Shown piece after piece: positions 1-64,000 of a stretch of 64,000 nucleotides of DNA. Position 1 is the first letter of the stretch. Every line of letters starts with the position of its first letter. The position numbers and the translations under genes were made by a program. The stretch covers positions 1,408,001 through 1,472,000 of the forward strand of contig JBMNFY010000017.1 of NCBI GenBank assembly GCA_050949565.1, in the 5' to 3' direction. The notes under the pieces are model-generated. The model searched no databases, had not been told where the DNA came from, and saw nothing but the letters and a program-made list of their open reading frames with translations. This DNA is from Kiritimatiellia bacterium (GTDB lineage Bacteria; Verrucomicrobiota; Kiritimatiellia; RFP12; UBA1067).

Positions 1-1946
1 ATCACGATATCGAGACGGCCGTGCCGCATATCCGCGAGAATGCGCTTTTGCGCGGTACGCGTCTGAAAACGGCTGAGCACCGCGATCTTGACCGGATACG
101 CGGCCATGCGGTCGCTGAAGGTCTCGTAGTGCTGTTCTGCCAGCACAGTGGTCGGCACCAGCACGGCGACCTGCCGTCCGTTCATGACCGCGATGAACGC
201 AGCGCGCATCGCGATCTCGGTCTTGCCGTAACCGGCGTCGCCGCAAATCAAGCGATCCATCGGACGCGACGCAGCCATATCGCGCTTGACCGCCTCAATC
301 ACCTTGAGCTGGTCGTCGGTCTCCTGGTACGGGAAAGATGCTTCGAACTCATGCAGCCACGTCGGTTCGACGTTGAAGGTCATCCCCTCGACCACCTGCC
401 GTCGCGCCTGCGTATCGAGTAGCGAAGCGGCCAGATCGGCCACCGCGCGCTCGGCATCGGTCTTCTCGCGCGTCCAGCGCCGACCGCCCAGACGGTGCAG
501 CTTGACACGGTGACCGGCGACTCCTACGTACCGGCTGAGCAGATGCGCGTGGGTCACCGGCACATGCAGCCTGGCGCCCTCCGCATACTCGACCGTGAAA
601 ACCTCAGAACGCTGACCGTCAATCTCGATCTCGGTCGATCCGAGAAAGCGCCCGATGCCGTGATCGACATGCACCACAAGGTCGCCGGGCTCAAGGTCAG
701 CGGCGTTCTCAACACACCCGCCACGCACGGCCGAGGCGGGCGAGGCGCGGCGCAATGACTGCTTGCGGGCGGCGTAGAGATCGGGTTGCGCGGCAACTGT
801 AAGCCCCGGCATCGTGAATCCGCCGGAGAGCACGGCGCGGCGAATCTCAATGCGCGATTCCGCCCCCACCTCGCGCGACAACAACGCGCAAGTACCCGGT
901 GTATCCGCAAACAACAGCACCGTCTCGCCCGCTTCCGCGCGGCGGTTCAAGTCGGCAAGCAAACGCTGACGCGCCTGCATCAGCAGTTCCGGATAGCGCA
1001 CCCGCTCCGCACCAAGCTCGGCCAGCCCCGGCAAGGCCGCGATCTCCAGCTCTAAGGCTGGCGTCTGCGCCGGCGGCGGGTCGCCGCTATAGAGCTGCCA
1101 AGCGGGCGCACGCTCTGCGACGCGCGTCTGCAACGCCTCCCACGAAAGCGGCTCCTCAACGTCATCGGGCGGGAAAAAAGTGCCGCCGCGGATACGGTCG
1201 TGCTCGAACCAGAGCACGGCGCAACCGGGCGGCAGCAGATCGATGAGCTGCACCATCGGCAACGCGGCTTCTGTACAAGGCGGCAACCAGACAGCATCAC
1301 CGCGGTCGGTCGAGCACTGCGTGGCAGGATCGAAGGTACGCAGCGACTCCAACTCGTCGCCAAAAAACTCCGCACGCCACGGCGCAGACGCGGCTGGCGG
1401 CCAGACATCCAACAGACCGCCGCGCACGGCGAGCCGTCCTGGCGCATCCACATCCATGCTGCGCTCGTAACCAGCCGCAACAAGACGCGCCACCACATCC
1501 TCGAACGCATAGCGCTCGCCGACTTGCAGATGCAGCGAAGCCGCTTCAAGCGCGTCAGGTGCAGGTGCAGGCTGGAGCAGCGCATGCAGTGAGGTGACAA
1601 TCACCGACGGCTCCGATGCCGCCCCGTCACCCCCACTAGCAGCGAGCATCGTGATCACCCGCGCACGCGTGCCGATGCTCTCGACATCATCCTCCACAGC
1701 CGTCGGGAAGCTCTCCGGTGTAACGCCGCTGTCGTGCCCCAACGCACAGAGATCGGCGTAGATACGCGCGTGATCGGCCGGACCGGGCGTGACCGCCAGC
1801 GCAACACGCGCTGGCGCGGCATGCGCCAGCGCGGCGGCGGTCAAAGCCGCGCTGACGCCGGGCAGGCTAGGCGCCGCCAGCCTGTTCGCACCGCGCGGTA
1901 GCACCGCCATCAGCCGCTCGCCGAACAGCGTGGAGATTGCGAGCAC
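1..1946 (-). CDS. mfd: Transcription-repair coupling factor Mfd (5' part; runs off the left edge)
   Basis: Manual translation of the minus frame from GTG at 1946 gives the UvrB-like N-terminal motif GYER...GRLAVRGGLLDVWP...RAEFFGDELESLRTFDPATQ. The same frame near the edge gives helicase motifs PMDRLICGDAGYGKTEIAMRAAF...VAVLVPTTVLAEQH. Absent from the ORF track because its stop lies outside the window. Confidence 0.93.
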   Translation of the reverse strand, partial: MLAISTLFGERLMAVLPRGANRLAAPSLPGVSAALTAAALAHAAPARVALAVTPGPADHARIYADLCALGHDSGVTPESFPTAVEDDVESIGTRARVITMLAASGGDGAASEPSVIVTSLHALLQPAPAPDALEAASLHLQVGERYAFEDVVARLVAAGYERSMDVDAPGRLAVRGGLLDVWPPAASAPWRAEFFGDELESLRTFDPATQCSTDRGDAVWLPPCTEAALPMVQLIDLLPPGCAVLWFEHDRIRGGTFFPPDDVEEPLSWEALQTRVAERAPAWQLYSGDPPPAQTPALELEIAALPGLAELGAERVRYPELLMQARQRLLADLNRRAEAGETVLLFADTPGTCALLSREVGAESRIEIRRAVLSGGFTMPGLTVAAQPDLYAARKQSLRRASPASAVRGGCVENAADLEPGDLVVHVDHGIGRFLGSTEIEIDGQRSEVFTVEYAEGARLHVPVTHAHLLSRYVGVAGHRVKLHRLGGRRWTREKTDAERAVADLAASLLDTQARRQVVEGMTFNVEPTWLHEFEASFPYQETDDQLKVIEAVKRDMAASRPMDRLICGDAGYGKTEIAMRAAFIAVMNGRQVAVLVPTTVLAEQHYETFSDRMAAYPVKIAVLSRFQTRTAQKRILADMRHGRLDIV

Positions 1947-3890
1947 CTACTTGAGTTCTTTCAACGTGGCCTGAATCAGCGCGCGTTCCTCATCGCGTGT
2001 TGCCCACTCAAGCGCACGCGTCAGCGCGGCGCGTTTCTGCTCGACCGGAATCTGCTGCGCCGGTACAAGCTTGGCATACGCCCGCAACGCCAGGATGCCG
2101 ATGCGCGACGCTTTGTCCGCCGTGATCAGCGCTTCCAGATCCGGCACGACATCGGGCGACTGCCAGTCGCACAGTGCGCGTTGCGCGGCTTCTTTGAGCG
2201 TCGGGTCGGCACTCGCGGCCGCCTGTCGCACCAGCGCCAGCGACTCCGCGCCGCCGATGTTGCTCAGAATACGCAGCAGTGCAAGCTTCGGCGCACCGTT
2301 CGCTTGCGCATACGCATCGGTCAGCGCCTTGAAAACCGGCGGCGGCAACGCGGCAGCACCAACGTCAATCCGCAACGTAGCGCCCTCGCCCGTTTTAGCT
2401 TTGCGCGGCACGCCGTTGATGGTGTAGGTCATCTCGAACTGCTTGACCTTGCCCGGTGCCGAATCACCGAACGAGCCATTGTTGATCTCAAGCATCGTCT
2501 TGCCGTCTTTGATCATCTCCGCCACCTTGGCGGTGACCTCTTTCTGCGGGCCATCAGGCAGCACGCCGTAAACGGCCTTGATCACCGCAACCGCGCCGGG
2601 CTTGAGCACACTCAGCCGCTGGCACACCGCCGACACCGCACGCTCAGCCGCTTCGAGCACCGGCGTCTTCGGCAAGATCGTCAGCAACGCATTCAGTTCG
2701 CCCTCTCCGGCCAACTCGCCGAGAACCTTGAGGCTGGCCGCCGCGAGTTGCGCATCTTGCGAAGCGGCCAAATCCAACAAACGCGGCACAGCCGAAACGA
2801 TGCGGCGACGTCCAGCCAGATCAATCCCCAACAGGCGCAACGCATTGTCCGGCTTATCGAGCAGTGACACGATCATGGCGTCAGCCTCTTGGCCGCTAAA
2901 CGAAACCAGCGCCGCTTGAGCGGCCTTGACAACCTGCTCGTCCTCCTTGGATACCGCCAAGCGCGCAAACACCGGCAATGCCGCAGCACAGCCCAGCCGT
3001 TCGAGCGCAGCAATGGCCGCCACGCGCGCCACAGGCTCGCCACGCTCGACCAGCGCGATCAACGCCGGTGCGGCCGCGCCGTCACCGCGCTCGCCCAGCA
3101 ACGCAACCACCCCCACCTGCTTGACAGCAGGCAAACGCGGCAGTTCAGTCGCAAACGCCTGCGTGACACCGGTGCCGACCAGCTCTTGACCGACCCGCAG
3201 CGCCACGCTGAACATCGCGGGATCATCGCTCCGAAGCTGTTCCAGCAACAGCGGCAGACCGGCCTCCGCACCGCGCGACAGAATCGCACCGCGCACAGCG
3301 GCCATCTTCACATGCGACGGCACTTGCGACGCACGCAACCGGTCATACAGTGCGCACGCATCGGTCGGCACAGCCGCTTCGGCACACGCCAACAACCCCT
3401 CCGCCGCCGCAGGCACCCGCCCGAGCGCACCCACCAGAGGCTCACGCGCAGCCGGCGTACCGATACGCCCGAGCGCGACAGCCGCAGCCGCCGCGACTTC
3501 AGGATCAGTCGCGCCAAGGTGCTTGGCCAACGCCGGCACCGCCTGTGCATCGCGCCGCACGCCAACCGACTGGATCACGCCCGTCAGCAGACGCCCTTGC
3601 AGACGGCCAAGCGCGGCGCGCAACGCCTCGTCGACCGACGGGTGCGGGATCGTCTCCAACGCGTAACGCGCCATGTGGGCGAGCTTGTCATCGGCCAGCA
3701 GCGCAGCCAGCGGGGCCACCGCCGCCTGAGTGCCCACGCGTCCCAGTTCAATGCAGGCGTCATTTTTTTGATGGTGCGTCGACGCGCCATCGGTCAGCAC
3801 CTTGATGAGCGCCGCTTCAGACTGCGGTTCCGCCGCCAGCAGCGGCAGACTCAAACAACACGCAAACAACAGATGTGTAATGGTTTTCAT
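1947..3890 (-). CDS. Secreted HEAT/PBS-lyase-repeat protein with an inserted small beta domain
   Basis: ATG 3890 with AAGGAG RBS; signal peptide MKTITHLLFACCLSLPLLAA; repeated HEAT-like units (AAVALGRIGTPAA); insert IKAVYG...FGDSAPGKVKQFEMTYTING resembles the DUF3395/SUEL-like GDPAPG motif. Confidence 0.8.
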   Translation of the reverse strand: MKTITHLLFACCLSLPLLAAEPQSEAALIKVLTDGASTHHQKNDACIELGRVGTQAAVAPLAALLADDKLAHMARYALETIPHPSVDEALRAALGRLQGRLLTGVIQSVGVRRDAQAVPALAKHLGATDPEVAAAAAVALGRIGTPAAREPLVGALGRVPAAAEGLLACAEAAVPTDACALYDRLRASQVPSHVKMAAVRGAILSRGAEAGLPLLLEQLRSDDPAMFSVALRVGQELVGTGVTQAFATELPRLPAVKQVGVVALLGERGDGAAAPALIALVERGEPVARVAAIAALERLGCAAALPVFARLAVSKEDEQVVKAAQAALVSFSGQEADAMIVSLLDKPDNALRLLGIDLAGRRRIVSAVPRLLDLAASQDAQLAAASLKVLGELAGEGELNALLTILPKTPVLEAAERAVSAVCQRLSVLKPGAVAVIKAVYGVLPDGPQKEVTAKVAEMIKDGKTMLEINNGSFGDSAPGKVKQFEMTYTINGVPRKAKTGEGATLRIDVGAAALPPPVFKALTDAYAQANGAPKLALLRILSNIGGAESLALVRQAAASADPTLKEAAQRALCDWQSPDVVPDLEALITADKASRIGILALRAYAKLVPAQQIPVEQKRAALTRALEWATRDEERALIQATLKELK

Positions 3891-3916
3891 ACGTCTCCTT
3901 GACTCACATTCGAAGG

Positions 3917-5254
3917 TTAGATTTGCCACGGCTGACGCATCGCGCGCGAACGCATACGGTTGGCTTCCGGGTCGTTGATGAACTCGTTCTTGACCGGGTC
4001 AAAGCGCATGTCGCGTTTCAGCCACATCGCGATGTTTGCCGCATGCACGGCCGCCATCGAGTAGTGCATGACCCCGGCATCCGCCACCGGTTGCTGGCGT
4101 GTACGCACGCAGTCGAGGAAGTTGCGCATGTGTCCCATACGGCGGCCCGTGCGTGCCTGATAGTCGTTGACCAGCTTAGTGTAGTCGGCCAGCAGCGACG
4201 GACGCGAGACCTCCGGCCGCTGATAACCGTCGGCACAGGCGACCCACCCCTCGCTCCCCTCAAAGCGCACCCCGCACGAGCCGTGCCAGCCGGTACGCTG
4301 CGACACCATCTCCACGCCGTTGGCAAAGCGCATCACCATGCCGTCGCTGGTTTCGTTGTTCACATATCCGTAAAAGACCGGCGCGGAATGGCCCAGCCCC
4401 AACGCCACATGACACTGCGCGAAGGTGTGCGAGCCCCACTCGCCGATGCAGCTCGTGTGGAAATCGTACTGTCCGTGCCAGCCGCCTCTGACATAGCGCG
4501 AATTGTAAGGCCGCCACGGTGCCGGCCCGAGCCAAGCATCCCAGTCCAACTCTTCGCGCGGCGGCTCCGGTTCGGCCGGCAGCCAAGCGCGGTTCATGTA
4601 GGCGCTGTCCCACGGCGCGATATGCGCACGCACCGTGTGGATCTTGCCGAGCCGGCCCAGCCGCAGCAATTCATTAGCCACCGTGAAATTCGCCTCGCTC
4701 AGGCGCTGGGTGCCGGTCTGGAAAACGCGGGCGTAACGCCGCGCCGCATCCACCACCGCCTGCCCCTCTGCGATCGTCATCGAGCCAGGCTTCTCGCAAT
4801 AGACATCCTTACCGGCGCGCATCGCCAACACAGAGGCTGCGGCATGCCAGCGGTCGCTGGTGGCGATCAACACCGCATCGATGTCAGTACGCGTGGCCAG
4901 AAACTCGCGGATATCGCTGTAGGTCGCGCAATCCTGATTGCCGTACTTGGTGTCCACCATACGCTTGACCGCTTCGCGCCGGTCCTTGCGCACATCACAG
5001 ACCGCCACAAACTGCGTATCCTTCTCAGGCAGAATGCCGTGGCCCAGATCAGCCGAGCCGCGCCCGCCGATGCCGATGCCTCCCATCACAATCCGCTCAC
5101 TGGGCGCAACCGCGCCGTCACGCCCCAAGGCCGACGCCGGTATCAAGGTCGGCATCGCGAGCGCCCCGCCAGCAGCGGCAGCGCATTTGAGGAACCCGCG
5201 ACGGCTCACCGCGCCGCCCGTTCCCGACTGCTTACTTCCGATGTGTATTGACAT
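3917..5254 (-). CDS. Tat-exported Gfo/Idh/MocA family oxidoreductase
   Basis: SRRGFLK Tat motif, GIGIGGRG, KDVYCEKP, QTGTQR, LDWDAWLGPAP; ATG 5254 chosen as the start. Confidence 0.9.
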   Translation of the reverse strand: MSIHIGSKQSGTGGAVSRRGFLKCAAAAGGALAMPTLIPASALGRDGAVAPSERIVMGGIGIGGRGSADLGHGILPEKDTQFVAVCDVRKDRREAVKRMVDTKYGNQDCATYSDIREFLATRTDIDAVLIATSDRWHAAASVLAMRAGKDVYCEKPGSMTIAEGQAVVDAARRYARVFQTGTQRLSEANFTVANELLRLGRLGKIHTVRAHIAPWDSAYMNRAWLPAEPEPPREELDWDAWLGPAPWRPYNSRYVRGGWHGQYDFHTSCIGEWGSHTFAQCHVALGLGHSAPVFYGYVNNETSDGMVMRFANGVEMVSQRTGWHGSCGVRFEGSEGWVACADGYQRPEVSRPSLLADYTKLVNDYQARTGRRMGHMRNFLDCVRTRQQPVADAGVMHYSMAAVHAANIAMWLKRDMRFDPVKNEFINDPEANRMRSRAMRQPWQI

Positions 5255-5292
5255 AATCCCTCTTTCTTTCCTTCTTTCCGTTTCTCCTACAG

Positions 5293-5345
5293 CCCTGTGG
5301 GCGGCGTTGGTCCTGTGGGCGGCGTTGGTCCTGTGGGCGGCGTTT
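5293..5345. repeat. Three tandem 18-bp CCTGTGGGCGGCGTTGGT units (REP-like)
   Basis: Visible tandem repeat. The complementary motif GCCGCCCACAG recurs near 22883-22926, 32711 and 40016. Confidence 0.8.
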
Positions 5346-5395
5346 ACGCCGCCGGGCAAGCGGACGCTTGCCCCTCCCGGCGCACCGCGCCGCAC

Positions 5396-8300
5396 TCACC
5401 GCGCATACCGCAGCTTGACCGGCTGCTGATTCTGCTTTTCGCGCGCGACCTCTTGCTTGAGCACCTCGAGCGCCGCATCAAGCTGCCGATCCCGGCCTGC
5501 CGCCGCGTCGCCCGGTTCATTCCAAACCAACACATCCGGTTGCGTGCCGTTCAGCTCCATATCGGTGCCATCCGGCAGGAACCAGCCGCGATGCGGCAAC
5601 CGCAACGTACCAAGGTCCAGCAGCGCAACATCCGAAGTCGCGATCACGCCGCCGCAGGTCGGCACGCCGACAATCTTACCACGCTTCAACGTCTTGATGG
5701 CGTGCGTGAAAATCTCACCGTTGCTGACCGTGTTCTCGTTGCACAGCACCACGATCGGCTTGTCCCAGACCGGCCGGCCCCAGTAACCGGAGAGATAGGC
5801 CGGCGCCGCATCACGCGCCACGGCGATCGAATGCACGTTGCCGCACAGCACGCCCAAGATGCGGTCAGCCACAAAGCCGCCGGTGTTGTCGCGCACGTCG
5901 ATGATCAGCCCTTCCTTGTCAAACCCTTCGGCGAAAATATCCTGCTCAAACCGGTAGTAGTCATCCCAGCGCATGCGCTGGATGTTAAGGTAACCGAGCC
6001 GACCGCCGCTGGCCTCGCGCACCCGCGCACGCACCGCTTCGAATGCGGCTGTCTTGAGCTTTTCACGGATCGTGCTGTATGTCGCGGCGGGCAGCGTGAT
6101 CTGGCGCGGCGCTTGGTCGCCGGAACGCACGGTCAGCTCGATGTTGCGCTTCTCCGGTCCGTTGAGCACTTCTGCGGGATCGGTCTTGGGGCCGACCGAC
6201 TTACCGTCCACCGCCAACACACGGTCGCCGGATTTCAGCTTCAGTGTGATCTGATCGGCCGGACCGTCCGGCACCACATCACGAATCAGCCAGCCGGGCC
6301 CCGCGTCCGACGGCTCGAAGCGCAGGCCAAGATGCGCGGTCACGATCGACCACGATTGAAACTCCGCCGTTTTGTCCCACTCTTTTCTGCTGCTCGAAGA
6401 GGTCGTGAATCCCAGATGCGAGGAGTTCAGCTCACCGTGCAAGAGCGCCATCACGCGCTGAAAGACCGAGTAGCTGGGCGCGTAACGCGCGGCATCGCGA
6501 TACTTCGCCTTCACGCGCGGCCAATCCGCGCCATGATAACCGGCATCGTAAAACCAATCGCGCAGCTTGGCCCAGGCCATCAAAAAGCCAAGCTCCTGAT
6601 AGTCGCGCAGATCGGTTTCCTGATAGGCGGAAAAGGCAAAGGTCTTGTCGAAATGCGCAGGCAGGTTGTCGCTCAACCAGAGTAGCCGGTTATCCTTGGC
6701 CAACCACTGGAGTGCGCGGCCACGCCGACGCGTCAACAATTCCGGCGTCAGCTTATCCGGCAGCACCACCTTGTAGGTGCCCGCGACACCCTTGACGGTC
6801 GCCTCGAAAGCCAGCGTGCGGCTGTCGTGCGAAAAGAAGGGATGCGCGGGCGTCACATCCTTCAATGTGATCCGGCGCACACGCAGATGCAGGTCATCGA
6901 AATCGATGGTGACCGGCGTAACGGCGGCATCCTCCTTCTTCTTCTCGTCCTCTGCCTTCTTCTTGCCGCTCCCCTTTTTCATCGCCGCGCGCGCCGCCTC
7001 CCGCTCCTTGTCGAAGGTGTTGCGCTCTTCATCGGCCCGGCTCAGCCAGACGTAAAAGAGATCGGTCTGGTTATCCGGCCGCACCCCCACGAACGCCACC
7101 AGCTTGCCGTCCGGCGACCAACACGGATAGCCGTCCCAATTGAAGTGGCGCGAGAGGTTGTAATCCGCCGCCTTGCCATCCGCCGCCAGCAACCAGATAT
7201 CCAGGTTGCCGTAGTCATCCGCCAGCGAAGCCACCAGCCAGCGGCTGTCCGGCGACCAGGCGTAAGTGCCCGCGTTCGATGCCCGCCGACAGCGCGTGAC
7301 CACCACACCGTTGGTATCGGCCACCACCAAGTTGCCGCACGGCTCCACCCAAGAGAGGCGCGTGCCGTCCGGGCTGATCTGCAACTGGCGGCGGTTTGTC
7401 TCGTCATGCGTCAGCACGGTCCTGCGGAAGGTCGTGTTCTCCCACCAGCAGAGGGCGGCATCCGCGCGTTCCGCGCGCCATAGCGCGACACCGTCGCCTT
7501 GGTCGGAGAGATAGTAGAGCGCCGTGCCATCCGGCGTGAAGACACAGTCGCGCTCATGCGTGCGCGTCGCGCCGTGTACCAGTTTGGGATCGCGCAGCAC
7601 CGTGTCCATCACCCAGAGGTCGCCGCCCGTCGTGAAAGCGATCTGCATGCCGTCGTCGCAGAATGCCACGCAGCCCGCCTCGTCATTATTCCAGCAGGCG
7701 GTGTAGTAGCGGCGACGCGAGACCGGCCGCGATGGCGCGGAGCCCGCCTGCAACACGATACGTTCCGGCGGCTGCTCCGGCCGCGTCGGGTCCATGCGGT
7801 AGAAGTCAAACAGCCGACGGAAAATCAGCGTGCGCCCATCATGCGAAAGGGTGGGGTGAATGACGGCATCTTCCGTGTAATGTGTGATCGGCCGCTCGTC
7901 GCCGGAAGCCAGGTCGTGGTGACGCACATTCATGCAGCCGCCCTCGCCCGACACGTAGTAGAAGCCCTTGCCGTCGGGTGTCCACAGCGGCGTGCGGCTC
8001 TCGGTCGTGCGCTTGACCAGACAGGTAAAGCGCTGGTCGCGCCGGTCGTACAGCCAGATCTGGGCCGACTGACTGCTGGTGGCACGCCAACGATAAAGGT
8101 CGCCGCCGCCGATCATAAAGAGCAGGCGCTGGCCGTCCGGCGCGAGACACGGCTCGGTCGCCGGATTATCAAAGAGCACCTGCTCCGGGCCGCGCGCAGC
8201 GGTCGGCAGGAGCGCCACACGCTCCAGCGAACGACCGCCGTCATGGTCGCGCGCGATGACCGCCAGCAGCGCCGTGCCATCCGCCGTCCAGCCGTAGGGA

Positions 8301-8668
8301 CGCGCGCCCTCCGAATGGAACGAGAGCTGGCGCGTCCGGCCGTCATCCAGATTCACCTCAAAGATCTTCCAGCCGCCGTCGCGATTGCTTTGGAACGCCA
8401 CGCGCTTGCCGTCCGGTGCCAGCACCGGCCAGACATCCTTCGCGTTGCCATTCTGCAATGGGGTCGCCGTACCGCCCGCCGTTGGCGCGATCCAGATGTT
8501 ATCGCACCACTCAAAGACAAACCGGCTGCCGTCAGCCGATACCGACGGACGCGACCCCAGATAGATCCGGTCAAACGTATTCGTCGCATCAGCCGCCCAG
8601 CCATACAGCGTGGCCGCCACTACGCCAACGAACACACCCCGCGTCATCCTCCACTTCAATACATTCAC
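5396..8668 (-). CDS. Tricorn-like S41 peptidase (PD40 beta-propellers, PDZ, S41 domain)
   Basis: Repeated SPDG/TPDG propeller motifs; GLIIDVRDNTGG; LCNENTVSNGEIF (catalytic Ser region); VGVPTCGGVI; RDRQLDAAL C-terminus. Confidence 0.9.
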   Translation of the reverse strand: MNVLKWRMTRGVFVGVVAATLYGWAADATNTFDRIYLGSRPSVSADGSRFVFEWCDNIWIAPTAGGTATPLQNGNAKDVWPVLAPDGKRVAFQSNRDGGWKIFEVNLDDGRTRQLSFHSEGARPYGWTADGTALLAVIARDHDGGRSLERVALLPTAARGPEQVLFDNPATEPCLAPDGQRLLFMIGGGDLYRWRATSSQSAQIWLYDRRDQRFTCLVKRTTESRTPLWTPDGKGFYYVSGEGGCMNVRHHDLASGDERPITHYTEDAVIHPTLSHDGRTLIFRRLFDFYRMDPTRPEQPPERIVLQAGSAPSRPVSRRRYYTACWNNDEAGCVAFCDDGMQIAFTTGGDLWVMDTVLRDPKLVHGATRTHERDCVFTPDGTALYYLSDQGDGVALWRAERADAALCWWENTTFRRTVLTHDETNRRQLQISPDGTRLSWVEPCGNLVVADTNGVVVTRCRRASNAGTYAWSPDSRWLVASLADDYGNLDIWLLAADGKAADYNLSRHFNWDGYPCWSPDGKLVAFVGVRPDNQTDLFYVWLSRADEERNTFDKEREAARAAMKKGSGKKKAEDEKKKEDAAVTPVTIDFDDLHLRVRRITLKDVTPAHPFFSHDSRTLAFEATVKGVAGTYKVVLPDKLTPELLTRRRGRALQWLAKDNRLLWLSDNLPAHFDKTFAFSAYQETDLRDYQELGFLMAWAKLRDWFYDAGYHGADWPRVKAKYRDAARYAPSYSVFQRVMALLHGELNSSHLGFTTSSSSRKEWDKTAEFQSWSIVTAHLGLRFEPSDAGPGWLIRDVVPDGPADQITLKLKSGDRVLAVDGKSVGPKTDPAEVLNGPEKRNIELTVRSGDQAPRQITLPAATYSTIREKLKTAAFEAVRARVREASGGRLGYLNIQRMRWDDYYRFEQDIFAEGFDKEGLIIDVRDNTGGFVADRILGVLCGNVHSIAVARDAAPAYLSGYWGRPVWDKPIVVLCNENTVSNGEIFTHAIKTLKRGKIVGVPTCGGVIATSDVALLDLGTLRLPHRGWFLPDGTDMELNGTQPDVLVWNEPGDAAAGRDRQLDAALEVLKQEVAREKQNQQPVKLRYAR

Positions 8669-8721
8669 ACAAATACCTTACACCTTTCCCGCCTCAGCCG
8701 CAATCCTTCCGTTCGTGCGGA

Positions 8722-8769
8722 TTATTGCGACCACGCAGTGGCTCGCAATCGTGAGAGTAAAAGCGCTGC
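8722..8769. repeat. 48-bp element with hairpin, copy 1 (copy 2 at 23933-23980)
   Basis: TTATTGCGACCAC-gca-GTGGCTCGCAATCGTGAGAGTAAAAGCGCTGC; 45/48 identical to the second copy. Confidence 0.85.
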
Positions 8770-8848
8770 CCCAAAAATCTTTGTGGTCTTTGCGATCTTT
8801 GCGGCTATTTAAACCAAACCATGCCCCAAAATCCCCCAAAAATCACGC

Positions 8849-8877
8849 TTGCAACTCTGCGGAGCGTTTGATACATT
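8849..8877 (+). promoter_or_regulatory. Sigma70-type promoter of tRNA-Asp
   Basis: TTGCAA-17 bp-TACATT with extended -10 TG, 15 nt upstream of the tRNA. Confidence 0.7.
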
Positions 8878-8892
8878 GCTGTTCACTTTTGC

Positions 8893-8969
8893 GGGGTGGT
8901 GGCGCAATTGGTTAGCGCACCGGACTGTCGATCCGGTGGTCGCGGGTTCGAATCCCGTCCACCCCGCCA
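8893..8969 (+). tRNA. tRNA-Asp(GTC)
   Basis: Acceptor stem GGGGTGG/CCACCCC, anticodon arm CCGGA-CTGTCGA-TCCGG, T-loop GGTTCGAATCC, encoded CCA. Confidence 0.97.
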
Positions 8970-8983
8970 TTTTGATTTTCGAG

Positions 8984-9017
8984 AACCGCGAGTCCGCAAG
9001 GATTCGCGGTTTTTTTT
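8984..9017 (+). terminator. Intrinsic terminator after tRNA-Asp
   Basis: AACCGCGAGTC-cgcaag-GATTCGCGGTT followed by a T-run. Confidence 0.85.
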
Positions 9018-9125
9018 GTTTGCGGGGGGAGCGGATATCTCACACGAAGGACACAAAGCCACGAAGGTTTTTAGGAGCAGCCATGCGTTGAGACGCAGCG
9101 TGCTGGAAAGGCGAGCGCACATCCT

Positions 9126-9320
9126 GGAGTGCGGTGACAAGAGCCGCGCTGTGCGCGGGTCGCGGCACCGCTTTCCGGCCCGTCTGTGCCAAAGCGGCGT
9201 CGCGCGGAATACCGCTTGCCGCCGCACTCCAGATACATGGTTGTGCGACTCGCGGGGACGCTCGTCCGTTCGTGATTGGGCTTGCGGATCGCCGGGAGGG
9301 CAAGTGCCAATTGCCCAGTG
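9126..9320. repeat. Cluster of GGAG-type REP-like palindromes
   Basis: GGAGTGCGG...CCGCACTCC pair; 9191-9230 recurs as its reverse complement near 20389-20430. CTCGCGGGGACGCTCG recurs near 32768. CCGGGAGGG(G)CAAG recurs near 5357, 20338, 28164 and 50814. Confidence 0.7.
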
Positions 9321-9360
9321 GCAGTCACGCCGCTCCTGTGAACAGCGAACGCCGGAAGGA

Positions 9361-9387
9361 AAAACTCCTAAATCCTAAATCCTAAAT
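9361..9387. repeat. (A/C)TCCTAA heptamer tract
   Basis: AAAACTCCTAAATCCTAAATCCTAAAT immediately past the integrase stop codon. Confidence 0.85.
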
Positions 9388-9388
9388 T

Positions 9389-10681
9389 TCAACTGCCGGC
9401 GGGCTCCGCGCCACGCGCGGAGCCCGCCGGCGCGGAGCCCGTCAGCACCTCCGGCAGCGCCCGCGCGAGATCGGCGGCGAGCTCGCTGGCTTTGGGCTTG
9501 AAGTAATGGCGCAACACCAGGTCCACGGTTTTGTGGCCGGTGAGGGCGCGCACCTTATCCAAGCTCACGCCGCCGCTGATGGCGAGCGTCACAAAGGAGG
9601 TCCGCAGCGCGTGGAAGTCGTAAGTGGAGGCCGCGCGCACGCCGACGCGCCGCTGGCTTTGCGTGACCGACTTGATCGCGGCGGTGATGCCACGCGCCAA
9701 CTGCTCGGGGGTCGCGAAGGCGCGTGCAAAAACCTTTTTCACGCGCCATGTAATGCCGCCCGGATTGTCGCGCAGTAGCGCTTCCGCTTCCGGAAAGACA
9801 TACAGGCAGCCCTTGGCGCGTAGACCGGCGCGACGCTCGAGCACCTCGCGCAGACGCGGCAGGATCGGCAGCGTCAGGCTCACGCCGGTCTTGGCCGCCA
9901 CCAGCCGCAACGCGCCGCGATCGAGATCCACCTGCTCCCAGCGCAGACGACAAACATCGCCGCGCCGCAGTCCGGTCGAAAGCCCGGTCACAATCAGGTC
10001 GCATGCCAGTGGATCACTCTCCGCCGCTTGCAGCAGACGCCGGATCTCATCGCCGTCGAGCGGCGTGCGGTTGACCACGCGGTCGCCGCGCTCCGGCAGG
10101 ATACAGAGTGCCTTGAAGGGGTTGTCGCGATGCGGCTCCGACACCAGCGCGAACGCCTGCGTCAACACCGTCTTCATGGTGCGCAGCGTCTTGGCGGTGC
10201 GCTGTCGGCCGCTGGCGTCCGGTGCGCGCAGACGATCGAAATACGCTTGCGCCACACTGCGGCTGATCTGCTCCGGCGTCTGCAACGCCTGCGCCTCAGC
10301 CCATGTTACAAAGTCTTCAAGCAGACCGCGTTTCCATGTCGCCCACGATGATGCGCAGTGGCGCAGGGTGTCGGCGACACGCATGCGCTCCAACATCTCC
10401 CGCAGCGTGGGTGATGGATACGGCCCTGCGTCGGGCGATGCCGTGTTGTGACGGCTGCGATCGGCGGCCGCGCGCGCCTCAGCGCGGTGACGCTGCAAGA
10501 CCGCCTCGGCGCGCCGACGCGATGCTTCAAAGATGGCATCGCCGCGCTCACGCATGGATGCCGGAGGTGTGCCTTGCCAGCGGATGCCGGTATTGATGAC
10601 CCTCGCGCGCTTGTTGAGATAATACCGCCCATACAAAAACGGCAACAGCCGCCCATTCTTCTTCCGTAGTTCGATTGCCAT
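9389..10681 (-). CDS. Tyrosine recombinase/integrase
   Basis: Catalytic set intact: R (TGLRRGD), K (AAKTG), HxxR (FHALRT), H (GHKT), Y (RHYF). AGGAG RBS; about 420 bp downstream of tRNA-Asp. Confidence 0.93.
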   Translation of the reverse strand: MAIELRKKNGRLLPFLYGRYYLNKRARVINTGIRWQGTPPASMRERGDAIFEASRRRAEAVLQRHRAEARAAADRSRHNTASPDAGPYPSPTLREMLERMRVADTLRHCASSWATWKRGLLEDFVTWAEAQALQTPEQISRSVAQAYFDRLRAPDASGRQRTAKTLRTMKTVLTQAFALVSEPHRDNPFKALCILPERGDRVVNRTPLDGDEIRRLLQAAESDPLACDLIVTGLSTGLRRGDVCRLRWEQVDLDRGALRLVAAKTGVSLTLPILPRLREVLERRAGLRAKGCLYVFPEAEALLRDNPGGITWRVKKVFARAFATPEQLARGITAAIKSVTQSQRRVGVRAASTYDFHALRTSFVTLAISGGVSLDKVRALTGHKTVDLVLRHYFKPKASELAADLARALPEVLTGSAPAGSARGAEPAGS

Positions 10682-10728
10682 TGGTTGCTCCTAAGTGAGA
10701 GGTAATAAGTAAGAAGGGGTAAGTTTAG

Positions 10729-10760
10729 TTAGGAGTTAGGAGTTAGGAGTTAGGAGTTTT
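10729..10760. repeat. TTAGGAG heptamer tract (inverted relative to 9361-9387)
   Basis: TTAGGAG x4 + TTTT; its reverse complement starts AAAACTCCTAA like the tract on the other side of the integrase. Confidence 0.85.
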
Positions 10761-10853
10761 TGCATTTTTTCTCACAGAGGCACAGAGGGCACGTTTAACT
10801 CAGAACGTAGAACTCAGAACATCGAACTCAGAAGTGGAAAACTCCTAAATCCT

Positions 10854-11066
10854 ATCGGGATCGGGATCGCTATCGGGATCGATTGTTTAACCACGGAACA
10901 CACCGAACACACGGAAAGGCATGGCTCTGTTTCCGTGTGTTTAGTGTGTTCCGTGGTTCCAATCAGAAATTGCGTTCTGCACCAAATAGGTGCGGCGCGG
11001 ATCTCAACGGAAGCCAATGTTTACGGAGCTTTGCTCAAAATCTGCATGCTCAACTGCTCTTTTTAG
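10854..11066. mobile_element. Partial copy of the ~300-bp MITE-like element (right end only)
   Basis: Near-identical to about 20560-20772, ending in CAACTGCTCTTTTTAG. Confidence 0.75.
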
Positions 11067-11274
11067 TTTTAACTCAGAACGTAGAACTCTGAACATCGAA
11101 CTCAGAAGTGGAAAACTCCTAAATCCTAAATGTAAACTCCGCGCATAGCGCGGCACTCCCGGCAGCTCTGCTCAGTTTTTTTAGCCGCAGAGAACGCAAA
11201 GATCGCAAAGATTTTTCAGGGGCTCGGGTGGCGGCGTAAAAAAAATCACAAATCTAAAATCACAAATCCGCTAA

Positions 11275-11713
11275 ATCCGCGCGACAGCGCGGCAAGGGGT
11301 GCCCTGATTTTCATGAAGTTTCATGTGTTTCATGGTCCCAAATCACAAATCACAAATCTCAACTCCTAAATCCTAAATTTTAAATCCTAAATCCGCGCAC
11401 CGCGCGGCAAGGGGTGCCCTGATTTTCATGAAGTTTCATGTGTTTCATGGTCCCAAATCAACTCCTAAATCCTAAATTCTAAATCCTAAATCCGCGCGAC
11501 CGCGCGGCAAGGGGTCCCTGATTTTCATGAAGTTTCATGTGTTTCATGGTCCCAAATCACAACTACAAACTAAATCCTAAATCCAAATTTAAATCCTAAA
11601 TCCGCGCACCGCGCGGCAAGGGGTGCCCTGATTTTCATGAAGTTTCATGTGTTTCATGGTCCCAAATCAACTCCTAAATCCTAAATTTTAAATCCTAAAT
11701 CCGCGCACCGCGC
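11275..11713. repeat. Four tandem ~100-115-bp units
   Basis: Core GATTTTCATGAAGTTTCATGTGTTTCATGGTCCC at 11306, 11421, 11520 and 11630, separated by ATCCTAA tracts; reverse-complement relative of the 106-bp array at 25.6-26.6 kb. Confidence 0.9.
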
Positions 11714-11776
11714 GGTAGCGCGGCACTCTCACTTCTCGCGCTTCACAGCGCGGCGTGTGTTTGCTATGCTTTTGAC

Positions 11777-12730
11777 ATGAAAACCTTCGGGTATACTATG
11801 CGAGATAAGGCCGGGGCGCTCCAGCGCGGCTCGTTGCAGGCGCGTGACCGACAAGAAGCGCTACAGAAAATCCGGGCACTGGGCGGCACGCCGGTCAATG
11901 TCACGGAGAGCAGCGTGCCTAAAACACCGTTCGTCTGGCAACCGGCCTGGACGCGTGCCGCCGTCGGGCTCGGTGTCGCTGTCGTGGTGATCGCGGGCAT
12001 CGTCCTTTGGCTGCAACGTCCGCGCACACCGCCGCGTCCTGCACCCACACCTGCCCCGACACCGGTGACACCATCCGGTGCTGATACCTCGCGCCCGGCC
12101 GACACGCCCCGTCCCGATACCCCACCCGCCAATCCACGCACCGGAATCGCATCCCCCCGCGTGCCTGCTACCGGTCCCGCGCCCGTTGCGCCGCCTGCTG
12201 GTCCCGGCGGCACTGCCACTTCTCACGTTGCTCAGGTTACGCCCGACGCCGCTAACGAGCCGCTTGAAGAGGCACCGCCTGTGCGTCCCACGCCGTTTAA
12301 AACCGGCACCGAGCAGATCCTCGCGATCATCCAAACGACGCCGCCGGGCGTTCAGATGCCCCCGCTACCGGACTTGCACGGTATGGAGGAGGACTACAGA
12401 CGCGCCACCACCAACGTGCTGACCATCTTTGATACCGACAGCGATGAACTGGCGGGAACCATTGAAAACGTCGCCTGGGCCAAGGTGGAACTGGGCGAAC
12501 TGGTCAAGCAAGGCTGGAAGCCGGACGAGGTGCTCCAGGAACTCACACGCCAGCACAACGAAGAGGCCTCCTTGCGCACTGCCGCTTCGCTGGCGCTCAA
12601 AAAGATGGTGGATGACGGACAGTTCACCGCCGCCACCCTGAAAGAAGAACTTGAAGTGATCAACGCCGAGTTGAAAGAACGCGGTTTGCCGGAAATCATG
12701 CCCTCTGAGTTGGGGCTGATCGAGGAGTGA
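11777..12730 (+). CDS. Single-pass membrane protein: PilC/GspF-N-like head, TM helix, Pro-rich linker, helical C-domain
   Basis: MKTFGYTMRDKAGALQRGSLQARDRQEALQKIRALGGTPVNV resembles the N-terminus of PilC/GspF proteins; hydrophobic AAVGLGVAVVVIAGIVLWL; PT/PA-rich stretch. Confidence 0.7.
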   Translation: MKTFGYTMRDKAGALQRGSLQARDRQEALQKIRALGGTPVNVTESSVPKTPFVWQPAWTRAAVGLGVAVVVIAGIVLWLQRPRTPPRPAPTPAPTPVTPSGADTSRPADTPRPDTPPANPRTGIASPRVPATGPAPVAPPAGPGGTATSHVAQVTPDAANEPLEEAPPVRPTPFKTGTEQILAIIQTTPPGVQMPPLPDLHGMEEDYRRATTNVLTIFDTDSDELAGTIENVAWAKVELGELVKQGWKPDEVLQELTRQHNEEASLRTAASLALKKMVDDGQFTAATLKEELEVINAELKERGLPEIMPSELGLIEE

Positions 12731-12731
12731 C

Positions 12732-14834
12732 ATGAAAAAAACATTGCCCGCATGGATAATCTTTCTCGGTTCTTTTTTGCTCTTCGGGGTTCAACCCATG
12801 CTCGGGCGCACCCTGCTCCCATCCTTCGGCGGCACCGCCACCGTCTGGACCGTCTGCCTCGCCTCATACCAGACCCTGTTGCTGATCGGTTATTTCTATG
12901 CCCACCTGATCCGTAAACGGCCGGTGCGGCAACAGCAGCAACTCCACCGTGCCCTGTTGATTGTTTCGGTCATCTGGACTGCCGCTTTTGCCTTTGCGCG
13001 TCCACTGCTGAAACCCTTGATCGGCAACGGCTCCCAGCCTGCCCTGGAGGTGCTCTTCTGTGTGTTGCTCTGCGCCGGACTTCCGTATGTGTTGCTCTCG
13101 GCCAACAGCACGTTGATCCAGTCCTGGCTCACCGCGCACTCTGACTCCGCTACGGCCGGCACAGACTCCCGTGCCGTCTACCGCCTCTATGGCCTCTCCA
13201 ACCTCGGTTCGCTGCTGGGCTTGGTCGTCTATCCCTTCATCCTCGAGCCGTACGTCTCGCTGAGCGCCCAATGGTGGGGTTTCACCGCCGGGCTGGCCGC
13301 CTACACCGCCCTGATATGGCGGCTGGGCGCAGGTGCCCCAGCGTTGTCCGACAGGTCAGACAAGTCCGATGCGTCCGACCTGTCTGACTCGTCTGACTCA
13401 TCCGCCCACGCCTGGCTCTGGTTCGTGCTGCCGGGAGTCTCGGTTTTCCTGCTCAACGCGGTGACCGCGCACCTGACGCTTGATGTTATGCCGCTGCCGC
13501 TCTTGTGGGTGGTGCTGCTGGCGTTGTTCCTGCTAAGCTACGTCATCGGTTTCTCCTCATGGTCGCCGCGCCTGCTGCCCTTCCTGCCGGCCGTGACCGT
13601 GCTGAGTGTGGCCGGTATCGCGCTGACCTACCGCAATACCGGGCCTGACGGTGGTTTCGCCCTGAACCTCGCCGCCAGCCTCGTCCTCTGCCTCGTGGGC
13701 TGCACCTTCATCCACGCCTGGCTCTACAGCCTGCGCCCCAATACGCGCTTGCTCACCCGCTATTATCTCGGCAACGCTGCGGGCGGCGCGGTCGGCGGCT
13801 TGGCGGCCTCGCTGCTCATGCCTCTGGTCGCCAACACGGTGGCCGAGTTCCCGATCGCCGTGGTGCTGGTGGCTCTGGCGGTTCCGCTTTACGGCTTCAC
13901 CCGCAACGCTCACAAGCCGGTCAACGCCTACGCGCTTGTTCACACCCTGCTGGCCGCCGCCGCACTTGCCGGGCTCGCTTTTGCTTTCCAACCGCGCAAA
14001 GACGACCGCCCCGTCGTACGTTATGCGCGCGGTTTCTTCGGCACACTGCAGGTGCTTGAGGCCAAGGCTCGCTCCGCCCAAGGCGAAGGCGTGATCCACG
14101 AGTTTGTCCACGGCAACACGGTTCACGGCATCCAGGCACTGATTCCCGGCATGGAGCGCATGCCCACCACCTATTTCACCCCGCAGAACGGCGGCTACGC
14201 CATCCTCGGCCATCCCAAATACCGTGCCGGAGAACCCCTGCGCGTCAACATCCTCGGCCTCGGCGTGGGCGTGATGCTGGCTTACGCCCGCACCAACGAT
14301 TTCTACCGCTGCTACGAGATCAGCCCGGAAGCGTTGCGCATCGCCTCCGATCCCAGCCTCTTCACCTTTGTCAGCGGCTGTCCCGCCTCCCTCGACGTGC
14401 GCCTGCAGGACGCGCGCAAAGGACTTGAATCCGAGCTGGCCGCAGACGAGGAGCCTTACGACGTGATCCAGATCGATGCCTTCACCGGCGACAATCTGCC
14501 CTACCACCTCTCTACCCGCGAGGCGTTCGAGCTGTATTTCAAGATGCTCAAGCCCGACGGCATCCTCGCCGTCAACATCTCCAACTGGCACCTGGGGCTT
14601 GAACCGTTCATCAAGGCTGCGGGTGACGCCTTTGCCTGTCCAGTCGTGGTAATCGCCTCGCGCAATGACTATGCGCGCCTCTCCTTTGCCGCCAAGTTTG
14701 CCTTTTTCTGCCGGACCCCCGAAAAACTCGGCCCCCTGCCCGAGGGCGCTATGGTTCTCAACCTTGCGCAGGCCAAACCCTTTACCTTGCCCGTCGATGA
14801 AAAAGGCAGCTTTGTAAAACTGATCAACTGGTAG
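12732..14834 (+). CDS. Fused multi-TM / spermidine-synthase-like SAM methyltransferase
   Basis: FLGSFLLFGVQPMLGRTLLPSFGG, YRLYGLSNLGSLLGL, HGNTVHGIQ, ILGLGVG, YEISP, DVIQIDAFTGD, HLSTREAF, NISN. Confidence 0.85.
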   Translation: MKKTLPAWIIFLGSFLLFGVQPMLGRTLLPSFGGTATVWTVCLASYQTLLLIGYFYAHLIRKRPVRQQQQLHRALLIVSVIWTAAFAFARPLLKPLIGNGSQPALEVLFCVLLCAGLPYVLLSANSTLIQSWLTAHSDSATAGTDSRAVYRLYGLSNLGSLLGLVVYPFILEPYVSLSAQWWGFTAGLAAYTALIWRLGAGAPALSDRSDKSDASDLSDSSDSSAHAWLWFVLPGVSVFLLNAVTAHLTLDVMPLPLLWVVLLALFLLSYVIGFSSWSPRLLPFLPAVTVLSVAGIALTYRNTGPDGGFALNLAASLVLCLVGCTFIHAWLYSLRPNTRLLTRYYLGNAAGGAVGGLAASLLMPLVANTVAEFPIAVVLVALAVPLYGFTRNAHKPVNAYALVHTLLAAAALAGLAFAFQPRKDDRPVVRYARGFFGTLQVLEAKARSAQGEGVIHEFVHGNTVHGIQALIPGMERMPTTYFTPQNGGYAILGHPKYRAGEPLRVNILGLGVGVMLAYARTNDFYRCYEISPEALRIASDPSLFTFVSGCPASLDVRLQDARKGLESELAADEEPYDVIQIDAFTGDNLPYHLSTREAFELYFKMLKPDGILAVNISNWHLGLEPFIKAAGDAFACPVVVIASRNDYARLSFAAKFAFFCRTPEKLGPLPEGAMVLNLAQAKPFTLPVDEKGSFVKLINW

Positions 14835-14933
14835 AGACCCTTGCAAAACCCTGCGTGGCATGGGCGTCCCGCCCATGAAACACGGGCAGGATGCTCGTGC
14901 TACACCTGCGAGTAAGGGTTTTGTAAAAGTCTC
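14834..14933. mobile_element. 100-bp MITE-like element with a REP doublet inside
   Basis: Ends GAGACCCTTGCAAAACCCT / AGGGTTTTGTAAAAGTCTC enclose GTGGCATGGGCGTCCCGCCCATG and CACGGGCAGGATGCTCGTGCTAC; related copy at 34090-34166. Confidence 0.65.
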
Positions 14934-14967
14934 ACTAGAGGGAGTGTGAAGGAAAAAACGGAGTAGA

Positions 14968-15642
14968 ATGCGAATGAAAATGAGAATGTTGTTGTTGCTC
15001 TTGCCGATGGCGTTGCTGGCGGCGGAAAAGCCCGCCGTAAAACCGGCCCAACCCGCGCCGCCCCAAAAGAACGCGGTGCTGGAGCCGATCAAGGATGTCG
15101 ACGCCCTGTTACCTGCTGACGCGGACCAGCGTGCGCATGTGCTCTTTGTCAACGTTGGCAAGGCTCTGTCTGACGCCGAGTTCCGCGAGGCCGCCGCCTA
15201 CGTGCGCATGAAATACATGCTAAACGTGGCGGTGTGTGCGGCACCCAAACCCTTCGCACAAGAGGTCGTAGCCGACACCGCCGCGCTGAAAAAACGCTTC
15301 GGCAAGAACGCGTTGATTGTGGTGGCGATAGTCAAACAGGAAAAAAGCCCTTCGTTCATCAATGTGCCGGGCTTCTTCTCGCAGGTCAACCTGCGCGGGC
15401 TGGACAAGGATAACCCCGAAGAACTCTTTCTCAAAAAGCGCACGCGCCAGATGTTCCTCAAAGGCCTCGCCCACGCCTGCGGCATCGGTGCCACGATCGA
15501 CAATATGTGCGTGATGTTCTGCAACAGCTTCACGCTGGAAGGCATGGATCGTGTCAGCGCCACCTTCGGCCCCAACGCCTATTTCCCCATCCGCGAATTG
15601 CTCAGGGAACTGGGCGGGGAAGACATCTTTGTGCAGTGGTAA
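14968..15642 (+). CDS. Secreted hypothetical protein with a degenerate archaemetzincin-like C-terminus
   Basis: Signal peptide MLLLLLPMALLAA; RTRQMFLKGLAHACGIG...CVMFCNSFTLEGMD aligns by eye with R..KE..HE.GH..GL...CVM..S....E.D. Confidence 0.6.
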   Translation: MRMKMRMLLLLLPMALLAAEKPAVKPAQPAPPQKNAVLEPIKDVDALLPADADQRAHVLFVNVGKALSDAEFREAAAYVRMKYMLNVAVCAAPKPFAQEVVADTAALKKRFGKNALIVVAIVKQEKSPSFINVPGFFSQVNLRGLDKDNPEELFLKKRTRQMFLKGLAHACGIGATIDNMCVMFCNSFTLEGMDRVSATFGPNAYFPIRELLRELGGEDIFVQW

Positions 15643-15981
15643 GGAGCGGATTTAGGGGCTGACCCGTCTGACTTTCTCGCCCTTGCCGCGCTGCGCACGG
15701 CATACAGCCGCTCGGTGAAGCCGCCCTTTTCCAAAAACTCGCGCTCTTGCTCTTGAGCCTCAAGCTGACGGCGCAGCAGGTAGGTGGCTTGGTGCGCGGC
15801 GCAGAGCAGGGTGTTGGCGGCAATCTCCGGCGAGGCCTTCGCCACTAAAGCCGCGAGACCGTCAAGAAAAGCATCGTCGCACAACGCACGGCGGGTTTCC
15901 AGCGCCTCGGGCGCATTCTTGTCGGTAACTCCGCAAATGGCGGTAACCGCCTGAAGGCAACAATGCTCCGTCTTCACTCAT
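15579..15981 (-). pseudogene. Four-helix-bundle suffix-domain protein, internally deleted
   Basis: ATG 15981 reads MSEDGALLPSGGYRHLRSY, the typical N-terminus. Near 15922 it joins out of frame to DKNAPEAL...EIAANTLLCAAHQATYLLRRQL...FLEKGGFTERLYAVR (suffix domain). The helical core is missing. Confidence 0.8.
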
Positions 15982-16049
15982 GGGGGCATGGTACAGCATC
16001 GGGAATGCGCTTGCAAGGCTCGTTTTTGGGGGATTCGGCTTTTAGTCTG

Positions 16050-16087
16050 CCCCGTCCGCCCCGTCCGCCCCGTCCGACCCGTCCGAC
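16050..16087. repeat. CCCGTCCG(C/A) nonamer x4
   Basis: Visible tandem repeat upstream of the four-helix-bundle pseudogene. Confidence 0.8.
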
Positions 16088-16312
16088 TTTCGCGCCGCGC
16101 TGTGCGCGGCATACAGCCGCCGCAGACAACCAAGGGACGGTTGGCACATTTAGCGGCCGCCCAACTCCTCCCAACCTTCCAACTGGGCGAAAACGGGCGA
16201 CGGGACATGATAAGCAAGCCTGCGCACGGCTTCAACGCTAAGAACATGTGCAAACTGCGATAAAGCTGCTTATTTGCTGTCAAAAAGCAAGCTTAACATT
16301 TGCTTTCCTTTG

Positions 16313-17070
16313 TTTAACGCCCAGGTCGAGAGCGTCAACATCGTGGGGTACAACACCGTCACGCTTGACAAGCAGTGGACCATCATCGCGGCGAACTTCG
16401 AGGCCGTCGGCGGCGGTGCCATTGCCATTGCAGGATGCCTTCCCCTACAGTGACGGCATGACCAAGGGAAACACGACGGCAACGGCCGACGTCTTGCAGA
16501 TTCAGAATGCGGTAGGCGGCTATGACACTTACTACCTGAGCAACGGCAAGAACGCCAAGGGCGCGACGGTCGCAGGCTTGGACGGTAAGTGGGCGGCGGG
16601 CGGCACCTATTCACCGACTACGGCGACGATCGTCTCAGGTACAGCGCTCTGGTACAACGCGCGCAACCCTAGCTCGACACTGAAAATCACGGTGGCGGGA
16701 CAGGCACTCACCACAGCCGCGAGCGATATGCCGATCAATCTGACGTGGAAACACATCGCCAACCCCTACCCGACCGACCTGCCGCTCAATGATGGCATCC
16801 CCTACACGGATGGCATGACCAAAGGAAACACGACGGCTACCGCCGACAACATTCAGATCCAGAACGCGCTGGGCGGCTACGACACCTACTACATGAGCAA
16901 CGGCAAGAACGCCAAGGGCGCGACGGTCGCAGGCTTGGACGGATAAGTGGGCGGCGGGAGGTACGTACTCGCCGGCTACTGCTTCAATCCCCGTCGGTTC
17001 GGGTGCGTGGTATATGCGCCGTGGTTCGACGAGCTTCACTGTGCAGGTAGTGCGTCCTTACGCTCTGTAA
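16313..17070 (+). pseudogene. Secreted repeat protein, cassette copy L (no start or signal peptide; frameshifts)
   Basis: Native frame begins FNAQVESVNIVGYNTVT; two internal GMTKGNTTATAD..QIQNA.GGYDTYY.SNGKNAKGATVAGLDGKW units. The upstream sequence has no RBS or MKK leader. Indels near 16430 and 16943. Confidence 0.75.
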
Positions 17071-17138
17071 ACCAAACGCTTTACCTGCTGGGGCACGTTG
17101 TCCCATCCGGTGAAACTGAAACAACGAAAACAAGGATA

Positions 17139-17702
17139 ATGAAAATGAAGAAGTTCATGACCATTGCGTGCGTGCTCGCCTTCGTGGGTGTGGCGCAGGC
17201 CGCTTCGCTTGCGTGGGGCGGTTTGTTGGTAACTCGCAGGAAGCCACCGGTACGATGGGTGCGACGGGTGCCTATGCCAACCTGATCTACATCGGGATGG
17301 CCGATCCGGGCACCGCAGTGACCTCTTGGGATAAACCCACCGGACTCACCAATCTGGGCGGCACAATCGTGGCGACCCACGCCATCACGCGCGGGAAGCC
17401 ACGTCGACTATGCGTTCGTTGGACATCTTCGTCCGCGCGGATGGAGAAGGCGGTGTCAACGGATACTGGATGATGGTGGTCTACGATCCCAACACCTCAG
17501 CCGGACTATTTCGGTTGGCATATCGCGCAGGTCACCGGTATCTCGGACTCCACCGGTGCGGGTGACCTTCCAGCTCATGACCGGCTTTGGTCCGGGCGAG
17601 TATCTGGACGCCGGCATGCAGGCAGTTCCTGAGCCGACCTCGATGGCGTTGCTGGCTCTCGGCGTCGCGGCTCTTGGCCTGCGCCGGAAGTTCCGCGCGT
17701 AA
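17139..17702 (+). CDS. PEP-CTERM sorting-domain protein, copy L (frameshifted as assembled)
   Basis: AAGGA RBS, MKMKKFMTIACVLAFVGVAQA signal peptide, C-terminus VPEPTSMALLALGVAALGLRRKFRA; several single-base indels. Confidence 0.8.
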
Positions 17703-17726
17703 GCGAGCAACCGCTTAATTAAGACG

Positions 17727-17768
17727 AAACAGGTTCCTTGGTGAAAGCCGGGGAACCTGTTTGTTTTT
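17727..17768 (+). terminator. Intrinsic terminator of PEP-CTERM copy L
   Basis: AAACAGGTTCCTTGG-tgaaag-CCGGGGAACCTGTTT + GTTTTT. Confidence 0.8.
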
Positions 17769-17843
17769 AGGGACGGCACGTAAACGCCTGTTCAAATCGG
17801 GATTGGAACCGATGGTTTAACCAAATTTTGAAACAGCCCCTCC

Positions 17844-17883
17844 AAAAAAACAAACCCCGGGATTTCTCCCGAGGTCTGTTTTC
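17844..17883 (-). terminator. Intrinsic terminator of PEP-CTERM copy R
   Basis: Hairpin AAAC..CCCCGGGA-tttc-TCCCGAGG..GTTT preceded by an A7 run on the plus strand (U-tract on the minus strand). Confidence 0.65.
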
Positions 17884-17939
17884 AATCCACCTTTAACTCA
17901 TGCACGAATTAACTCATGCACGAATTAACTATGAACTTC

Positions 17940-18513
17940 CTATTTGCGCACCTTGCGGCGCAGGCCGAGGGCTGCAACGCCCAACGCCAAGAGCGCCATC
18001 GAGGTCGGCTCAGGAATGACACCGATCTGGGCGCCAGCATCCAGATACTCGCCCGGGTTCCAGCCCGTAGTGAGCTGAATATCACCCGCACCGGTAGAGT
18101 CCGAAATACCGGTGACCTGCGCGATATGCCAGCCGAAGTAATCCGGTGAGGTGTTGGGATCGTAGACCACCATCATCCAATATCCGTTGACACCGCCTGC
18201 GTCCGTCCGCGCGGGCGAAGTAGTCAACGAACGCGTAATCCTCCGTGGCTTCCCGCGCCGTGATGTCGTGGGTCGCCACGACATTGCCGCCAAGATTGGA
18301 GAGACCCGTGGTTTTATCCCATGTGGTTACTGCACTACCCGGATCGGCCAGTCCCATGTAGATCAACGTAGCGTAAGCACCAGTCGAACCCATTGTACCG
18401 GTGCCGTCCTGCGAATTGCCTAAGAATCCGCCCCAATTGAGCGAAGCGGCCTGCGCCGCGCCCGCCAAGGCGAGCACGCACGCAATGGTCATGAACTTCT
18501 TCATTTTCATCAT
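17940..18513 (-). CDS. PEP-CTERM sorting-domain protein, copy R (frameshifted as assembled)
   Basis: MMKMKKFMTIACVLALAGAAQA signal peptide; C-terminus IPEPTSMALLALGVAALGLRRKVRK; split over ORFs 18082-18513 and 17940-18293. Confidence 0.82.
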
Positions 18514-18621
18514 CCTTGTTTTCGTTGTTCCAGTTTCGCGGATGCGGGCACATCCCGCATCCGCAATTGTTCTTACTTACTTAACGCACCAGCCAACTGA
18601 TGCACTAATGAGCTTCTCCGT

Positions 18622-19428
18622 TTACAGAGCGTAAGGACGCACCACCTGCACGGTGAAGTCCGTCGAGCCGCGACGCAGATACCACGCACCCGCGCCGACG
18701 GGAATCTGCAGCCGTAGTCGGTGTGTACTGACCAGCCTGCGCCCACTTACCGTCCAAACCCGCGACCGTCGCGCCCTTGGCGTTCTTGCCGTTGCTCATG
18801 TAGTAGATGTCGTAGCCGCCCGCGCATTCTGGATCTGAATCATATCGGCGGTAGCCGTCGTGTTTCCTTTGGTCATGCCGTCCGTGTAAGGAATGCCATC
18901 ATTGAGCGGCAGGTCGGTCGGGTAGGGGTTGGCGATGTGTTTCCACGTCAGATTGATCGGCATATCGCTCGCGGCTGTGGTGAGTGCCTGTCCCGCCACC
19001 GTGATTTTCAGTGTCGAGCTAGGGTTGCGCGCGTTGTACCAGAGCGCTGTGCCAGGGGCGATCGTCGCCGTAGTCGGCGTGAATAGTGCCGCCCTGCCGC
19101 CCACTTACCGTCCAAGCCCGCGACCGTCGCGCCCTTGGCGTTCTTGCCGTTGCTCAGGTAGTAGATGTCATAGCCGCCTACCGCATTCTGAATCTGCAAG
19201 ACGTCGGCCGTTGCCGTCGTGTTTCCCTTGGTCATGCCGTCGCTGTAGGGGAAGGCGTCCTGAATGGCAATGGCACCACCGCCGACGGCCTCGAAGTTCG
19301 CCGCGACAATCGTCCACTGCTTGTCGATCGTGACGGTGTTGTACCCCACGATGTTGACGCTCTCGCACCTGGGCGTCAACCAGACCGGCAAGAGCGCATG
19401 CTGCAAATGCAGTTACTAACTTTTTCAT
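18622..19428 (-). CDS. Secreted repeat protein, cassette copy R (complete 5' end; frameshifted as assembled)
   Basis: GGAGG RBS, MKKLVTAFAACALAGLVDAQV-ESVNIVGY, the same two internal repeats as copy L; split over ORFs 19168-19434, 19008-19406, 18796-19104 and 18605-18799. Confidence 0.8.
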
Positions 19429-19580
19429 TCTCAAACCTCCAGAGAAAGTTAGGATTTAGGATTTAGGATTTAGGAGTTGGGGGCTGACGCCCTTGTTTCA
19501 ACCCGTTAAACCGCTTTCTCCCGCCTCGTTCCTTCCTCGTTTGTTTCGGAGTTTTCCTTTTCCAACTCAAAGACGCGAAC

Positions 19581-19610
19581 AGTTTACCCTGTGGTACACT
19601 GACACGTCAA
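19581..19610 (-). promoter_or_regulatory. Sigma70-type promoter driving cassette R
   Basis: Minus strand TTGACG-18 bp-TAAACT, preceded by an A-rich element. Confidence 0.65.
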
Positions 19611-20473
19611 CAACCTTTTTTGGGTAAAACTTGCCATCTTTTCCAGATTCAGGATTCCGTTGTCGGCTCCAGGTACCAAGCACTTACTCAATACCTACTA
19701 CCTGTACCTCCTGCCTATTCCTACTCCAGGGTCGTGACTCTCCGCAACGGCGTCGAACGCAGCCATATCCCGCCTTCCGACCGTGCTCCCTCGCGAATCG
19801 CCCCGGGGCACCTAGCCGCCAACCTTGACACTTGATGCTGCCAGACCGCCGGGTGTACAACAACGAAAGAATGACCAACATCCCGTCCGCCAGTCTGTCC
19901 AGCACCGCTGCCCTCTAACCTTTCTGCACCACTCCCGGAGCCCAGATCCATGTCCGTCCACTACCCACTACCACACTAATCAGACTAACTATTGCACTAA
20001 TGAACCAAGAACTCACGCACTTCTCTAGACTCGCCCTGCCTTTCTAAAACGGTGTTTTGATCCCTTTAACGGAATCGCACCCGCACCCGCGGGCACAATC
20101 CACCTTTTTTACGTCAATGGTAAGTGTAGACTAACGGACAAGGGAGCGCAAGCGGAAAACGCGGAAAAAATAAAATTTTTTTCGCCGCGTTTTCCGCAGT
20201 TAGGAGGTAGCCGCGCTATGCGCGGAGTTGTACATTTAGGAGTTAGGAGTTAGGATGTTAGGAGTTTTTAACTTCGGCGTTGGGCGTTCTGCGTTGGACG
20301 TTCTGCGTTCAGAAGCGGCGGCGCGGCCGCCGCCGGTCAAGCAGACGCTTGCCCCTCCCGGCGCTTCGCAAGTCTGGCGAAAAAATTTGGAGTGCGGCGG
20401 CAAGCGGTATTCCGCGCGACGCCGCTTTTTGAGCAGGAGTACGGCGGCAGGGCGGCGCACAAAAGACGAGGTT

Positions 20474-20775
20474 AACCTAAAAAGAGCAGTTGAACCTTCA
20501 ACTCTCTTTGGTTTCTGGTTTCAAGGTTTCAAGGTTTCATGGTTTCAGGTTTCATCCAAATCGGGATCGGGATCGCTATCGGGATCGATTGTTTAACCAC
20601 GGAACACACCGAACACACGGAAAGGCATGGCTCTGTTTCCGTGTGTTTAGTGTGTTCCGTGGTTCCAATCAGAAATGGCGTTCTGCACCAAATAGGTGCG
20701 GCGCGGATCTCAACGGAAGCCGATGTTTACGGGGCTTTGCTCAAAATCTGCATGCTCAACTGCTCTTTTTAGGTT
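20474..20775. mobile_element. MITE-like element, 302 bp, perfect 20-bp terminal inverted repeats
   Basis: AACCTAAAAAGAGCAGTTGA (20474-20493) / TCAACTGCTCTTTTTAGGTT (20756-20775); no coding capacity. Confidence 0.8.
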
Positions 20776-20908
20776 TAACGCAGAACGCAGAACGCAGAGG
20801 TGTGGCACGGGCATCTTGCCCGTGTTTTCATGGGCGGGACGCCCATGCTCCGCAGTTAGGAGTTAGGATTTAGGAGTTTTTGGCGTTGCTCGGGGGGGGG
20901 GGGGGGTT

Positions 20909-21195
20909 AACCTAAAAAGAGCAGTTGAACCTTCAACTCTCTTTGGTTTCTGGTTTCAAGGTTTCATGGTTTCATCCAAATCGGGATCGGGATCGCTATC
21001 GGGATCGATTGTTTAACCACGGAACACACCGAACACACGGAAAGGCATGGCTCTGTTTCCGTGTGTTTAGTGTGTTCCGTGGTTCCAATCAGAAATGGCG
21101 TTCTGCACCAAATAGGTGCGGCGCGGATCTCAACGGAAGCCGATGTTTACGGGGCTTTGCTCAAAATCTGCATGCTCAACTGCTCTTTTTAGGTT
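20909..21195. mobile_element. MITE-like element, second full copy (287 bp)
   Basis: Same 20-bp TIRs; differs by the number of internal GGTTTCA units; preceded by a G15 run (20892-20906). Confidence 0.8.
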
Positions 21196-21300
21196 TAACG
21201 CAGAACGCCGAACGCAGAGGTGTAGCACGGGCATCTTGCCCGTGTTTTCATGGGCGGGACGCCCATGCCACGGCTTTTTGCGCGTGAACGCCAAACGCAG

Positions 21301-21432
21301 AACGCAGAAGGAATGAAACTCCTAAATCCTAAATCCTAAATGTCAACTCAAGCGCGGCGCGCAGTTGCGCGGCGCGCTTGACGTATGCCGCTAGGGAAAC
21401 GATACTGCTGGTGCTTTGGGGATGAGAGTGTG
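21301..21432 (+). repeat. 132-bp direct duplication (second copy 21879-22010) containing a hairpin and a promoter-like motif
   Basis: TCAAGCGCG...CGCGCTTGA hairpin overlapping TTGACG-17 bp-GATACT; identical block at 21879-22010. Confidence 0.8.
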
Positions 21433-21448
21433 AGGGACTGTGACATCA

Positions 21449-21654
21449 TCCAAATCGGGATCGGGATCGCTATCGGGATCGATTGTTTAACCACGGAACA
21501 CACCGAACACACGGAAAGGCATGGCTCTGTTTCCGTGTGTTTAGTGTGTTCCGTGGTTCCAATCAGAAATTGCGTTCTGCACCAAATAGGTGCGGCGCGG
21601 ATCTCAACGGAAGCCGATGTTTACGGGGCTTTGCTCAACTGCTCTTTTTAGGTT
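21449..21654. mobile_element. Partial copy of the MITE-like element (right TIR only)
   Basis: Internal modules plus CAACTGCTCTTTTTAGGTT; followed by two REP doublets at about 21680-21730 and 21792-21841. Confidence 0.75.
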
Positions 21655-22021
21655 TAACGCAGAACGCAGAACGCAGAGGTGTAGCACGGGCATCCTGCCC
21701 GTGTTTTCATGGGCGGGACGCCCATGCCACGGCTTTTTGCGCGTGAACGCCGAACGTAGAACGCAGAACGCAAAACGCCGAACGCAGAGGTGTGGCACGG
21801 GCATCTTGCCCGTGTTTTCATGGGCGGGACGCCCATGCCACGGCTTTTTGCGGCGTGAACGCAGAACGCAGAACGCAGAACGCAGAAGGAATGAAACTCC
21901 TAAATCCTAAATCCTAAATGTCAACTCAAGCGCGGCGCGCAGTTGCGCGGCGCGCTTGACGTATGCCGCTAGGGAAACGATACTGCTGGTGCTTTGGGGA
22001 TGAGAGTGTGGGCGACTAAGT

Positions 22022-22741
22022 GTGAGGAATAGTGTGATGGCCTATAGACTACGTTTGTTTATCGCAGTAATGATGTGTCCGGTGTTGCTGTGCGCTAAGG
22101 CTGCGCCGGAACCGCGCTGGATTGCGGCGGAGCTGCCGGCACCGGCGGAGGAGCCGACGCGCTTTTTGCGGACGTTTCATCTGGCGCATGCGCCTGCAAG
22201 GACCTGGGTGCGTGTCCACGCACACGACCGCTATCGCCTGATTGTGAATGCGCATCCGGTGAGCGTGGGCGATACGACATGGGATGCGGAGACGTATGAT
22301 ATCTCGTCGTTCGCGACGGTCGGCACGAATAGGATCGAGATCGCCGCCGATGCTGATACGCAGAGCCCCGCCAATTGTTTTGTCTGGCTACGACGGCGTT
22401 TGCCGGCACCGGCGGCGTTCGAGCGGCTCAGCTTCCGGACGCGCGACGCGCGTCGGGAGGAGTGGCTCTATATCGAGGTGGTTGACGACAAGGGACGCAC
22501 CTCGGGGTTTTACTGCGTGGAGCGGCGCGGCGCGACCTGCTTTGCCGTGGCGCGCCTTTGTCCGGAGCGTGTGCGCCGTCAGGCGGAAAAGCGGCCGGCA
22601 CGCGTCAAGGATCGCAAGGGGGCCTGGATCGTGCTCGATGGCTTCCGGCCCGAGGATCTCGGGCCGCACGAGGCTTCGCTGCCGCCGGTCGGTGACGCGA
22701 TGCGGCTTGTGTTTAAGGGGCGGGAGGTGCGAGTGAAGTGA
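22022..22741 (+). pseudogene. Probably truncated secreted glycosidase (alpha-L-rhamnosidase N-terminal-like domain only)
   Basis: Signal peptide, then RWI...FLRTFHL...VRVHAHDRYRLIVNAHPV...ETYDISSFATVGTNRIEIAA; no catalytic domain in 239 aa. Confidence 0.5.
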
Positions 22742-23011
22742 GGATTTAGGATTTAGGATTTAGGAGTTGTGGCATGGGCGTCCCGCCCATGAAACACGGG
22801 CAAGATGCCCGTGCCACACTTGCAGACAAGGGGTTTTGCAAGCCCCTCTTGGGTGAGGAGTGAGGAGATGGCGGCGTAAACGCCGCCCACAGAACCATGG
22901 CGGCGTGGACGCCGCCCACAGAACTGTGGCGCTTTTTGAGCCGCTGCGTGGTCGCAATAAGGCGCGGATGGCGCTTGAAACCCTCATGCGTAACCTTTAA
23001 ACTACGGGCCT

Positions 23012-23788
23012 ATGGAAATGAACAAACGTAAGCTTATGTTGGTCGATGACGACCCGGGCCTGCTCGACGTTCTGGGCGACTTTCTGTCGTTCGAAGGTTT
23101 CGAGGTGCTGTGCGCCGTGAGCGGCGAGGATGCGTTGGTGAAGATGCGTCCCTTCCAGCCTGACCTCATCATCCTCGATATGGGCATGCCCGGTATGGGC
23201 GGGACGGGATTTCTCGACCGCATCACTAATCCCGACGGGCTCACGCTCTATCCGGTGCTGGTTTTGACGGCGCGCTCTTCGATGGCCGAGTACTTTGCCG
23301 ATAAGCAGATCGCTGGTTTTCTGGCGAAGCCTTGCGATCCGTCGGACCTGTTGATGGAGGTCAACCGTATCCTGTTCGAGACCGCCGGTGCCGGACACGT
23401 CGCGGCAAGCGCGCCTGCGTTGCGTCGCTTGGTGGTCGCGGAACATGACGCTGTCCTGCGGCAGAAGCTGGAGGTCGAGTTCATACAGGCGGGCTTTGAC
23501 GTGAAGGCGGTCGCTACGGGACCGGAGGCGGTCGAGGCGTGCGTCACCTTGCAGCCGCATGCCATCGTGATGCGTCTGGAACTCGCGGAGATGAGCGCGG
23601 ATGAGGTCGTCGCCATGCTGCGACGTCTCCCGACCACGCGCGAAACGCCAGCGATCGTCTACGGCATGGACCTGCCGGAAGCGCAGCTTGATCATGTGGC
23701 CAATCTCGATGTCCCGCAGACCTGCATGCTGAAGGACCTGACGGTCAACTCCATTATTGATCGGACAATGGCCGTGACGGGCGCGTGA
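23012..23788 (+). CDS. Response regulator with two receiver domains (second atypical)
   Basis: LVDDD...PDLIILDMGMPGMGG...VLTA...FLAKP. The second domain (VVAEHD...HAIVMRLELAEMSA) lacks the phospho-Asp. Promoter TTGAAA-17-TAAACT at 22975-23003. Confidence 0.88.
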   Translation: MEMNKRKLMLVDDDPGLLDVLGDFLSFEGFEVLCAVSGEDALVKMRPFQPDLIILDMGMPGMGGTGFLDRITNPDGLTLYPVLVLTARSSMAEYFADKQIAGFLAKPCDPSDLLMEVNRILFETAGAGHVAASAPALRRLVVAEHDAVLRQKLEVEFIQAGFDVKAVATGPEAVEACVTLQPHAIVMRLELAEMSADEVVAMLRRLPTTRETPAIVYGMDLPEAQLDHVANLDVPQTCMLKDLTVNSIIDRTMAVTGA

Positions 23789-23932
23789 CAAACGTCATTT
23801 AGGATTTGTGATTTAGGATTTAGGATTTAGGATTTGGCGCTTGGAACCACGGAGACACAGAGACACAGAGGTTTTTTGGGAGGCTCTGCTCCAACCGCAG
23901 GTCGCGGGTCGAATGTCGCGGGTCAACCTCTC

Positions 23933-23980
23933 TTATTGCGACCACAAAGTGGCTCGCAATCTTGAGAGTAAAAGCGCTGC
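23933..23980. repeat. 48-bp element, copy 2
   Basis: 45/48 match to 8722-8769; its last 7 nt (GCGCTGC) begin the tandem array. Confidence 0.85.
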
Positions 23981-25010
23981 TCGGGTTTGTTTAACCACAG
24001 AGAACACAGAGAGCACAGAGGGTTTTGGAGGGCATGGATGCGTTTTTTTAACGCAGAGACGCAGAGGCGCGGAGGTTTTTTGGAGGGAGCGCTGCTCGGG
24101 TTTGTTTAACCACAGAGAACACAGAGAGCACAGAGGGTTTTTGAGGGCAGGGATGCGTTTTTTTAACGCAGAGACGCAGAGGCGCGGAGGTTTTTTGGAG
24201 GGAGCGCTGCTCGGGTTTGTTTAACCACAGAGAACACAGAGAGCACAGAGGGTTTTGGAGGGCAGGGATGCGTTTTTTTAACGCAGAGACGCAGAGGCGC
24301 GGAGGTTTTTTGGAGGGAGCGCTGCTCGGGTTTGTTTAACCACAGAGAACACAGAGAGCACAGAGGGTTTTGGAGGGCATGGATGCGTTTTTTTAACGCA
24401 GAGACGCAGAGGCGCGGAGGTTTTTTGGAGGGAGCGCTGCTCGGGTTTGTTTAACCACAGAGAACACAGAGAGCACAGAGGGTTTTGGAGGGCATGGATG
24501 CGTTTTTTTAACGCAGAGACGCAGAGGCGCGGAGGTTTTTTGGAGGGAGCGCTGCTCGGGTTTGTTTAACCACAGAGAACACAGAGAGCACAGAGGGTTT
24601 TGGAGGGCATGGATGCGTTTTTTTAACGCAGAGACGCAGAGGCGCAGAGGTTTTTTGGAGGGAACGCCTGCTCGGGTTTGTTTAACCACAGAGAACACAG
24701 AGAGCACAGAGGGTTTTGGAGGGCATGGATGCGTTTTTTTAACGCAGAGACGCAGAGGCGCGGAGGTTTTTTGGAGGGAACGCCTGCTCGGGTTTGTTTA
24801 ACCACAGAGAACACAGAGAGCACAGAGGGTTTTGGAGGGCATGGATGCGTTTTTTTAACGCAGAGACGCAGAGGCGCGGAGGTTTTTTGGAGGGAGCGCT
24901 GCTCGGGTTTGTTTAACCACAGAGAACACAGAGAGCACAGAGGGTTTTGGAGGGCATGGATGCGTTTTTTTAACGCAGAGACGCAGAGGCGCAGAGGTTT
25001 TTTGGAGGGA
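23974..25010. repeat. Tandem array, 9 x 115-116 bp, no spacers
   Basis: AACCACAGAGAACACAGAGAGCACAGAG at 23993, 24108, 24223, 24338, 24453, 24568, 24684, 24800 and 24915. Confidence 0.97.
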
Positions 25011-25157
25011 GCTGCCCTGTGGGCTCTGCCGGGACTGCGGGATCTGCGAGTGGTGGCGGCGTGACCGCCGCCGGGCTGTGCGCTGGCGACTAAGTGTGAG
25101 AAACTAAGTGTGAGAAACTCCCAACTCCTAAATCCTAAATCCTAACTGTAAACTCCC

Positions 25158-25604
25158 ATGCGTTGTCCCAAATGTGGCCATTTAGATGATAAGGTGCTGG
25201 ACAGCCGCGCGGCGCGTGAAGGCGCGTCGATCCGTCGGCGGCGGCAGTGTCTTGCTTGTGAGCATCGCTTCACGACTTACGAAGAGATCGTGAAGGACGA
25301 GCTGCGCGTGGTCAAACACGATGGCCGGCGCGAAGAGTTCAGCCGGGAGAAACTTGTGCGCGGCCTGATGCGCGCCTGCGAAAAGCGTCCGATCAGCGCG
25401 GATCAAATACGTGATTTGGTCGATCAGGTCGTCGAAAGCTTCGAAGGCGAGAGCGAAGTGACGACGGAAAAAATCGGACAGGCGGTGATGGCGCGGCTGC
25501 ACCGGCTTGATGATGTGGCCTATATCCGCTTTGCTTCGGTCTACCGCCGCTTCGCTGATGTCAACCAGTTCTTGCAAGCGGTCAAGGATATGGTGGAGAA
25601 GTAA
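25158..25604 (+). CDS. nrdR: Transcriptional repressor NrdR
   Basis: MRCPKC...KVLDSR...IRRRRQCLACEHRFTTYE, ATP cone, DDVAYIRFASVYRRF. Confidence 0.97.
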   Translation: MRCPKCGHLDDKVLDSRAAREGASIRRRRQCLACEHRFTTYEEIVKDELRVVKHDGRREEFSREKLVRGLMRACEKRPISADQIRDLVDQVVESFEGESEVTTEKIGQAVMARLHRLDDVAYIRFASVYRRFADVNQFLQAVKDMVEK

Positions 25605-25607
25605 ATT

Positions 25608-26581
25608 TGGGATTTAGGATTTGGAACCATGAAACACATGAAACTTCATGAAAATCAGAGGCTGCCCCTTGCCGCACAGAGCGCGACCCGCGCTATGTGT
25701 GGAGTTAGAAATTTAGGATTTAGGATTTGGAACCATGAAACACATGAAACTTCATGAAAATCAGAGGCTGCCCCTTGCCGCACAGAGCGCGACCCGCGCT
25801 ATGTGTGGAGTTAGAAATTTAGGATTTAGGATTTGGAACCATGAAACACATGAAACTTCATGAAAATCAGAGGCTGCCCCTTGCCGCACAGAGCGCGACC
25901 CGCGCTATGTGTGGAGTTAGAAATTTAGGATTTAGGATTTGGAACCATGAAACACATGAAACTTCATGAAAATCAGAGGCTGCCCCTTGCCGCACAGAGC
26001 GCGACCCGCGCTATGTGTGGAGTTAGAAATTTAGGATTTAGGATTTGGAACCATGAAACACATGAAACTTCATGAAAATCAGAGGCTGCCCCTTGCCGCA
26101 CAGAGCGCGACCCGCGCTATGTGTGGAGTTAGAAATTTAGGATTTAGGATTTGGAACCATGAAACACATGAAACTTCATGAAAATCAGAGGCTGCCCCTT
26201 GCCGCACAGAGCGCGACCCGCGCTATGTGTGGAGTTAGAAATTTAGGATTTAGGATTTGGAACCATGAAACACATGAAACTTCATGAAAAGCAGAGGCTG
26301 CCCCTTGCCGCACAGAGCGCGACCCGCGCTATGTGTGGAGTTAGAAATTTAGGATTTAGGATTTGGAACCATGAAACACATGAAACTTCATGAAAATCAG
26401 AGGCTGCCCCTTGCCGCACAGAGCGCGACCCGCGCTATGTGTGGAGTTAGAAATTTAGGATTTAGGATTTGGAACCATGAAACACATGAAACTTCATGAA
26501 AAGCAGAGGCTGCCCCTTGCCGCACAGAGCGCGACCCGCGCTATGTGTGGAGTTAGAAATTTAGGATTTAGGATTTAGGAT
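25608..26581. repeat. Tandem array, 9 x 106 bp, no spacers
   Basis: AACCATGAAACACATGAAACTTCATGAAAA at 25625, 25731, 25837, 25943, 26049, 26155, 26261, 26367 and 26473; units 7 and 9 share one T>G variant. Confidence 0.97.
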
Positions 26582-26941
26582 TTGTACAAGTTGACTGTCT
26601 ATATTCCGGAGTCGCATCTTGAGGTTGTGAAGGATGCGCTGTTTGCTGCGGGGGCCGGACGTTACGCCGCCTATGACCGTTGCTGCTGGCAGGTGCTGGG
26701 CCAGGGGCAGTTCCGTCCGCTCGCTGGCAGTGATCCGTTCATCGGGACACAGGACCAAGAGGAGCGTCTGCCCGAGTACCGTGTCGAGATGATCTGCGCC
26801 GATGATGTGGTCGCTGCGGTAACGGATGCGCTGCGCGCCGCGCATCCCTATGAGGAGCCGGCGTTTGATTTTGTGCGCTGCTCGGGTGTCGGCTCTGCCG
26901 GGACTGCCGGTGATGCGACGCATGCGCCGACGCACTCCTAA
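26582..26941 (+). CDS. YqfO/NIF3-insert-like (PII-like) small protein
   Basis: YKLTVYIPESHLEVVKDALFAAGAG...YDRCCW...GQFRPLAGSDPFIG...ALRAAHPYEEPAFD. Confidence 0.85.
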   Translation: MYKLTVYIPESHLEVVKDALFAAGAGRYAAYDRCCWQVLGQGQFRPLAGSDPFIGTQDQEERLPEYRVEMICADDVVAAVTDALRAAHPYEEPAFDFVRCSGVGSAGTAGDATHAPTHS

Positions 26942-26958
26942 ATCCTTGTCTATAAATT

Positions 26959-27026
26959 GACAGGATTACATGATTTACATGATTTTCAGGATTGAATAAC
27001 ATCATGTTAATCATGTAATCATGTCC
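26959..27026. repeat. Inverted triple-repeat motif
   Basis: GACAGGATTACATGATTTACATGATT ... ATCATGTTAATCATGTAATCATGTC; related remnant at about 50695-50720. Confidence 0.7.
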
Positions 27027-27077
27027 TAAACTTACTCCATGGTTTTTTCGTGGCGAAGCCACGCGGCAGGCTAACTC

Positions 27078-27995
27078 CTAAATGCAAACTTCTTCCGCGC
27101 CGGGCGCGGAAGGCACGATCACCGAGAGTGCTTTGGGGCGTACGTTGATCGTTACGGGAGTGGTGCCGATGATGTCGCCGTCGGCCTGTACGACGATCGG
27201 GGTTTCGCAGTCGATGGAAACACTGCGGCTGGCCGGCAGTTCGTGGATGATGCGGTTGACATGGCGCGGAAAGATGCTGCGCGGGAAGAGCTTGCGTATG
27301 AAGTAGTACCACGGGTACTCAATCGCCACCTTCATGCAGATGATGCAGACATCCACCTGTCCATCGTCGGCTCGGACGTCCGGACAGTTGGGATGCAGCA
27401 CGCGCACCAGCATACCGCAGTTTGAGATCAGCACGTCGGTCGCATCATAGGTGCGCGCTTCTTCGCCGTCGATGGAGATGGCCAGGTGTTGCGGCTTGGC
27501 CTGCAGCACTTTCCAGACGGCCGTCCCCACATACGCAGTGCGGCCGAACAGGCTCTTGCCCAGACGTGACGTGCGGTCGATGACCTCGGCATTGATCCCC
27601 ACTCCGGCATTCAGCAGATAGGTGAAGCCGTTGATCAGCATGGCATCGATAGCGCGTAGCGCGTGCGGCCCTGCCGCAAGCGCCACGGCCGCACGGATGT
27701 CGAGCGGGATGCCGAGTTCACGCGCGACCAGATTGCCGGTTCCCGCCGGCACGATGCCAAGCGGCACGTGTGTATCGGTCAAGGCGTGTGCCACGGATGA
27801 GACCGTGCCATCTCCCCCGACCGCCACCACGCCGTCAAACCCTTCATGCAGGCGCGCGCTGACGACTTCGGGAATCGAAACGTCTGGCGTGACTGCAAAA
27901 ATCTCACACTCTGACGAAAGGTCTTGCAGGGCCGTCTTCAGGACGGCGCGTGTCTCCTCGCCTATGGTCGGCGCTACTATGAACAGCAGCTTCAT
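27078..27995 (-). CDS. Diacylglycerol kinase family lipid kinase (YegS/BmrU-like)
   Basis: VVAVGGDGTV, LGIVPAGTGNLVARELG, QADGD. Confidence 0.92.
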   Translation of the reverse strand: MKLLFIVAPTIGEETRAVLKTALQDLSSECEIFAVTPDVSIPEVVSARLHEGFDGVVAVGGDGTVSSVAHALTDTHVPLGIVPAGTGNLVARELGIPLDIRAAVALAAGPHALRAIDAMLINGFTYLLNAGVGINAEVIDRTSRLGKSLFGRTAYVGTAVWKVLQAKPQHLAISIDGEEARTYDATDVLISNCGMLVRVLHPNCPDVRADDGQVDVCIICMKVAIEYPWYYFIRKLFPRSIFPRHVNRIIHELPASRSVSIDCETPIVVQADGDIIGTTPVTINVRPKALSVIVPSAPGAEEVCI

Positions 27996-28022
27996 GCCGC
28001 TCAGATTAACAAAACGGTGAGC

Positions 28023-28106
28023 TAGTGGCTAGTGGCTAGTGGTTAGTGGTTAGTGGTTAGTGGTTAGTGGCTAGTGGCTAGTGGCTAGTGGTTAGTGGCT
28101 AGTGGG
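28023..28106. repeat. TAGTGG(C/T) heptamer x12
   Basis: Counted directly. Confidence 0.95.
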
Positions 28107-28200
28107 GCGCGGCTACGGGACTGCGGGGTACTACCGGTGGTGGCGGCACATGTGCCGCCGGTCAAGCAGACGCTTGACCCTCCCGGTGCTTCGCAGGCCG

Positions 28201-30685
<2,485 letters not shown>

Positions 30686-30782
30686 CGTCAGCCCTTCGTT
30701 CGTTTTCCGATCATGCAAAAGGTTTCCGCCGCTGACGGAAACCCTCTGCAACGTTCGCGTGTCCGAGCGAACCGACGATGGC

Positions 30783-30962
30783 TTACGCCTCGATCGTCAG
30801 AACTTTGCGTCCTCTGTACATGCCGCAGGACTGGCACACGCGGTGCGTCTGCTGCGGGGCACCGCAACTCGGGCAACTCTGTGTCTGGGCGACGATCGCC
30901 TTGACCTGCCCACGGCGCTGACGCACCCGCATCTTCGACTTTTTCCTCTTTGGAACGGCCAT
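30783..30962 (-). CDS. rpmF: 50S ribosomal protein L32 (Zn-binding form)
   Basis: Manual translation MAVPKRKKSKMRVRQRRGQ...CPSCG...HRVCQSCGMYRGRKVL (59 aa), between yceD and plsX. Confidence 0.95.
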   Translation of the reverse strand: MAVPKRKKSKMRVRQRRGQVKAIVAQTQSCPSCGAPQQTHRVCQSCGMYRGRKVLTIEA

Positions 30963-30973
30963 TTGTTCTCTCC

Positions 30974-31498
30974 TTACTTCTCTCTCGGTCGTGCGCGTTT
31001 CGAGCGCGACGCATCCAGATCTGTTTTCAACACGTCAAGCGCTGCCCACCGGTGATCTTTGCCCTCTTCGTGGCACCGGCACGCGGCATTGTTCAGGTTT
31101 GTCCCGCAAGTCATGCAGAGACCCCGGCACGATTCGCTACAAACCGGATAACCGGGAAGGGCAAGAATGATAGCTTCCCGGACCTCTTCGGTCAAGTCCA
31201 CGAAGTCTGTTGTCGCATTTATTTCGTACGACTGGACAAATTCGGGTTCCACGACCTCCGTCACGAAGTTCTCCGCACAGCGCGAACAGACACACGTCAG
31301 CCGTTGGCGCACCTCGCCCCGCACCAGCAACTCGCTGCCGATCAGTTCCACCTTCAGCGCATAACACATGCCGCCTTCCGGCGTCACGAATTCGCTCTCG
31401 CCCAGATCCAGCAGGTTGTCCGCGGTCTCGCCACGGAACCATTCGCCGTCTTTCGCGAGGCGCGCGACATCAACGATCAAACGCCCCTGTGTCTCCAA
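30974..31498 (-). CDS. yceD: DUF177/YceD family protein
   Basis: CSRCAE, VDLTEEVREAIILALP, CSESCRGLCMTCGTNLN..CRC, DHRWAAL; conserved position upstream of rpmF. Confidence 0.88.
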   Translation of the reverse strand: METQGRLIVDVARLAKDGEWFRGETADNLLDLGESEFVTPEGGMCYALKVELIGSELLVRGEVRQRLTCVCSRCAENFVTEVVEPEFVQSYEINATTDFVDLTEEVREAIILALPGYPVCSESCRGLCMTCGTNLNNAACRCHEEGKDHRWAALDVLKTDLDASRSKRARPREK

Positions 31499-32021
31499 CT
31501 CCGCCTCCTGTCCGGATACACTGCTCCGGATGCTGGCGCATGTGCGCCTCGATATAGGTCTGAACCTGCGGCGGCACGAATGCACGGGTATCGCCGCCGT
31601 AACGCGCGATCTCGCGGATCATACTGGCCGTCACATAGCTGTAGCTCTCGTTCGGCATCATGAACAACGTCTCGACATCGGGTTCGAGCTTGCGGTTGGT
31701 CAGCGCCATCTGGAACTCATACTCAAAATCAGAATACACGCGCAGGCCGCGCACCACCACACCGATCCCACGGTTGCGACAGTAGTCAACCAATAAGCAG
31801 TCAAGCCGGTCAACCTCCACGTTTTTCATGCCGGCCGCCTCCGCGCTTTCGCGGATCATGGCCATGCGCTCTTGCAAGTCAAACATGCCGGTCGCTTTGA
31901 ACGATACGCCGGCGACCACGACGATCACCTTGTCAAATAGCGACGCACTGCGCCGCAACAGATCAAAGTGACCCATCGTCAGCGGGTCGAACGTCCCGGG
32001 ATATACCGCGATTTTTTCCAT
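31470..32021 (-). CDS. coaD: Phosphopantetheine adenylyltransferase
   Basis: AVYPGTFDPLTMGH, VRGLRVYSDFEYE. Confidence 0.96.
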   Translation of the reverse strand: MEKIAVYPGTFDPLTMGHFDLLRRSASLFDKVIVVVAGVSFKATGMFDLQERMAMIRESAEAAGMKNVEVDRLDCLLVDYCRNRGIGVVVRGLRVYSDFEYEFQMALTNRKLEPDVETLFMMPNESYSYVTASMIREIARYGGDTRAFVPPQVQTYIEAHMRQHPEQCIRTGGGVGDTGAFDR

Positions 32022-32046
32022 ACGCTCCCTCTCTGTTACACGCCGG

Positions 32047-32616
32047 TCATCCGGCGCTTTCCGTACCGTTCATCCGGTAGATCACCAGCCGTGTGCGGCC
32101 GTAAGTCCGGTCGCGCCACAAAACCCAGCCCTCTACCTCTTCAGGCTGCCGCCTCACCGGCATTTCAGCGGCGAACAGCCCGTCCGCGCCCAACACCTGG
32201 TTTTCGCGGATCAGCCGCATCACCCCGGCGAAGCCCTGATCGAGCCCGGCCACATACGGCGGATCGGCGAAAGCGATGGTGGCCTGCCGTCCGCGCCCGG
32301 CACCTTTCAGCCAGCGCGACACGTCACTGCAGACCACCTCGCCCTCGCCCGGCATCAGCGCCGCGACGTTGGCCTTCAGCACGGCCACATTGCGCGGATC
32401 CTGCTCGACCCACGTCACGTGACGCGCGCCGCGACTGTATGCCTCGATCCCTACCGCGCCCGAACCTGCGAACAGGTCAATGAACACGGCATCAGGGATC
32501 ACCGTCATCAGCATCGCGAAAAGCGCCTCGCGCACACGGTCCTGAGTCGGCCGCACCTTGTCGCCCGGCGGAACCTTCAACTTCCGGCCGCACATCTCGC
32601 CGCCTGAAATTCGCAT
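32047..32616 (-). CDS. rsmD: 16S rRNA m2G966 methyltransferase
   Basis: MRISGG, RPTQDRVREALF, DLFAGSGAVGIEA.SRGA, FADPPY, RTYG. Confidence 0.93.
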   Translation of the reverse strand: MRISGGEMCGRKLKVPPGDKVRPTQDRVREALFAMLMTVIPDAVFIDLFAGSGAVGIEAYSRGARHVTWVEQDPRNVAVLKANVAALMPGEGEVVCSDVSRWLKGAGRGRQATIAFADPPYVAGLDQGFAGVMRLIRENQVLGADGLFAAEMPVRRQPEEVEGWVLWRDRTYGRTRLVIYRMNGTESAG

Positions 32617-32793
32617 AGGGGGATAAGTATAGGGGATCGGGGCGCCTCGGCGCAACCCTCCAAGCGCGCGAGCACGCGGCGCTACCGGTGGCGGTGGTGG
32701 CGGCGTGAACGCCGCCCACAGAACTGGAGGGTGCGGCTACGGGCGCTGCCAGGGCTGCCGGTGGCGGCTCGCGGGGACGCTCGCCCTCCAGTG

Positions 32794-34053
32794 CTAAGTC
32801 CCGATCATGCGCCAGGCCTCCGCGCCACGCGCAGGGCGCTTCCCAGGCAGGAGGGCAATGAGGACAGCGCCGGTGAGGGCGAGGACGATCAGGACGGAGA
32901 AGCCGAGTGCATAGCTCTTCGTGGCTTCGTTGTACAACGCGCCGACCAGCATCGGGAAGGCTGATTCGGCCACGCCGTCTGCCACCAGGATGATCCCCAT
33001 GACACGGCCTAATGCGCGTACGCCGAAGAGGTCACCGGCCATCAGCGGGATGATCATGTAGTCGCCGCCCAAGCCGATGCCGAAGATCAGCGCGAAGAGG
33101 TAGATGCGTCCCGGGAAGGCCGGCATGAGCAACAGCGGGATGGCGCACGCCACGAGCATGTAAATCAGTATCATCACGCGTTTGCGGCTGAAACGGTCGG
33201 CCAGCCAGCCCATCAGCACGCGGCCGACAAGGCTCGACAGCAGGACGAGGGAGAGGATGCGTGCCGCGCCTTCTTGGGTAAAGGCTTGGTCGCGCAGATA
33301 GAGCTTCAGGTGCTGCATCACGCCGCCGACCGCGCCGATCGAGCACATGCTGCCGAATGCCAGCAGATAAAAAGCGGGTGAACGCAGGATCGCGCCGATC
33401 TCTCCCTTGGGGGCGGCCGGTGGCGGCGCGGGGGCGGCCGGTGGCGGCGCGGCATCGGGGCTCTTAAGGATGAGCGGCAGGGGAAGCGCCAGCAGGACGA
33501 TCAGTCCGCCCAGCGTGAGCAACGCGTAGTGCCAGCCCATGACGTGTTGCAGGCGCGCGGCCAACAACGGCACCAGCGCGCCGCCCGCGCCGATACCGAG
33601 ATAGGCGATGCCCATGGCTTTGCCACGGTTTTTTTCAAAGCGCCGCGCGATCAGCACTTGGCAGGGCAGCGGCCCGCCGCAGACGTACGCCAGCGCATTG
33701 AGGATATAGAAGAGGTAGAAGAGCGGCAGGGTGTCGGCCCTGCTCAGCCCTGCCAGCGCGAGACCGCCCATCAACGCGCCTGCCGCCATCATGCGCTGCG
33801 GCCCGAAGCGGTCGACCATCCATCCGGCGATAAAGCCGAACAGCGGGCCGACCAGCAGTTTGCCCAGCGCGTTACCGCTGGTCACGATGGCGCGTGACCA
33901 GCCGTATTCCCGGACCATGAAGTCATAGAAAAACGGTAGCCCGTACAGGGCGAACCCCACGAGTGCGAAGAGCGCCAGAAAAGCTGCTACTACAGTGAGT
34001 GCCTTCGAAGAGCGCCAGTTGGCGGTCGTGCGCGAGGGTGTGTTTGTCGTCAT
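32794..34053 (-). CDS. MFS transporter
   Basis: About 12 hydrophobic segments; GWMVDRFGPQR and GWLADRFSRKR motif-A loops. Confidence 0.92.
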   Translation of the reverse strand: MTTNTPSRTTANWRSSKALTVVAAFLALFALVGFALYGLPFFYDFMVREYGWSRAIVTSGNALGKLLVGPLFGFIAGWMVDRFGPQRMMAAGALMGGLALAGLSRADTLPLFYLFYILNALAYVCGGPLPCQVLIARRFEKNRGKAMGIAYLGIGAGGALVPLLAARLQHVMGWHYALLTLGGLIVLLALPLPLILKSPDAAPPPAAPAPPPAAPKGEIGAILRSPAFYLLAFGSMCSIGAVGGVMQHLKLYLRDQAFTQEGAARILSLVLLSSLVGRVLMGWLADRFSRKRVMILIYMLVACAIPLLLMPAFPGRIYLFALIFGIGLGGDYMIIPLMAGDLFGVRALGRVMGIILVADGVAESAFPMLVGALYNEATKSYALGFSVLIVLALTGAVLIALLPGKRPARGAEAWRMIGT

Positions 34054-34089
34054 GGCTTCAAGGTCCGGGGGCTAAATGGTTAACAGTGG

Positions 34090-34166
34090 GAGCACTTGCA
34101 AAACCCTCGGATCACGGGCAAGATGCCCGTGCCACATCTGCAGGCCAAGAGTTTTGCAAGGAGCTC
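34090..34166. mobile_element. MITE-like element related to 14834-14933
   Basis: GAGCACTTGCAAAACCCT ... AGAGTTTTGCAAGGAGCTC enclosing CACGGGCAAGATGCCCGTGCCAC. Confidence 0.6.
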
Positions 34167-34172
34167 ATCGAA

Positions 34173-36350
34173 TTACTTGACCAGCACGGTCAGACGGCGG
34201 ACCTCGTATTGGCCGCCGTTACCCATGAAGGTGTAGTCAGGATGCTCACCGGCGGTGTTGTTGCCGATACCGATATCGCAAGCTGCGCCGCCGTTGAAGT
34301 TGTTGTACGCGAAGAGCGTCATCCTGTTCTTCCAACTGTGGACCTGCATGCAGCCGTAGCTGCCGTCGGCGGCGGGCTTATCGTCGAAGTCATACTTGGA
34401 GCCGTTCGCGCCGGGCAGGTTCAGGCCGTTCGGATTGCCGTAATTCACCGGCCAGAACTCGATGTTGCCGCCGTCCGAGTTGTCCAGCGTGGGGATGCCC
34501 TCGATGTTGGAACGCACCGTCAGGTTGGCGACCTTGGTCTGGTGGTGGATGCCGCTGCGGGCGTGCGGGATGCCCAGTTTCTTGGCGTCTTTCGTGAAGG
34601 CGTCCATGACCGTGCAGACGTAGCGGATGCTCTCGGCCTGCTGAAGCTGGAGCACGTACGCCACGCGCGTGAAGGCGCCTGCGGTGCCGCTGGCGTCGAC
34701 GGAGTACTTGGGCGGCGTCGCACCGAAGTTGCCGTTGAGCGGCAGGTCGATTTCGTAAACTTTGCGGAAGCCCTGAAGCTCGGACATGCCTAGTGCACCG
34801 TCCAGTTTGGGCTTGTTGCCGCAGCGGAACGCGCCGGCGGGCAGGCCCAGACCGTTGACGAGGTTGGGCTCGGCGAGCTGGTCCCAGGCGAAGCGCATCG
34901 CCATCGGCGCGGTGATGCCGGAGGCGGAGAGCACAACGCTGTTGCCTTCGATCACGGCGTCGGCCTTGCGATAGAGTCCGTCCTGGCCGCAGAGTTCGAA
35001 CCAGGTCGGCGGCTTGCCGTCACGCGTCTTCAGCCCGTCGGCATGGTCAAACGTAACACGCATCTTCGCGCCTTCGATGGCGAAGGATTTGTAGACCGGT
35101 CCTTCCCAGCGGATATCCTTCATGCCGTAAGTGCGGTTGAGCGCCTGGTTGGCCATGCGCAGACCCACATCCTGCTTATTGCGCGGATGGATGTCCTTGA
35201 TGTTGCCGATATCGTTGATCACGGTATAGCCGGTGTTGGGAATCGCCGCAGGCACGGCGGCCTGTGCCTCCCAGATACCGGGCAGGTGCGTGGCACGGGA
35301 TGCGCCGTAGTTGTAGGGCGCGAGTTGCACCAAGTAGTAAGGGAAGTCGCCTTGGCCCCACACCTTGCGCCAGCCGTTGACGAGCGCCTTGGTCTTCTCC
35401 AGATAGAGCATGCCCTCGCCGTTGTTGGAGCAGCCCTGATACCAGATTGCGCCTTTGATGGCGAAAGGCACGAGGCCCGCCATCATGCCGTTGTAAAGCA
35501 CTGTAGGCTCTTGGTGTCTACCCTGGGCGTTCGAGAACACCAGATGCTGCGGGAATCCGGGCGCTTCGCTGAGCGCCTGTCCGGCCGCACTCTTGGCTTT
35601 GGCGTCGGCGATCCACGTCTGCATGGCGGAGATATAATCGCTGAGCACTTTTGTGTGCAACTCGGTACCGGGAATGGCGGTATCGACCCGCGCCTTGATG
35701 GAGGCCAACGCAGGCAGTCCGTCAAAGCCGCACGGCGGCGTCCACGGCTCAATGCGTGTGCCGCCCCACGAGGAGTTGATGAGGCCCACCGGCACCTTGA
35801 GCACCTGATGCAGGCGGCGTCCGAAGAAGTAGGCCACGGCCGACTCATCGCTGATGCCTTCGGGCGTCGTCACTTCCCATGCGGCCTGAATGTTCTTTTC
35901 CGGCAGGGGCTTGAAGGCCTTGGGTGCCTTGAAGTGACGGATCATCGGGAAATTCGCGGCAGCGCGCTCTTGTTCGGCGTTGTCCACATTCGCCATGCGC
36001 CACTCCATGTTCGACTGTCCGGAACAGAACCAGACTTCGCCCACGACCACGTTGTTGAAGGTGACCGTGTTTGCACCGGAAACGGTGAAGGTCGCGGGAT
36101 CGGACGAGGCTTGCAGCGCCCTCAACGTCACGCGCCACGCGCCGTCTTTGCCGGCCTCGGTTTTCTGCGTCTGTCCCGCGAACGAAACCGTCACCTGCTC
36201 GCCCGGCGCGGCCCAGCCCCAGACTGGTACCGGTTGCCCGCGCTGCAAGACCATGTTGTGGTTAAAGATATTCGGCAAACTGACATCCGCCGAGACCACC
36301 CCGGCGAACAGTGCGGCACCGGCCGCTAAAACGAACCCCATCCGTTGCAT
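34173..36350 (-). CDS. Sialate O-acetylesterase-like SGNH esterase (SASA) with an extra C-terminal domain
   Basis: MVLQR, VGEVWFCSGQSNM, WGGTRIE.W, AIWYQG..N, DIHPRNK. Confidence 0.9.
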   Translation of the reverse strand: MQRMGFVLAAGAALFAGVVSADVSLPNIFNHNMVLQRGQPVPVWGWAAPGEQVTVSFAGQTQKTEAGKDGAWRVTLRALQASSDPATFTVSGANTVTFNNVVVGEVWFCSGQSNMEWRMANVDNAEQERAAANFPMIRHFKAPKAFKPLPEKNIQAAWEVTTPEGISDESAVAYFFGRRLHQVLKVPVGLINSSWGGTRIEPWTPPCGFDGLPALASIKARVDTAIPGTELHTKVLSDYISAMQTWIADAKAKSAAGQALSEAPGFPQHLVFSNAQGRHQEPTVLYNGMMAGLVPFAIKGAIWYQGCSNNGEGMLYLEKTKALVNGWRKVWGQGDFPYYLVQLAPYNYGASRATHLPGIWEAQAAVPAAIPNTGYTVINDIGNIKDIHPRNKQDVGLRMANQALNRTYGMKDIRWEGPVYKSFAIEGAKMRVTFDHADGLKTRDGKPPTWFELCGQDGLYRKADAVIEGNSVVLSASGITAPMAMRFAWDQLAEPNLVNGLGLPAGAFRCGNKPKLDGALGMSELQGFRKVYEIDLPLNGNFGATPPKYSVDASGTAGAFTRVAYVLQLQQAESIRYVCTVMDAFTKDAKKLGIPHARSGIHHQTKVANLTVRSNIEGIPTLDNSDGGNIEFWPVNYGNPNGLNLPGANGSKYDFDDKPAADGSYGCMQVHSWKNRMTLFAYNNFNGGAACDIGIGNNTAGEHPDYTFMGNGGQYEVRRLTVLVK

Positions 36351-36455
36351 CTTAACTCCTCTGTTGTGTCCTGCCCGGCCACGAGCCGGGCGTTTGTGTC
36401 AGACCGACGCGGGCTTTGCCCGCAACCCCTTTCGGTCTCACGTAAAAAACGCTGA

Positions 36456-37664
36456 TTACAAACGGCGCGAGCGCCAGTAAGCGGCGAGAAGATGCGCCGT
36501 ACGGCAGAGGCCCGCCCGTTCCAGCGGCTCCCTGAGCACGGCATCCTCGAGAAAGCGGCGGTACGGCTCGTCCGGACGGAATCCCGGCACCATCGACTGC
36601 GCCAGCAGCAACTCGCCGTCCCAGCACATGCCGTAGGGCCTGTACTTTGGGTCGAGTTGCGCCCGGACCTGCCGGTCACGGGCGAATCCGGCAAACACCT
36701 CCAAGGCCTCCTGGATACGGTCCCGGCGCTTCTGATTCTTCTCGTATGCGAGGATGGGATCGAAGGAGATCACGCACTGGAAAAGCGAATAGCACGGCAT
36801 CCGCCCCTGTATCTGATCCTGTGTCTTGTTCTTGAACCCGCCGTACTTGATCTTGAGCGTAATGTCGATCGCCTCGTCGATGTATTTCTCGTACAGTTCC
36901 TTCCAGTGCGGATCGTCGGTCGCCATGAAAGCCGCAACATAGATCATCGGCAGACGCGCCGCCTCGTGCGGCCACACTTCCGGCCCCCACATCGTGCAGA
37001 TGGTGCGGTAGTCGGGCTTGGAATAATCGTCCGCGTACCCGAAGTTCCACTGGTTCTCCGCAGTGATGCGCTCCTCCATGAACTTCGCCACCTCGACGAT
37101 TTGCTCCTGATAGCCCTTGACGATCTCAGGATCGGCCATCGACGAATTGCAGTAACGCCAGAGTCCATGCACCCAGTGCGTGTACTGGTCGCGGCTCGAG
37201 AGCGACACCGTCGTCTTGCCGTCATTGCAGAAGCCGCGGCAGACGAACCCCTTGTAGCCGTGGAGGATCGCGAGATTCAATACACCTTTCGCGAGCTTGG
37301 CGGCGTCAGCCTTGACCGCCGGATCGTGTGTGACGTCCCATTTGTCAACGAGTCCGGAAAGCGCGGTCCCGCAGATGAGCGGCGCGTCTCCCACGCCGGG
37401 CGGCCCCCATCCGCCCGGGCGTTTGTCGTACATCGGATAGAGATTGTTCTTCGCGTCCGGCGGCGGCGGTGACTTCGATTTGTCCCTCACCCCCGTGACG
37501 AGCGACGTCACCGGATCCCAGGTCTCCATCATTTTCGCCCAGCCCCGGTCGCAGGCGGCTCTGAGCTGCGCATCGGGAACCGGCTCGCGCGCAGGCTGGG
37601 CTGACGGTTCTCCGTACGCAGCGAGGACAACACACAAAAAAGCACCTACTGTAAGCCTCTTCAT
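36456..37664 (-). CDS. Secreted hypothetical protein, possibly (alpha/alpha)-barrel glycosidase-like
   Basis: Signal peptide; helical Trp/Tyr-rich content; GFVCRG...SSRDQYTHWVHGLW; abuts the GH92 gene. Confidence 0.55.
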   Translation of the reverse strand: MKRLTVGAFLCVVLAAYGEPSAQPAREPVPDAQLRAACDRGWAKMMETWDPVTSLVTGVRDKSKSPPPPDAKNNLYPMYDKRPGGWGPPGVGDAPLICGTALSGLVDKWDVTHDPAVKADAAKLAKGVLNLAILHGYKGFVCRGFCNDGKTTVSLSSRDQYTHWVHGLWRYCNSSMADPEIVKGYQEQIVEVAKFMEERITAENQWNFGYADDYSKPDYRTICTMWGPEVWPHEAARLPMIYVAAFMATDDPHWKELYEKYIDEAIDITLKIKYGGFKNKTQDQIQGRMPCYSLFQCVISFDPILAYEKNQKRRDRIQEALEVFAGFARDRQVRAQLDPKYRPYGMCWDGELLLAQSMVPGFRPDEPYRRFLEDAVLREPLERAGLCRTAHLLAAYWRSRRL

Positions 37665-37687
37665 ACTTCTGCACCCAAACTGAAACG

Positions 37688-39883
37688 TCACCGGCGAGCC
37701 GCCGCGCCCATCTCAAAGACCAGCGTCCCGCCCTTCATGATGTCTGCGTGCGAGAGCTTCATGCCCGGGAATGGCTTGCCGTTGAGCGTGATGCTCTGCA
37801 CGTATTTGTTCTCCTGCGAAAGGTTCCGCGCTTCGACCGTGAAGGTGCGGCCGCGCGGCAGGCGCAACGCGATCTTGCTGATCTGCGGCGCGCCGAACAC
37901 GTAGCCGTCGTTGCACGGGTTGAAGGGATAAAATCCCATCGCGGAAAAGATATACCAAGCAGACATCTGGCCGCAATCATCATTACCGCACAGACCGTCG
38001 GGCTTGTTCTTGTACTGCGTATCGAAAATCTCGCGGATCAGCTCCTGCGTGCGCCACGGCTGGCCTGCGTAATTGAAAAGGTAGGCCGTGTGGTGGCTGG
38101 GCTCGTTGCCGTGCGCGTACTGGCCGATCAGGCCGGTGACATCGAGCACAAAGCCCGCGCCTTCGGTCTTGGTCGGGAGCGTGAAGAGCGTATTGAGTTT
38201 GGCGGCGGTGGCGGCCTTGCCGCCCATGAGCGTGACCAGCCCTTCGGGATCGTGCTGCACATGCCAGGTGTACTGCCAGGCGTTGCCCTCGGTGTAGTCA
38301 TAGCCGCTGTGCTCGCCGTGGTTCAGCTTCATCGGATCGAACGGCGTGCGCCAGTTGCCCTTGGAGTCGCGGCCGCGCATGAAGCCGGTTTCCGGGCAGA
38401 AGAGGTTTTTGTAGAACCCCGCCCGCTTGGAGAAAGTTTCCGCGTCGTCGTATTTATCCAGCGCCTTGGCGAACTGCGCGGCGCAATAGTCGTCGTAGGC
38501 ATACTCCAGCGTGCGCGAGACGCTCTCGCCCTTGATGATGTCGAACGGCAGATAGCCGTAGCGCGTGTAGACATCCCAGTCCGACTTGGGGTGATTGACC
38601 GTGAGCGATGTCTTGACGGCGTCGAACGCGGCCTCGGCGTTGAAGCCGCGGAAGCCCTTGAGATAGGCGTCGGCGATGACCGGTATCGAGTGGTTGCCGA
38701 TCATGCAGTGGTTCTCCTTGCCCCACAACGTCCAGATCGGCAGATAGCCCTGTGCCTTGTGGTGCGCGATCATGGTTTTGACAAAGCCGTTCACGCGCTC
38801 GGGTGCCAGAATCGTGTAGAGCGGGTGCGCCGCGCGGTAGGTGTCCCAGAGCGAGAGCGTCGAGTAGTAGGTCTTGTCCGGCGCGGTCAGTACTTTGTCG
38901 TCTGCGCCGCGATAGCGTCCGTCCACATCTGTGATATTGTTCGGCTGGATGAACAGGTGGTACATCGCAGTGTAGAAGTTCTCCTTTTGATCGAGCGTCC
39001 CTTCGATCTTGGCGCGAGAGAGCAGGGCGTTCCACGCTGTTTTGGTCTGAGCGCGTACCTTCGTGAAGTTCCAATGCGGGATCTCGGCGGCCAGATTCTT
39101 TTTGGCTCCATCGACGCTGACCGTCGAGAGCGCCACCTTGACCTGCAAGGTCTCGCCGGGCTTGAGGTCGAAGTCCAGCACATAGCGCGGAGCCTTCTCG
39201 CCCTTCTGCGCCGGGAGCTGGCGGATTGCGGCGTAGGGTTTGTCGAACTTGATGACATAGAAGTAGTGGCGCTTGACCCATGCTTGAGCCTGGTTGTGGC
39301 CGCTGATCGTCATGGCGTCTTCGACCGTCACGTCGCTGGCCAGAATGTGCGTGCGCAGCGCATCCTTGCCGCTGACGATGCCGTACTGCAAATCGACCAG
39401 CAGACGTGCGGGCGCGGCGTCCTTGAAGGTGTAGCGGTGGAAGGCCACGCGCGGCGAGGCGGTCAGCTCGACATCCACGCCGAAGTCATCCAAGGTCACT
39501 GCATAGTAGCCGGGCTTGGCCTGCTGCGTCTCCTTGCGGTAGCGGCTGTGATAATTCTCGCGTTCGATCGGTCCTGTGAACGGCTGGAGCTGGATGTCGC
39601 CGAGGTCGGGGCAACCCGTTCCGTTGAGGTGGGTCTGCGAGAATCCCCAGATTTTCTCGTCAAGGTACATGTAGCCGGAACAGTAGGCCCAGGTGCAGTT
39701 ACCGGTATCGGGGCTGGGCTGCACCAGTCCGAACGGGAAGCAGGCACCGGGGAAGGTGTGGCCGTTGTCGGCCGCGCCGATAAAGGGGTTCACGTACTGC
39801 GTGAGATCCCGCTCCGAACTACGGAAGGGGCAGGTGCATCCGGCGATCAGCGCCAGAAGCAAAAGACCAGTGATTTTTTTCAT
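37688..39883 (-). CDS. GH92 alpha-mannosidase (lipoprotein)
   Basis: YVNPFIG, GHTFPGA..PFG.VQPSPDT, SLWDTYRA.HPL, SRTLEYAYDD, YTEGNAWQY, HGNEPSHH, GNDDCGQMSAWY; lipobox LIAGC. Confidence 0.95.
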   Translation of the reverse strand: MKKITGLLLLALIAGCTCPFRSSERDLTQYVNPFIGAADNGHTFPGACFPFGLVQPSPDTGNCTWAYCSGYMYLDEKIWGFSQTHLNGTGCPDLGDIQLQPFTGPIERENYHSRYRKETQQAKPGYYAVTLDDFGVDVELTASPRVAFHRYTFKDAAPARLLVDLQYGIVSGKDALRTHILASDVTVEDAMTISGHNQAQAWVKRHYFYVIKFDKPYAAIRQLPAQKGEKAPRYVLDFDLKPGETLQVKVALSTVSVDGAKKNLAAEIPHWNFTKVRAQTKTAWNALLSRAKIEGTLDQKENFYTAMYHLFIQPNNITDVDGRYRGADDKVLTAPDKTYYSTLSLWDTYRAAHPLYTILAPERVNGFVKTMIAHHKAQGYLPIWTLWGKENHCMIGNHSIPVIADAYLKGFRGFNAEAAFDAVKTSLTVNHPKSDWDVYTRYGYLPFDIIKGESVSRTLEYAYDDYCAAQFAKALDKYDDAETFSKRAGFYKNLFCPETGFMRGRDSKGNWRTPFDPMKLNHGEHSGYDYTEGNAWQYTWHVQHDPEGLVTLMGGKAATAAKLNTLFTLPTKTEGAGFVLDVTGLIGQYAHGNEPSHHTAYLFNYAGQPWRTQELIREIFDTQYKNKPDGLCGNDDCGQMSAWYIFSAMGFYPFNPCNDGYVFGAPQISKIALRLPRGRTFTVEARNLSQENKYVQSITLNGKPFPGMKLSHADIMKGGTLVFEMGAAARR

Positions 39884-40045
39884 AATGCGGGCCTTTCGGT
39901 ATAGGACACATATACTATAACAGGCAGAACCTACTCAAACAAGCCGGAGCGTGTTAGCGCATGAGTTTGTTTGGCGCTGCTCGGCTGCCAGGTTGCCGAC
40001 AGTGGCGGTGTAAACACCGCCCACAGGACTGGACCGCGCGCCGCC

Positions 40046-43000
40046 TCACTCGCGTGTTTGGCGGATGCGGAAGAAGGCGCGGGCGGGCAAGTTCAGTGCG
40101 GCCGGATCAAGCGTGTAACTGAGCACGGCACCGGTACCCGCGACCGGCGTGTCTGCGTTGACCGGAAGCCAGACGGGAGCGGCCAGGTCCGCGCACCACT
40201 CAATGGTGTAGAAGGTGTGCGGTTTGCTCGCCCATTTCAGTTCTAGGTTGTCGCCCGCCGCAGTCGTCGTCAGTGCGGTAACGCTCAGATTGCGCGTGTC
40301 GACCACTAGCCTGATCGTCGTGCTCAGCGCTGCGCCGGCACCGTCGAAGGCGCGTACGCGGAAGCTGAATGATCCGGTCTGGTCGGCGCGCGGCTGCCAC
40401 TGCACGTGTCCGGTCTCGGAGTCGATCGTCAGTCCTTCTGGACCATCGGACGACAACCTGTAGGTGAAGACGTTGGGCGGTAGGTCGGGATCGTTGTAAC
40501 GCAGTCGCACGGAGAAGGGCTCTTCTCGCCAGAGCATGAAGGTGGTGGGCGAAACGTAGGTGAAGGGCCGGTTGACCTCGTTGACGCGGATGGTCACCTG
40601 CGCGGTGCTGAAGACGCTCGGATCGTCGGCGTCCTCGGCGATTACGGTGATAAGATAATCGCCCGGCCCGTCCGGCTCATCTGTCTGCCAAGTGAACACG
40701 CCGGTTTCGGCATTGAAGACGGCGTTCGAGGGCAACGCGCCCTCTAGCCGCAGGCGCGTCGTGGTGGGATAAGGCGGCATCTCTTCCGCGCGCGTGACGG
40801 TCACGGTGAAAGCGGCGATCTGGCCTTCGTCGACCGTGATATCCACAAGCGGACCGAGTTGCGGGCGGCTGGGTGTTTCCAGTACGCACAGGGTCAGCAG
40901 GGTTTCGTCACAGCCGACTACGCTCAAACCGTCAACCAAGAAGCCGCAGAGGCGCAATGCGTAGAGGCCGGGGCCCTGTGCTTCGCTCGGGGTCCAGGTC
41001 AGTACGCCGCTCTCGGTGTCGAACTGAAGGCCCTCGGGCAGTGCGTCGCCTTCGGTCGGGAAAAGACGGAAGGTGAAAGCGGCGGGCCGCGTCACCGCGA
41101 GGGTGTTGGTGCAGGTGAACGGCTCCTCCTCGCGCAAGACGTAGGGGCCGGGCTGCGCGATCAGCGCTTCCGTGAAGCGTGGGTTGCGGTTGGGCGCGCC
41201 GGGGGTCGGGTTGTCGAAGCGTACGAGATCGCCAGATGCGCCGTTGAACCAGCGGCCCATGCTGGCGGTACCGATCTGTTCGGTCGCGTACTCAAGGCGA
41301 TCGGCCAGTGCCAGCGTCGGTGTGAAGAGACAGATGCGGTCGCCGCTCTTGCTGAGGCCGAAGGGCGCCTGGAGGTTCGCGGGATCGACCGGCAGCGATG
41401 CGGCGTCTTTCGCACCGGTCCAGATACGCAGTGCCGCGCCGGGCGCGAGTACCACACCCGCCGGAATGACCAGCGCTTTGGAGGTGCGCAGGTCCGGCGT
41501 CGGCGGCGATTCGCTGGTCAGGGTGTCGGTGACGACCCAGCCGCCGAGATCGACCGGTTCCGTACCATCGTTGAACAGCTCGAACCAATCATCCTTCTTG
41601 CCGGTAAGCGGGTTGGTAAAGAGGTCGTTCTGCGCCATGAACTCATTGACCACAATGCAGCACTGCGGTCGGTCGGCGCGGTTGGGTGCGCCGGGCGTGG
41701 CGGGGTGGAGCCAACGGCGCTGGTCCGGCGAGCCATCGGGCCAAGCGCCCCATGCCATGTCATCGGCGCAATCGGTAATCTCTAAGGCATCGACCACCAC
41801 CGTGCGGCCATCGAGCGGCGCACGCAGCAGCAGCGTGCCGGAAACAAAATCGAAGCGGAAGCTGGCGTGCAGGTGGCCGGGGGCGCTCTCGTTGGGTTCG
41901 GCATCAAGCCAGACACGCAGGAATGCGCCGGGGTCGATCAAGGTGTCGGGCGGGAAACTCCAACCGGGGTCGCTCTGCGCTGTGGACAGTGTCCAGCCAT
42001 CCAGCGCCACCGCGTTGGTGCCGCTGTTGTAGAGTTCTACCCACGGTTCACGCTCGCCGACGTTGTCGATGGCACCGGTCAGATTGCGCGGCTGGAGTTC
42101 GTTGAGCCAGACCGCCGGCAGGGCCGTGGGCGTCAGCGAGGAGACGTTGGACGCGCCTGGTGTACATGTGACGATTGAGGTCGTCATGATGTCGAGCGTC
42201 ATGCCAAATACGAGGTCGGAGCTGGCACCCTGATTCTGATGGACGCTGACAGCCAGAGTATTGAGGCCGTTGTGCAGAGCGGTGGCGGGTAGCTCGAAGA
42301 CCCCTTGTATTTGGCCTTCCGGCTGGATGTGTGTGGTCGCGACGCTGCTGTCGGTCAGCGGACCGACAGGCATCAACGACGAACGGTGAATCTCTTCGCC
42401 GTTGAGGTAGAAGGCGGCCGCGTCGTCGAGCATGTAGGTGAGCCGTAGCGTGGCGTTGGCGGGATTGCCGCTGTAAGCGAACTTCGTGCGGAAGTAATAG
42501 ACGACACGTCCGCTCACCTTGGGGATGGTAGTGGCGAGCGGGATCGGCAGCGGGTCGGTTTCGAAACCCAGCGGGCCGCGACCGGCGGACCACGCCGCGT
42601 CGTTAAAGGCGGGCACGGTCCATGTGTCGCCGGGATAGTCAGTGAGATAGGACCAGATGTGCGCCCACGGCACGACGGTCACGGTGTTGCTGGTGACGGC
42701 ACTTCCCGCCGCCCAGTTGGCTGGCCGGTTGTTGTCGAGCGCGGGGTTGATGAGTTGCAGGGCGGTGCCCGGCGACACAGCCTCGGGCCAAGGGTAGCGG
42801 TCGCCGTAAGTCACGCGGTCAAGCATTGGGTCGTCAGGCTCGAAGCCCGTCGCGCGCCGGTGCAGGCACAGGGTGCCGGCCAACGGCAGGACACCGCTGT
42901 AGGTGCCGACGACCCGTTGCCGCGCACTGGTGCCGTAGACCTGCGCAATCGCATCAGGGTCAGCCGCGATGATCAGGCACTCGCCGGGGTCTAAGCGTGT

Positions 43001-46000
43001 ACCGCTGGGGAAGGCGAAGGTGACCGCTCCGTCCAGATAGACGCCGGTCAGGTTCATGCATGTTGAGGCCGAGCGGTTGGCGATCTCGATGTATGCGGCG
43101 GTGTTGGTGACCGGATGCGCCATGATCTCGCTGATCACGAGGTAACCCTCCAGCGGATCGAGCGGCGTGCCGGTGTAGACGATCGTGCGGGTGATGTTAC
43201 CGCCGGGCAGGCGTGTACCGTCGGCGGTGAAGGCCTCGATCTGGAAGGCGTTGGTACCGTTATTGAGCACCACCTGTGCGCTCCACATGGTGGACGAGGT
43301 CCACGTGACGGGAGTCTCCGCACCGTTGATGCGCAGGGTGGTGACCGCGAAGGGCGCATCACCGGAGAGAGTCAGGATATTGACGGCGGCCTCCGACGTG
43401 GCTGCGGCCGGCGACGTCACGCGGAATGCGCTGGCGTTGGCGGCGGCGAGCTGACTGGCCACGTTGGCGCGCCGCGTCTCGACATTTGCGAAATGGGCAT
43501 TGTAATCGCCGTTGAGCACGGTGGCGTCGGCGCGTAGCGCGTCGTACTTGGCGCGTGTCCAGGTGCGCAGCGCGGGATCAGCCGAGGCGGCGAGCAACTT
43601 CTCGATGGCCCGCCAGAAGACACGCGCCACGACGGGATGTTTCAAGAAGGTCCGCATCGTCGGGTCATCGGTCATGAATGTGGCGAGCGAAGGATTGATC
43701 GGATCGGTCAGCGGACGGTTCGCGCCAAACGAGACATCGAGGTCCCAGGCGACGAGTTGCCAGCCGGCAGCGCTGTCGTAGAGGTACATATTTTTGCCAC
43801 GGTTGAAGCCGTAGGTGTCGTAGTTGCCGGCGAACTGGTTCATGGCGATCACGCCGACGAAGCCGTCGAGGTTGATCTCCTGCTGGATGCGCTGCGTGTA
43901 GGTGGCGGGATCGGTCGTGTTAAGCATCTCGACCAGCGAGAAGAAGTTGGCGTAGTCATTGGCGCAGAAATTGTCATAGCCGCGCCTTTGCCAGTTCCAA
44001 CGGTAACGACCGGTTTTAAACACCTGACCGCCACCGTCCGGCGCATCGGTCCGATACGGCTGCAGGCGCGCGGTGATGATCGAAAAAGACGAGATATCGA
44101 GTGTGTACTCGAACCAGTCGTCGATCTTGAAGAGGTCGTTGTCGTCGTCTTCCGGGAACCAGTGTTTGATGTAGCTGGCATTGGGTTTCTCGGTGTCCTC
44201 GTAGATCTTTTTACTGAACTGCTCGGTGCCGTTGGCGTAGACGTGAACAAAACGGCGGTGGACATGCGGCAGCCCGAGCGCCTGCACCAACGAGTAGCAA
44301 AACTGCTCGCGGATGCCGATGTCGTCGTTGCCGAGGTTGCCGACGGTCGAGAGCACCATGCCGTCATCATCAAGTACGGTGTCGTCGCTCTGGAAAACCG
44401 CCTCGTAATCAACGGTGCCGGTGCCGATCGGCGACGAATAGTTGCTGTGAAACGGACTGCCGGCGTACATCATGGCGGCATGGTAAAGCACGCGGTCGTT
44501 GCCATAGATGAAGGTGGCGTCGACCGGCGCGTTACTGGCCCGTTCGCGGCGAGTCCAGTAATCGATATTCTCCTGCGTCATCCAGAAGCGGTAGATGCCG
44601 AAGGCGCGGCTGTCGAGCGGTTCGCTGAAACGTATCAGGCACTCGCGCTCGGGGGCGTTGGCCGGGAAGCGGGCGTAGGCGGTAGGCACGCTGCAATCCG
44701 CAGCTTCGATATGGAAGGCGACCAACGCGCCTGCGGGCATCCCTGCCGGAATGTTAGCCGACAGAAAACCGGCCGCGCACGGCCGCATGGGCACCCGGTT
44801 GGTGACGGCCTGGCCTTGCACGCGATAGACAAGGTACGCCCGCGCGAGGCCGTCGGGATCGTGCAACCGCGCATAGACGGTGACCTCTTCACCGGTGCGC
44901 GGCAGGAGAGGCTGGTGGATCACGTCATAGATCGCGGGGGCGGCGTTGGCGGCGCGGCTGTTGGGTTGGCCGGGTGAACCGAGCGCGCGCGTGGTGAGAA
45001 TCGGAGCACAGGCTTCCAGCCAGTTGCCGCGCGTGCGGATCAGCAACTCGGGGCAGCCGGAGATCCAGCGGACACGGGCACGGATGGTGCCGGTGCCGCT
45101 CTTGGGCAGCGTGGCGCTCATGGCGCCGCGGATGACGTTCATGCCGGTGTGGACGCGGTCGGAGGCGCGTAACCTGAGCACGCGCTGGCTATCGAAAGCG
45201 TCGGCGACCGGTTCGATCGCGGAGCGGTCGTGCGTGCCCATGAAACGCCAGTCGGGCGTATCGTGCTCGAACGACGGATTGTTGACGAGGTTCGCGCCGC
45301 CCGCCGCGCGCACCTCGACGGCATCGATCAAGCATTCGCCGGCATCCATTAGCCCGATGTGCATCTCGTTCGGGTCGCCGTTGGAACTGGCGGTGAAGCC
45401 GTGGTCGATGCGTCCGGTGAACTCGATCGTGGTCCACGCGCTCTTCTGCGATTCGTCGCTGGCGGCCCAACTGCGTGCGAGTGTGGGGTCGGTGCGCGGA
45501 TCAATCCGTTCGAGCGAACTGCCGCCGCCGTCCGCCAGTATGTGCCACTCGCCGCCGTCGCGGTAGGTGACACGCTCCACGACCGTGTTGTTTGTGGTGA
45601 CGGAAGGCGCGAGCGGGTCGGTCGTGTCCATCACCGGCACCGGTTGCGAGAGTGTGACGGTATCGCGTTTATTACCGAGTGAGCCGCTGAAACCATCGGG
45701 CGTGGCGAGCGCCGCGCAATCGGGATAGAGCTGTGCAAAAGCGGCGGGATTGCGCGGCACGACCAGATAGCCGCCGGCCGGGATGCTGAGCGACCTGAAG
45801 GTATACGCGATGCCGCCGCCCAGCTTCCAGCCGTCGAGGTTTACGCTCTGCGTGCCGGGGTTGAAGAGTTCGACATACTCCTCGTCTTTGCGCTCGGAGA
45901 TGGGGTTGTACATGATCTCATTGAGCACAACCGGCGCGGGGCGGCGCGGGGTGTTGGGCTCACCCGGCGTAGGCGTCACCAGAATATTCCAGCGCGCATC

Positions 46001-47998
46001 GCCATCGGGGAAACGGCCGTGCGCGACACCGATCTGCTGGTCGTCCAGGCGCAGAGCGTCGATCACATAGCCGCCGGACGCGGCGGGTGCGAAGAGCCAG
46101 ACGGTGTCGCCGCTACCGTTGATCAGGAAGCCGAGCGTAGATTCGTGAAAGACGAGGAAACCGCGCGCGGGGAGTTGGGTGCCGTCGGGGATGAGGTAGC
46201 CGGGTGCGCTGAGGTCGCTGCGTTTGAGCACGCAGCCGCCGAGCGCGAGCGGGGTGTCGGCGAGATTGTGCAACTCGATGAAGCCGGGGGTCGCGCCGGA
46301 GTGGGCCAGCACTTCGTTGATCAGCACGGCCTCGAAGGCGGTGGGACGCGCGGGGTCTGCCGCGCCGGGCGAACCGCCGGGCAAGGCCGAGGCCGACCAG
46401 CCGTCGGCATCACGCTCACCGTAGGAGGGGCGGGCGAGGACCAGAGTGTGGCCCGAGCCGTTGGCGGCGACCGGCCACGACGGGCCGTCGCCGTAGGTCA
46501 CGGTGCTGAGCCAAGCGCCGTGCTCGTCGTACAGCGTGATTTCGCCGCTGTCGTCGAAGGCGTAGGCCTCGAAACCGCCCAACACCCGTTGCAGGCCGGT
46601 GACCGCCATGACATCGGCGGGCGACGGTGCCACGACAAGATAGCCGTTGGCGGCCAGCACGGTGCCGGTCGGGAGCGTGTAGTCGAAGACGCCGGAGAGG
46701 CGGTAGCCGCTGATGTCCTGAAAGAACGGGTTGGAGTTGTACAGCTCCACAAAGCGCAGGTCGCGGCCATCGCTGCGGGCGGCGGGCGTGTGGTTGATCT
46801 CGGTGATGGCGATCGAGGTACGGCGCGAGGAGGGGCCGGGCGATTCGCGTCCGCCGTACACGAGAGCCGCAGGCACCGGTGCATTAAGCGGCGGGGTGAA
46901 GGCATAGCTGGTGAGCGTCAGCGTGTTCGCCGGCACGGCGCAATCCTGCACAGTGAGCGTCAACGTGTGGGACACGCCGGCGGTCAGCGGGGTGTCCATG
47001 TGCAACGCCACACCGGAACCGTCTTCCAGCAACGTCGCGCGAAGCACCGCGTGGCCGCTGACAGCATAGTTGGCGGGGTTGGTGGCCGAAGCGGGAGCGA
47101 GCGGCTCGGAGAAGGAAAGCGCTAGGATACGGCGGTCGTGGAAAACACTCCAGTCGGTCAGCGCAGGCGTGGTGACGTCCGGCACGAGGCGGTAGCAGGC
47201 GGCGGCGCTGGTGACGGTACCGACCAGATTGGAGAGCACACAGCGGAAGAGGCGGTTGCTGTTGGCGAAATCGGCCGTCAGCGTGTAGCTAGGTGCCGTC
47301 GCGCCGGGAATGTTCACGCCGTCGCGCTGCCACTGATAGGTAACGCCGCCTCGGCGCACGGCTTCGACCGAGAAGGTGGCGTTGCGCAGGCCGGCCCATT
47401 GCTCCTCGATGTCAAGCGAGACCGGCTGCGTCCGGATGACAGGCGGATCGAGGTAGGGCGTCAGCACGGCGGCCGGGATGACATTGGTGGCGGTGGTGCC
47501 GGGCACTTGCCAGGCCACAGCGAGGTTATCGCCGCCGCTGTTTTCCTTCTGGAGCACCTCGATGTAGTAGCGCGTGCCGGCGGTGAGGGTGATCGGTGCG
47601 GACTTCTGATTGGCCTCTTTGGTCCACTCGCGTGAACTGGTCCAGCCCGAGACATAGGCGATGCGCCGACGCGAGGCGGGTGTGTGGTCGGTGCCGAGCC
47701 AGAGTTCGCCGCCGTCGTCGGTCGCCACCCAGAAGGTGTAGGAACCGGTGACCGACGGGGTCAGCAACGCCCGCACGCGCTGGCCGTAGTAGTCGGCCAC
47801 GTTGACGCCGGTTTCGAGCTGATTGTTGACGACCTCTTCGACGGTCGGCGAATCAGGAAACGCGGCGGCAGCGGTCAGGTCCGCGACGCGGTTGCCGGGG
47901 ATGCCGGCATAGTATTCACGGTAAAAGCCCTGCTGAGCGCCGAGCGGCAAGCTGACGCAAGCGAGAGCGACGGCTACTAAACAGAGCGACACACGCAT
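40046..47998 (-). CDS. Giant secreted PA14 / Ig / lamin-tail (LTD) / CotH-kinase / cadherin-like protein
   Basis: PA14 (YTFWVATDDGGELW); several LTD starts (ITEIN, LINEV, VLNEIMYNP, VISEIMAHP, WLNEL, VVNEFMAQN); CotH core (YDTYGFNRGKNMYLY...VAWDLDVSFG); WTPSEAQGPG repeats. Confidence 0.85.
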   Translation of the reverse strand: MRVSLCLVAVALACVSLPLGAQQGFYREYYAGIPGNRVADLTAAAAFPDSPTVEEVVNNQLETGVNVADYYGQRVRALLTPSVTGSYTFWVATDDGGELWLGTDHTPASRRRIAYVSGWTSSREWTKEANQKSAPITLTAGTRYYIEVLQKENSGGDNLAVAWQVPGTTATNVIPAAVLTPYLDPPVIRTQPVSLDIEEQWAGLRNATFSVEAVRRGGVTYQWQRDGVNIPGATAPSYTLTADFANSNRLFRCVLSNLVGTVTSAAACYRLVPDVTTPALTDWSVFHDRRILALSFSEPLAPASATNPANYAVSGHAVLRATLLEDGSGVALHMDTPLTAGVSHTLTLTVQDCAVPANTLTLTSYAFTPPLNAPVPAALVYGGRESPGPSSRRTSIAITEINHTPAARSDGRDLRFVELYNSNPFFQDISGYRLSGVFDYTLPTGTVLAANGYLVVAPSPADVMAVTGLQRVLGGFEAYAFDDSGEITLYDEHGAWLSTVTYGDGPSWPVAANGSGHTLVLARPSYGERDADGWSASALPGGSPGAADPARPTAFEAVLINEVLAHSGATPGFIELHNLADTPLALGGCVLKRSDLSAPGYLIPDGTQLPARGFLVFHESTLGFLINGSGDTVWLFAPAASGGYVIDALRLDDQQIGVAHGRFPDGDARWNILVTPTPGEPNTPRRPAPVVLNEIMYNPISERKDEEYVELFNPGTQSVNLDGWKLGGGIAYTFRSLSIPAGGYLVVPRNPAAFAQLYPDCAALATPDGFSGSLGNKRDTVTLSQPVPVMDTTDPLAPSVTTNNTVVERVTYRDGGEWHILADGGGSSLERIDPRTDPTLARSWAASDESQKSAWTTIEFTGRIDHGFTASSNGDPNEMHIGLMDAGECLIDAVEVRAAGGANLVNNPSFEHDTPDWRFMGTHDRSAIEPVADAFDSQRVLRLRASDRVHTGMNVIRGAMSATLPKSGTGTIRARVRWISGCPELLIRTRGNWLEACAPILTTRALGSPGQPNSRAANAAPAIYDVIHQPLLPRTGEEVTVYARLHDPDGLARAYLVYRVQGQAVTNRVPMRPCAAGFLSANIPAGMPAGALVAFHIEAADCSVPTAYARFPANAPERECLIRFSEPLDSRAFGIYRFWMTQENIDYWTRRERASNAPVDATFIYGNDRVLYHAAMMYAGSPFHSNYSSPIGTGTVDYEAVFQSDDTVLDDDGMVLSTVGNLGNDDIGIREQFCYSLVQALGLPHVHRRFVHVYANGTEQFSKKIYEDTEKPNASYIKHWFPEDDDNDLFKIDDWFEYTLDISSFSIITARLQPYRTDAPDGGGQVFKTGRYRWNWQRRGYDNFCANDYANFFSLVEMLNTTDPATYTQRIQQEINLDGFVGVIAMNQFAGNYDTYGFNRGKNMYLYDSAAGWQLVAWDLDVSFGANRPLTDPINPSLATFMTDDPTMRTFLKHPVVARVFWRAIEKLLAASADPALRTWTRAKYDALRADATVLNGDYNAHFANVETRRANVASQLAAANASAFRVTSPAAATSEAAVNILTLSGDAPFAVTTLRINGAETPVTWTSSTMWSAQVVLNNGTNAFQIEAFTADGTRLPGGNITRTIVYTGTPLDPLEGYLVISEIMAHPVTNTAAYIEIANRSASTCMNLTGVYLDGAVTFAFPSGTRLDPGECLIIAADPDAIAQVYGTSARQRVVGTYSGVLPLAGTLCLHRRATGFEPDDPMLDRVTYGDRYPWPEAVSPGTALQLINPALDNNRPANWAAGSAVTSNTVTVVPWAHIWSYLTDYPGDTWTVPAFNDAAWSAGRGPLGFETDPLPIPLATTIPKVSGRVVYYFRTKFAYSGNPANATLRLTYMLDDAAAFYLNGEEIHRSSLMPVGPLTDSSVATTHIQPEGQIQGVFELPATALHNGLNTLAVSVHQNQGASSDLVFGMTLDIMTTSIVTCTPGASNVSSLTPTALPAVWLNELQPRNLTGAIDNVGEREPWVELYNSGTNAVALDGWTLSTAQSDPGWSFPPDTLIDPGAFLRVWLDAEPNESAPGHLHASFRFDFVSGTLLLRAPLDGRTVVVDALEITDCADDMAWGAWPDGSPDQRRWLHPATPGAPNRADRPQCCIVVNEFMAQNDLFTNPLTGKKDDWFELFNDGTEPVDLGGWVVTDTLTSESPPTPDLRTSKALVIPAGVVLAPGAALRIWTGAKDAASLPVDPANLQAPFGLSKSGDRICLFTPTLALADRLEYATEQIGTASMGRWFNGASGDLVRFDNPTPGAPNRNPRFTEALIAQPGPYVLREEEPFTCTNTLAVTRPAAFTFRLFPTEGDALPEGLQFDTESGVLTWTPSEAQGPGLYALRLCGFLVDGLSVVGCDETLLTLCVLETPSRPQLGPLVDITVDEGQIAAFTVTVTRAEEMPPYPTTTRLRLEGALPSNAVFNAETGVFTWQTDEPDGPGDYLITVIAEDADDPSVFSTAQVTIRVNEVNRPFTYVSPTTFMLWREEPFSVRLRYNDPDLPPNVFTYRLSSDGPEGLTIDSETGHVQWQPRADQTGSFSFRVRAFDGAGAALSTTIRLVVDTRNLSVTALTTTAAGDNLELKWASKPHTFYTIEWCADLAAPVWLPVNADTPVAGTGAVLSYTLDPAALNLPARAFFRIRQTRE

Positions 47999-48107
47999 GA
48001 GGGCATCCTTCGGTCCGAAGACCAGAAACAAACAGACCTTCTGCCCGCTATTGTAGCGTGTCAGGGGGAGGGTGAACAGCGAATAACGAATTCAGTCTTT
48101 TAGGCTT

Positions 48108-48329
48108 TTATATCACGCGTTCGACCACGATCTCAGGGTCGATCGACTCCCGCAAGCAGCGCTCGATGCCCTGCTTGAGCGTCATTGTGGCGTGCGGGCA
48201 ACTCCCGCAGGCACCGCGCAGGCGCAGCTTGACCGTTTTACCTTCAATCGCCACCACGTCCATGTCGCCGCCATCCGACTGCAACATGCCGCGAAGTTCT
48301 TCCAGTTTGGCCTGAATCTGTTCCGTCAT
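48108..48329 (-). CDS. NifU-C/NfuA-like Fe-S carrier
   Basis: LQSDGGD...LRLRGACGSCP...TLKQGIE; AAGGAG RBS. Confidence 0.92.
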   Translation of the reverse strand: MTEQIQAKLEELRGMLQSDGGDMDVVAIEGKTVKLRLRGACGSCPHATMTLKQGIERCLRESIDPEIVVERVI

Positions 48330-48381
48330 TGTGGACTCCTTCTCAAAAGGCGGTATGATGCCGAAAACGCGCCGTGCCGTC

Positions 48382-48518
48382 AAGGGGCGGCCGTCTAAAT
48401 AGTCGATGCTGGACCGTCTAAATACCTGTCCCTTAGTCGTCTGTTTTGTTCCGCACGCACACGGAGGTGCGTGGGTACGGGAAGGGGCGGCCGTCTAAAT
48501 ACCTGTCCCTTAGTCGTC
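48382..48518. repeat. Short direct repeats AAGGGGCGGCCGTCTAAATA / CCGTCTAAATACCTGTCCCTTAGTCGTC
   Basis: CCGTCTAAATA occurs 3 times; the 28-mer occurs twice. Confidence 0.75.
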
Positions 48519-48627
48519 GCACAGCCCATCGCGGGCTTTGCCCGCGCACGGGAGCGAAACACGTTGACTGCAAAACAGAAGGCATTTATGATGGCTGCGT
48601 AACTGGTATTAGTTTGAGGAGTTTAAA

Positions 48628-50538
48628 ATGAAAAGAGTGATGATTTCTGCGGTTGCTGTCATGATGGTTTTCGCCGCGGCCGCCCAAGATTCCGGGAAGG
48701 CGCGGGCACCGGTCCGCAGCGAGATCGGTGATGTGCGGCTCAAGGGTTTTCTCGGCGAGCGGCTTGATCTGATGATCGAACGTCATGTGATCGGAACAGA
48801 TGTCGATTACATCACCGCCGTGTTCCAAGAAAAGACCGAGACCAAGCGCTGGTGGCAGACGGAATTTTGGGGCAAGTACATGCACTCTGCCATGCCGTAT
48901 CTGCAATACACCGGCTCCGCAAAGCTGAAGACGGCTGTCGACCGCGGCATCGAGCGCATGCTCGCTTCGCAGGAGAAAAACGGTTACATCGGCAACTATC
49001 CGGATGAGCTGCGTTGCGGCGAAGGGTGGGACGTCTGGGGCATGAAGTACACCATGCTGGGGTTCTTGCACTACTATGACGTGACGAAGTCGCAGGAGGT
49101 TTTGGATGCGTGCAAGCGGCTTTGCGATTACGTGATTGCAGAGCTGGGGCCGGACGGCAAGCGCGGCCGGCGCCTGTATCAGACCGGCAACTGGTCCGGC
49201 TATGCCAGTTCGTCGATCTTGGAGCCGGTGATGTGGCTCTATAAGCGGACGCAGGACAAGAAGTACCTCGATTTCGCGACCTACCTCGTCAAGGACATGA
49301 CCGAGGTGGAAGACGGCCCGCGGCTGCTCGACCTCGCCCTGAAGGGCATTTCCGTGGCGGATCGCAACGGTTACGGTAACAAAGCCGAAGCTCACGGCGG
49401 CTACGTGATGAAGCACAACCGCTGGAAGGCCTACGAGATGATGAGCTGTTATCAGGGTATGCTTGAGTACTTCGAGGTGACCGGGCGCAAGGACCTTTTC
49501 GATGCGGCGGTCATGACGGGCAACGACATTATCAAAGAAGAGATCAATCTCGCCGGCGGCTGCGCGTGCTCTGAGGCGTGGTTCCACGGCGCGCGGAAGC
49601 AACACCTGCCCTATCTGCGGCTTCAGGAAACATGTGTCACAACGACGTGGATGCGCTTTTGCGAAAAGCTGCTCGATATGACGGGCGACCCGAAGTGGGC
49701 GGATGAGATTGAGCGCACATTCTACAACGCCTATCTCGGCGCCATGAAGCTGGACGGATCGGAGTTCGCCGGTTACACGCCGCTTTCCGGCAATCGCTAT
49801 CACGGTCAGCACCACTGCTACATGCACACGGACTGCTGCACGGCGAACGGCCCGCGAGGTTTTCTCTGCTTCCTCAAGGGGTTCTTCCGCACGACGGGCA
49901 ATACGGCGATCTTCAACTTCTATGCATCCGCGCTGGTGAAGAGCGTCATTCCCGAGACCGGCAAGACGGTTGCCTTTGACATGTACTCGCTCTATCCGCG
50001 CTCGAATGCTGCCCGGATCGTCAGTCACACCGAAAACGCCGGCGTGGTTCCGCTCAAGCTGCGCATCCCGAAATGGAGCGAAAAGACGGTTGTTAAAGTG
50101 AACGGCCAGGAGCAGCAGGGCGTCGCGCCCGGAGCATACTTCACGATCGAGCGCGAGTGGAAGCTCGGCGACATCGTTGAAATCTACTTTGACATGCCGG
50201 TCATTGCGCACAAACTTGAGCACAACATCGCTTTTACCCGCGGTCCGGTCCTTCTGGCCCGCGACAGCCGCTTCGGCGATGGCGATTTCACCGAGCCGTT
50301 CCGGCAGGGCATCAAGGATGGACAGCGCATGACAGGGTTCTCCGACGTGCGCACGCCGTCGGGTGATATCTGGATGGCGTTTTCAGCGACGCTGCCGATT
50401 GGCTCGCATCATGAAAACCCGGAAGGGCGACTGCCGAGCACCGTCTTCTTCTGCGATTATGCGTCAGCCGGCAACACCTGGCAGCGCGACAACTACTACC
50501 GCACCTGGTTCCCGGAAGAGTACGGCCCGACGGAGTAG
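48628..50538 (+). CDS. GH127/GH146-like beta-L-arabinofuranosidase family protein
   Basis: EFWGKY, KAYEMMSC, QETCVTTTW, EIERTFYNA, DCCTANGPRG, LKLRIPKW, RGPVLLA; GAGGAG RBS. Confidence 0.88.
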   Translation: MKRVMISAVAVMMVFAAAAQDSGKARAPVRSEIGDVRLKGFLGERLDLMIERHVIGTDVDYITAVFQEKTETKRWWQTEFWGKYMHSAMPYLQYTGSAKLKTAVDRGIERMLASQEKNGYIGNYPDELRCGEGWDVWGMKYTMLGFLHYYDVTKSQEVLDACKRLCDYVIAELGPDGKRGRRLYQTGNWSGYASSSILEPVMWLYKRTQDKKYLDFATYLVKDMTEVEDGPRLLDLALKGISVADRNGYGNKAEAHGGYVMKHNRWKAYEMMSCYQGMLEYFEVTGRKDLFDAAVMTGNDIIKEEINLAGGCACSEAWFHGARKQHLPYLRLQETCVTTTWMRFCEKLLDMTGDPKWADEIERTFYNAYLGAMKLDGSEFAGYTPLSGNRYHGQHHCYMHTDCCTANGPRGFLCFLKGFFRTTGNTAIFNFYASALVKSVIPETGKTVAFDMYSLYPRSNAARIVSHTENAGVVPLKLRIPKWSEKTVVKVNGQEQQGVAPGAYFTIEREWKLGDIVEIYFDMPVIAHKLEHNIAFTRGPVLLARDSRFGDGDFTEPFRQGIKDGQRMTGFSDVRTPSGDIWMAFSATLPIGSHHENPEGRLPSTVFFCDYASAGNTWQRDNYYRTWFPEEYGPTE

Positions 50539-50719
50539 GGAACGCAGAACGCAGAACATCGAACGCAGAACGTATAGCGGTTTGCAGGGACGCGCGAGCG
50601 TCCCTGTTTTTTTTTTGACTGGCGACCGGCGAGGCCAAACTCCTTGCCTATAAATTGACGGTATTTCCCGCTCCGCGGGCACATGTATCCAGAGTTTTCA
50701 GGATTGAACAACATCATGT

Positions 50720-50970
50720 TTTGTGTGTGCGCAGTCGGGAGCGCGGGCGTCCCCGCCCGCTCTGTGAAAGGCCGATCGAGATTCCGATGCGCGGCATCCG
50801 GGCTCGCGGAGCGCCGGGAGGGGCAAGCGTCTGCTTGCCCGCGGACGAGCAGACGCTCGTCCCTCCCCCTGCGGGCAAAACAAAAAAAATCTGCGCAATC
50901 TGTGCAAATCTGCGGATAAAACCGGAAAACCGCAAGACACGTTGTTGCGGGCGAGGACGCCCGCGCTCCC
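50720..50970. repeat. REP-like cluster
   Basis: GGGAGCGCGGGCGTCCCCGCCCGC with inverse partner GCGGGCGAGGACGCCCGCGCTCCC; 50720-50760 duplicated at 55437-55477; includes AATCTGCGCAATCTGTGCAAATCTGCGGAT. Confidence 0.75.
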
Positions 50971-51021
50971 GACTCCCTGTCCTCCTTTTCACCAGAAACG
51001 CATGATTTTCGCCCCCTGTCG

Positions 51022-51975
51022 CTAACCAACTCCGCGCGTAGCGCGGCGACCGCCCCACTTCTTCGATGCGTTTTCGCGGATCCAGGCGCGGGAGACGTTC
51101 ACGGCATCAAGATTCATGTCCACGAGCGGGGTGCAGTGGAAGATCAGCCCGTCGATCGCTCCGGCGGCGAGGAGCCGCGAGGCCTGCGCGAGTTGGTTTT
51201 CCATCACCGCGCCCGGCATCTGTTTGCGGCCGCCGAAGTCGTACATGTATTGCCCGAGCAGGATCGGCTTCTCCGATCCGATCAAATCCCTGAGTTTCTC
51301 GACCCGCGCCTCAATGGTGCCGACGTTCTTACCGTGCCAGAACCAGAATGTGACTTCGTCGCAAAGGTCAAGGACGCTCTTGAATTCGGGCTTGATGTCG
51401 TTCGCATCGGAGTAGAGCACGACACCGAGCTTCATGCCGCGTTCGCTGGTACCGCGCTGTACTTCACGAATCGCGTCGAGCGAAAGCCCGTAGCCCTTGT
51501 AGCTGAAGAAATCATCCATGATGAGCGTCGTCAGGTTCGGCATCTTGTCGGCGTACTCGAAGCCCAGCCTGACCTTCTCCTCGAAGCTCTCTTCCGCGCT
51601 GTCGGTGATTGAGAAACCGATCCGCTTCATATTGCGGAACTGCTTCATGTATTCCGGCAACTCCGCTTTCTTGGGGTTGTTCGTCCAGCGGACGACAAAG
51701 CATCCCGGAATGCCCATGGACTTACAGGCATCAGCCATATCAATGCGCGTATCGTAGGGAAGGTTGTACTGCTCCTTGCTACCCTTGAGCGCCTTGAACG
51801 AATCGCGGTGGTGCCCCCACATCCACAGGCGATCGCCGATTGTGTCCCCGTATGGCACACGTCCGTCGCGCCCGACTCCACCGCATATCCGGCACCCGCC
51901 GGTCACCGCCGCCGCAGCCGTGAGAGCGGACACTTTCATGAATTCTTGTCTGTTCATCGAAGCAAAACGCTGCAT
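51022..51975 (-). CDS. Hypothetical exported protein (Tat-like leader, probable TIM-barrel fold)
   Basis: AGGAGG RBS; NRQEFMKVSALTAAAA leader; DRLWMWGH, LIMDDFF, VTFWFW, LGQYMYDF, IDGLIF beta/alpha pattern. Confidence 0.6.
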   Translation of the reverse strand: MQRFASMNRQEFMKVSALTAAAAVTGGCRICGGVGRDGRVPYGDTIGDRLWMWGHHRDSFKALKGSKEQYNLPYDTRIDMADACKSMGIPGCFVVRWTNNPKKAELPEYMKQFRNMKRIGFSITDSAEESFEEKVRLGFEYADKMPNLTTLIMDDFFSYKGYGLSLDAIREVQRGTSERGMKLGVVLYSDANDIKPEFKSVLDLCDEVTFWFWHGKNVGTIEARVEKLRDLIGSEKPILLGQYMYDFGGRKQMPGAVMENQLAQASRLLAAGAIDGLIFHCTPLVDMNLDAVNVSRAWIRENASKKWGGRRATRGVG

Positions 51976-52078
51976 GCTCTTCCTCCTTTTTACAGACGCG
52001 CTACTGACAGCCTGACGCGGAGCAACGCCCGCAGCACCGGCGGCACCCGCAGTATCGGGAAAACCTCCGCGCGCAACG

Positions 52079-53365
52079 CTACGCCAGCAGGCGCGCGGCG
52101 GCGGTACCGCCGTCTTGCGCGAGGGCGTCCACCATCTCTGCGGTGATGCGGATATCCTTGAGCTTGGCGTTGCTCGGAGCCTCGAACATGATCTCCATCA
52201 TCAGGTCTTCCATGACAGCCCGCAGACCGCGTGCGCCGGTTTTGCGTTGCGTGGCCAGCTTGGCAATGCCGCGCAGCGCGTCGTCATCAAAAGCAAGCGA
52301 GACGCCACCCATGGCGAGTAGCTTCTGGTACTGGCGCACCAGACAGTTCTTGGGCTCGGTAAGAATACGCACCAGATCGTCTTCGGTCATCTCGCTCATT
52401 GAGGTGATCACCGGCAGACGACCGACAAATTCCGGGATCAGGCCGAAGCGGATCAGGTCTTCCGGCTGTACAGACAGCGGCGCAGGACGCCCGTCCTTGG
52501 CGGTGGATTTGCGCGTGTTCTTGTGCTGCTCGCCATAGCCGATGGTCTGACGTCCTTCGCGCTGGCGTACGATGGTTTCCAGCCCCACGAAGGAGCCGCC
52601 GCAGATGAAGAGGACATTGCGCGTATTGATCGCGATGTACTCCTGCTGCGGGTGTTTGCGGCCGCCCTGCGGCGGCACACGCGAAATGACGCCCTCAAGG
52701 ATCTTGAGCAACGCCTGCTGCACGCCTTCACCGGAGACGTCGCGTGTGATCGAGACGTTCTCGGTCTTGCGGGCGATCTTGTCGATCTCATCGATATAGA
52801 CGATGCCGCGCTCGGCCTTGGCGACATCCATATCCGCCGCTTGAAGCAGGTAGAGCAGGATGTTTTCGACGTCCTCGCCCACATAACCGGCCTCGGTGAT
52901 GGTGGTAGCGTCGGCAATCGCGAACGGCACATCCAGCAGGCGCGCCAGCGTGCGCGCAAAGAGCGTCTTGCCGCAACCGGTGGGACCGATGAGCAGGATA
53001 TTGCTCTTTTCGATCTCCACGTCTGCGAAAGGATCAGACTTGCCGCCAGTCGGCTGGTTCAAGCGTTTGTAGTGGTTATGCACCGCGACCGCGAGCATTC
53101 TCTTGGTGTGGTCGTGGCCGATGATGTACTGGTCGAGGAATTCCTTGATCTCAGCGGGCGGCGGCACTTTAAGGGCCGGTAGCGTAGACGCATCACTGCT
53201 CTTCTTTTGCGGCGAGTTTTCACTGATGATCCTGGCGCAGATATCGACGCACTCTTCGCAGATGTTCACGTCGGGGCCAGGAATGATCAGCACACCGGAG
53301 CGTGCATTCCTGCCGCAAAATGAGCAGGCCAAGTCGCCTGACGAACTTGAAGAGCGACGGGCCAT
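52079..53365 (-). CDS. clpX: ATP-dependent Clp protease ATPase ClpX
   Basis: CSFCG zinc domain, [42 protein letters not shown]. Confidence 0.98.
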
Positions 53366-53366
53366 C

Positions 53367-53978
53367 TTATTTCTCCTGCACGCGTTTTACCAAAACCTCG
53401 TCAACAAGCCCGTACGTCTTGGCTTCGTCGGCAGACATGAAGAAGTCGCGTTCGGTATCTTTCGCCAGCGTGGTGGCTTTCTTGCCGGTGTGTGCGGCGA
53501 GGATTTCGTTGAGGCGGTCTTTGAGGCGCAGGATCTCTTTGGCCGCAATGCTGATATCGGTCGCCTTGCCTTCCGCGCCGCCCCAGGGCTGGTGGATCAT
53601 GATACGCGCGTTGGGTAGCGAGTAGCGCTTGCCCTTGGTGCCAGCCGCCAACAGTACAGCACCCATGCTCGCCGCCTGGCCCACGCAATAAGTCGCGATG
53701 TCGCAAGTGACGAACTGCATGGTGTCGTAGATAGCGAGGCCAGCGGTCACCGAACCGCCCGGCGAGTTGATGTAGACCGAGATGTCCTTGGTGGCATCCT
53801 GCGACTGCAGGAAGAGCAGTTGGGCGATGACCAGATTGCTGATCTCATCGCTGATTGCCGTGCCGATGAACACAATGCGGTCTTGCAACAACCGCGAATA
53901 GATATCGTAGGCGCGTTCGCCGCGACCGGTCTGTTCAACCACGATCGGCACGAGAACGCTGTCTTGGGGATTGATCAT
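53367..53978 (-). CDS. clpP: Clp protease proteolytic subunit
   Basis: [30 protein letters not shown]. Confidence 0.98.
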
Positions 53979-53990
53979 AGTGGGCCTCGT

Positions 53991-55283
53991 TTATTTCTTG
54001 GCTGCATCCAGCAGGCTCTGCATGGTCTTCTCGTCGCGGATCCGGGAACGCAACATATCCATGCGGTCGTTCTTTTCGATCTGAGCGCGGATCTTCTCGG
54101 GCGTGGAACGTTGTCCTGCGGCCAGCGTCTGAATCTTGGCGTCGACCTCGTCATCGCTAACCGTGATGCCTTCCTCCTCCGCGATGCGGCCAAGCAGGTA
54201 GCGCAAGCGCAGTTGGCGCTTGGCGGTGAGGGTGGCGCTCTCAATGATTGCATCGCGGTTCTGCTCCAACTCTTCGCGCGTGAGACCGCGGTAATGCGCC
54301 TCGTTCACCACGGTGTCGAGCACGGCATTGATCTCGTCCGCGACAAGTGACTCGGGCAGGTCGAACTCGGCTTTCTTGAGCAGAAACTCGACCACGGTGT
54401 CTCTACGGCGCTGCTCCTCGGCCTGTACCGCAGCCTCCAGCATACGTTTGCGGGTCTGGTCGCGCAGTTGGTCAAGCGTTTCGAGCTTGAACTGCGCCAG
54501 CAGTTCGGCGTCTTCCGCCACCTGACGCGTGCGAACAAGTTTGGGTGTCACAGTGTACACGGCTTTCTTGCCGCGCAGCGCTTCGATCGGATGATCCTTG
54601 GGAAACTTGACCTTGACCTCTTGGGTCTCGCCGACCTTCACGCCAACGAGCGCATCGAGAACCTCTTGGACAAAGCGTCCTTCCTCAATCTGCACCCAGA
54701 AACCGGTGCCTTCGGAGATCGGCTTGGCCTCCTCCGCCAGCGTGTGGATCGGCTGGTCATCCACAAGACCCGTGAAATCGATACTGACCAGATCGCCGGC
54801 CGCGATCGCGTATTCAGGAGCTGCTTCTTCAAATTTGGCAAAGGCTTTGCGCAACTGGTCGAGTTGCTCATCGACCTGTTCTTCGGTGACGGTCGGCTCA
54901 TCGAAAGTGACCGGAATCTTCTTGTACTTCGGCAGGTCAAACTCCGGCTCGGCATCGACCGTCATTGTAAAGGTGATGCCGGTTTCGGGCGAGAAGAGCA
55001 CGTTGTCGATATCGCGCAGTGCCACCATTTTGACACCGGCCTGTTCCAGCGCAGGCTTGTAGAAGGCCTGGAAGAGCCGTCTCTGCACCTCCTCCATAAT
55101 CTGCGAATGGAACTCGCGCTTGATGATCTCGCGCGGCACCTTGCCGGGACGGAAGCCGGGGACGCGTCCTTCGCGCATAAAGACCTTCAGCACTTCGTCA
55201 TAGTCGTTGCGGGTCTCATCCGCCTCGGCCTTTACGATCAGCTTGACCTTACACGGGCCGACATTCTGGGTATCCACTTTCAT
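53991..55283 (-). CDS. tig: Trigger factor
   Basis: VPGFRPGKVP signature, FKBP domain, tig-clpP-clpX order. Confidence 0.95.
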   Translation of the reverse strand: MKVDTQNVGPCKVKLIVKAEADETRNDYDEVLKVFMREGRVPGFRPGKVPREIIKREFHSQIMEEVQRRLFQAFYKPALEQAGVKMVALRDIDNVLFSPETGITFTMTVDAEPEFDLPKYKKIPVTFDEPTVTEEQVDEQLDQLRKAFAKFEEAAPEYAIAAGDLVSIDFTGLVDDQPIHTLAEEAKPISEGTGFWVQIEEGRFVQEVLDALVGVKVGETQEVKVKFPKDHPIEALRGKKAVYTVTPKLVRTRQVAEDAELLAQFKLETLDQLRDQTRKRMLEAAVQAEEQRRRDTVVEFLLKKAEFDLPESLVADEINAVLDTVVNEAHYRGLTREELEQNRDAIIESATLTAKRQLRLRYLLGRIAEEEGITVSDDEVDAKIQTLAAGQRSTPEKIRAQIEKNDRMDMLRSRIRDEKTMQSLLDAAKK

Positions 55284-55585
55284 CCGATTTCAAAACCTTT
55301 CGCTACTTTCGCCTCTTCCGCTATCAAAAAAGTCAGACAGGGTAACATGCCTCCACCCCGAATTCACGCAAAAAAGCACACCGCGCGGTAATTGGTAATC
55401 GTTTAGTAACAAGGAGCATGCGAGTTTAGTGCGTGGTTTGTGTGTGCGCAGTCGGGAGCGCGGGCGTCCCCGCCCGCAGAAAGTTGAACGTTGAGCGTTA
55501 AACGTTTTTTAACTCTGAACGCTGAACGTCGAATGCTGAACGCTGAAGTGAAAAACTCCTAAATCCCAACTCCTAAATTCTCCTT

Positions 55586-55619
55586 CGGGTGCTGATTCAA
55601 CCGGTTGAATCAGCACCCG
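55586..55619. repeat. Perfect 34-bp palindrome after rho
   Basis: CGGGTGCTGATTCAACCGGTTGAATCAGCACCCG equals its own reverse complement. Confidence 0.9.
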
Positions 55620-55622
55620 TCA

Positions 55623-57258
<1,636 letters not shown>

Positions 57259-57284
<26 letters not shown>

Positions 57285-57876
57285 TGGCTTTCTCCATCAA
57301 GAAGCGGTAGACTTTTTTCGCTTCCCTCGCCAACGCCTCAGCATCGGCATCATTATGAACCACGAGATGCGATCGGGCGGCTTTTTCCGCAACCGGCATC
57401 TGCGCGGCGATACGTTTACGGGCCTGTTCATCAGTCAGACCTCTAAAACGCATCAGTCGTTCGCGTTGAAGCGCCTCGTTTGAAACGAGGCAGATGATGA
57501 TATCCCAGTCGTCCGTCCATCCCGCCTCAAACAAAAGCGGGATCACGACAATCCTCAGTGTATCTGAAGGTTCCTCCAGCCAGCGCCGCAGGGCCGTCCG
57601 CACCAGCGGGTGCACAACCGCATTCACCTGCCGTCTGGCTTCCGGATCACTGAACACGCGTTCAGCGAGCACGGCACGGTTGATTCCGCCATGCTCATCG
57701 AGAACGGAGGAGCCGAACAGGCGCACCAAATCAGGCACGGCCGCACCGCCGGGCGCCTCCAGGCGGTGCACCACGTCGTCGGCGTCCAACAATTCCACGC
57801 CTAATTGCTCAAGGGCTCGGGAAAAGAGACTTTTACCGCACGCAATGCCGCCGGTTATCGCTACACGCATGACCAT
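57259..57876 (-). CDS. coaE: Dephospho-CoA kinase
   Basis: [42 protein letters not shown]. Confidence 0.95.
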
Positions 57877-57993
57877 GCAGGATCGTCAACAGGGGATAAA
57901 TAACAGGGGCGGGATGGACACACGTCCATCCCATCCCGTAGTACGTACACTGCTGTTGACCAGCGGCGTCCCGTCCCTTGGGGGACTCAGGCC

Positions 57994-60900
57994 TTATTGG
58001 ACGGCCGCATCCGGTGCCGGTGCCGCGCCACCTTCCGGCGCACTCGGAGCCGAAGGCGTACCCGCCGCCAGCAACGCAGACTCGCCGCCGGTCCGCACCA
58101 CGCGGCCGGCAGGATCCACCAAGCGCGCCGTCACGAATACCAGCAGATTACGTTTGATCGACTGCTCAGAACGGCTCCGGAACAGACGGCCGAGGAACGG
58201 CAGATCGCCGAGGAACGGGATCTTGTCCTCCATCGTCTTGCGGTCTTCCGTGATCAGGCCGCCCATGACGACCGTCGCGCCGTTGTAAACCGAAAGCTGT
58301 GTCTGCACCGAGCGCACATGGAAGAAGGGCTGCTCCATCGGCAGATCGTGTACTCGGCTCTCTGCGACACCATAAATGACTCCTCCAGGAGACTCGCTCC
58401 CAGACCCGCTTACGCACGGCCTCGGAATCTTTGTGCCGTAGTTCTTCCAGACCGGCTCAGAAACCACCTGCGGGTTCAGCAACAGGTTGATCATCTGGCC
58501 CTCAGCCGAAACTTCCGGCACCACCTGCAGGATCACGCCCACCTCGCGCATCTCGAAGTTCTGCGGCTCAACCATGAAGGGACCGGACACCGTAGGTGGC
58601 TGAGGAGGTACTGCTGCCGCCCGATGTATTGACCTCTTGGACTTCAAATTCGGTCGGATAGATGTACTCGGTGACGACCTTCATGATGGCTTCCTGCCCC
58701 GACTTGGTAACCACCTTGGGGGCCGACAGCAGATCCGTATCTGAACGCTGGCTCAGCATGTGCAGGATCATAGAGAGGTCAGCATTGCCAAGGAAAGCGT
58801 TGATACGCATGAAATTGTCGTTGATCCTGTTGCCTTCGCCGGCGATTGCGTTACCCTCGGTGCTCAGGTAGCGCTGACCGGTGCTGTAATTGACGCCATC
58901 GATGGCATCAATGCTTGCGTTGTGATTGGGTGCGAGCACCGTGCCGTATTGGCCGGCACCGACCGCACCGGGCTTCAATGTGGCCCCGTCCCATCTATAG
59001 CCACCCTGTCCGGCTGCGCTTCCGGGACGCGTATAGGGCGCATAGCCCATCAGCGGTGTCTCGCCATCAGCCGCAAACAGCGGGTGGCCCGCCGCATCCG
59101 TGAGCTGAGTCGGCTTGTTGCTGAACTCGCGCATGTTGAGCGCTTTGTCGAGGAAACCGCCAGCGTCGAAGCTGAAGTCGCTGTTCAGCAGCCACTCGAA
59201 ACCGAGCGAGTTGAGGTCTTCCTGCGCGACCTCCACGAAGCGCGCCTCAATCTCGATCAAGCGGGGCGTGACGTTAAGGTCTTCCAGAACCTGCTCAAAG
59301 ACAGCGAGTTGCTCAGCCGTATTGGTGACACGCAGCTTGCCGATGGTGGCGAGGTAGGAGATCGAGGAGCCGTCCGGCCACTTCACGCCCAACTGCTCGA
59401 AGAAGACCTTCCAGTCCTGCTTCTGACCCATGTCCGCCGTCTGCATAAAGGTTGTATCGCCGCCGCCGCCCTGCGGCCCCATCTCGCTGATCGCAGCCGT
59501 TACGCGGTCAGTCAGAGACGAGAGCACGTTGTAAGAGCGGGTCATCAGTTCGGTGTCCGGTTCGTTGGCCGGCACGATCATCACGATGTTGCCGCGGATC
59601 TTGAACTTCATGCCGGTCACGTCGCAGACCAGCTTGAGAGCGTCGTAAAGGCTGATGAAGCGGGCGCTCAACGCCGAGATGGTCGGTGCCCCGCCCGGTG
59701 CCGGAGCGGCAGAGACCGGCGCGAAGGGATCCGGATTTTCCGGGGCAGGAGCAGCGGCGGTCGGGGTGGTGCTCAGCTTGAGCACGAGGTTCACGCCGCG
59801 CTGCTCGAGCGGAATTTCGGGCTTGTCGAAATCCCGGCTGGCCTGCTTAAAGAAGTCCACCGCATCGATAATGGTGGCGGGCGGACGGAAAGTGACTTCC
59901 GGAATGACGATATCGCGCAGCTTCTGCTGGACAACCTGCTCGGCCGTCTTGGTGCCCAGTGGATCGATGGTCGGCTCTTTACTTGTGAGATCGCCGCTCC
60001 CCTTGGGGCGCTGTGCACTATCGATGGCGTAGCGATCCGGCGTCCATGACGCACGCACGTCTCGGATCATCTTGCTGCGAGTGGCTTCAAACTCAATGTC
60101 CGAAACAGTTTTCATGCGGTCGGCGATGCGGTCGCGCAACTCCATGGCCTCAACCTCGTAGGGATGATCGCGCAGAATCAACTCACACTCCTCCATCGCT
60201 TTGTCATACTCGGCGGTGGTATAATACTGGCGCGAACGGCGCAGACGGCGCCGGATCTCGTCACGCTGCGTCTTGTATTCTTCCTCGTTGACGCGGTGCG
60301 AAATGCTGGAAGTATCGGCTTCGACCTTCGGCGGCTGACGCTTCAGTGCTTCAATCATACGCTCGGCCTGCGGATGGCCGTACTCTTTGGCCTGTGCGGC
60401 CAGCGGCAGCGCCTTCTCGACATCGGCCGCCTTCATCGCCTGCTTGGCATCCAGATAGAAGGCTTCGGCCATGCCGGCCTTGGCTTCATCGCGTGCAGCC
60501 TGGGTGGCGGGACGATTGCCGATGAACTCAAGCGCTTGCTTGTATTGATCCCGAGCCAACTCGTAGTCGCCAGCAGCCAAAGCTTTACGCGCGGCCTCCA
60601 GCGAGGCGAAGCCGTGGCTATCGAGCGACTTGCGGCGGATGGTCTCCAACGTCACCAGTTCCGATATCAAGCTGGCAGTGTCACCGTCCTGCTGCGCGAC
60701 AGCCGGAGTGGCAGGCGCGGGGGCCGCAGCGGGCTCAGCCGCCGGTGCGGGCGCAGGTTCTGCCGCCGGTGCAGGCGCAGGCTCTGCCGCCGGGGCAGGT
60801 GCGGGCTTTTCCTCAGCCTTGGGCTCTGCTGCGGGAGCAGGAGCGGGCGCAGGCTTTTCTTCAGCCTTAGGCTCTGCTGCGGGAGCAGGTGCCGGGGCGG

Positions 60901-61195
60901 GTTTTTCCTCGGCCTTCGGCTCTGCCGCCGGGGCAGGCGCGGGCTTTTCTTCAGCTTTCGGTTCCGCTGCAGGTGCGGGCGCGGGCGCAGGAGCCGGTTC
61001 GGCGGGTTTGGCCTCCGCCTTGGGCGCCGCCTCTGCGGCTGGAGCCGCCGGTTGCGCCGCCGCCGGTTTCTTACGCTGCCCACCCAAATCCTGCAACAGC
61101 GCTTCGAGATCATCTTGCGCGTACAGGCCGGTCACGGCTCCACAAGCCATGGCCGAAACACTCAACACTAACAACCACCGTTTACTATGCGTCAT
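57994..61195 (-). CDS. Secretin of a type IV pilus-like system (Amuc_1098-like), one frameshift near 58587
   Basis: IEIEARFVEV, DLLSAPKVVTKSG, EYIYPTEF in ORF 58568-61195 continue as FEMREVGVILQVVP...KIPFLGDLPFLGRLFRS in ORF 57994-58647. N-terminal PAAEPKAEEKPAP repeats and TPR-like helices. Confidence 0.88.
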
Positions 61196-61276
61196 CTGGA
61201 GAGACTCCTAATTTGTGGCAGCATCTTTTCCTTCAACAGGCAATAAAGGGTACCCATATTAGCTTGTGTGACATCA

Positions 61277-62350
61277 CTAATCAAGCTTGGGAATAACTTT
61301 TTGTTGCCCGTTAGCCTCGTTCTCTATCGTGACAACCGTTTTCTCACCATCCACGGTAAGGACGCGGTATGTTTCTTCGCGGACTTTGAACGTGCCACCC
61401 TCCAACACCGTGTACTCGGCATTGTCGAGCGGGAACACGATCACCGCTTCAACATCTGTGACCTTTCCGCCTTCGTTGATTGTCAACGTCATCACCTTGT
61501 TGTCCGACAGTCTTTTCACTTCTACGGTCGAGACGTCCACCCGCATTTTGATGCCGGGCATATTAGGATTCTCGCGCTCGACGGATTTTGCCGTGACCGT
61601 TCCCGCAGCATAACCGGTCTCGCCGATCGGCTCATTCTCGCGCACCCAGTGGGTCCTGCGGATCGGTTCGACTTGGTTAAACACAATCTGGTTTTTGCCA
61701 TCAGGCATCTTGTTGACGCCGCTGAAAATCAATGGCATGCGTTTGCCGCGCAACTCTTTCACGCGCAGGAGACTGACCAGCGGCGGATGTGATTTGGGGT
61801 CTTTCGGATCCGTCTTGGCGATGAACTCCTGAAGGTTGGTAAAGCCGTCGCCGTCGAGGTCGCCGTGGGCGTCCGCAGGGTCGTTCGGATTCAGACCAAG
61901 CGCAATCTCGATGCGATCCGGGATACCGTCGCCGTCGGTATCCAAGTCTGGATCCGCCTCCGCAGGTTTCGGTTGGCCGCCCCCGCAGAAGGGGCATTTC
62001 TCGGCGGCGTAGGGGATGGGTTTCTGGCACTCTTTAACCACGCAGGTCACACGCCGCTCCGGCATCAAAAAACCTGCCTTCTGGGCATCGGGAGTAGCAA
62101 GCTGCAACGGTGTGCGCGCCAACCGGATGGCGTCTTCAAACTCCGTCATGTCGATGGCTTTGAGGGCAGTGGAATCAGGCTTCAGCGAATCGATCCTGAG
62201 CTTGTAGTTCGCCTCTTCACGCTGCCGGGCAGGCCCTGCCGAGCGCGTGAGGTAAAACAGGGAGATGACGAGGCCAATCAGCACCACGACCACGATCACT
62301 TTGTCGTAGTACTTGACGATGGGGTTATTCGCGTTGAATTTCAAGGCCAC
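61277..62350 (-). CDS. Pilus-locus protein with Ca-binding DxDGDG repeats (Amuc_1099-like)
   Basis: N-terminal TM, CxxxxC...CPFC, DTDGDGIPD...DLDGDGFTNLQEF..TDPKDP; directly upstream of the secretin. Confidence 0.7.
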   Translation of the reverse strand: MALKFNANNPIVKYYDKVIVVVVLIGLVISLFYLTRSAGPARQREEANYKLRIDSLKPDSTALKAIDMTEFEDAIRLARTPLQLATPDAQKAGFLMPERRVTCVVKECQKPIPYAAEKCPFCGGGQPKPAEADPDLDTDGDGIPDRIEIALGLNPNDPADAHGDLDGDGFTNLQEFIAKTDPKDPKSHPPLVSLLRVKELRGKRMPLIFSGVNKMPDGKNQIVFNQVEPIRRTHWVRENEPIGETGYAAGTVTAKSVERENPNMPGIKMRVDVSTVEVKRLSDNKVMTLTINEGGKVTDVEAVIVFPLDNAEYTVLEGGTFKVREETYRVLTVDGEKTVVTIENEANGQQKVIPKLD

Positions 62351-62353
62351 GGT

Positions 62354-63322
62354 TTATACTCCCTCAAACGAGTAGACATCGATCTCAAGTTTCACTGCCA
62401 CCGGCGGTTCCAGTTCGGGATCGGTCACAATCCGTTCGACATGCGACAACTTGGCCGGATCGACAGGTTCCGCCGCGCCTTCGGCGGCAGCCTTCGAAGA
62501 ACTCTCTTTTCTCTTGGCGTTGAACTGCGCCAAGGGATCGGCCGTCTTGCGCAACTCGGCTTCGGCCACAACCACAAACATATCCATGGCCGCCAGCCGG
62601 TTCAGCGCCTCAATGAGCGCAACAGGGCGCGCGACGAATTCGAGCGTAAAGCGCTGGCTGGTCCAATACGCCGACTCCGTGCGTGCGGCGGCCCCGGATG
62701 CTCTGGCACTTCCGCCGCTGTCATCCCGGCGACGGGAACGGCGGCGCGAGGACGACTCCTGTTCCTCTTCCTCTTTTTTCACGACGTCAAAGACCTCGCG
62801 GGAAACGCTTCTCAACTCCATGATGCCGGCTGCGTAAAGCTCCTCACAGAGCTTCTCGATGATGGTCAGTTGCGCGGTCAGGCGATCCACATGTTCTGAC
62901 GCAGGCAGACTGTCGGACTGGCCAAGGTATTGGTCGAAGCCGAAGTTAAATCCGGGGGCGACAACCCTGCCCTGCACCGCACCGGCCTGAGCGGAGAGTT
63001 TGCGGACCGTAGCTTGAAGCGTCTGCTTGAAACTGGTCGGCGTTTTGGATTCAATCTGGAGGTCGCCTTTGTGAAGCTGATTGGAGGCGGTCACGAGCCA
63101 GCCTTCCAGCACCTTCTGATCCTCGCCGACGCGCGCGATATTCTCGTCGCTGGGGAAAACCTTGCCCCGGTAGATCTGCTGCAACGCCTGATATGCCTGG
63201 TCACGCTCTTCTGCCGCCCTGTTTTTGGCGGTTGTTTGGGTAAAGAGGAACCAGCCGGCAACGCCGCAGACAGCGGCCATCACGATGCCGCAAACGATCA
63301 TTATGATCTGTTGACGTTTCAT
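62354..63322 (-). CDS. PilO-position pilus protein (Amuc_1100-like)
   Basis: N-terminal TM, FPSDENI, FNFGFDQY, RLTAQL, synteny between the PilM/N-like gene and the secretin. Confidence 0.7.
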   Translation of the reverse strand: MKRQQIIMIVCGIVMAAVCGVAGWFLFTQTTAKNRAAEERDQAYQALQQIYRGKVFPSDENIARVGEDQKVLEGWLVTASNQLHKGDLQIESKTPTSFKQTLQATVRKLSAQAGAVQGRVVAPGFNFGFDQYLGQSDSLPASEHVDRLTAQLTIIEKLCEELYAAGIMELRSVSREVFDVVKKEEEEQESSSRRRSRRRDDSGGSARASGAAARTESAYWTSQRFTLEFVARPVALIEALNRLAAMDMFVVVAEAELRKTADPLAQFNAKRKESSSKAAAEGAAEPVDPAKLSHVERIVTDPELEPPVAVKLEIDVYSFEGV

Positions 63323-64000
63323 TTCGTTTCGGTATCCTTCGCGGCTGCTTCGGCCAACGTCGCCTCGATTGTAAACTCAATCAAATACGCCTCGATATCC
63401 TTCTGGCCGGTGATTTTGACATCTTTCGGTCCATTGCCGAACACTGGCTGCGTCTTCAGACGGTCGCGCAACACCTCCAACGCTGTCGCACTGCGTCCGG
63501 CTTCGCGCTCTTTCTCCTCGACCGCCTTGAGCTTGTCCACCCAACCGCGTCCGACAATGCGCAATCCGGTCACAACGCCGCCCTCGTCCTTGATCGGCAC
63601 CAGTTCGGTGAGCCAGACCCCATCCAGCAGGCTTTTGCGCACGGCGTCCACGCGTTTCAGCCATGCCGTCCGCTGCAAGATCACGTCTCGCATCGCCTCG
63701 GCCTTCTTCGCGACCTCTCCTTCGGCAGCCTGCGCCTTGTTGAGCCGGGCCAGATCGCCCTTGCGCACGTCCAGCGCCGCGTTCACCTGCGCGCTCTGGG
63801 CATGGTAGAGTTCTGCGAGTTGCTTGGCGTGCACCGCCCAGATGAACAGGCAGAGCAACACGCCGGCCGCCGCCAGAGCAAAGTACGGCACGCGCTTCTT
63901 GAACGACTTGCGCTTCACGATCTCGGGCGGCATCAGGTTGATTTCAACCGGACACGCCAACGAGCGGCGCAGCGCCAATCCCACGCTCTCGGCCAACACG
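63319..64000 (-). CDS. C-terminal part of a PilM-PilN fusion (Amuc_1101-like); start outside the window
   Basis: VGLALR (PilM C-terminus) followed by EINLMP, a TM helix, a coiled coil and GVWLTEL (PilN-like). Confidence 0.8.
   Translation of the reverse strand, partial: VLAESVGLALRRSLACPVEINLMPPEIVKRKSFKKRVPYFALAAAGVLLCLFIWAVHAKQLAELYHAQSAQVNAALDVRKGDLARLNKAQAAEGEVAKKAEAMRDVILQRTAWLKRVDAVRKSLLDGVWLTELVPIKDEGGVVTGLRIVGRGWVDKLKAVEEKEREAGRSATALEVLRDRLKTQPVFGNGPKDVKITGQKDIEAYLIEFTIEATLAEAAAKDTETK

Follow-up and report, generated by a model that had tools for sequence, protein, structure and literature searches.

The window, by which we mean the whole 64-kb stretch of DNA analysed, carries two facing copies of one gene pair. 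Gene 1 (G1) encodes a secreted two-repeat beta-sandwich protein and gene 2 a PEP-CTERM protein. Copy L (16311–17696, plus strand) and copy R (19382–17946, minus strand) are identical at 1239 of 1374 aligned nucleotides (90.2%, 32 blocks), and the 4.66-Mb genome contains only these two copies of the cassette, both at this locus. The homology ends at 16311/16313 in copy L and at 19382/19380 in copy R, three codons upstream of the likely signal-peptidase site. The alignments define a junction segment of copy L at the left border (16311–16339, plus strand) and an expression-site junction segment at the right border (19355–19382, minus strand); a stretch of 47 nt is identical at both borders. The right segment bears 8-nt perfect inverted arms. 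This dyad is imperfect in copy L and in the metagenome contig L024, and the left-border segment of a second metagenome contig, L023, shows a partial dyad with 7-nt arms and an 11-nt spacer. Between the convergent cassettes lies a unique centre (17703–17939) whose orientation marks the state of the segment; it is linked to the ends of both gene-2 copies by contigs from the public runs X4 and X7. Each copy is followed by a terminator-like hairpin, with a 16-pair stem and then a T-run for copy L (about 17727–17772, plus strand), and with a T-run for copy R as read on the minus strand (about 17843–17880), near which the depth of an RNA-run contig falls from 244 to 3.4 at about 17943. An earlier note on this DNA had claimed an inverted duplication, a terminator of its own for each copy and an abrupt start of homology near the signal-peptide cleavage site, and all three were recovered.

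The right flank carries the expression site. Its leader (19429–19623, minus strand), defined from the sequence and a promoter scan, contains promoter-like hexamers (19581–19610), a heptamer repeat (19447–19478) and a GGAGG ribosome site (19437–19441), all on the minus strand. Except for the heptamer repeat the leader is unique in the genome, and 172-nt contigs covering it with 0 differences were found in runs X1 and X4. Gene 1 of copy R (18622–19428, minus strand) begins with a signal peptide (about 19366–19428) and is followed by gene 2 (17940–18513, minus strand), which is matched by PF07589 and TIGR02595. For copy R the earlier note had also listed a promoter at 19581–19610. The GGAGG, ATG and signal peptide stand, but the promoter fared less well: the site matches the consensus at only 9 of 12 positions, RNA contigs extend upstream of it, and the region holds 3 promoter-like sites against 1.5 ± 1.1 in shuffled sequences. 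In the RNA run X15 the leader reached a depth of about 1300 compared with 47–77 for the cassette; because the leader depth is so far above that of the cassette, most of this leader RNA should stem from other alleles or organisms. The part uncovered in X15 (19644–19805) was considered as a transcript end and rejected, as it corresponds to a 207-nt deletion variant (joint 19623 to 19831).

The left flank (15978–16310, plus strand) contains no signal-peptide coding sequence, no GGAGG and no promoter-like site on the plus strand. It leads directly into the G1 body of copy L (16311–17070, plus strand), for which reading of the sequence gave no GGAGG, ATG start or signal peptide; gene 2 of this copy (17139–17702, plus strand) has its own ATG and signal peptide. 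Sequence reading and promoter scan agree here with the earlier statement that copy L is devoid of promoter, ribosome site and signal peptide, and the left site is presumably silent. Leaderless gene 1 is an intact open reading frame in four contigs (L023, P0001, P0112 and P0113, the P-numbered sequences being cluster members in a protein collection), and an L-type gene 2 is intact in L024. The cassette type that stands at the leaderless flank in L023 is present in X15 contigs at a depth of 47–77 along 17987–19365, with the L023 allele at 36 of the 40 listed variants; the centre has a depth of 0–3.4 in this run, and the region upstream of the leader a depth of 0. If the strain in X15 has the L023 arrangement, the ‘silent’ cassette would be transcribed. 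We rejected the X15 depth ratio of the cassette types (47–77 versus about 4) as an expression ranking, since these depths are per contig and come from a mixed community.

Three-frame reading revealed frame breaks in all four cassette genes as they stand in the window: two in L gene 1 (about 16430 and 16943), at least four in L gene 2, four in R gene 1 and one in R gene 2 (at 18204). The frameshifts in both copies had escaped the earlier note. The rest of the window contains intact open reading frames of up to 2661 aa. Compared with contigs of three DNA runs and one RNA run, the window has surplus or missing bases at 18204, 18821, 19078–79, 19085, 19095 and 19366; base 18204, for example, is absent in X1, X7 and X15. 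These six edits give R gene 2 an uninterrupted frame of 190 aa, and that of R gene 1 then runs unbroken from the ATG as far as about 18706. Because the public contigs correct six indels there, the breaks in copy R are local consensus errors; the breaks in the window are therefore consensus errors, at least in R. At least 12 indel errors are packed into these 3 kb of an otherwise clean assembly, a cluster that a mixed read population would produce.

Gene 2 was assigned with PF07589 (31.1 bits, cut-off 20.7) and TIGR02595 (25.1 and 24.9 bits, cut-off 16), and its product carries the C-terminal PEP motif, hydrophobic helix and basic tail of PEP-CTERM proteins. Both copies also begin with a Lys-rich, hydrophobic, AQA-type N-terminal leader that was read by eye as a signal peptide, and the sequence differences previously quoted between the L and R proteins are correct on three-frame reading. 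An exosortase is encoded in the same genome (PF09721, 167.6 bits, G000:C15:54390-55097). Environmental diderm bacteria encode PEP-CTERM proteins in very large numbers; to our knowledge, almost none of these proteins has a known role. For G1, an AlphaFold2 model (pLDDT 85.7, pTM 0.81) predicts two tandem beta-sandwich domains. Foldseek returned no PDB match to this model at E ≤ 0.001, and the best hit in a wide VIA-align search was a designed double-stranded beta-helix (Z 5.1, 2.9 Å over 73 residues). A function of G1 derived from structure was rejected, as the likeness is only generically jelly-roll or cupin-like. In Pfam and NCBIfam nothing exceeded the cut-off for G1 (Choline_bind_3 scored 20.7 bits against a cut-off of 27), and the ESM Atlas contained ‘hypothetical protein’ clusters only. 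The model of the PEP-CTERM protein (pLDDT 64.6) was too weak as a search query, and the predicted complex of mature G1 with the PEP-CTERM ectodomain scored 0.17 (mark 0.32).

The earlier note had suggested comparing the orientation with that in related genomes, and this comparison was positive: L023 and L024 carry other joins of flank and cassette than the window does. L023 starts with the leaderless left flank of the window (16196–16310, 115 of 115 nt identical), followed by an L-type gene 1 (97% identical to L). After gene 1 the intergenic DNA and gene 2 are R-type (93% identity to R versus 72% to L), and then come the R terminator and the centre, which is inverted (235 of 238 nt identical in the R orientation). 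This contig thus holds flank, cassette, centre and a convergent second gene 2. L024 shows the counterpart: the leader and signal peptide of the window (234 of 234 nt identical) precede a gene 1 with an R-type 3′ end, after which intergenic DNA and gene 2 are L-type (85% identity to L versus 70% to R) and are followed by the L terminator. In both contigs the runs of diagnostic sites change type at 17049–17073 (plus strand). This interval, which covers the conserved 3′ end and stop of gene 1, is the left end-point of the inversion by which the window differs from L023, L024 and run X1; diagnostic sites place the right end-point of this inner inversion at 18619–18643 (minus strand). Both reciprocal joints are also present in the DNA run X1, in k = 31 contigs with depths of 12 and 8, and the exact stretch common to both arms at the gene-1 stop is shorter than 31 nt. 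In the same run, an R-type intergenic contig carries L-type letters at 18709–18761 and an L-type contig carries R-type letters there.

The flanks are 100% conserved, whereas the cassettes are 82–97% identical. In the protein collection one G1 body (100% identical, rounded) follows the signal peptide in P0109 and the leaderless flank in P0001, P0112, P0113 and P0115. A second, B-type body was likewise found at both sites, with the signal peptide in P0117 and at the leaderless flank in P0004 (93% identical), and P0108 and P0114 are mosaic alleles. Exchange of whole cassettes rests on single short-read contigs (P0109 and P0004), which may be chimeric across the 47-nt identical stretch. Together, these sequences support the view that cassettes have changed places between samples. 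A cassette joined to the expression site and also to the silent site was found across samples only; public-run contigs, which drop rare variants, gave no case of both orientations in one sample over the right half (17700–20100). The flip of about 3.05 kb originally put forward as swapping the cassettes agrees with L023, L024 and the protein collection as far as differences across samples are concerned, but the inversion seen at the DNA level ends at the gene-1 stop and not at the signal-peptide border.

The G1/PEP-CTERM cassette family is present in 100 of the 151 genomes of the order. Matches to G1 were absent from the same-genus genomes G001–G006, which are 56–89% complete, and a scan of genome contigs gave only 2 loci, both single modules. 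The signal-peptide counts that follow rest on loci read by eye; the start of the profile match was rejected as a stand-in for the presence of a signal peptide, as it misses divergent ones. Clusters checked in this way contain up to six cassettes in both orientations, at most one of them with a signal peptide (1 of 6 in G033, 1 of 4 in G141, 0 of 6 in G040 and 0 of 2 in L032). Where a signal-peptide copy was located in a cluster of at least three cassettes, there was one such copy each. In both G112 and G086 one copy has a signal peptide and at least one other lacks it, and single-copy loci have it in 10 of 10 cases. In at least seven other genomes or contigs leaderless copies are cut at the same codons, and the last 6–10 signal-peptide codons are kept in leaderless copies. 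A 48-nt border segment is 85–89% identical among paralogs versus 54–70% in the neighbouring segments, and it is conserved at the DNA level where the bodies are only 55–65% identical. The convergent two-module design recurs in L032, G033, G040 and G141; G033 has one silent cassette in direct orientation to its expression site.

A candidate enzyme for the flip is a tyrosine recombinase of 430 aa (9389–10681, minus strand; PF00589, 60.2 bits, E 2.9e-16) encoded 5.6 kb from the cassettes. Its gene lies 420 nt from a tRNA-Asp (GTC) gene (8893–8969, plus strand; ARAGORN; Rfam RF00005, 74.2 bits) and is thus placed like that of an island integrase; a search of the window for another copy of the 23 nt at the 3′ end of the tRNA-Asp gene, allowing up to 3 mismatches, found none. 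In L026 and G040 integrase-like ORFs lie next to the modules, and the recombinase is only 24% identical to the one in L026. A tblastn search with five queries gave no recombinase relatives in the fetched parts of G033, G079, G141, G085, G112 and G086. At these loci neither this enzyme nor any other recombinase is a conserved neighbour of such cassettes. We also rejected the border dyad as a recombinase core site, since no border dyad is conserved across the genomes of relatives. The traits of RecA-type exchange are present at the locus, namely long homologous arms (1374 nt at 90%), varying cross-overs (including the one at the gene-1 stop) and mosaics (P0108 and P0114). We lean towards general homologous recombination between the 1.4-kb arms as the cause of the flip; that a site-specific recombinase acts at the border is a serious possibility that we rate below even chances.

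Given the observed anatomy, the intact leaderless copy, the differing combinations of flank and cassette between samples and the mosaic alleles, the locus is probably a system of two cassettes, one at an expression site and the other at a silent site, which are exchanged by inversion. The right flank would provide the only leader, comprising the transcription start region, 5′ UTR, GGAGG, ATG and about 18 signal-peptide codons. Between the flanks would lie two convergent cassettes, in each of which a G1 body, whose two tandem beta-sandwich repeats bear hypervariable loops, is joined by a full-length PEP-CTERM gene with a terminator. When the inverted arms recombine, whatever lies between the cross-over points would be flipped: whole cassettes would be exchanged if the arms cross over at the 5′ border, and the PEP-CTERM gene alone if they do so at the conserved gene-1 end. 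After a flip different G1 and PEP-CTERM variants would be exported, and exosortase-dependent sorting would bring the PEP-CTERM partner to the surface. We infer that the exchange is reversible within populations and that the variation is the selected function; escape from phage or predators is our guess.

An artefact, with the inverted copy or the alternative arrangements due to mis-assembly, is hardly credible. The window consensus is poor, with at least 12 frame breaks, and short-read contigs can be chimeric across identical stretches; however, the centre is linked to the ends of both gene-2 copies by independent contigs from X4 and X7, L023 runs from the flank through cassette and centre into the second, convergent gene 2, k = 31 contigs carry the joints at the gene-1 stop despite an exact shared stretch of less than 31 nt, and the convergent two-module design recurs at four other loci. 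Ordinary inverted paralogs deserve more weight but are still unlikely. Here a duplicated pair would have lost its 5′ end, the left copy would be a drifting remnant and the rearrangements rare by-products of recombination with no switching function. Mosaics and a cross-over inside the arms would be given by any 1.4-kb inverted repeat at 90% identity, and neither a dedicated recombinase (in the fetched parts of six other loci) nor heterogeneity within samples (in run contigs of the right half) was seen. Against this reading stand a leaderless copy that keeps its open reading frames in four independent contigs, leaderless cuts at the same codons in at least seven other genomes or contigs, one signal-peptide copy per cluster of at least three cassettes where located by eye, and border DNA conserved next to bodies of 55–65% identity.

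Non-reciprocal gene conversion in the style of pilE/pilS or vlsE, in which a leaderless donor is copied into the expression site and the inversion is incidental, would explain why the same body allele occurs at both sites in different contigs; the patchy mosaics P0108 and P0114 fit conversion tracts, and the direct orientation of the silent cassette in G033 suits it as well. We consider it quite unlikely even so: the inner event is reciprocal, as both joints are seen in run X1 and again in L023 and L024 taken together, the unique centre has itself been physically turned round, and the B-type body at the silent flank (P0004) is not predicted by one-way copying into the expression site.

Exchange of cassettes by inversion has precedents. 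In Campylobacter fetus sap and Lactobacillus acidophilus slpA/slpB, expressed and silent surface-protein genes point in opposite directions, and inversion of a few-kb segment through homologous 5′ regions swaps them; the C. fetus inversion depends on RecA. These are S-layer proteins in single-gene cassettes, and in sap the promoter element itself moves. At the locus described here, unlike in sap, the promoter lies outside the inverted segment and cross-overs also occur at the gene-1 end. A likeness also exists to vsa of Mycoplasma pulmonis. There, according to PMC2268961, promoter, ribosome site and the 5′ portion of the coding sequence belong to the expression site and are lacking in silent genes, and inversions join the 5′ end of the expression site to a silent body. 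The arrangement matches ours, with one expression site and leaderless copies that start at a sharp border; in the window as in relatives, a single copy has the promoter and the 5′ part of the gene. The shared 5′ part is the signal peptide only (about 18 codons) compared with 714 nt in vsa. Furthermore, the cassette here has two genes (G1 and PEP-CTERM) and the host is a diderm member of the Kiritimatiellae, and whereas vsa has the tyrosine recombinase HvsR and a defined short site, there is only a candidate integrase here and the arms are long (1.4 kb, 90%).

Programmed inversions that alter genes are described in the main text of PMC9881135 for hsdS shufflons, SusC/RagA, pilin and phage tail fibres; signal peptides, exosortase and Verrucomicrobia are not mentioned in that main text. 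As in the systems covered there, inversion within coding sequence yields alternative alleles from inverted partial copies, but those systems usually have an adjacent invertase. The earlier note knew of no switch described for PEP-CTERM proteins, which is only partly right: PMC11892184 counts PEP-CTERM proteins of Akkermansia muciniphila among those whose genes are enriched at up to 5 kb from invertons. The invertons described there (group 138) are about 150–200 bp long, with 17-nt inverted repeats and a promoter-like motif, and provide ON/OFF control. Akkermansia belongs to a related superphylum; on that description its invertons differ from our locus, at which whole coding cassettes would be exchanged behind a fixed leader. 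The leader (19429–19623) is outside the arms and the inverted segment consists of 1.6–3.05 kb of coding DNA, so that this is not a promoter inverton.

One family of PEP-CTERM proteins, whose constant partner is an uncharacterised two-repeat beta-sandwich protein, thus appears to be kept as exchangeable expressed and silent cassettes, and exchangeable cassettes with hypervariable loops are the mark that strong diversifying selection leaves on an exposed structure. If this is true, cassette-type surface variation is not confined to host-associated pathogens (mycoplasmas, Campylobacter) but reaches Kiritimatiellota of bioreactors and rumen. More tentatively, the G1 and PEP-CTERM modules across the order could be programmed multi-cassette shufflons, each with a single expression site, with leaderless cassettes that number up to five or more and point either way, and with a recombinase, usually encoded elsewhere, that recognises a short site within the final codons of the signal peptide. 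Should this hold, it would mean vsa-like high-frequency surface variation in free-living and gut anaerobes, probably directed against phage or grazers, and the first such system for exosortase-sorted proteins. The locus in the window would be the simplest case, two cassettes and one leader between 100% conserved flanks; it also draws attention to a kind of locus at which long-read metagenome assemblers polish poorly.

The two cassettes, each a G1 gene followed by a PEP-CTERM gene, lie in the window, G000:C17:1408001-1472000, of a source genome of 4.66 Mb and 21 contigs. Nucleotide alignment pairs copy L (16311–17696, forward strand) with copy R (19382–17946, reverse strand) in 32 blocks with 1239 of 1374 nt identical (90.2%), and genome-wide searches with both nucleotide and protein sequence found no third copy; the inverted ~1.4-kb gene pairs described in the earlier note are thus real and the only two. 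They converge on a unique 237-nt centre (17703–17939), each with a terminator-like hairpin of its own, as had been claimed. Gene 1 encodes a product of ~267 aa with two 119-aa repeats. The gene 2 product (~190 aa) starts with a separate signal peptide and ends in a PEP-CTERM anchor (PF07589, 31.1 bits at a cut-off of 20.7; TIGR02595 above cut-off), and an exosortase gene is present elsewhere in the genome (PF09721, 167.6 bits). A ribosome-binding site (GGAGG), an ATG and a signal peptide precede copy R only, and the homology sets in three codons upstream of the likely signal-peptidase cleavage site, in agreement with the asymmetry and the abrupt border noted before. The promoter assigned to R fared less well: a promoter-like site exists, but it matches the consensus at 9 of 12 positions and is one of three such sites in the region, compared with 1.5 ± 1.1 in shuffled sequences. 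Elsewhere in the genome there is a remote member of the G1 family that includes the signal-peptide region (G000:C11:35439-36233, profile E 1.4e-28).

In the window, gene 1 and gene 2 carry two and at least four frame breaks in copy L, and four and one in copy R, respectively; at least 12 frame-breaking indels, none in homopolymers, cluster in the 3-kb cassette region (16311–19382), and the rest of the window has intact ORFs of up to 2661 aa. We compared the right half of the locus (17700–20100) with Logan contigs of three public DNA runs (X1, X4 and X7) and one RNA run (X15). Among the 12 indel differences listed of 33, the bases at 18204, 19078–79, 19095 and 19366 are absent from the run contigs, which add one base after 18821 and one after 19085. 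When these six edits were applied, gene 2 of copy R was fully open (190 aa) and gene 1 was open from the ATG to ~18706; at that point the run contigs have another sequence patch. Because contig-supported edits reopen the R reading frames, the frame breaks are local consensus errors, at least in R. Their clustering looks as if polishing had failed locally, perhaps on account of a source sample with mixed alleles or orientations, and is what a mixed read population at the locus would produce. Two G1 proteins from the protein collection, P0109 and P0116, have one additional Val right where the signal peptide meets mature G1 (AQVV-ESV vs AQV-ESV); copy R of the window has an unexplained additional base in the same place (19366).

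A scan of JGI metagenome contigs gave 67 pattern matches, 12 of which are relatives of the locus. Contig L023 (2078 nt) begins with the left flank of the window (115/115 identical) and an L-type gene 1 (97%; 92% to R), continues with R-type intergenic DNA and gene 2 (93%; 72% to L), the R terminator and the centre (235/238 identical), oriented as it is behind copy R, and finishes in a convergent L-type gene 2 end. Contig L024 (1655 nt) begins with the leader and signal peptide of the window (234/234 identical) and carries a gene 1 whose 3′ end is R-type; downstream of it the intergenic DNA, gene 2 (85% identity to L, 70% to R) and terminator are all L-type. The change of type falls, in L023 and L024 alike, within L 17049–17073 (R 18643–18619), the conserved end of gene 1. 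From this shared switch point, the inner 1.6 kb of the window (intergenic DNA, gene 2, centre and the opposite gene 2 with its intergenic DNA) is inverted relative to both contigs. Run X1 contains both reciprocal joints: the contig with R-type intergenic DNA has L-type letters at 12 of 12 listed variant positions in 18709–18761 (depth 12), and the one with L-type intergenic DNA has R-type letters there (depth 8). The L023 allele is matched by 36 of the 40 variant entries listed, of 148. The comparison of orientation among relatives that the earlier note proposed, run here on metagenome contigs, therefore revealed arrangements that differ from the window. The proposed flip of ~3.05 kb has support across samples, where swapped joins of flank and cassette occur; the inversion found at the DNA level covers the inner 1.6 kb and ends at the gene 1 end.

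The swapped joins came from a search with the L023 G1 against a collection of 5.8 billion proteins (107 matches at E ≤ 1e-40), of which the members of the six closest clusters were read. An 'A' body lies behind the leaderless-flank N-terminus in P0001, P0112, P0113 and P0115 (the L023 protein) and, in P0109, behind a complete signal peptide; the P0109 and P0001 bodies are identical after rounding. For a 'B' body the two contexts are the signal peptide in P0117 (the L024 protein) and the leaderless flank in P0004, at 93% identity; P0108 and P0114 combine parts of both bodies as mosaics. This reciprocal pattern would be expected if whole cassettes swap places at the border, with the qualification that P0109 and P0004 come from single short-read contigs and that the two borders have a 47-nt identical stretch in common, so that chimeric assembly is possible.

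In the RNA run, contigs of the L023-type cassette span 17987–19365 at a depth of 47–77; depth is 0–3.4 in the centre and 0 at 19644–19805. The cassette type that L023 carries at the leaderless flank is therefore transcribed in another sample, which fits a P0109-like arrangement and fits an unrecognised promoter in the left flank equally well. Depth over the leader (19429–19623) reaches ~1300 in X15 and exceeds that of the flank 3–5 times in the DNA runs, which shows that in these communities other bodies, too, follow this leader; one loose contig end at 19331 continues into an unrelated body. The expression site is also polymorphic immediately upstream of the promoter-like site, where contigs of X7 and X15 lack 207 nt and connect 19623 directly with 19831. 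The 5′ UTR of the expressed operon contains a ~30-nt (TTAGGAT)n heptamer repeat (19447–19478). It recurs in the window at 9366–9390, 20236–20266, 21317–21348, 22741–22765, 23797–23835 and 26559–26583 and at more than 50 sites of the genome, and in the metagenome runs reaches contig depths of up to ~8700 with many differing flanks.

The closest named genome records are Kiritimatiellae MAGs, and a profile search of 151 genomes sampled from the order detected G1 family members in 100 and, among genomes of high quality, in 71 of 95. We read selected loci by eye. In G033, an 11-kb stretch holds six modules that face either way, with a signal peptide on the last only; G141 has four in two convergent pairs, with a signal peptide on one; G112 and G086 each have one signal-peptide copy and at least one copy without. 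No signal peptide was seen on the four modules of G085 throughout the 13 kb examined, on the six copies on two contigs of G040, or on the two convergent modules of locus L032. All ten single-copy loci (L014, L015, L016, L020, L025, L026, L027, L029, L030 and L041) have the signal-peptide region, with a frame break at the start codon in L026 and no canonical start codon in L020. Taking the start of the profile match as a rough stand-in, which overlooks divergent signal peptides, 48 of 70 singleton matches cover the signal-peptide region and clusters of at least three copies include at most one that does. Leaderless copies in all multi-copy genomes retain the final 6–10 signal-peptide codons, where DNA homology to the expression copy begins, and this 48-nt border segment is 85–89% identical among paralogs, compared with 54–70% for its immediate neighbours. 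In the six-cassette cluster of G033, an AbiEi/AbiEii type IV toxin-antitoxin pair and another AbiEi-like gene separate the second cassette from the third (L035 10950–13251, G033:C12).

Two routes of exchange were weighed, the earlier note having named a tyrosine recombinase (9389–10681) or RecA. Cross-overs inside the arms and mosaic alleles point to general homologous recombination acting at the locus. The border is conserved even in genomes whose bodies have diverged too far to exchange by homology, a hint of a short recombination site. The window's border has a perfect 8-nt dyad; no dyad common to the borders of different genomes was found. The candidate integrase (PF00589, E 2.9e-16) lies 420 nt from a tRNA-Asp, a placement like that of island integrases, and no second copy of the tRNA-Asp end was found in the window. 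Integrase-like ORFs adjoin modules in L026 and G040. In G040 a tRNA-Pro and then such an ORF directly precede one cassette cluster (L037 4876–7265), and the other (L040 1847–7808) adjoins four or more paralogs, of which one shares 91% identity with the L037 ORF; all those of G040 score under Pfam's cut-off, and those of both loci are only distant relatives of the window's enzyme. With five queries, tblastn found no recombinase relatives in the examined parts of G033, G079, G141, G085, G112 and G086. On balance we lean modestly towards homologous recombination.

The locus resembles the sap and slp inversions and is not a promoter inverton. The vsa locus of M. pulmonis follows the same logic (PMC2268961): one expression site holds the 5′ coding part, the other bodies are silent, and DNA inverts between them. 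Literature searches, supplements aside, found no article on PEP-CTERM in Kiritimatiellae, and none of the inverton papers listed for Kiritimatiellota names that phylum; among the papers listed for PEP-CTERM with silent cassettes, shufflons, antigenic variation or invertible DNA, PEP-CTERM was mentioned only in PMC11892184, which reports PEP-CTERM proteins enriched near Akkermansia invertons. The claim that no such switch is described for PEP-CTERM proteins therefore narrows: a published link to invertons exists, but these searches returned no description of this cassette design. The locus is real, the cross-sample sequence evidence supports its reading as an expressed/silent switch of a known kind, and the design generalises to a widespread, undescribed cassette family.

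An AlphaFold2 model of G1 (pLDDT 85.7) shows two tandem beta-sandwich domains, for which no convincing relative was found among solved structures. Among 11 close alleles (from P0001–P0005 and P0109–P0117), 82 of 246 columns are variable, with peaks in two loops (after MTKG and after KWA) that have identical sequence in repeats 1 and 2 in 10 of the 11. This identity suggests concerted change of both domains, and the pattern fits a surface, exposed or ligand-binding, under diversifying selection. A 700-aa multi-pass membrane protein and small neighbours, without Pfam matches, adjoin the modules at three loci (window 11777–15642; L026 5125–8789; L042 2388–5572) and may be functionally linked to them. 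A 300-nt unit occurs three times at 20525–21887, spaced 420 and 474 nt apart, together with four copies of an 86-nt element made of two GC-rich palindromes; an extra inverted copy lies at 14851–14907, directly behind the 700-aa membrane-protein gene. Two large intergenic tandem arrays (23973–25012, 115 nt × 9.0 copies, 98% match; 25603–26576, 106 nt × 9.2 copies, 99% match, its unit including the heptamer repeat) flank an nrdR-like ORF at 25158–25604.
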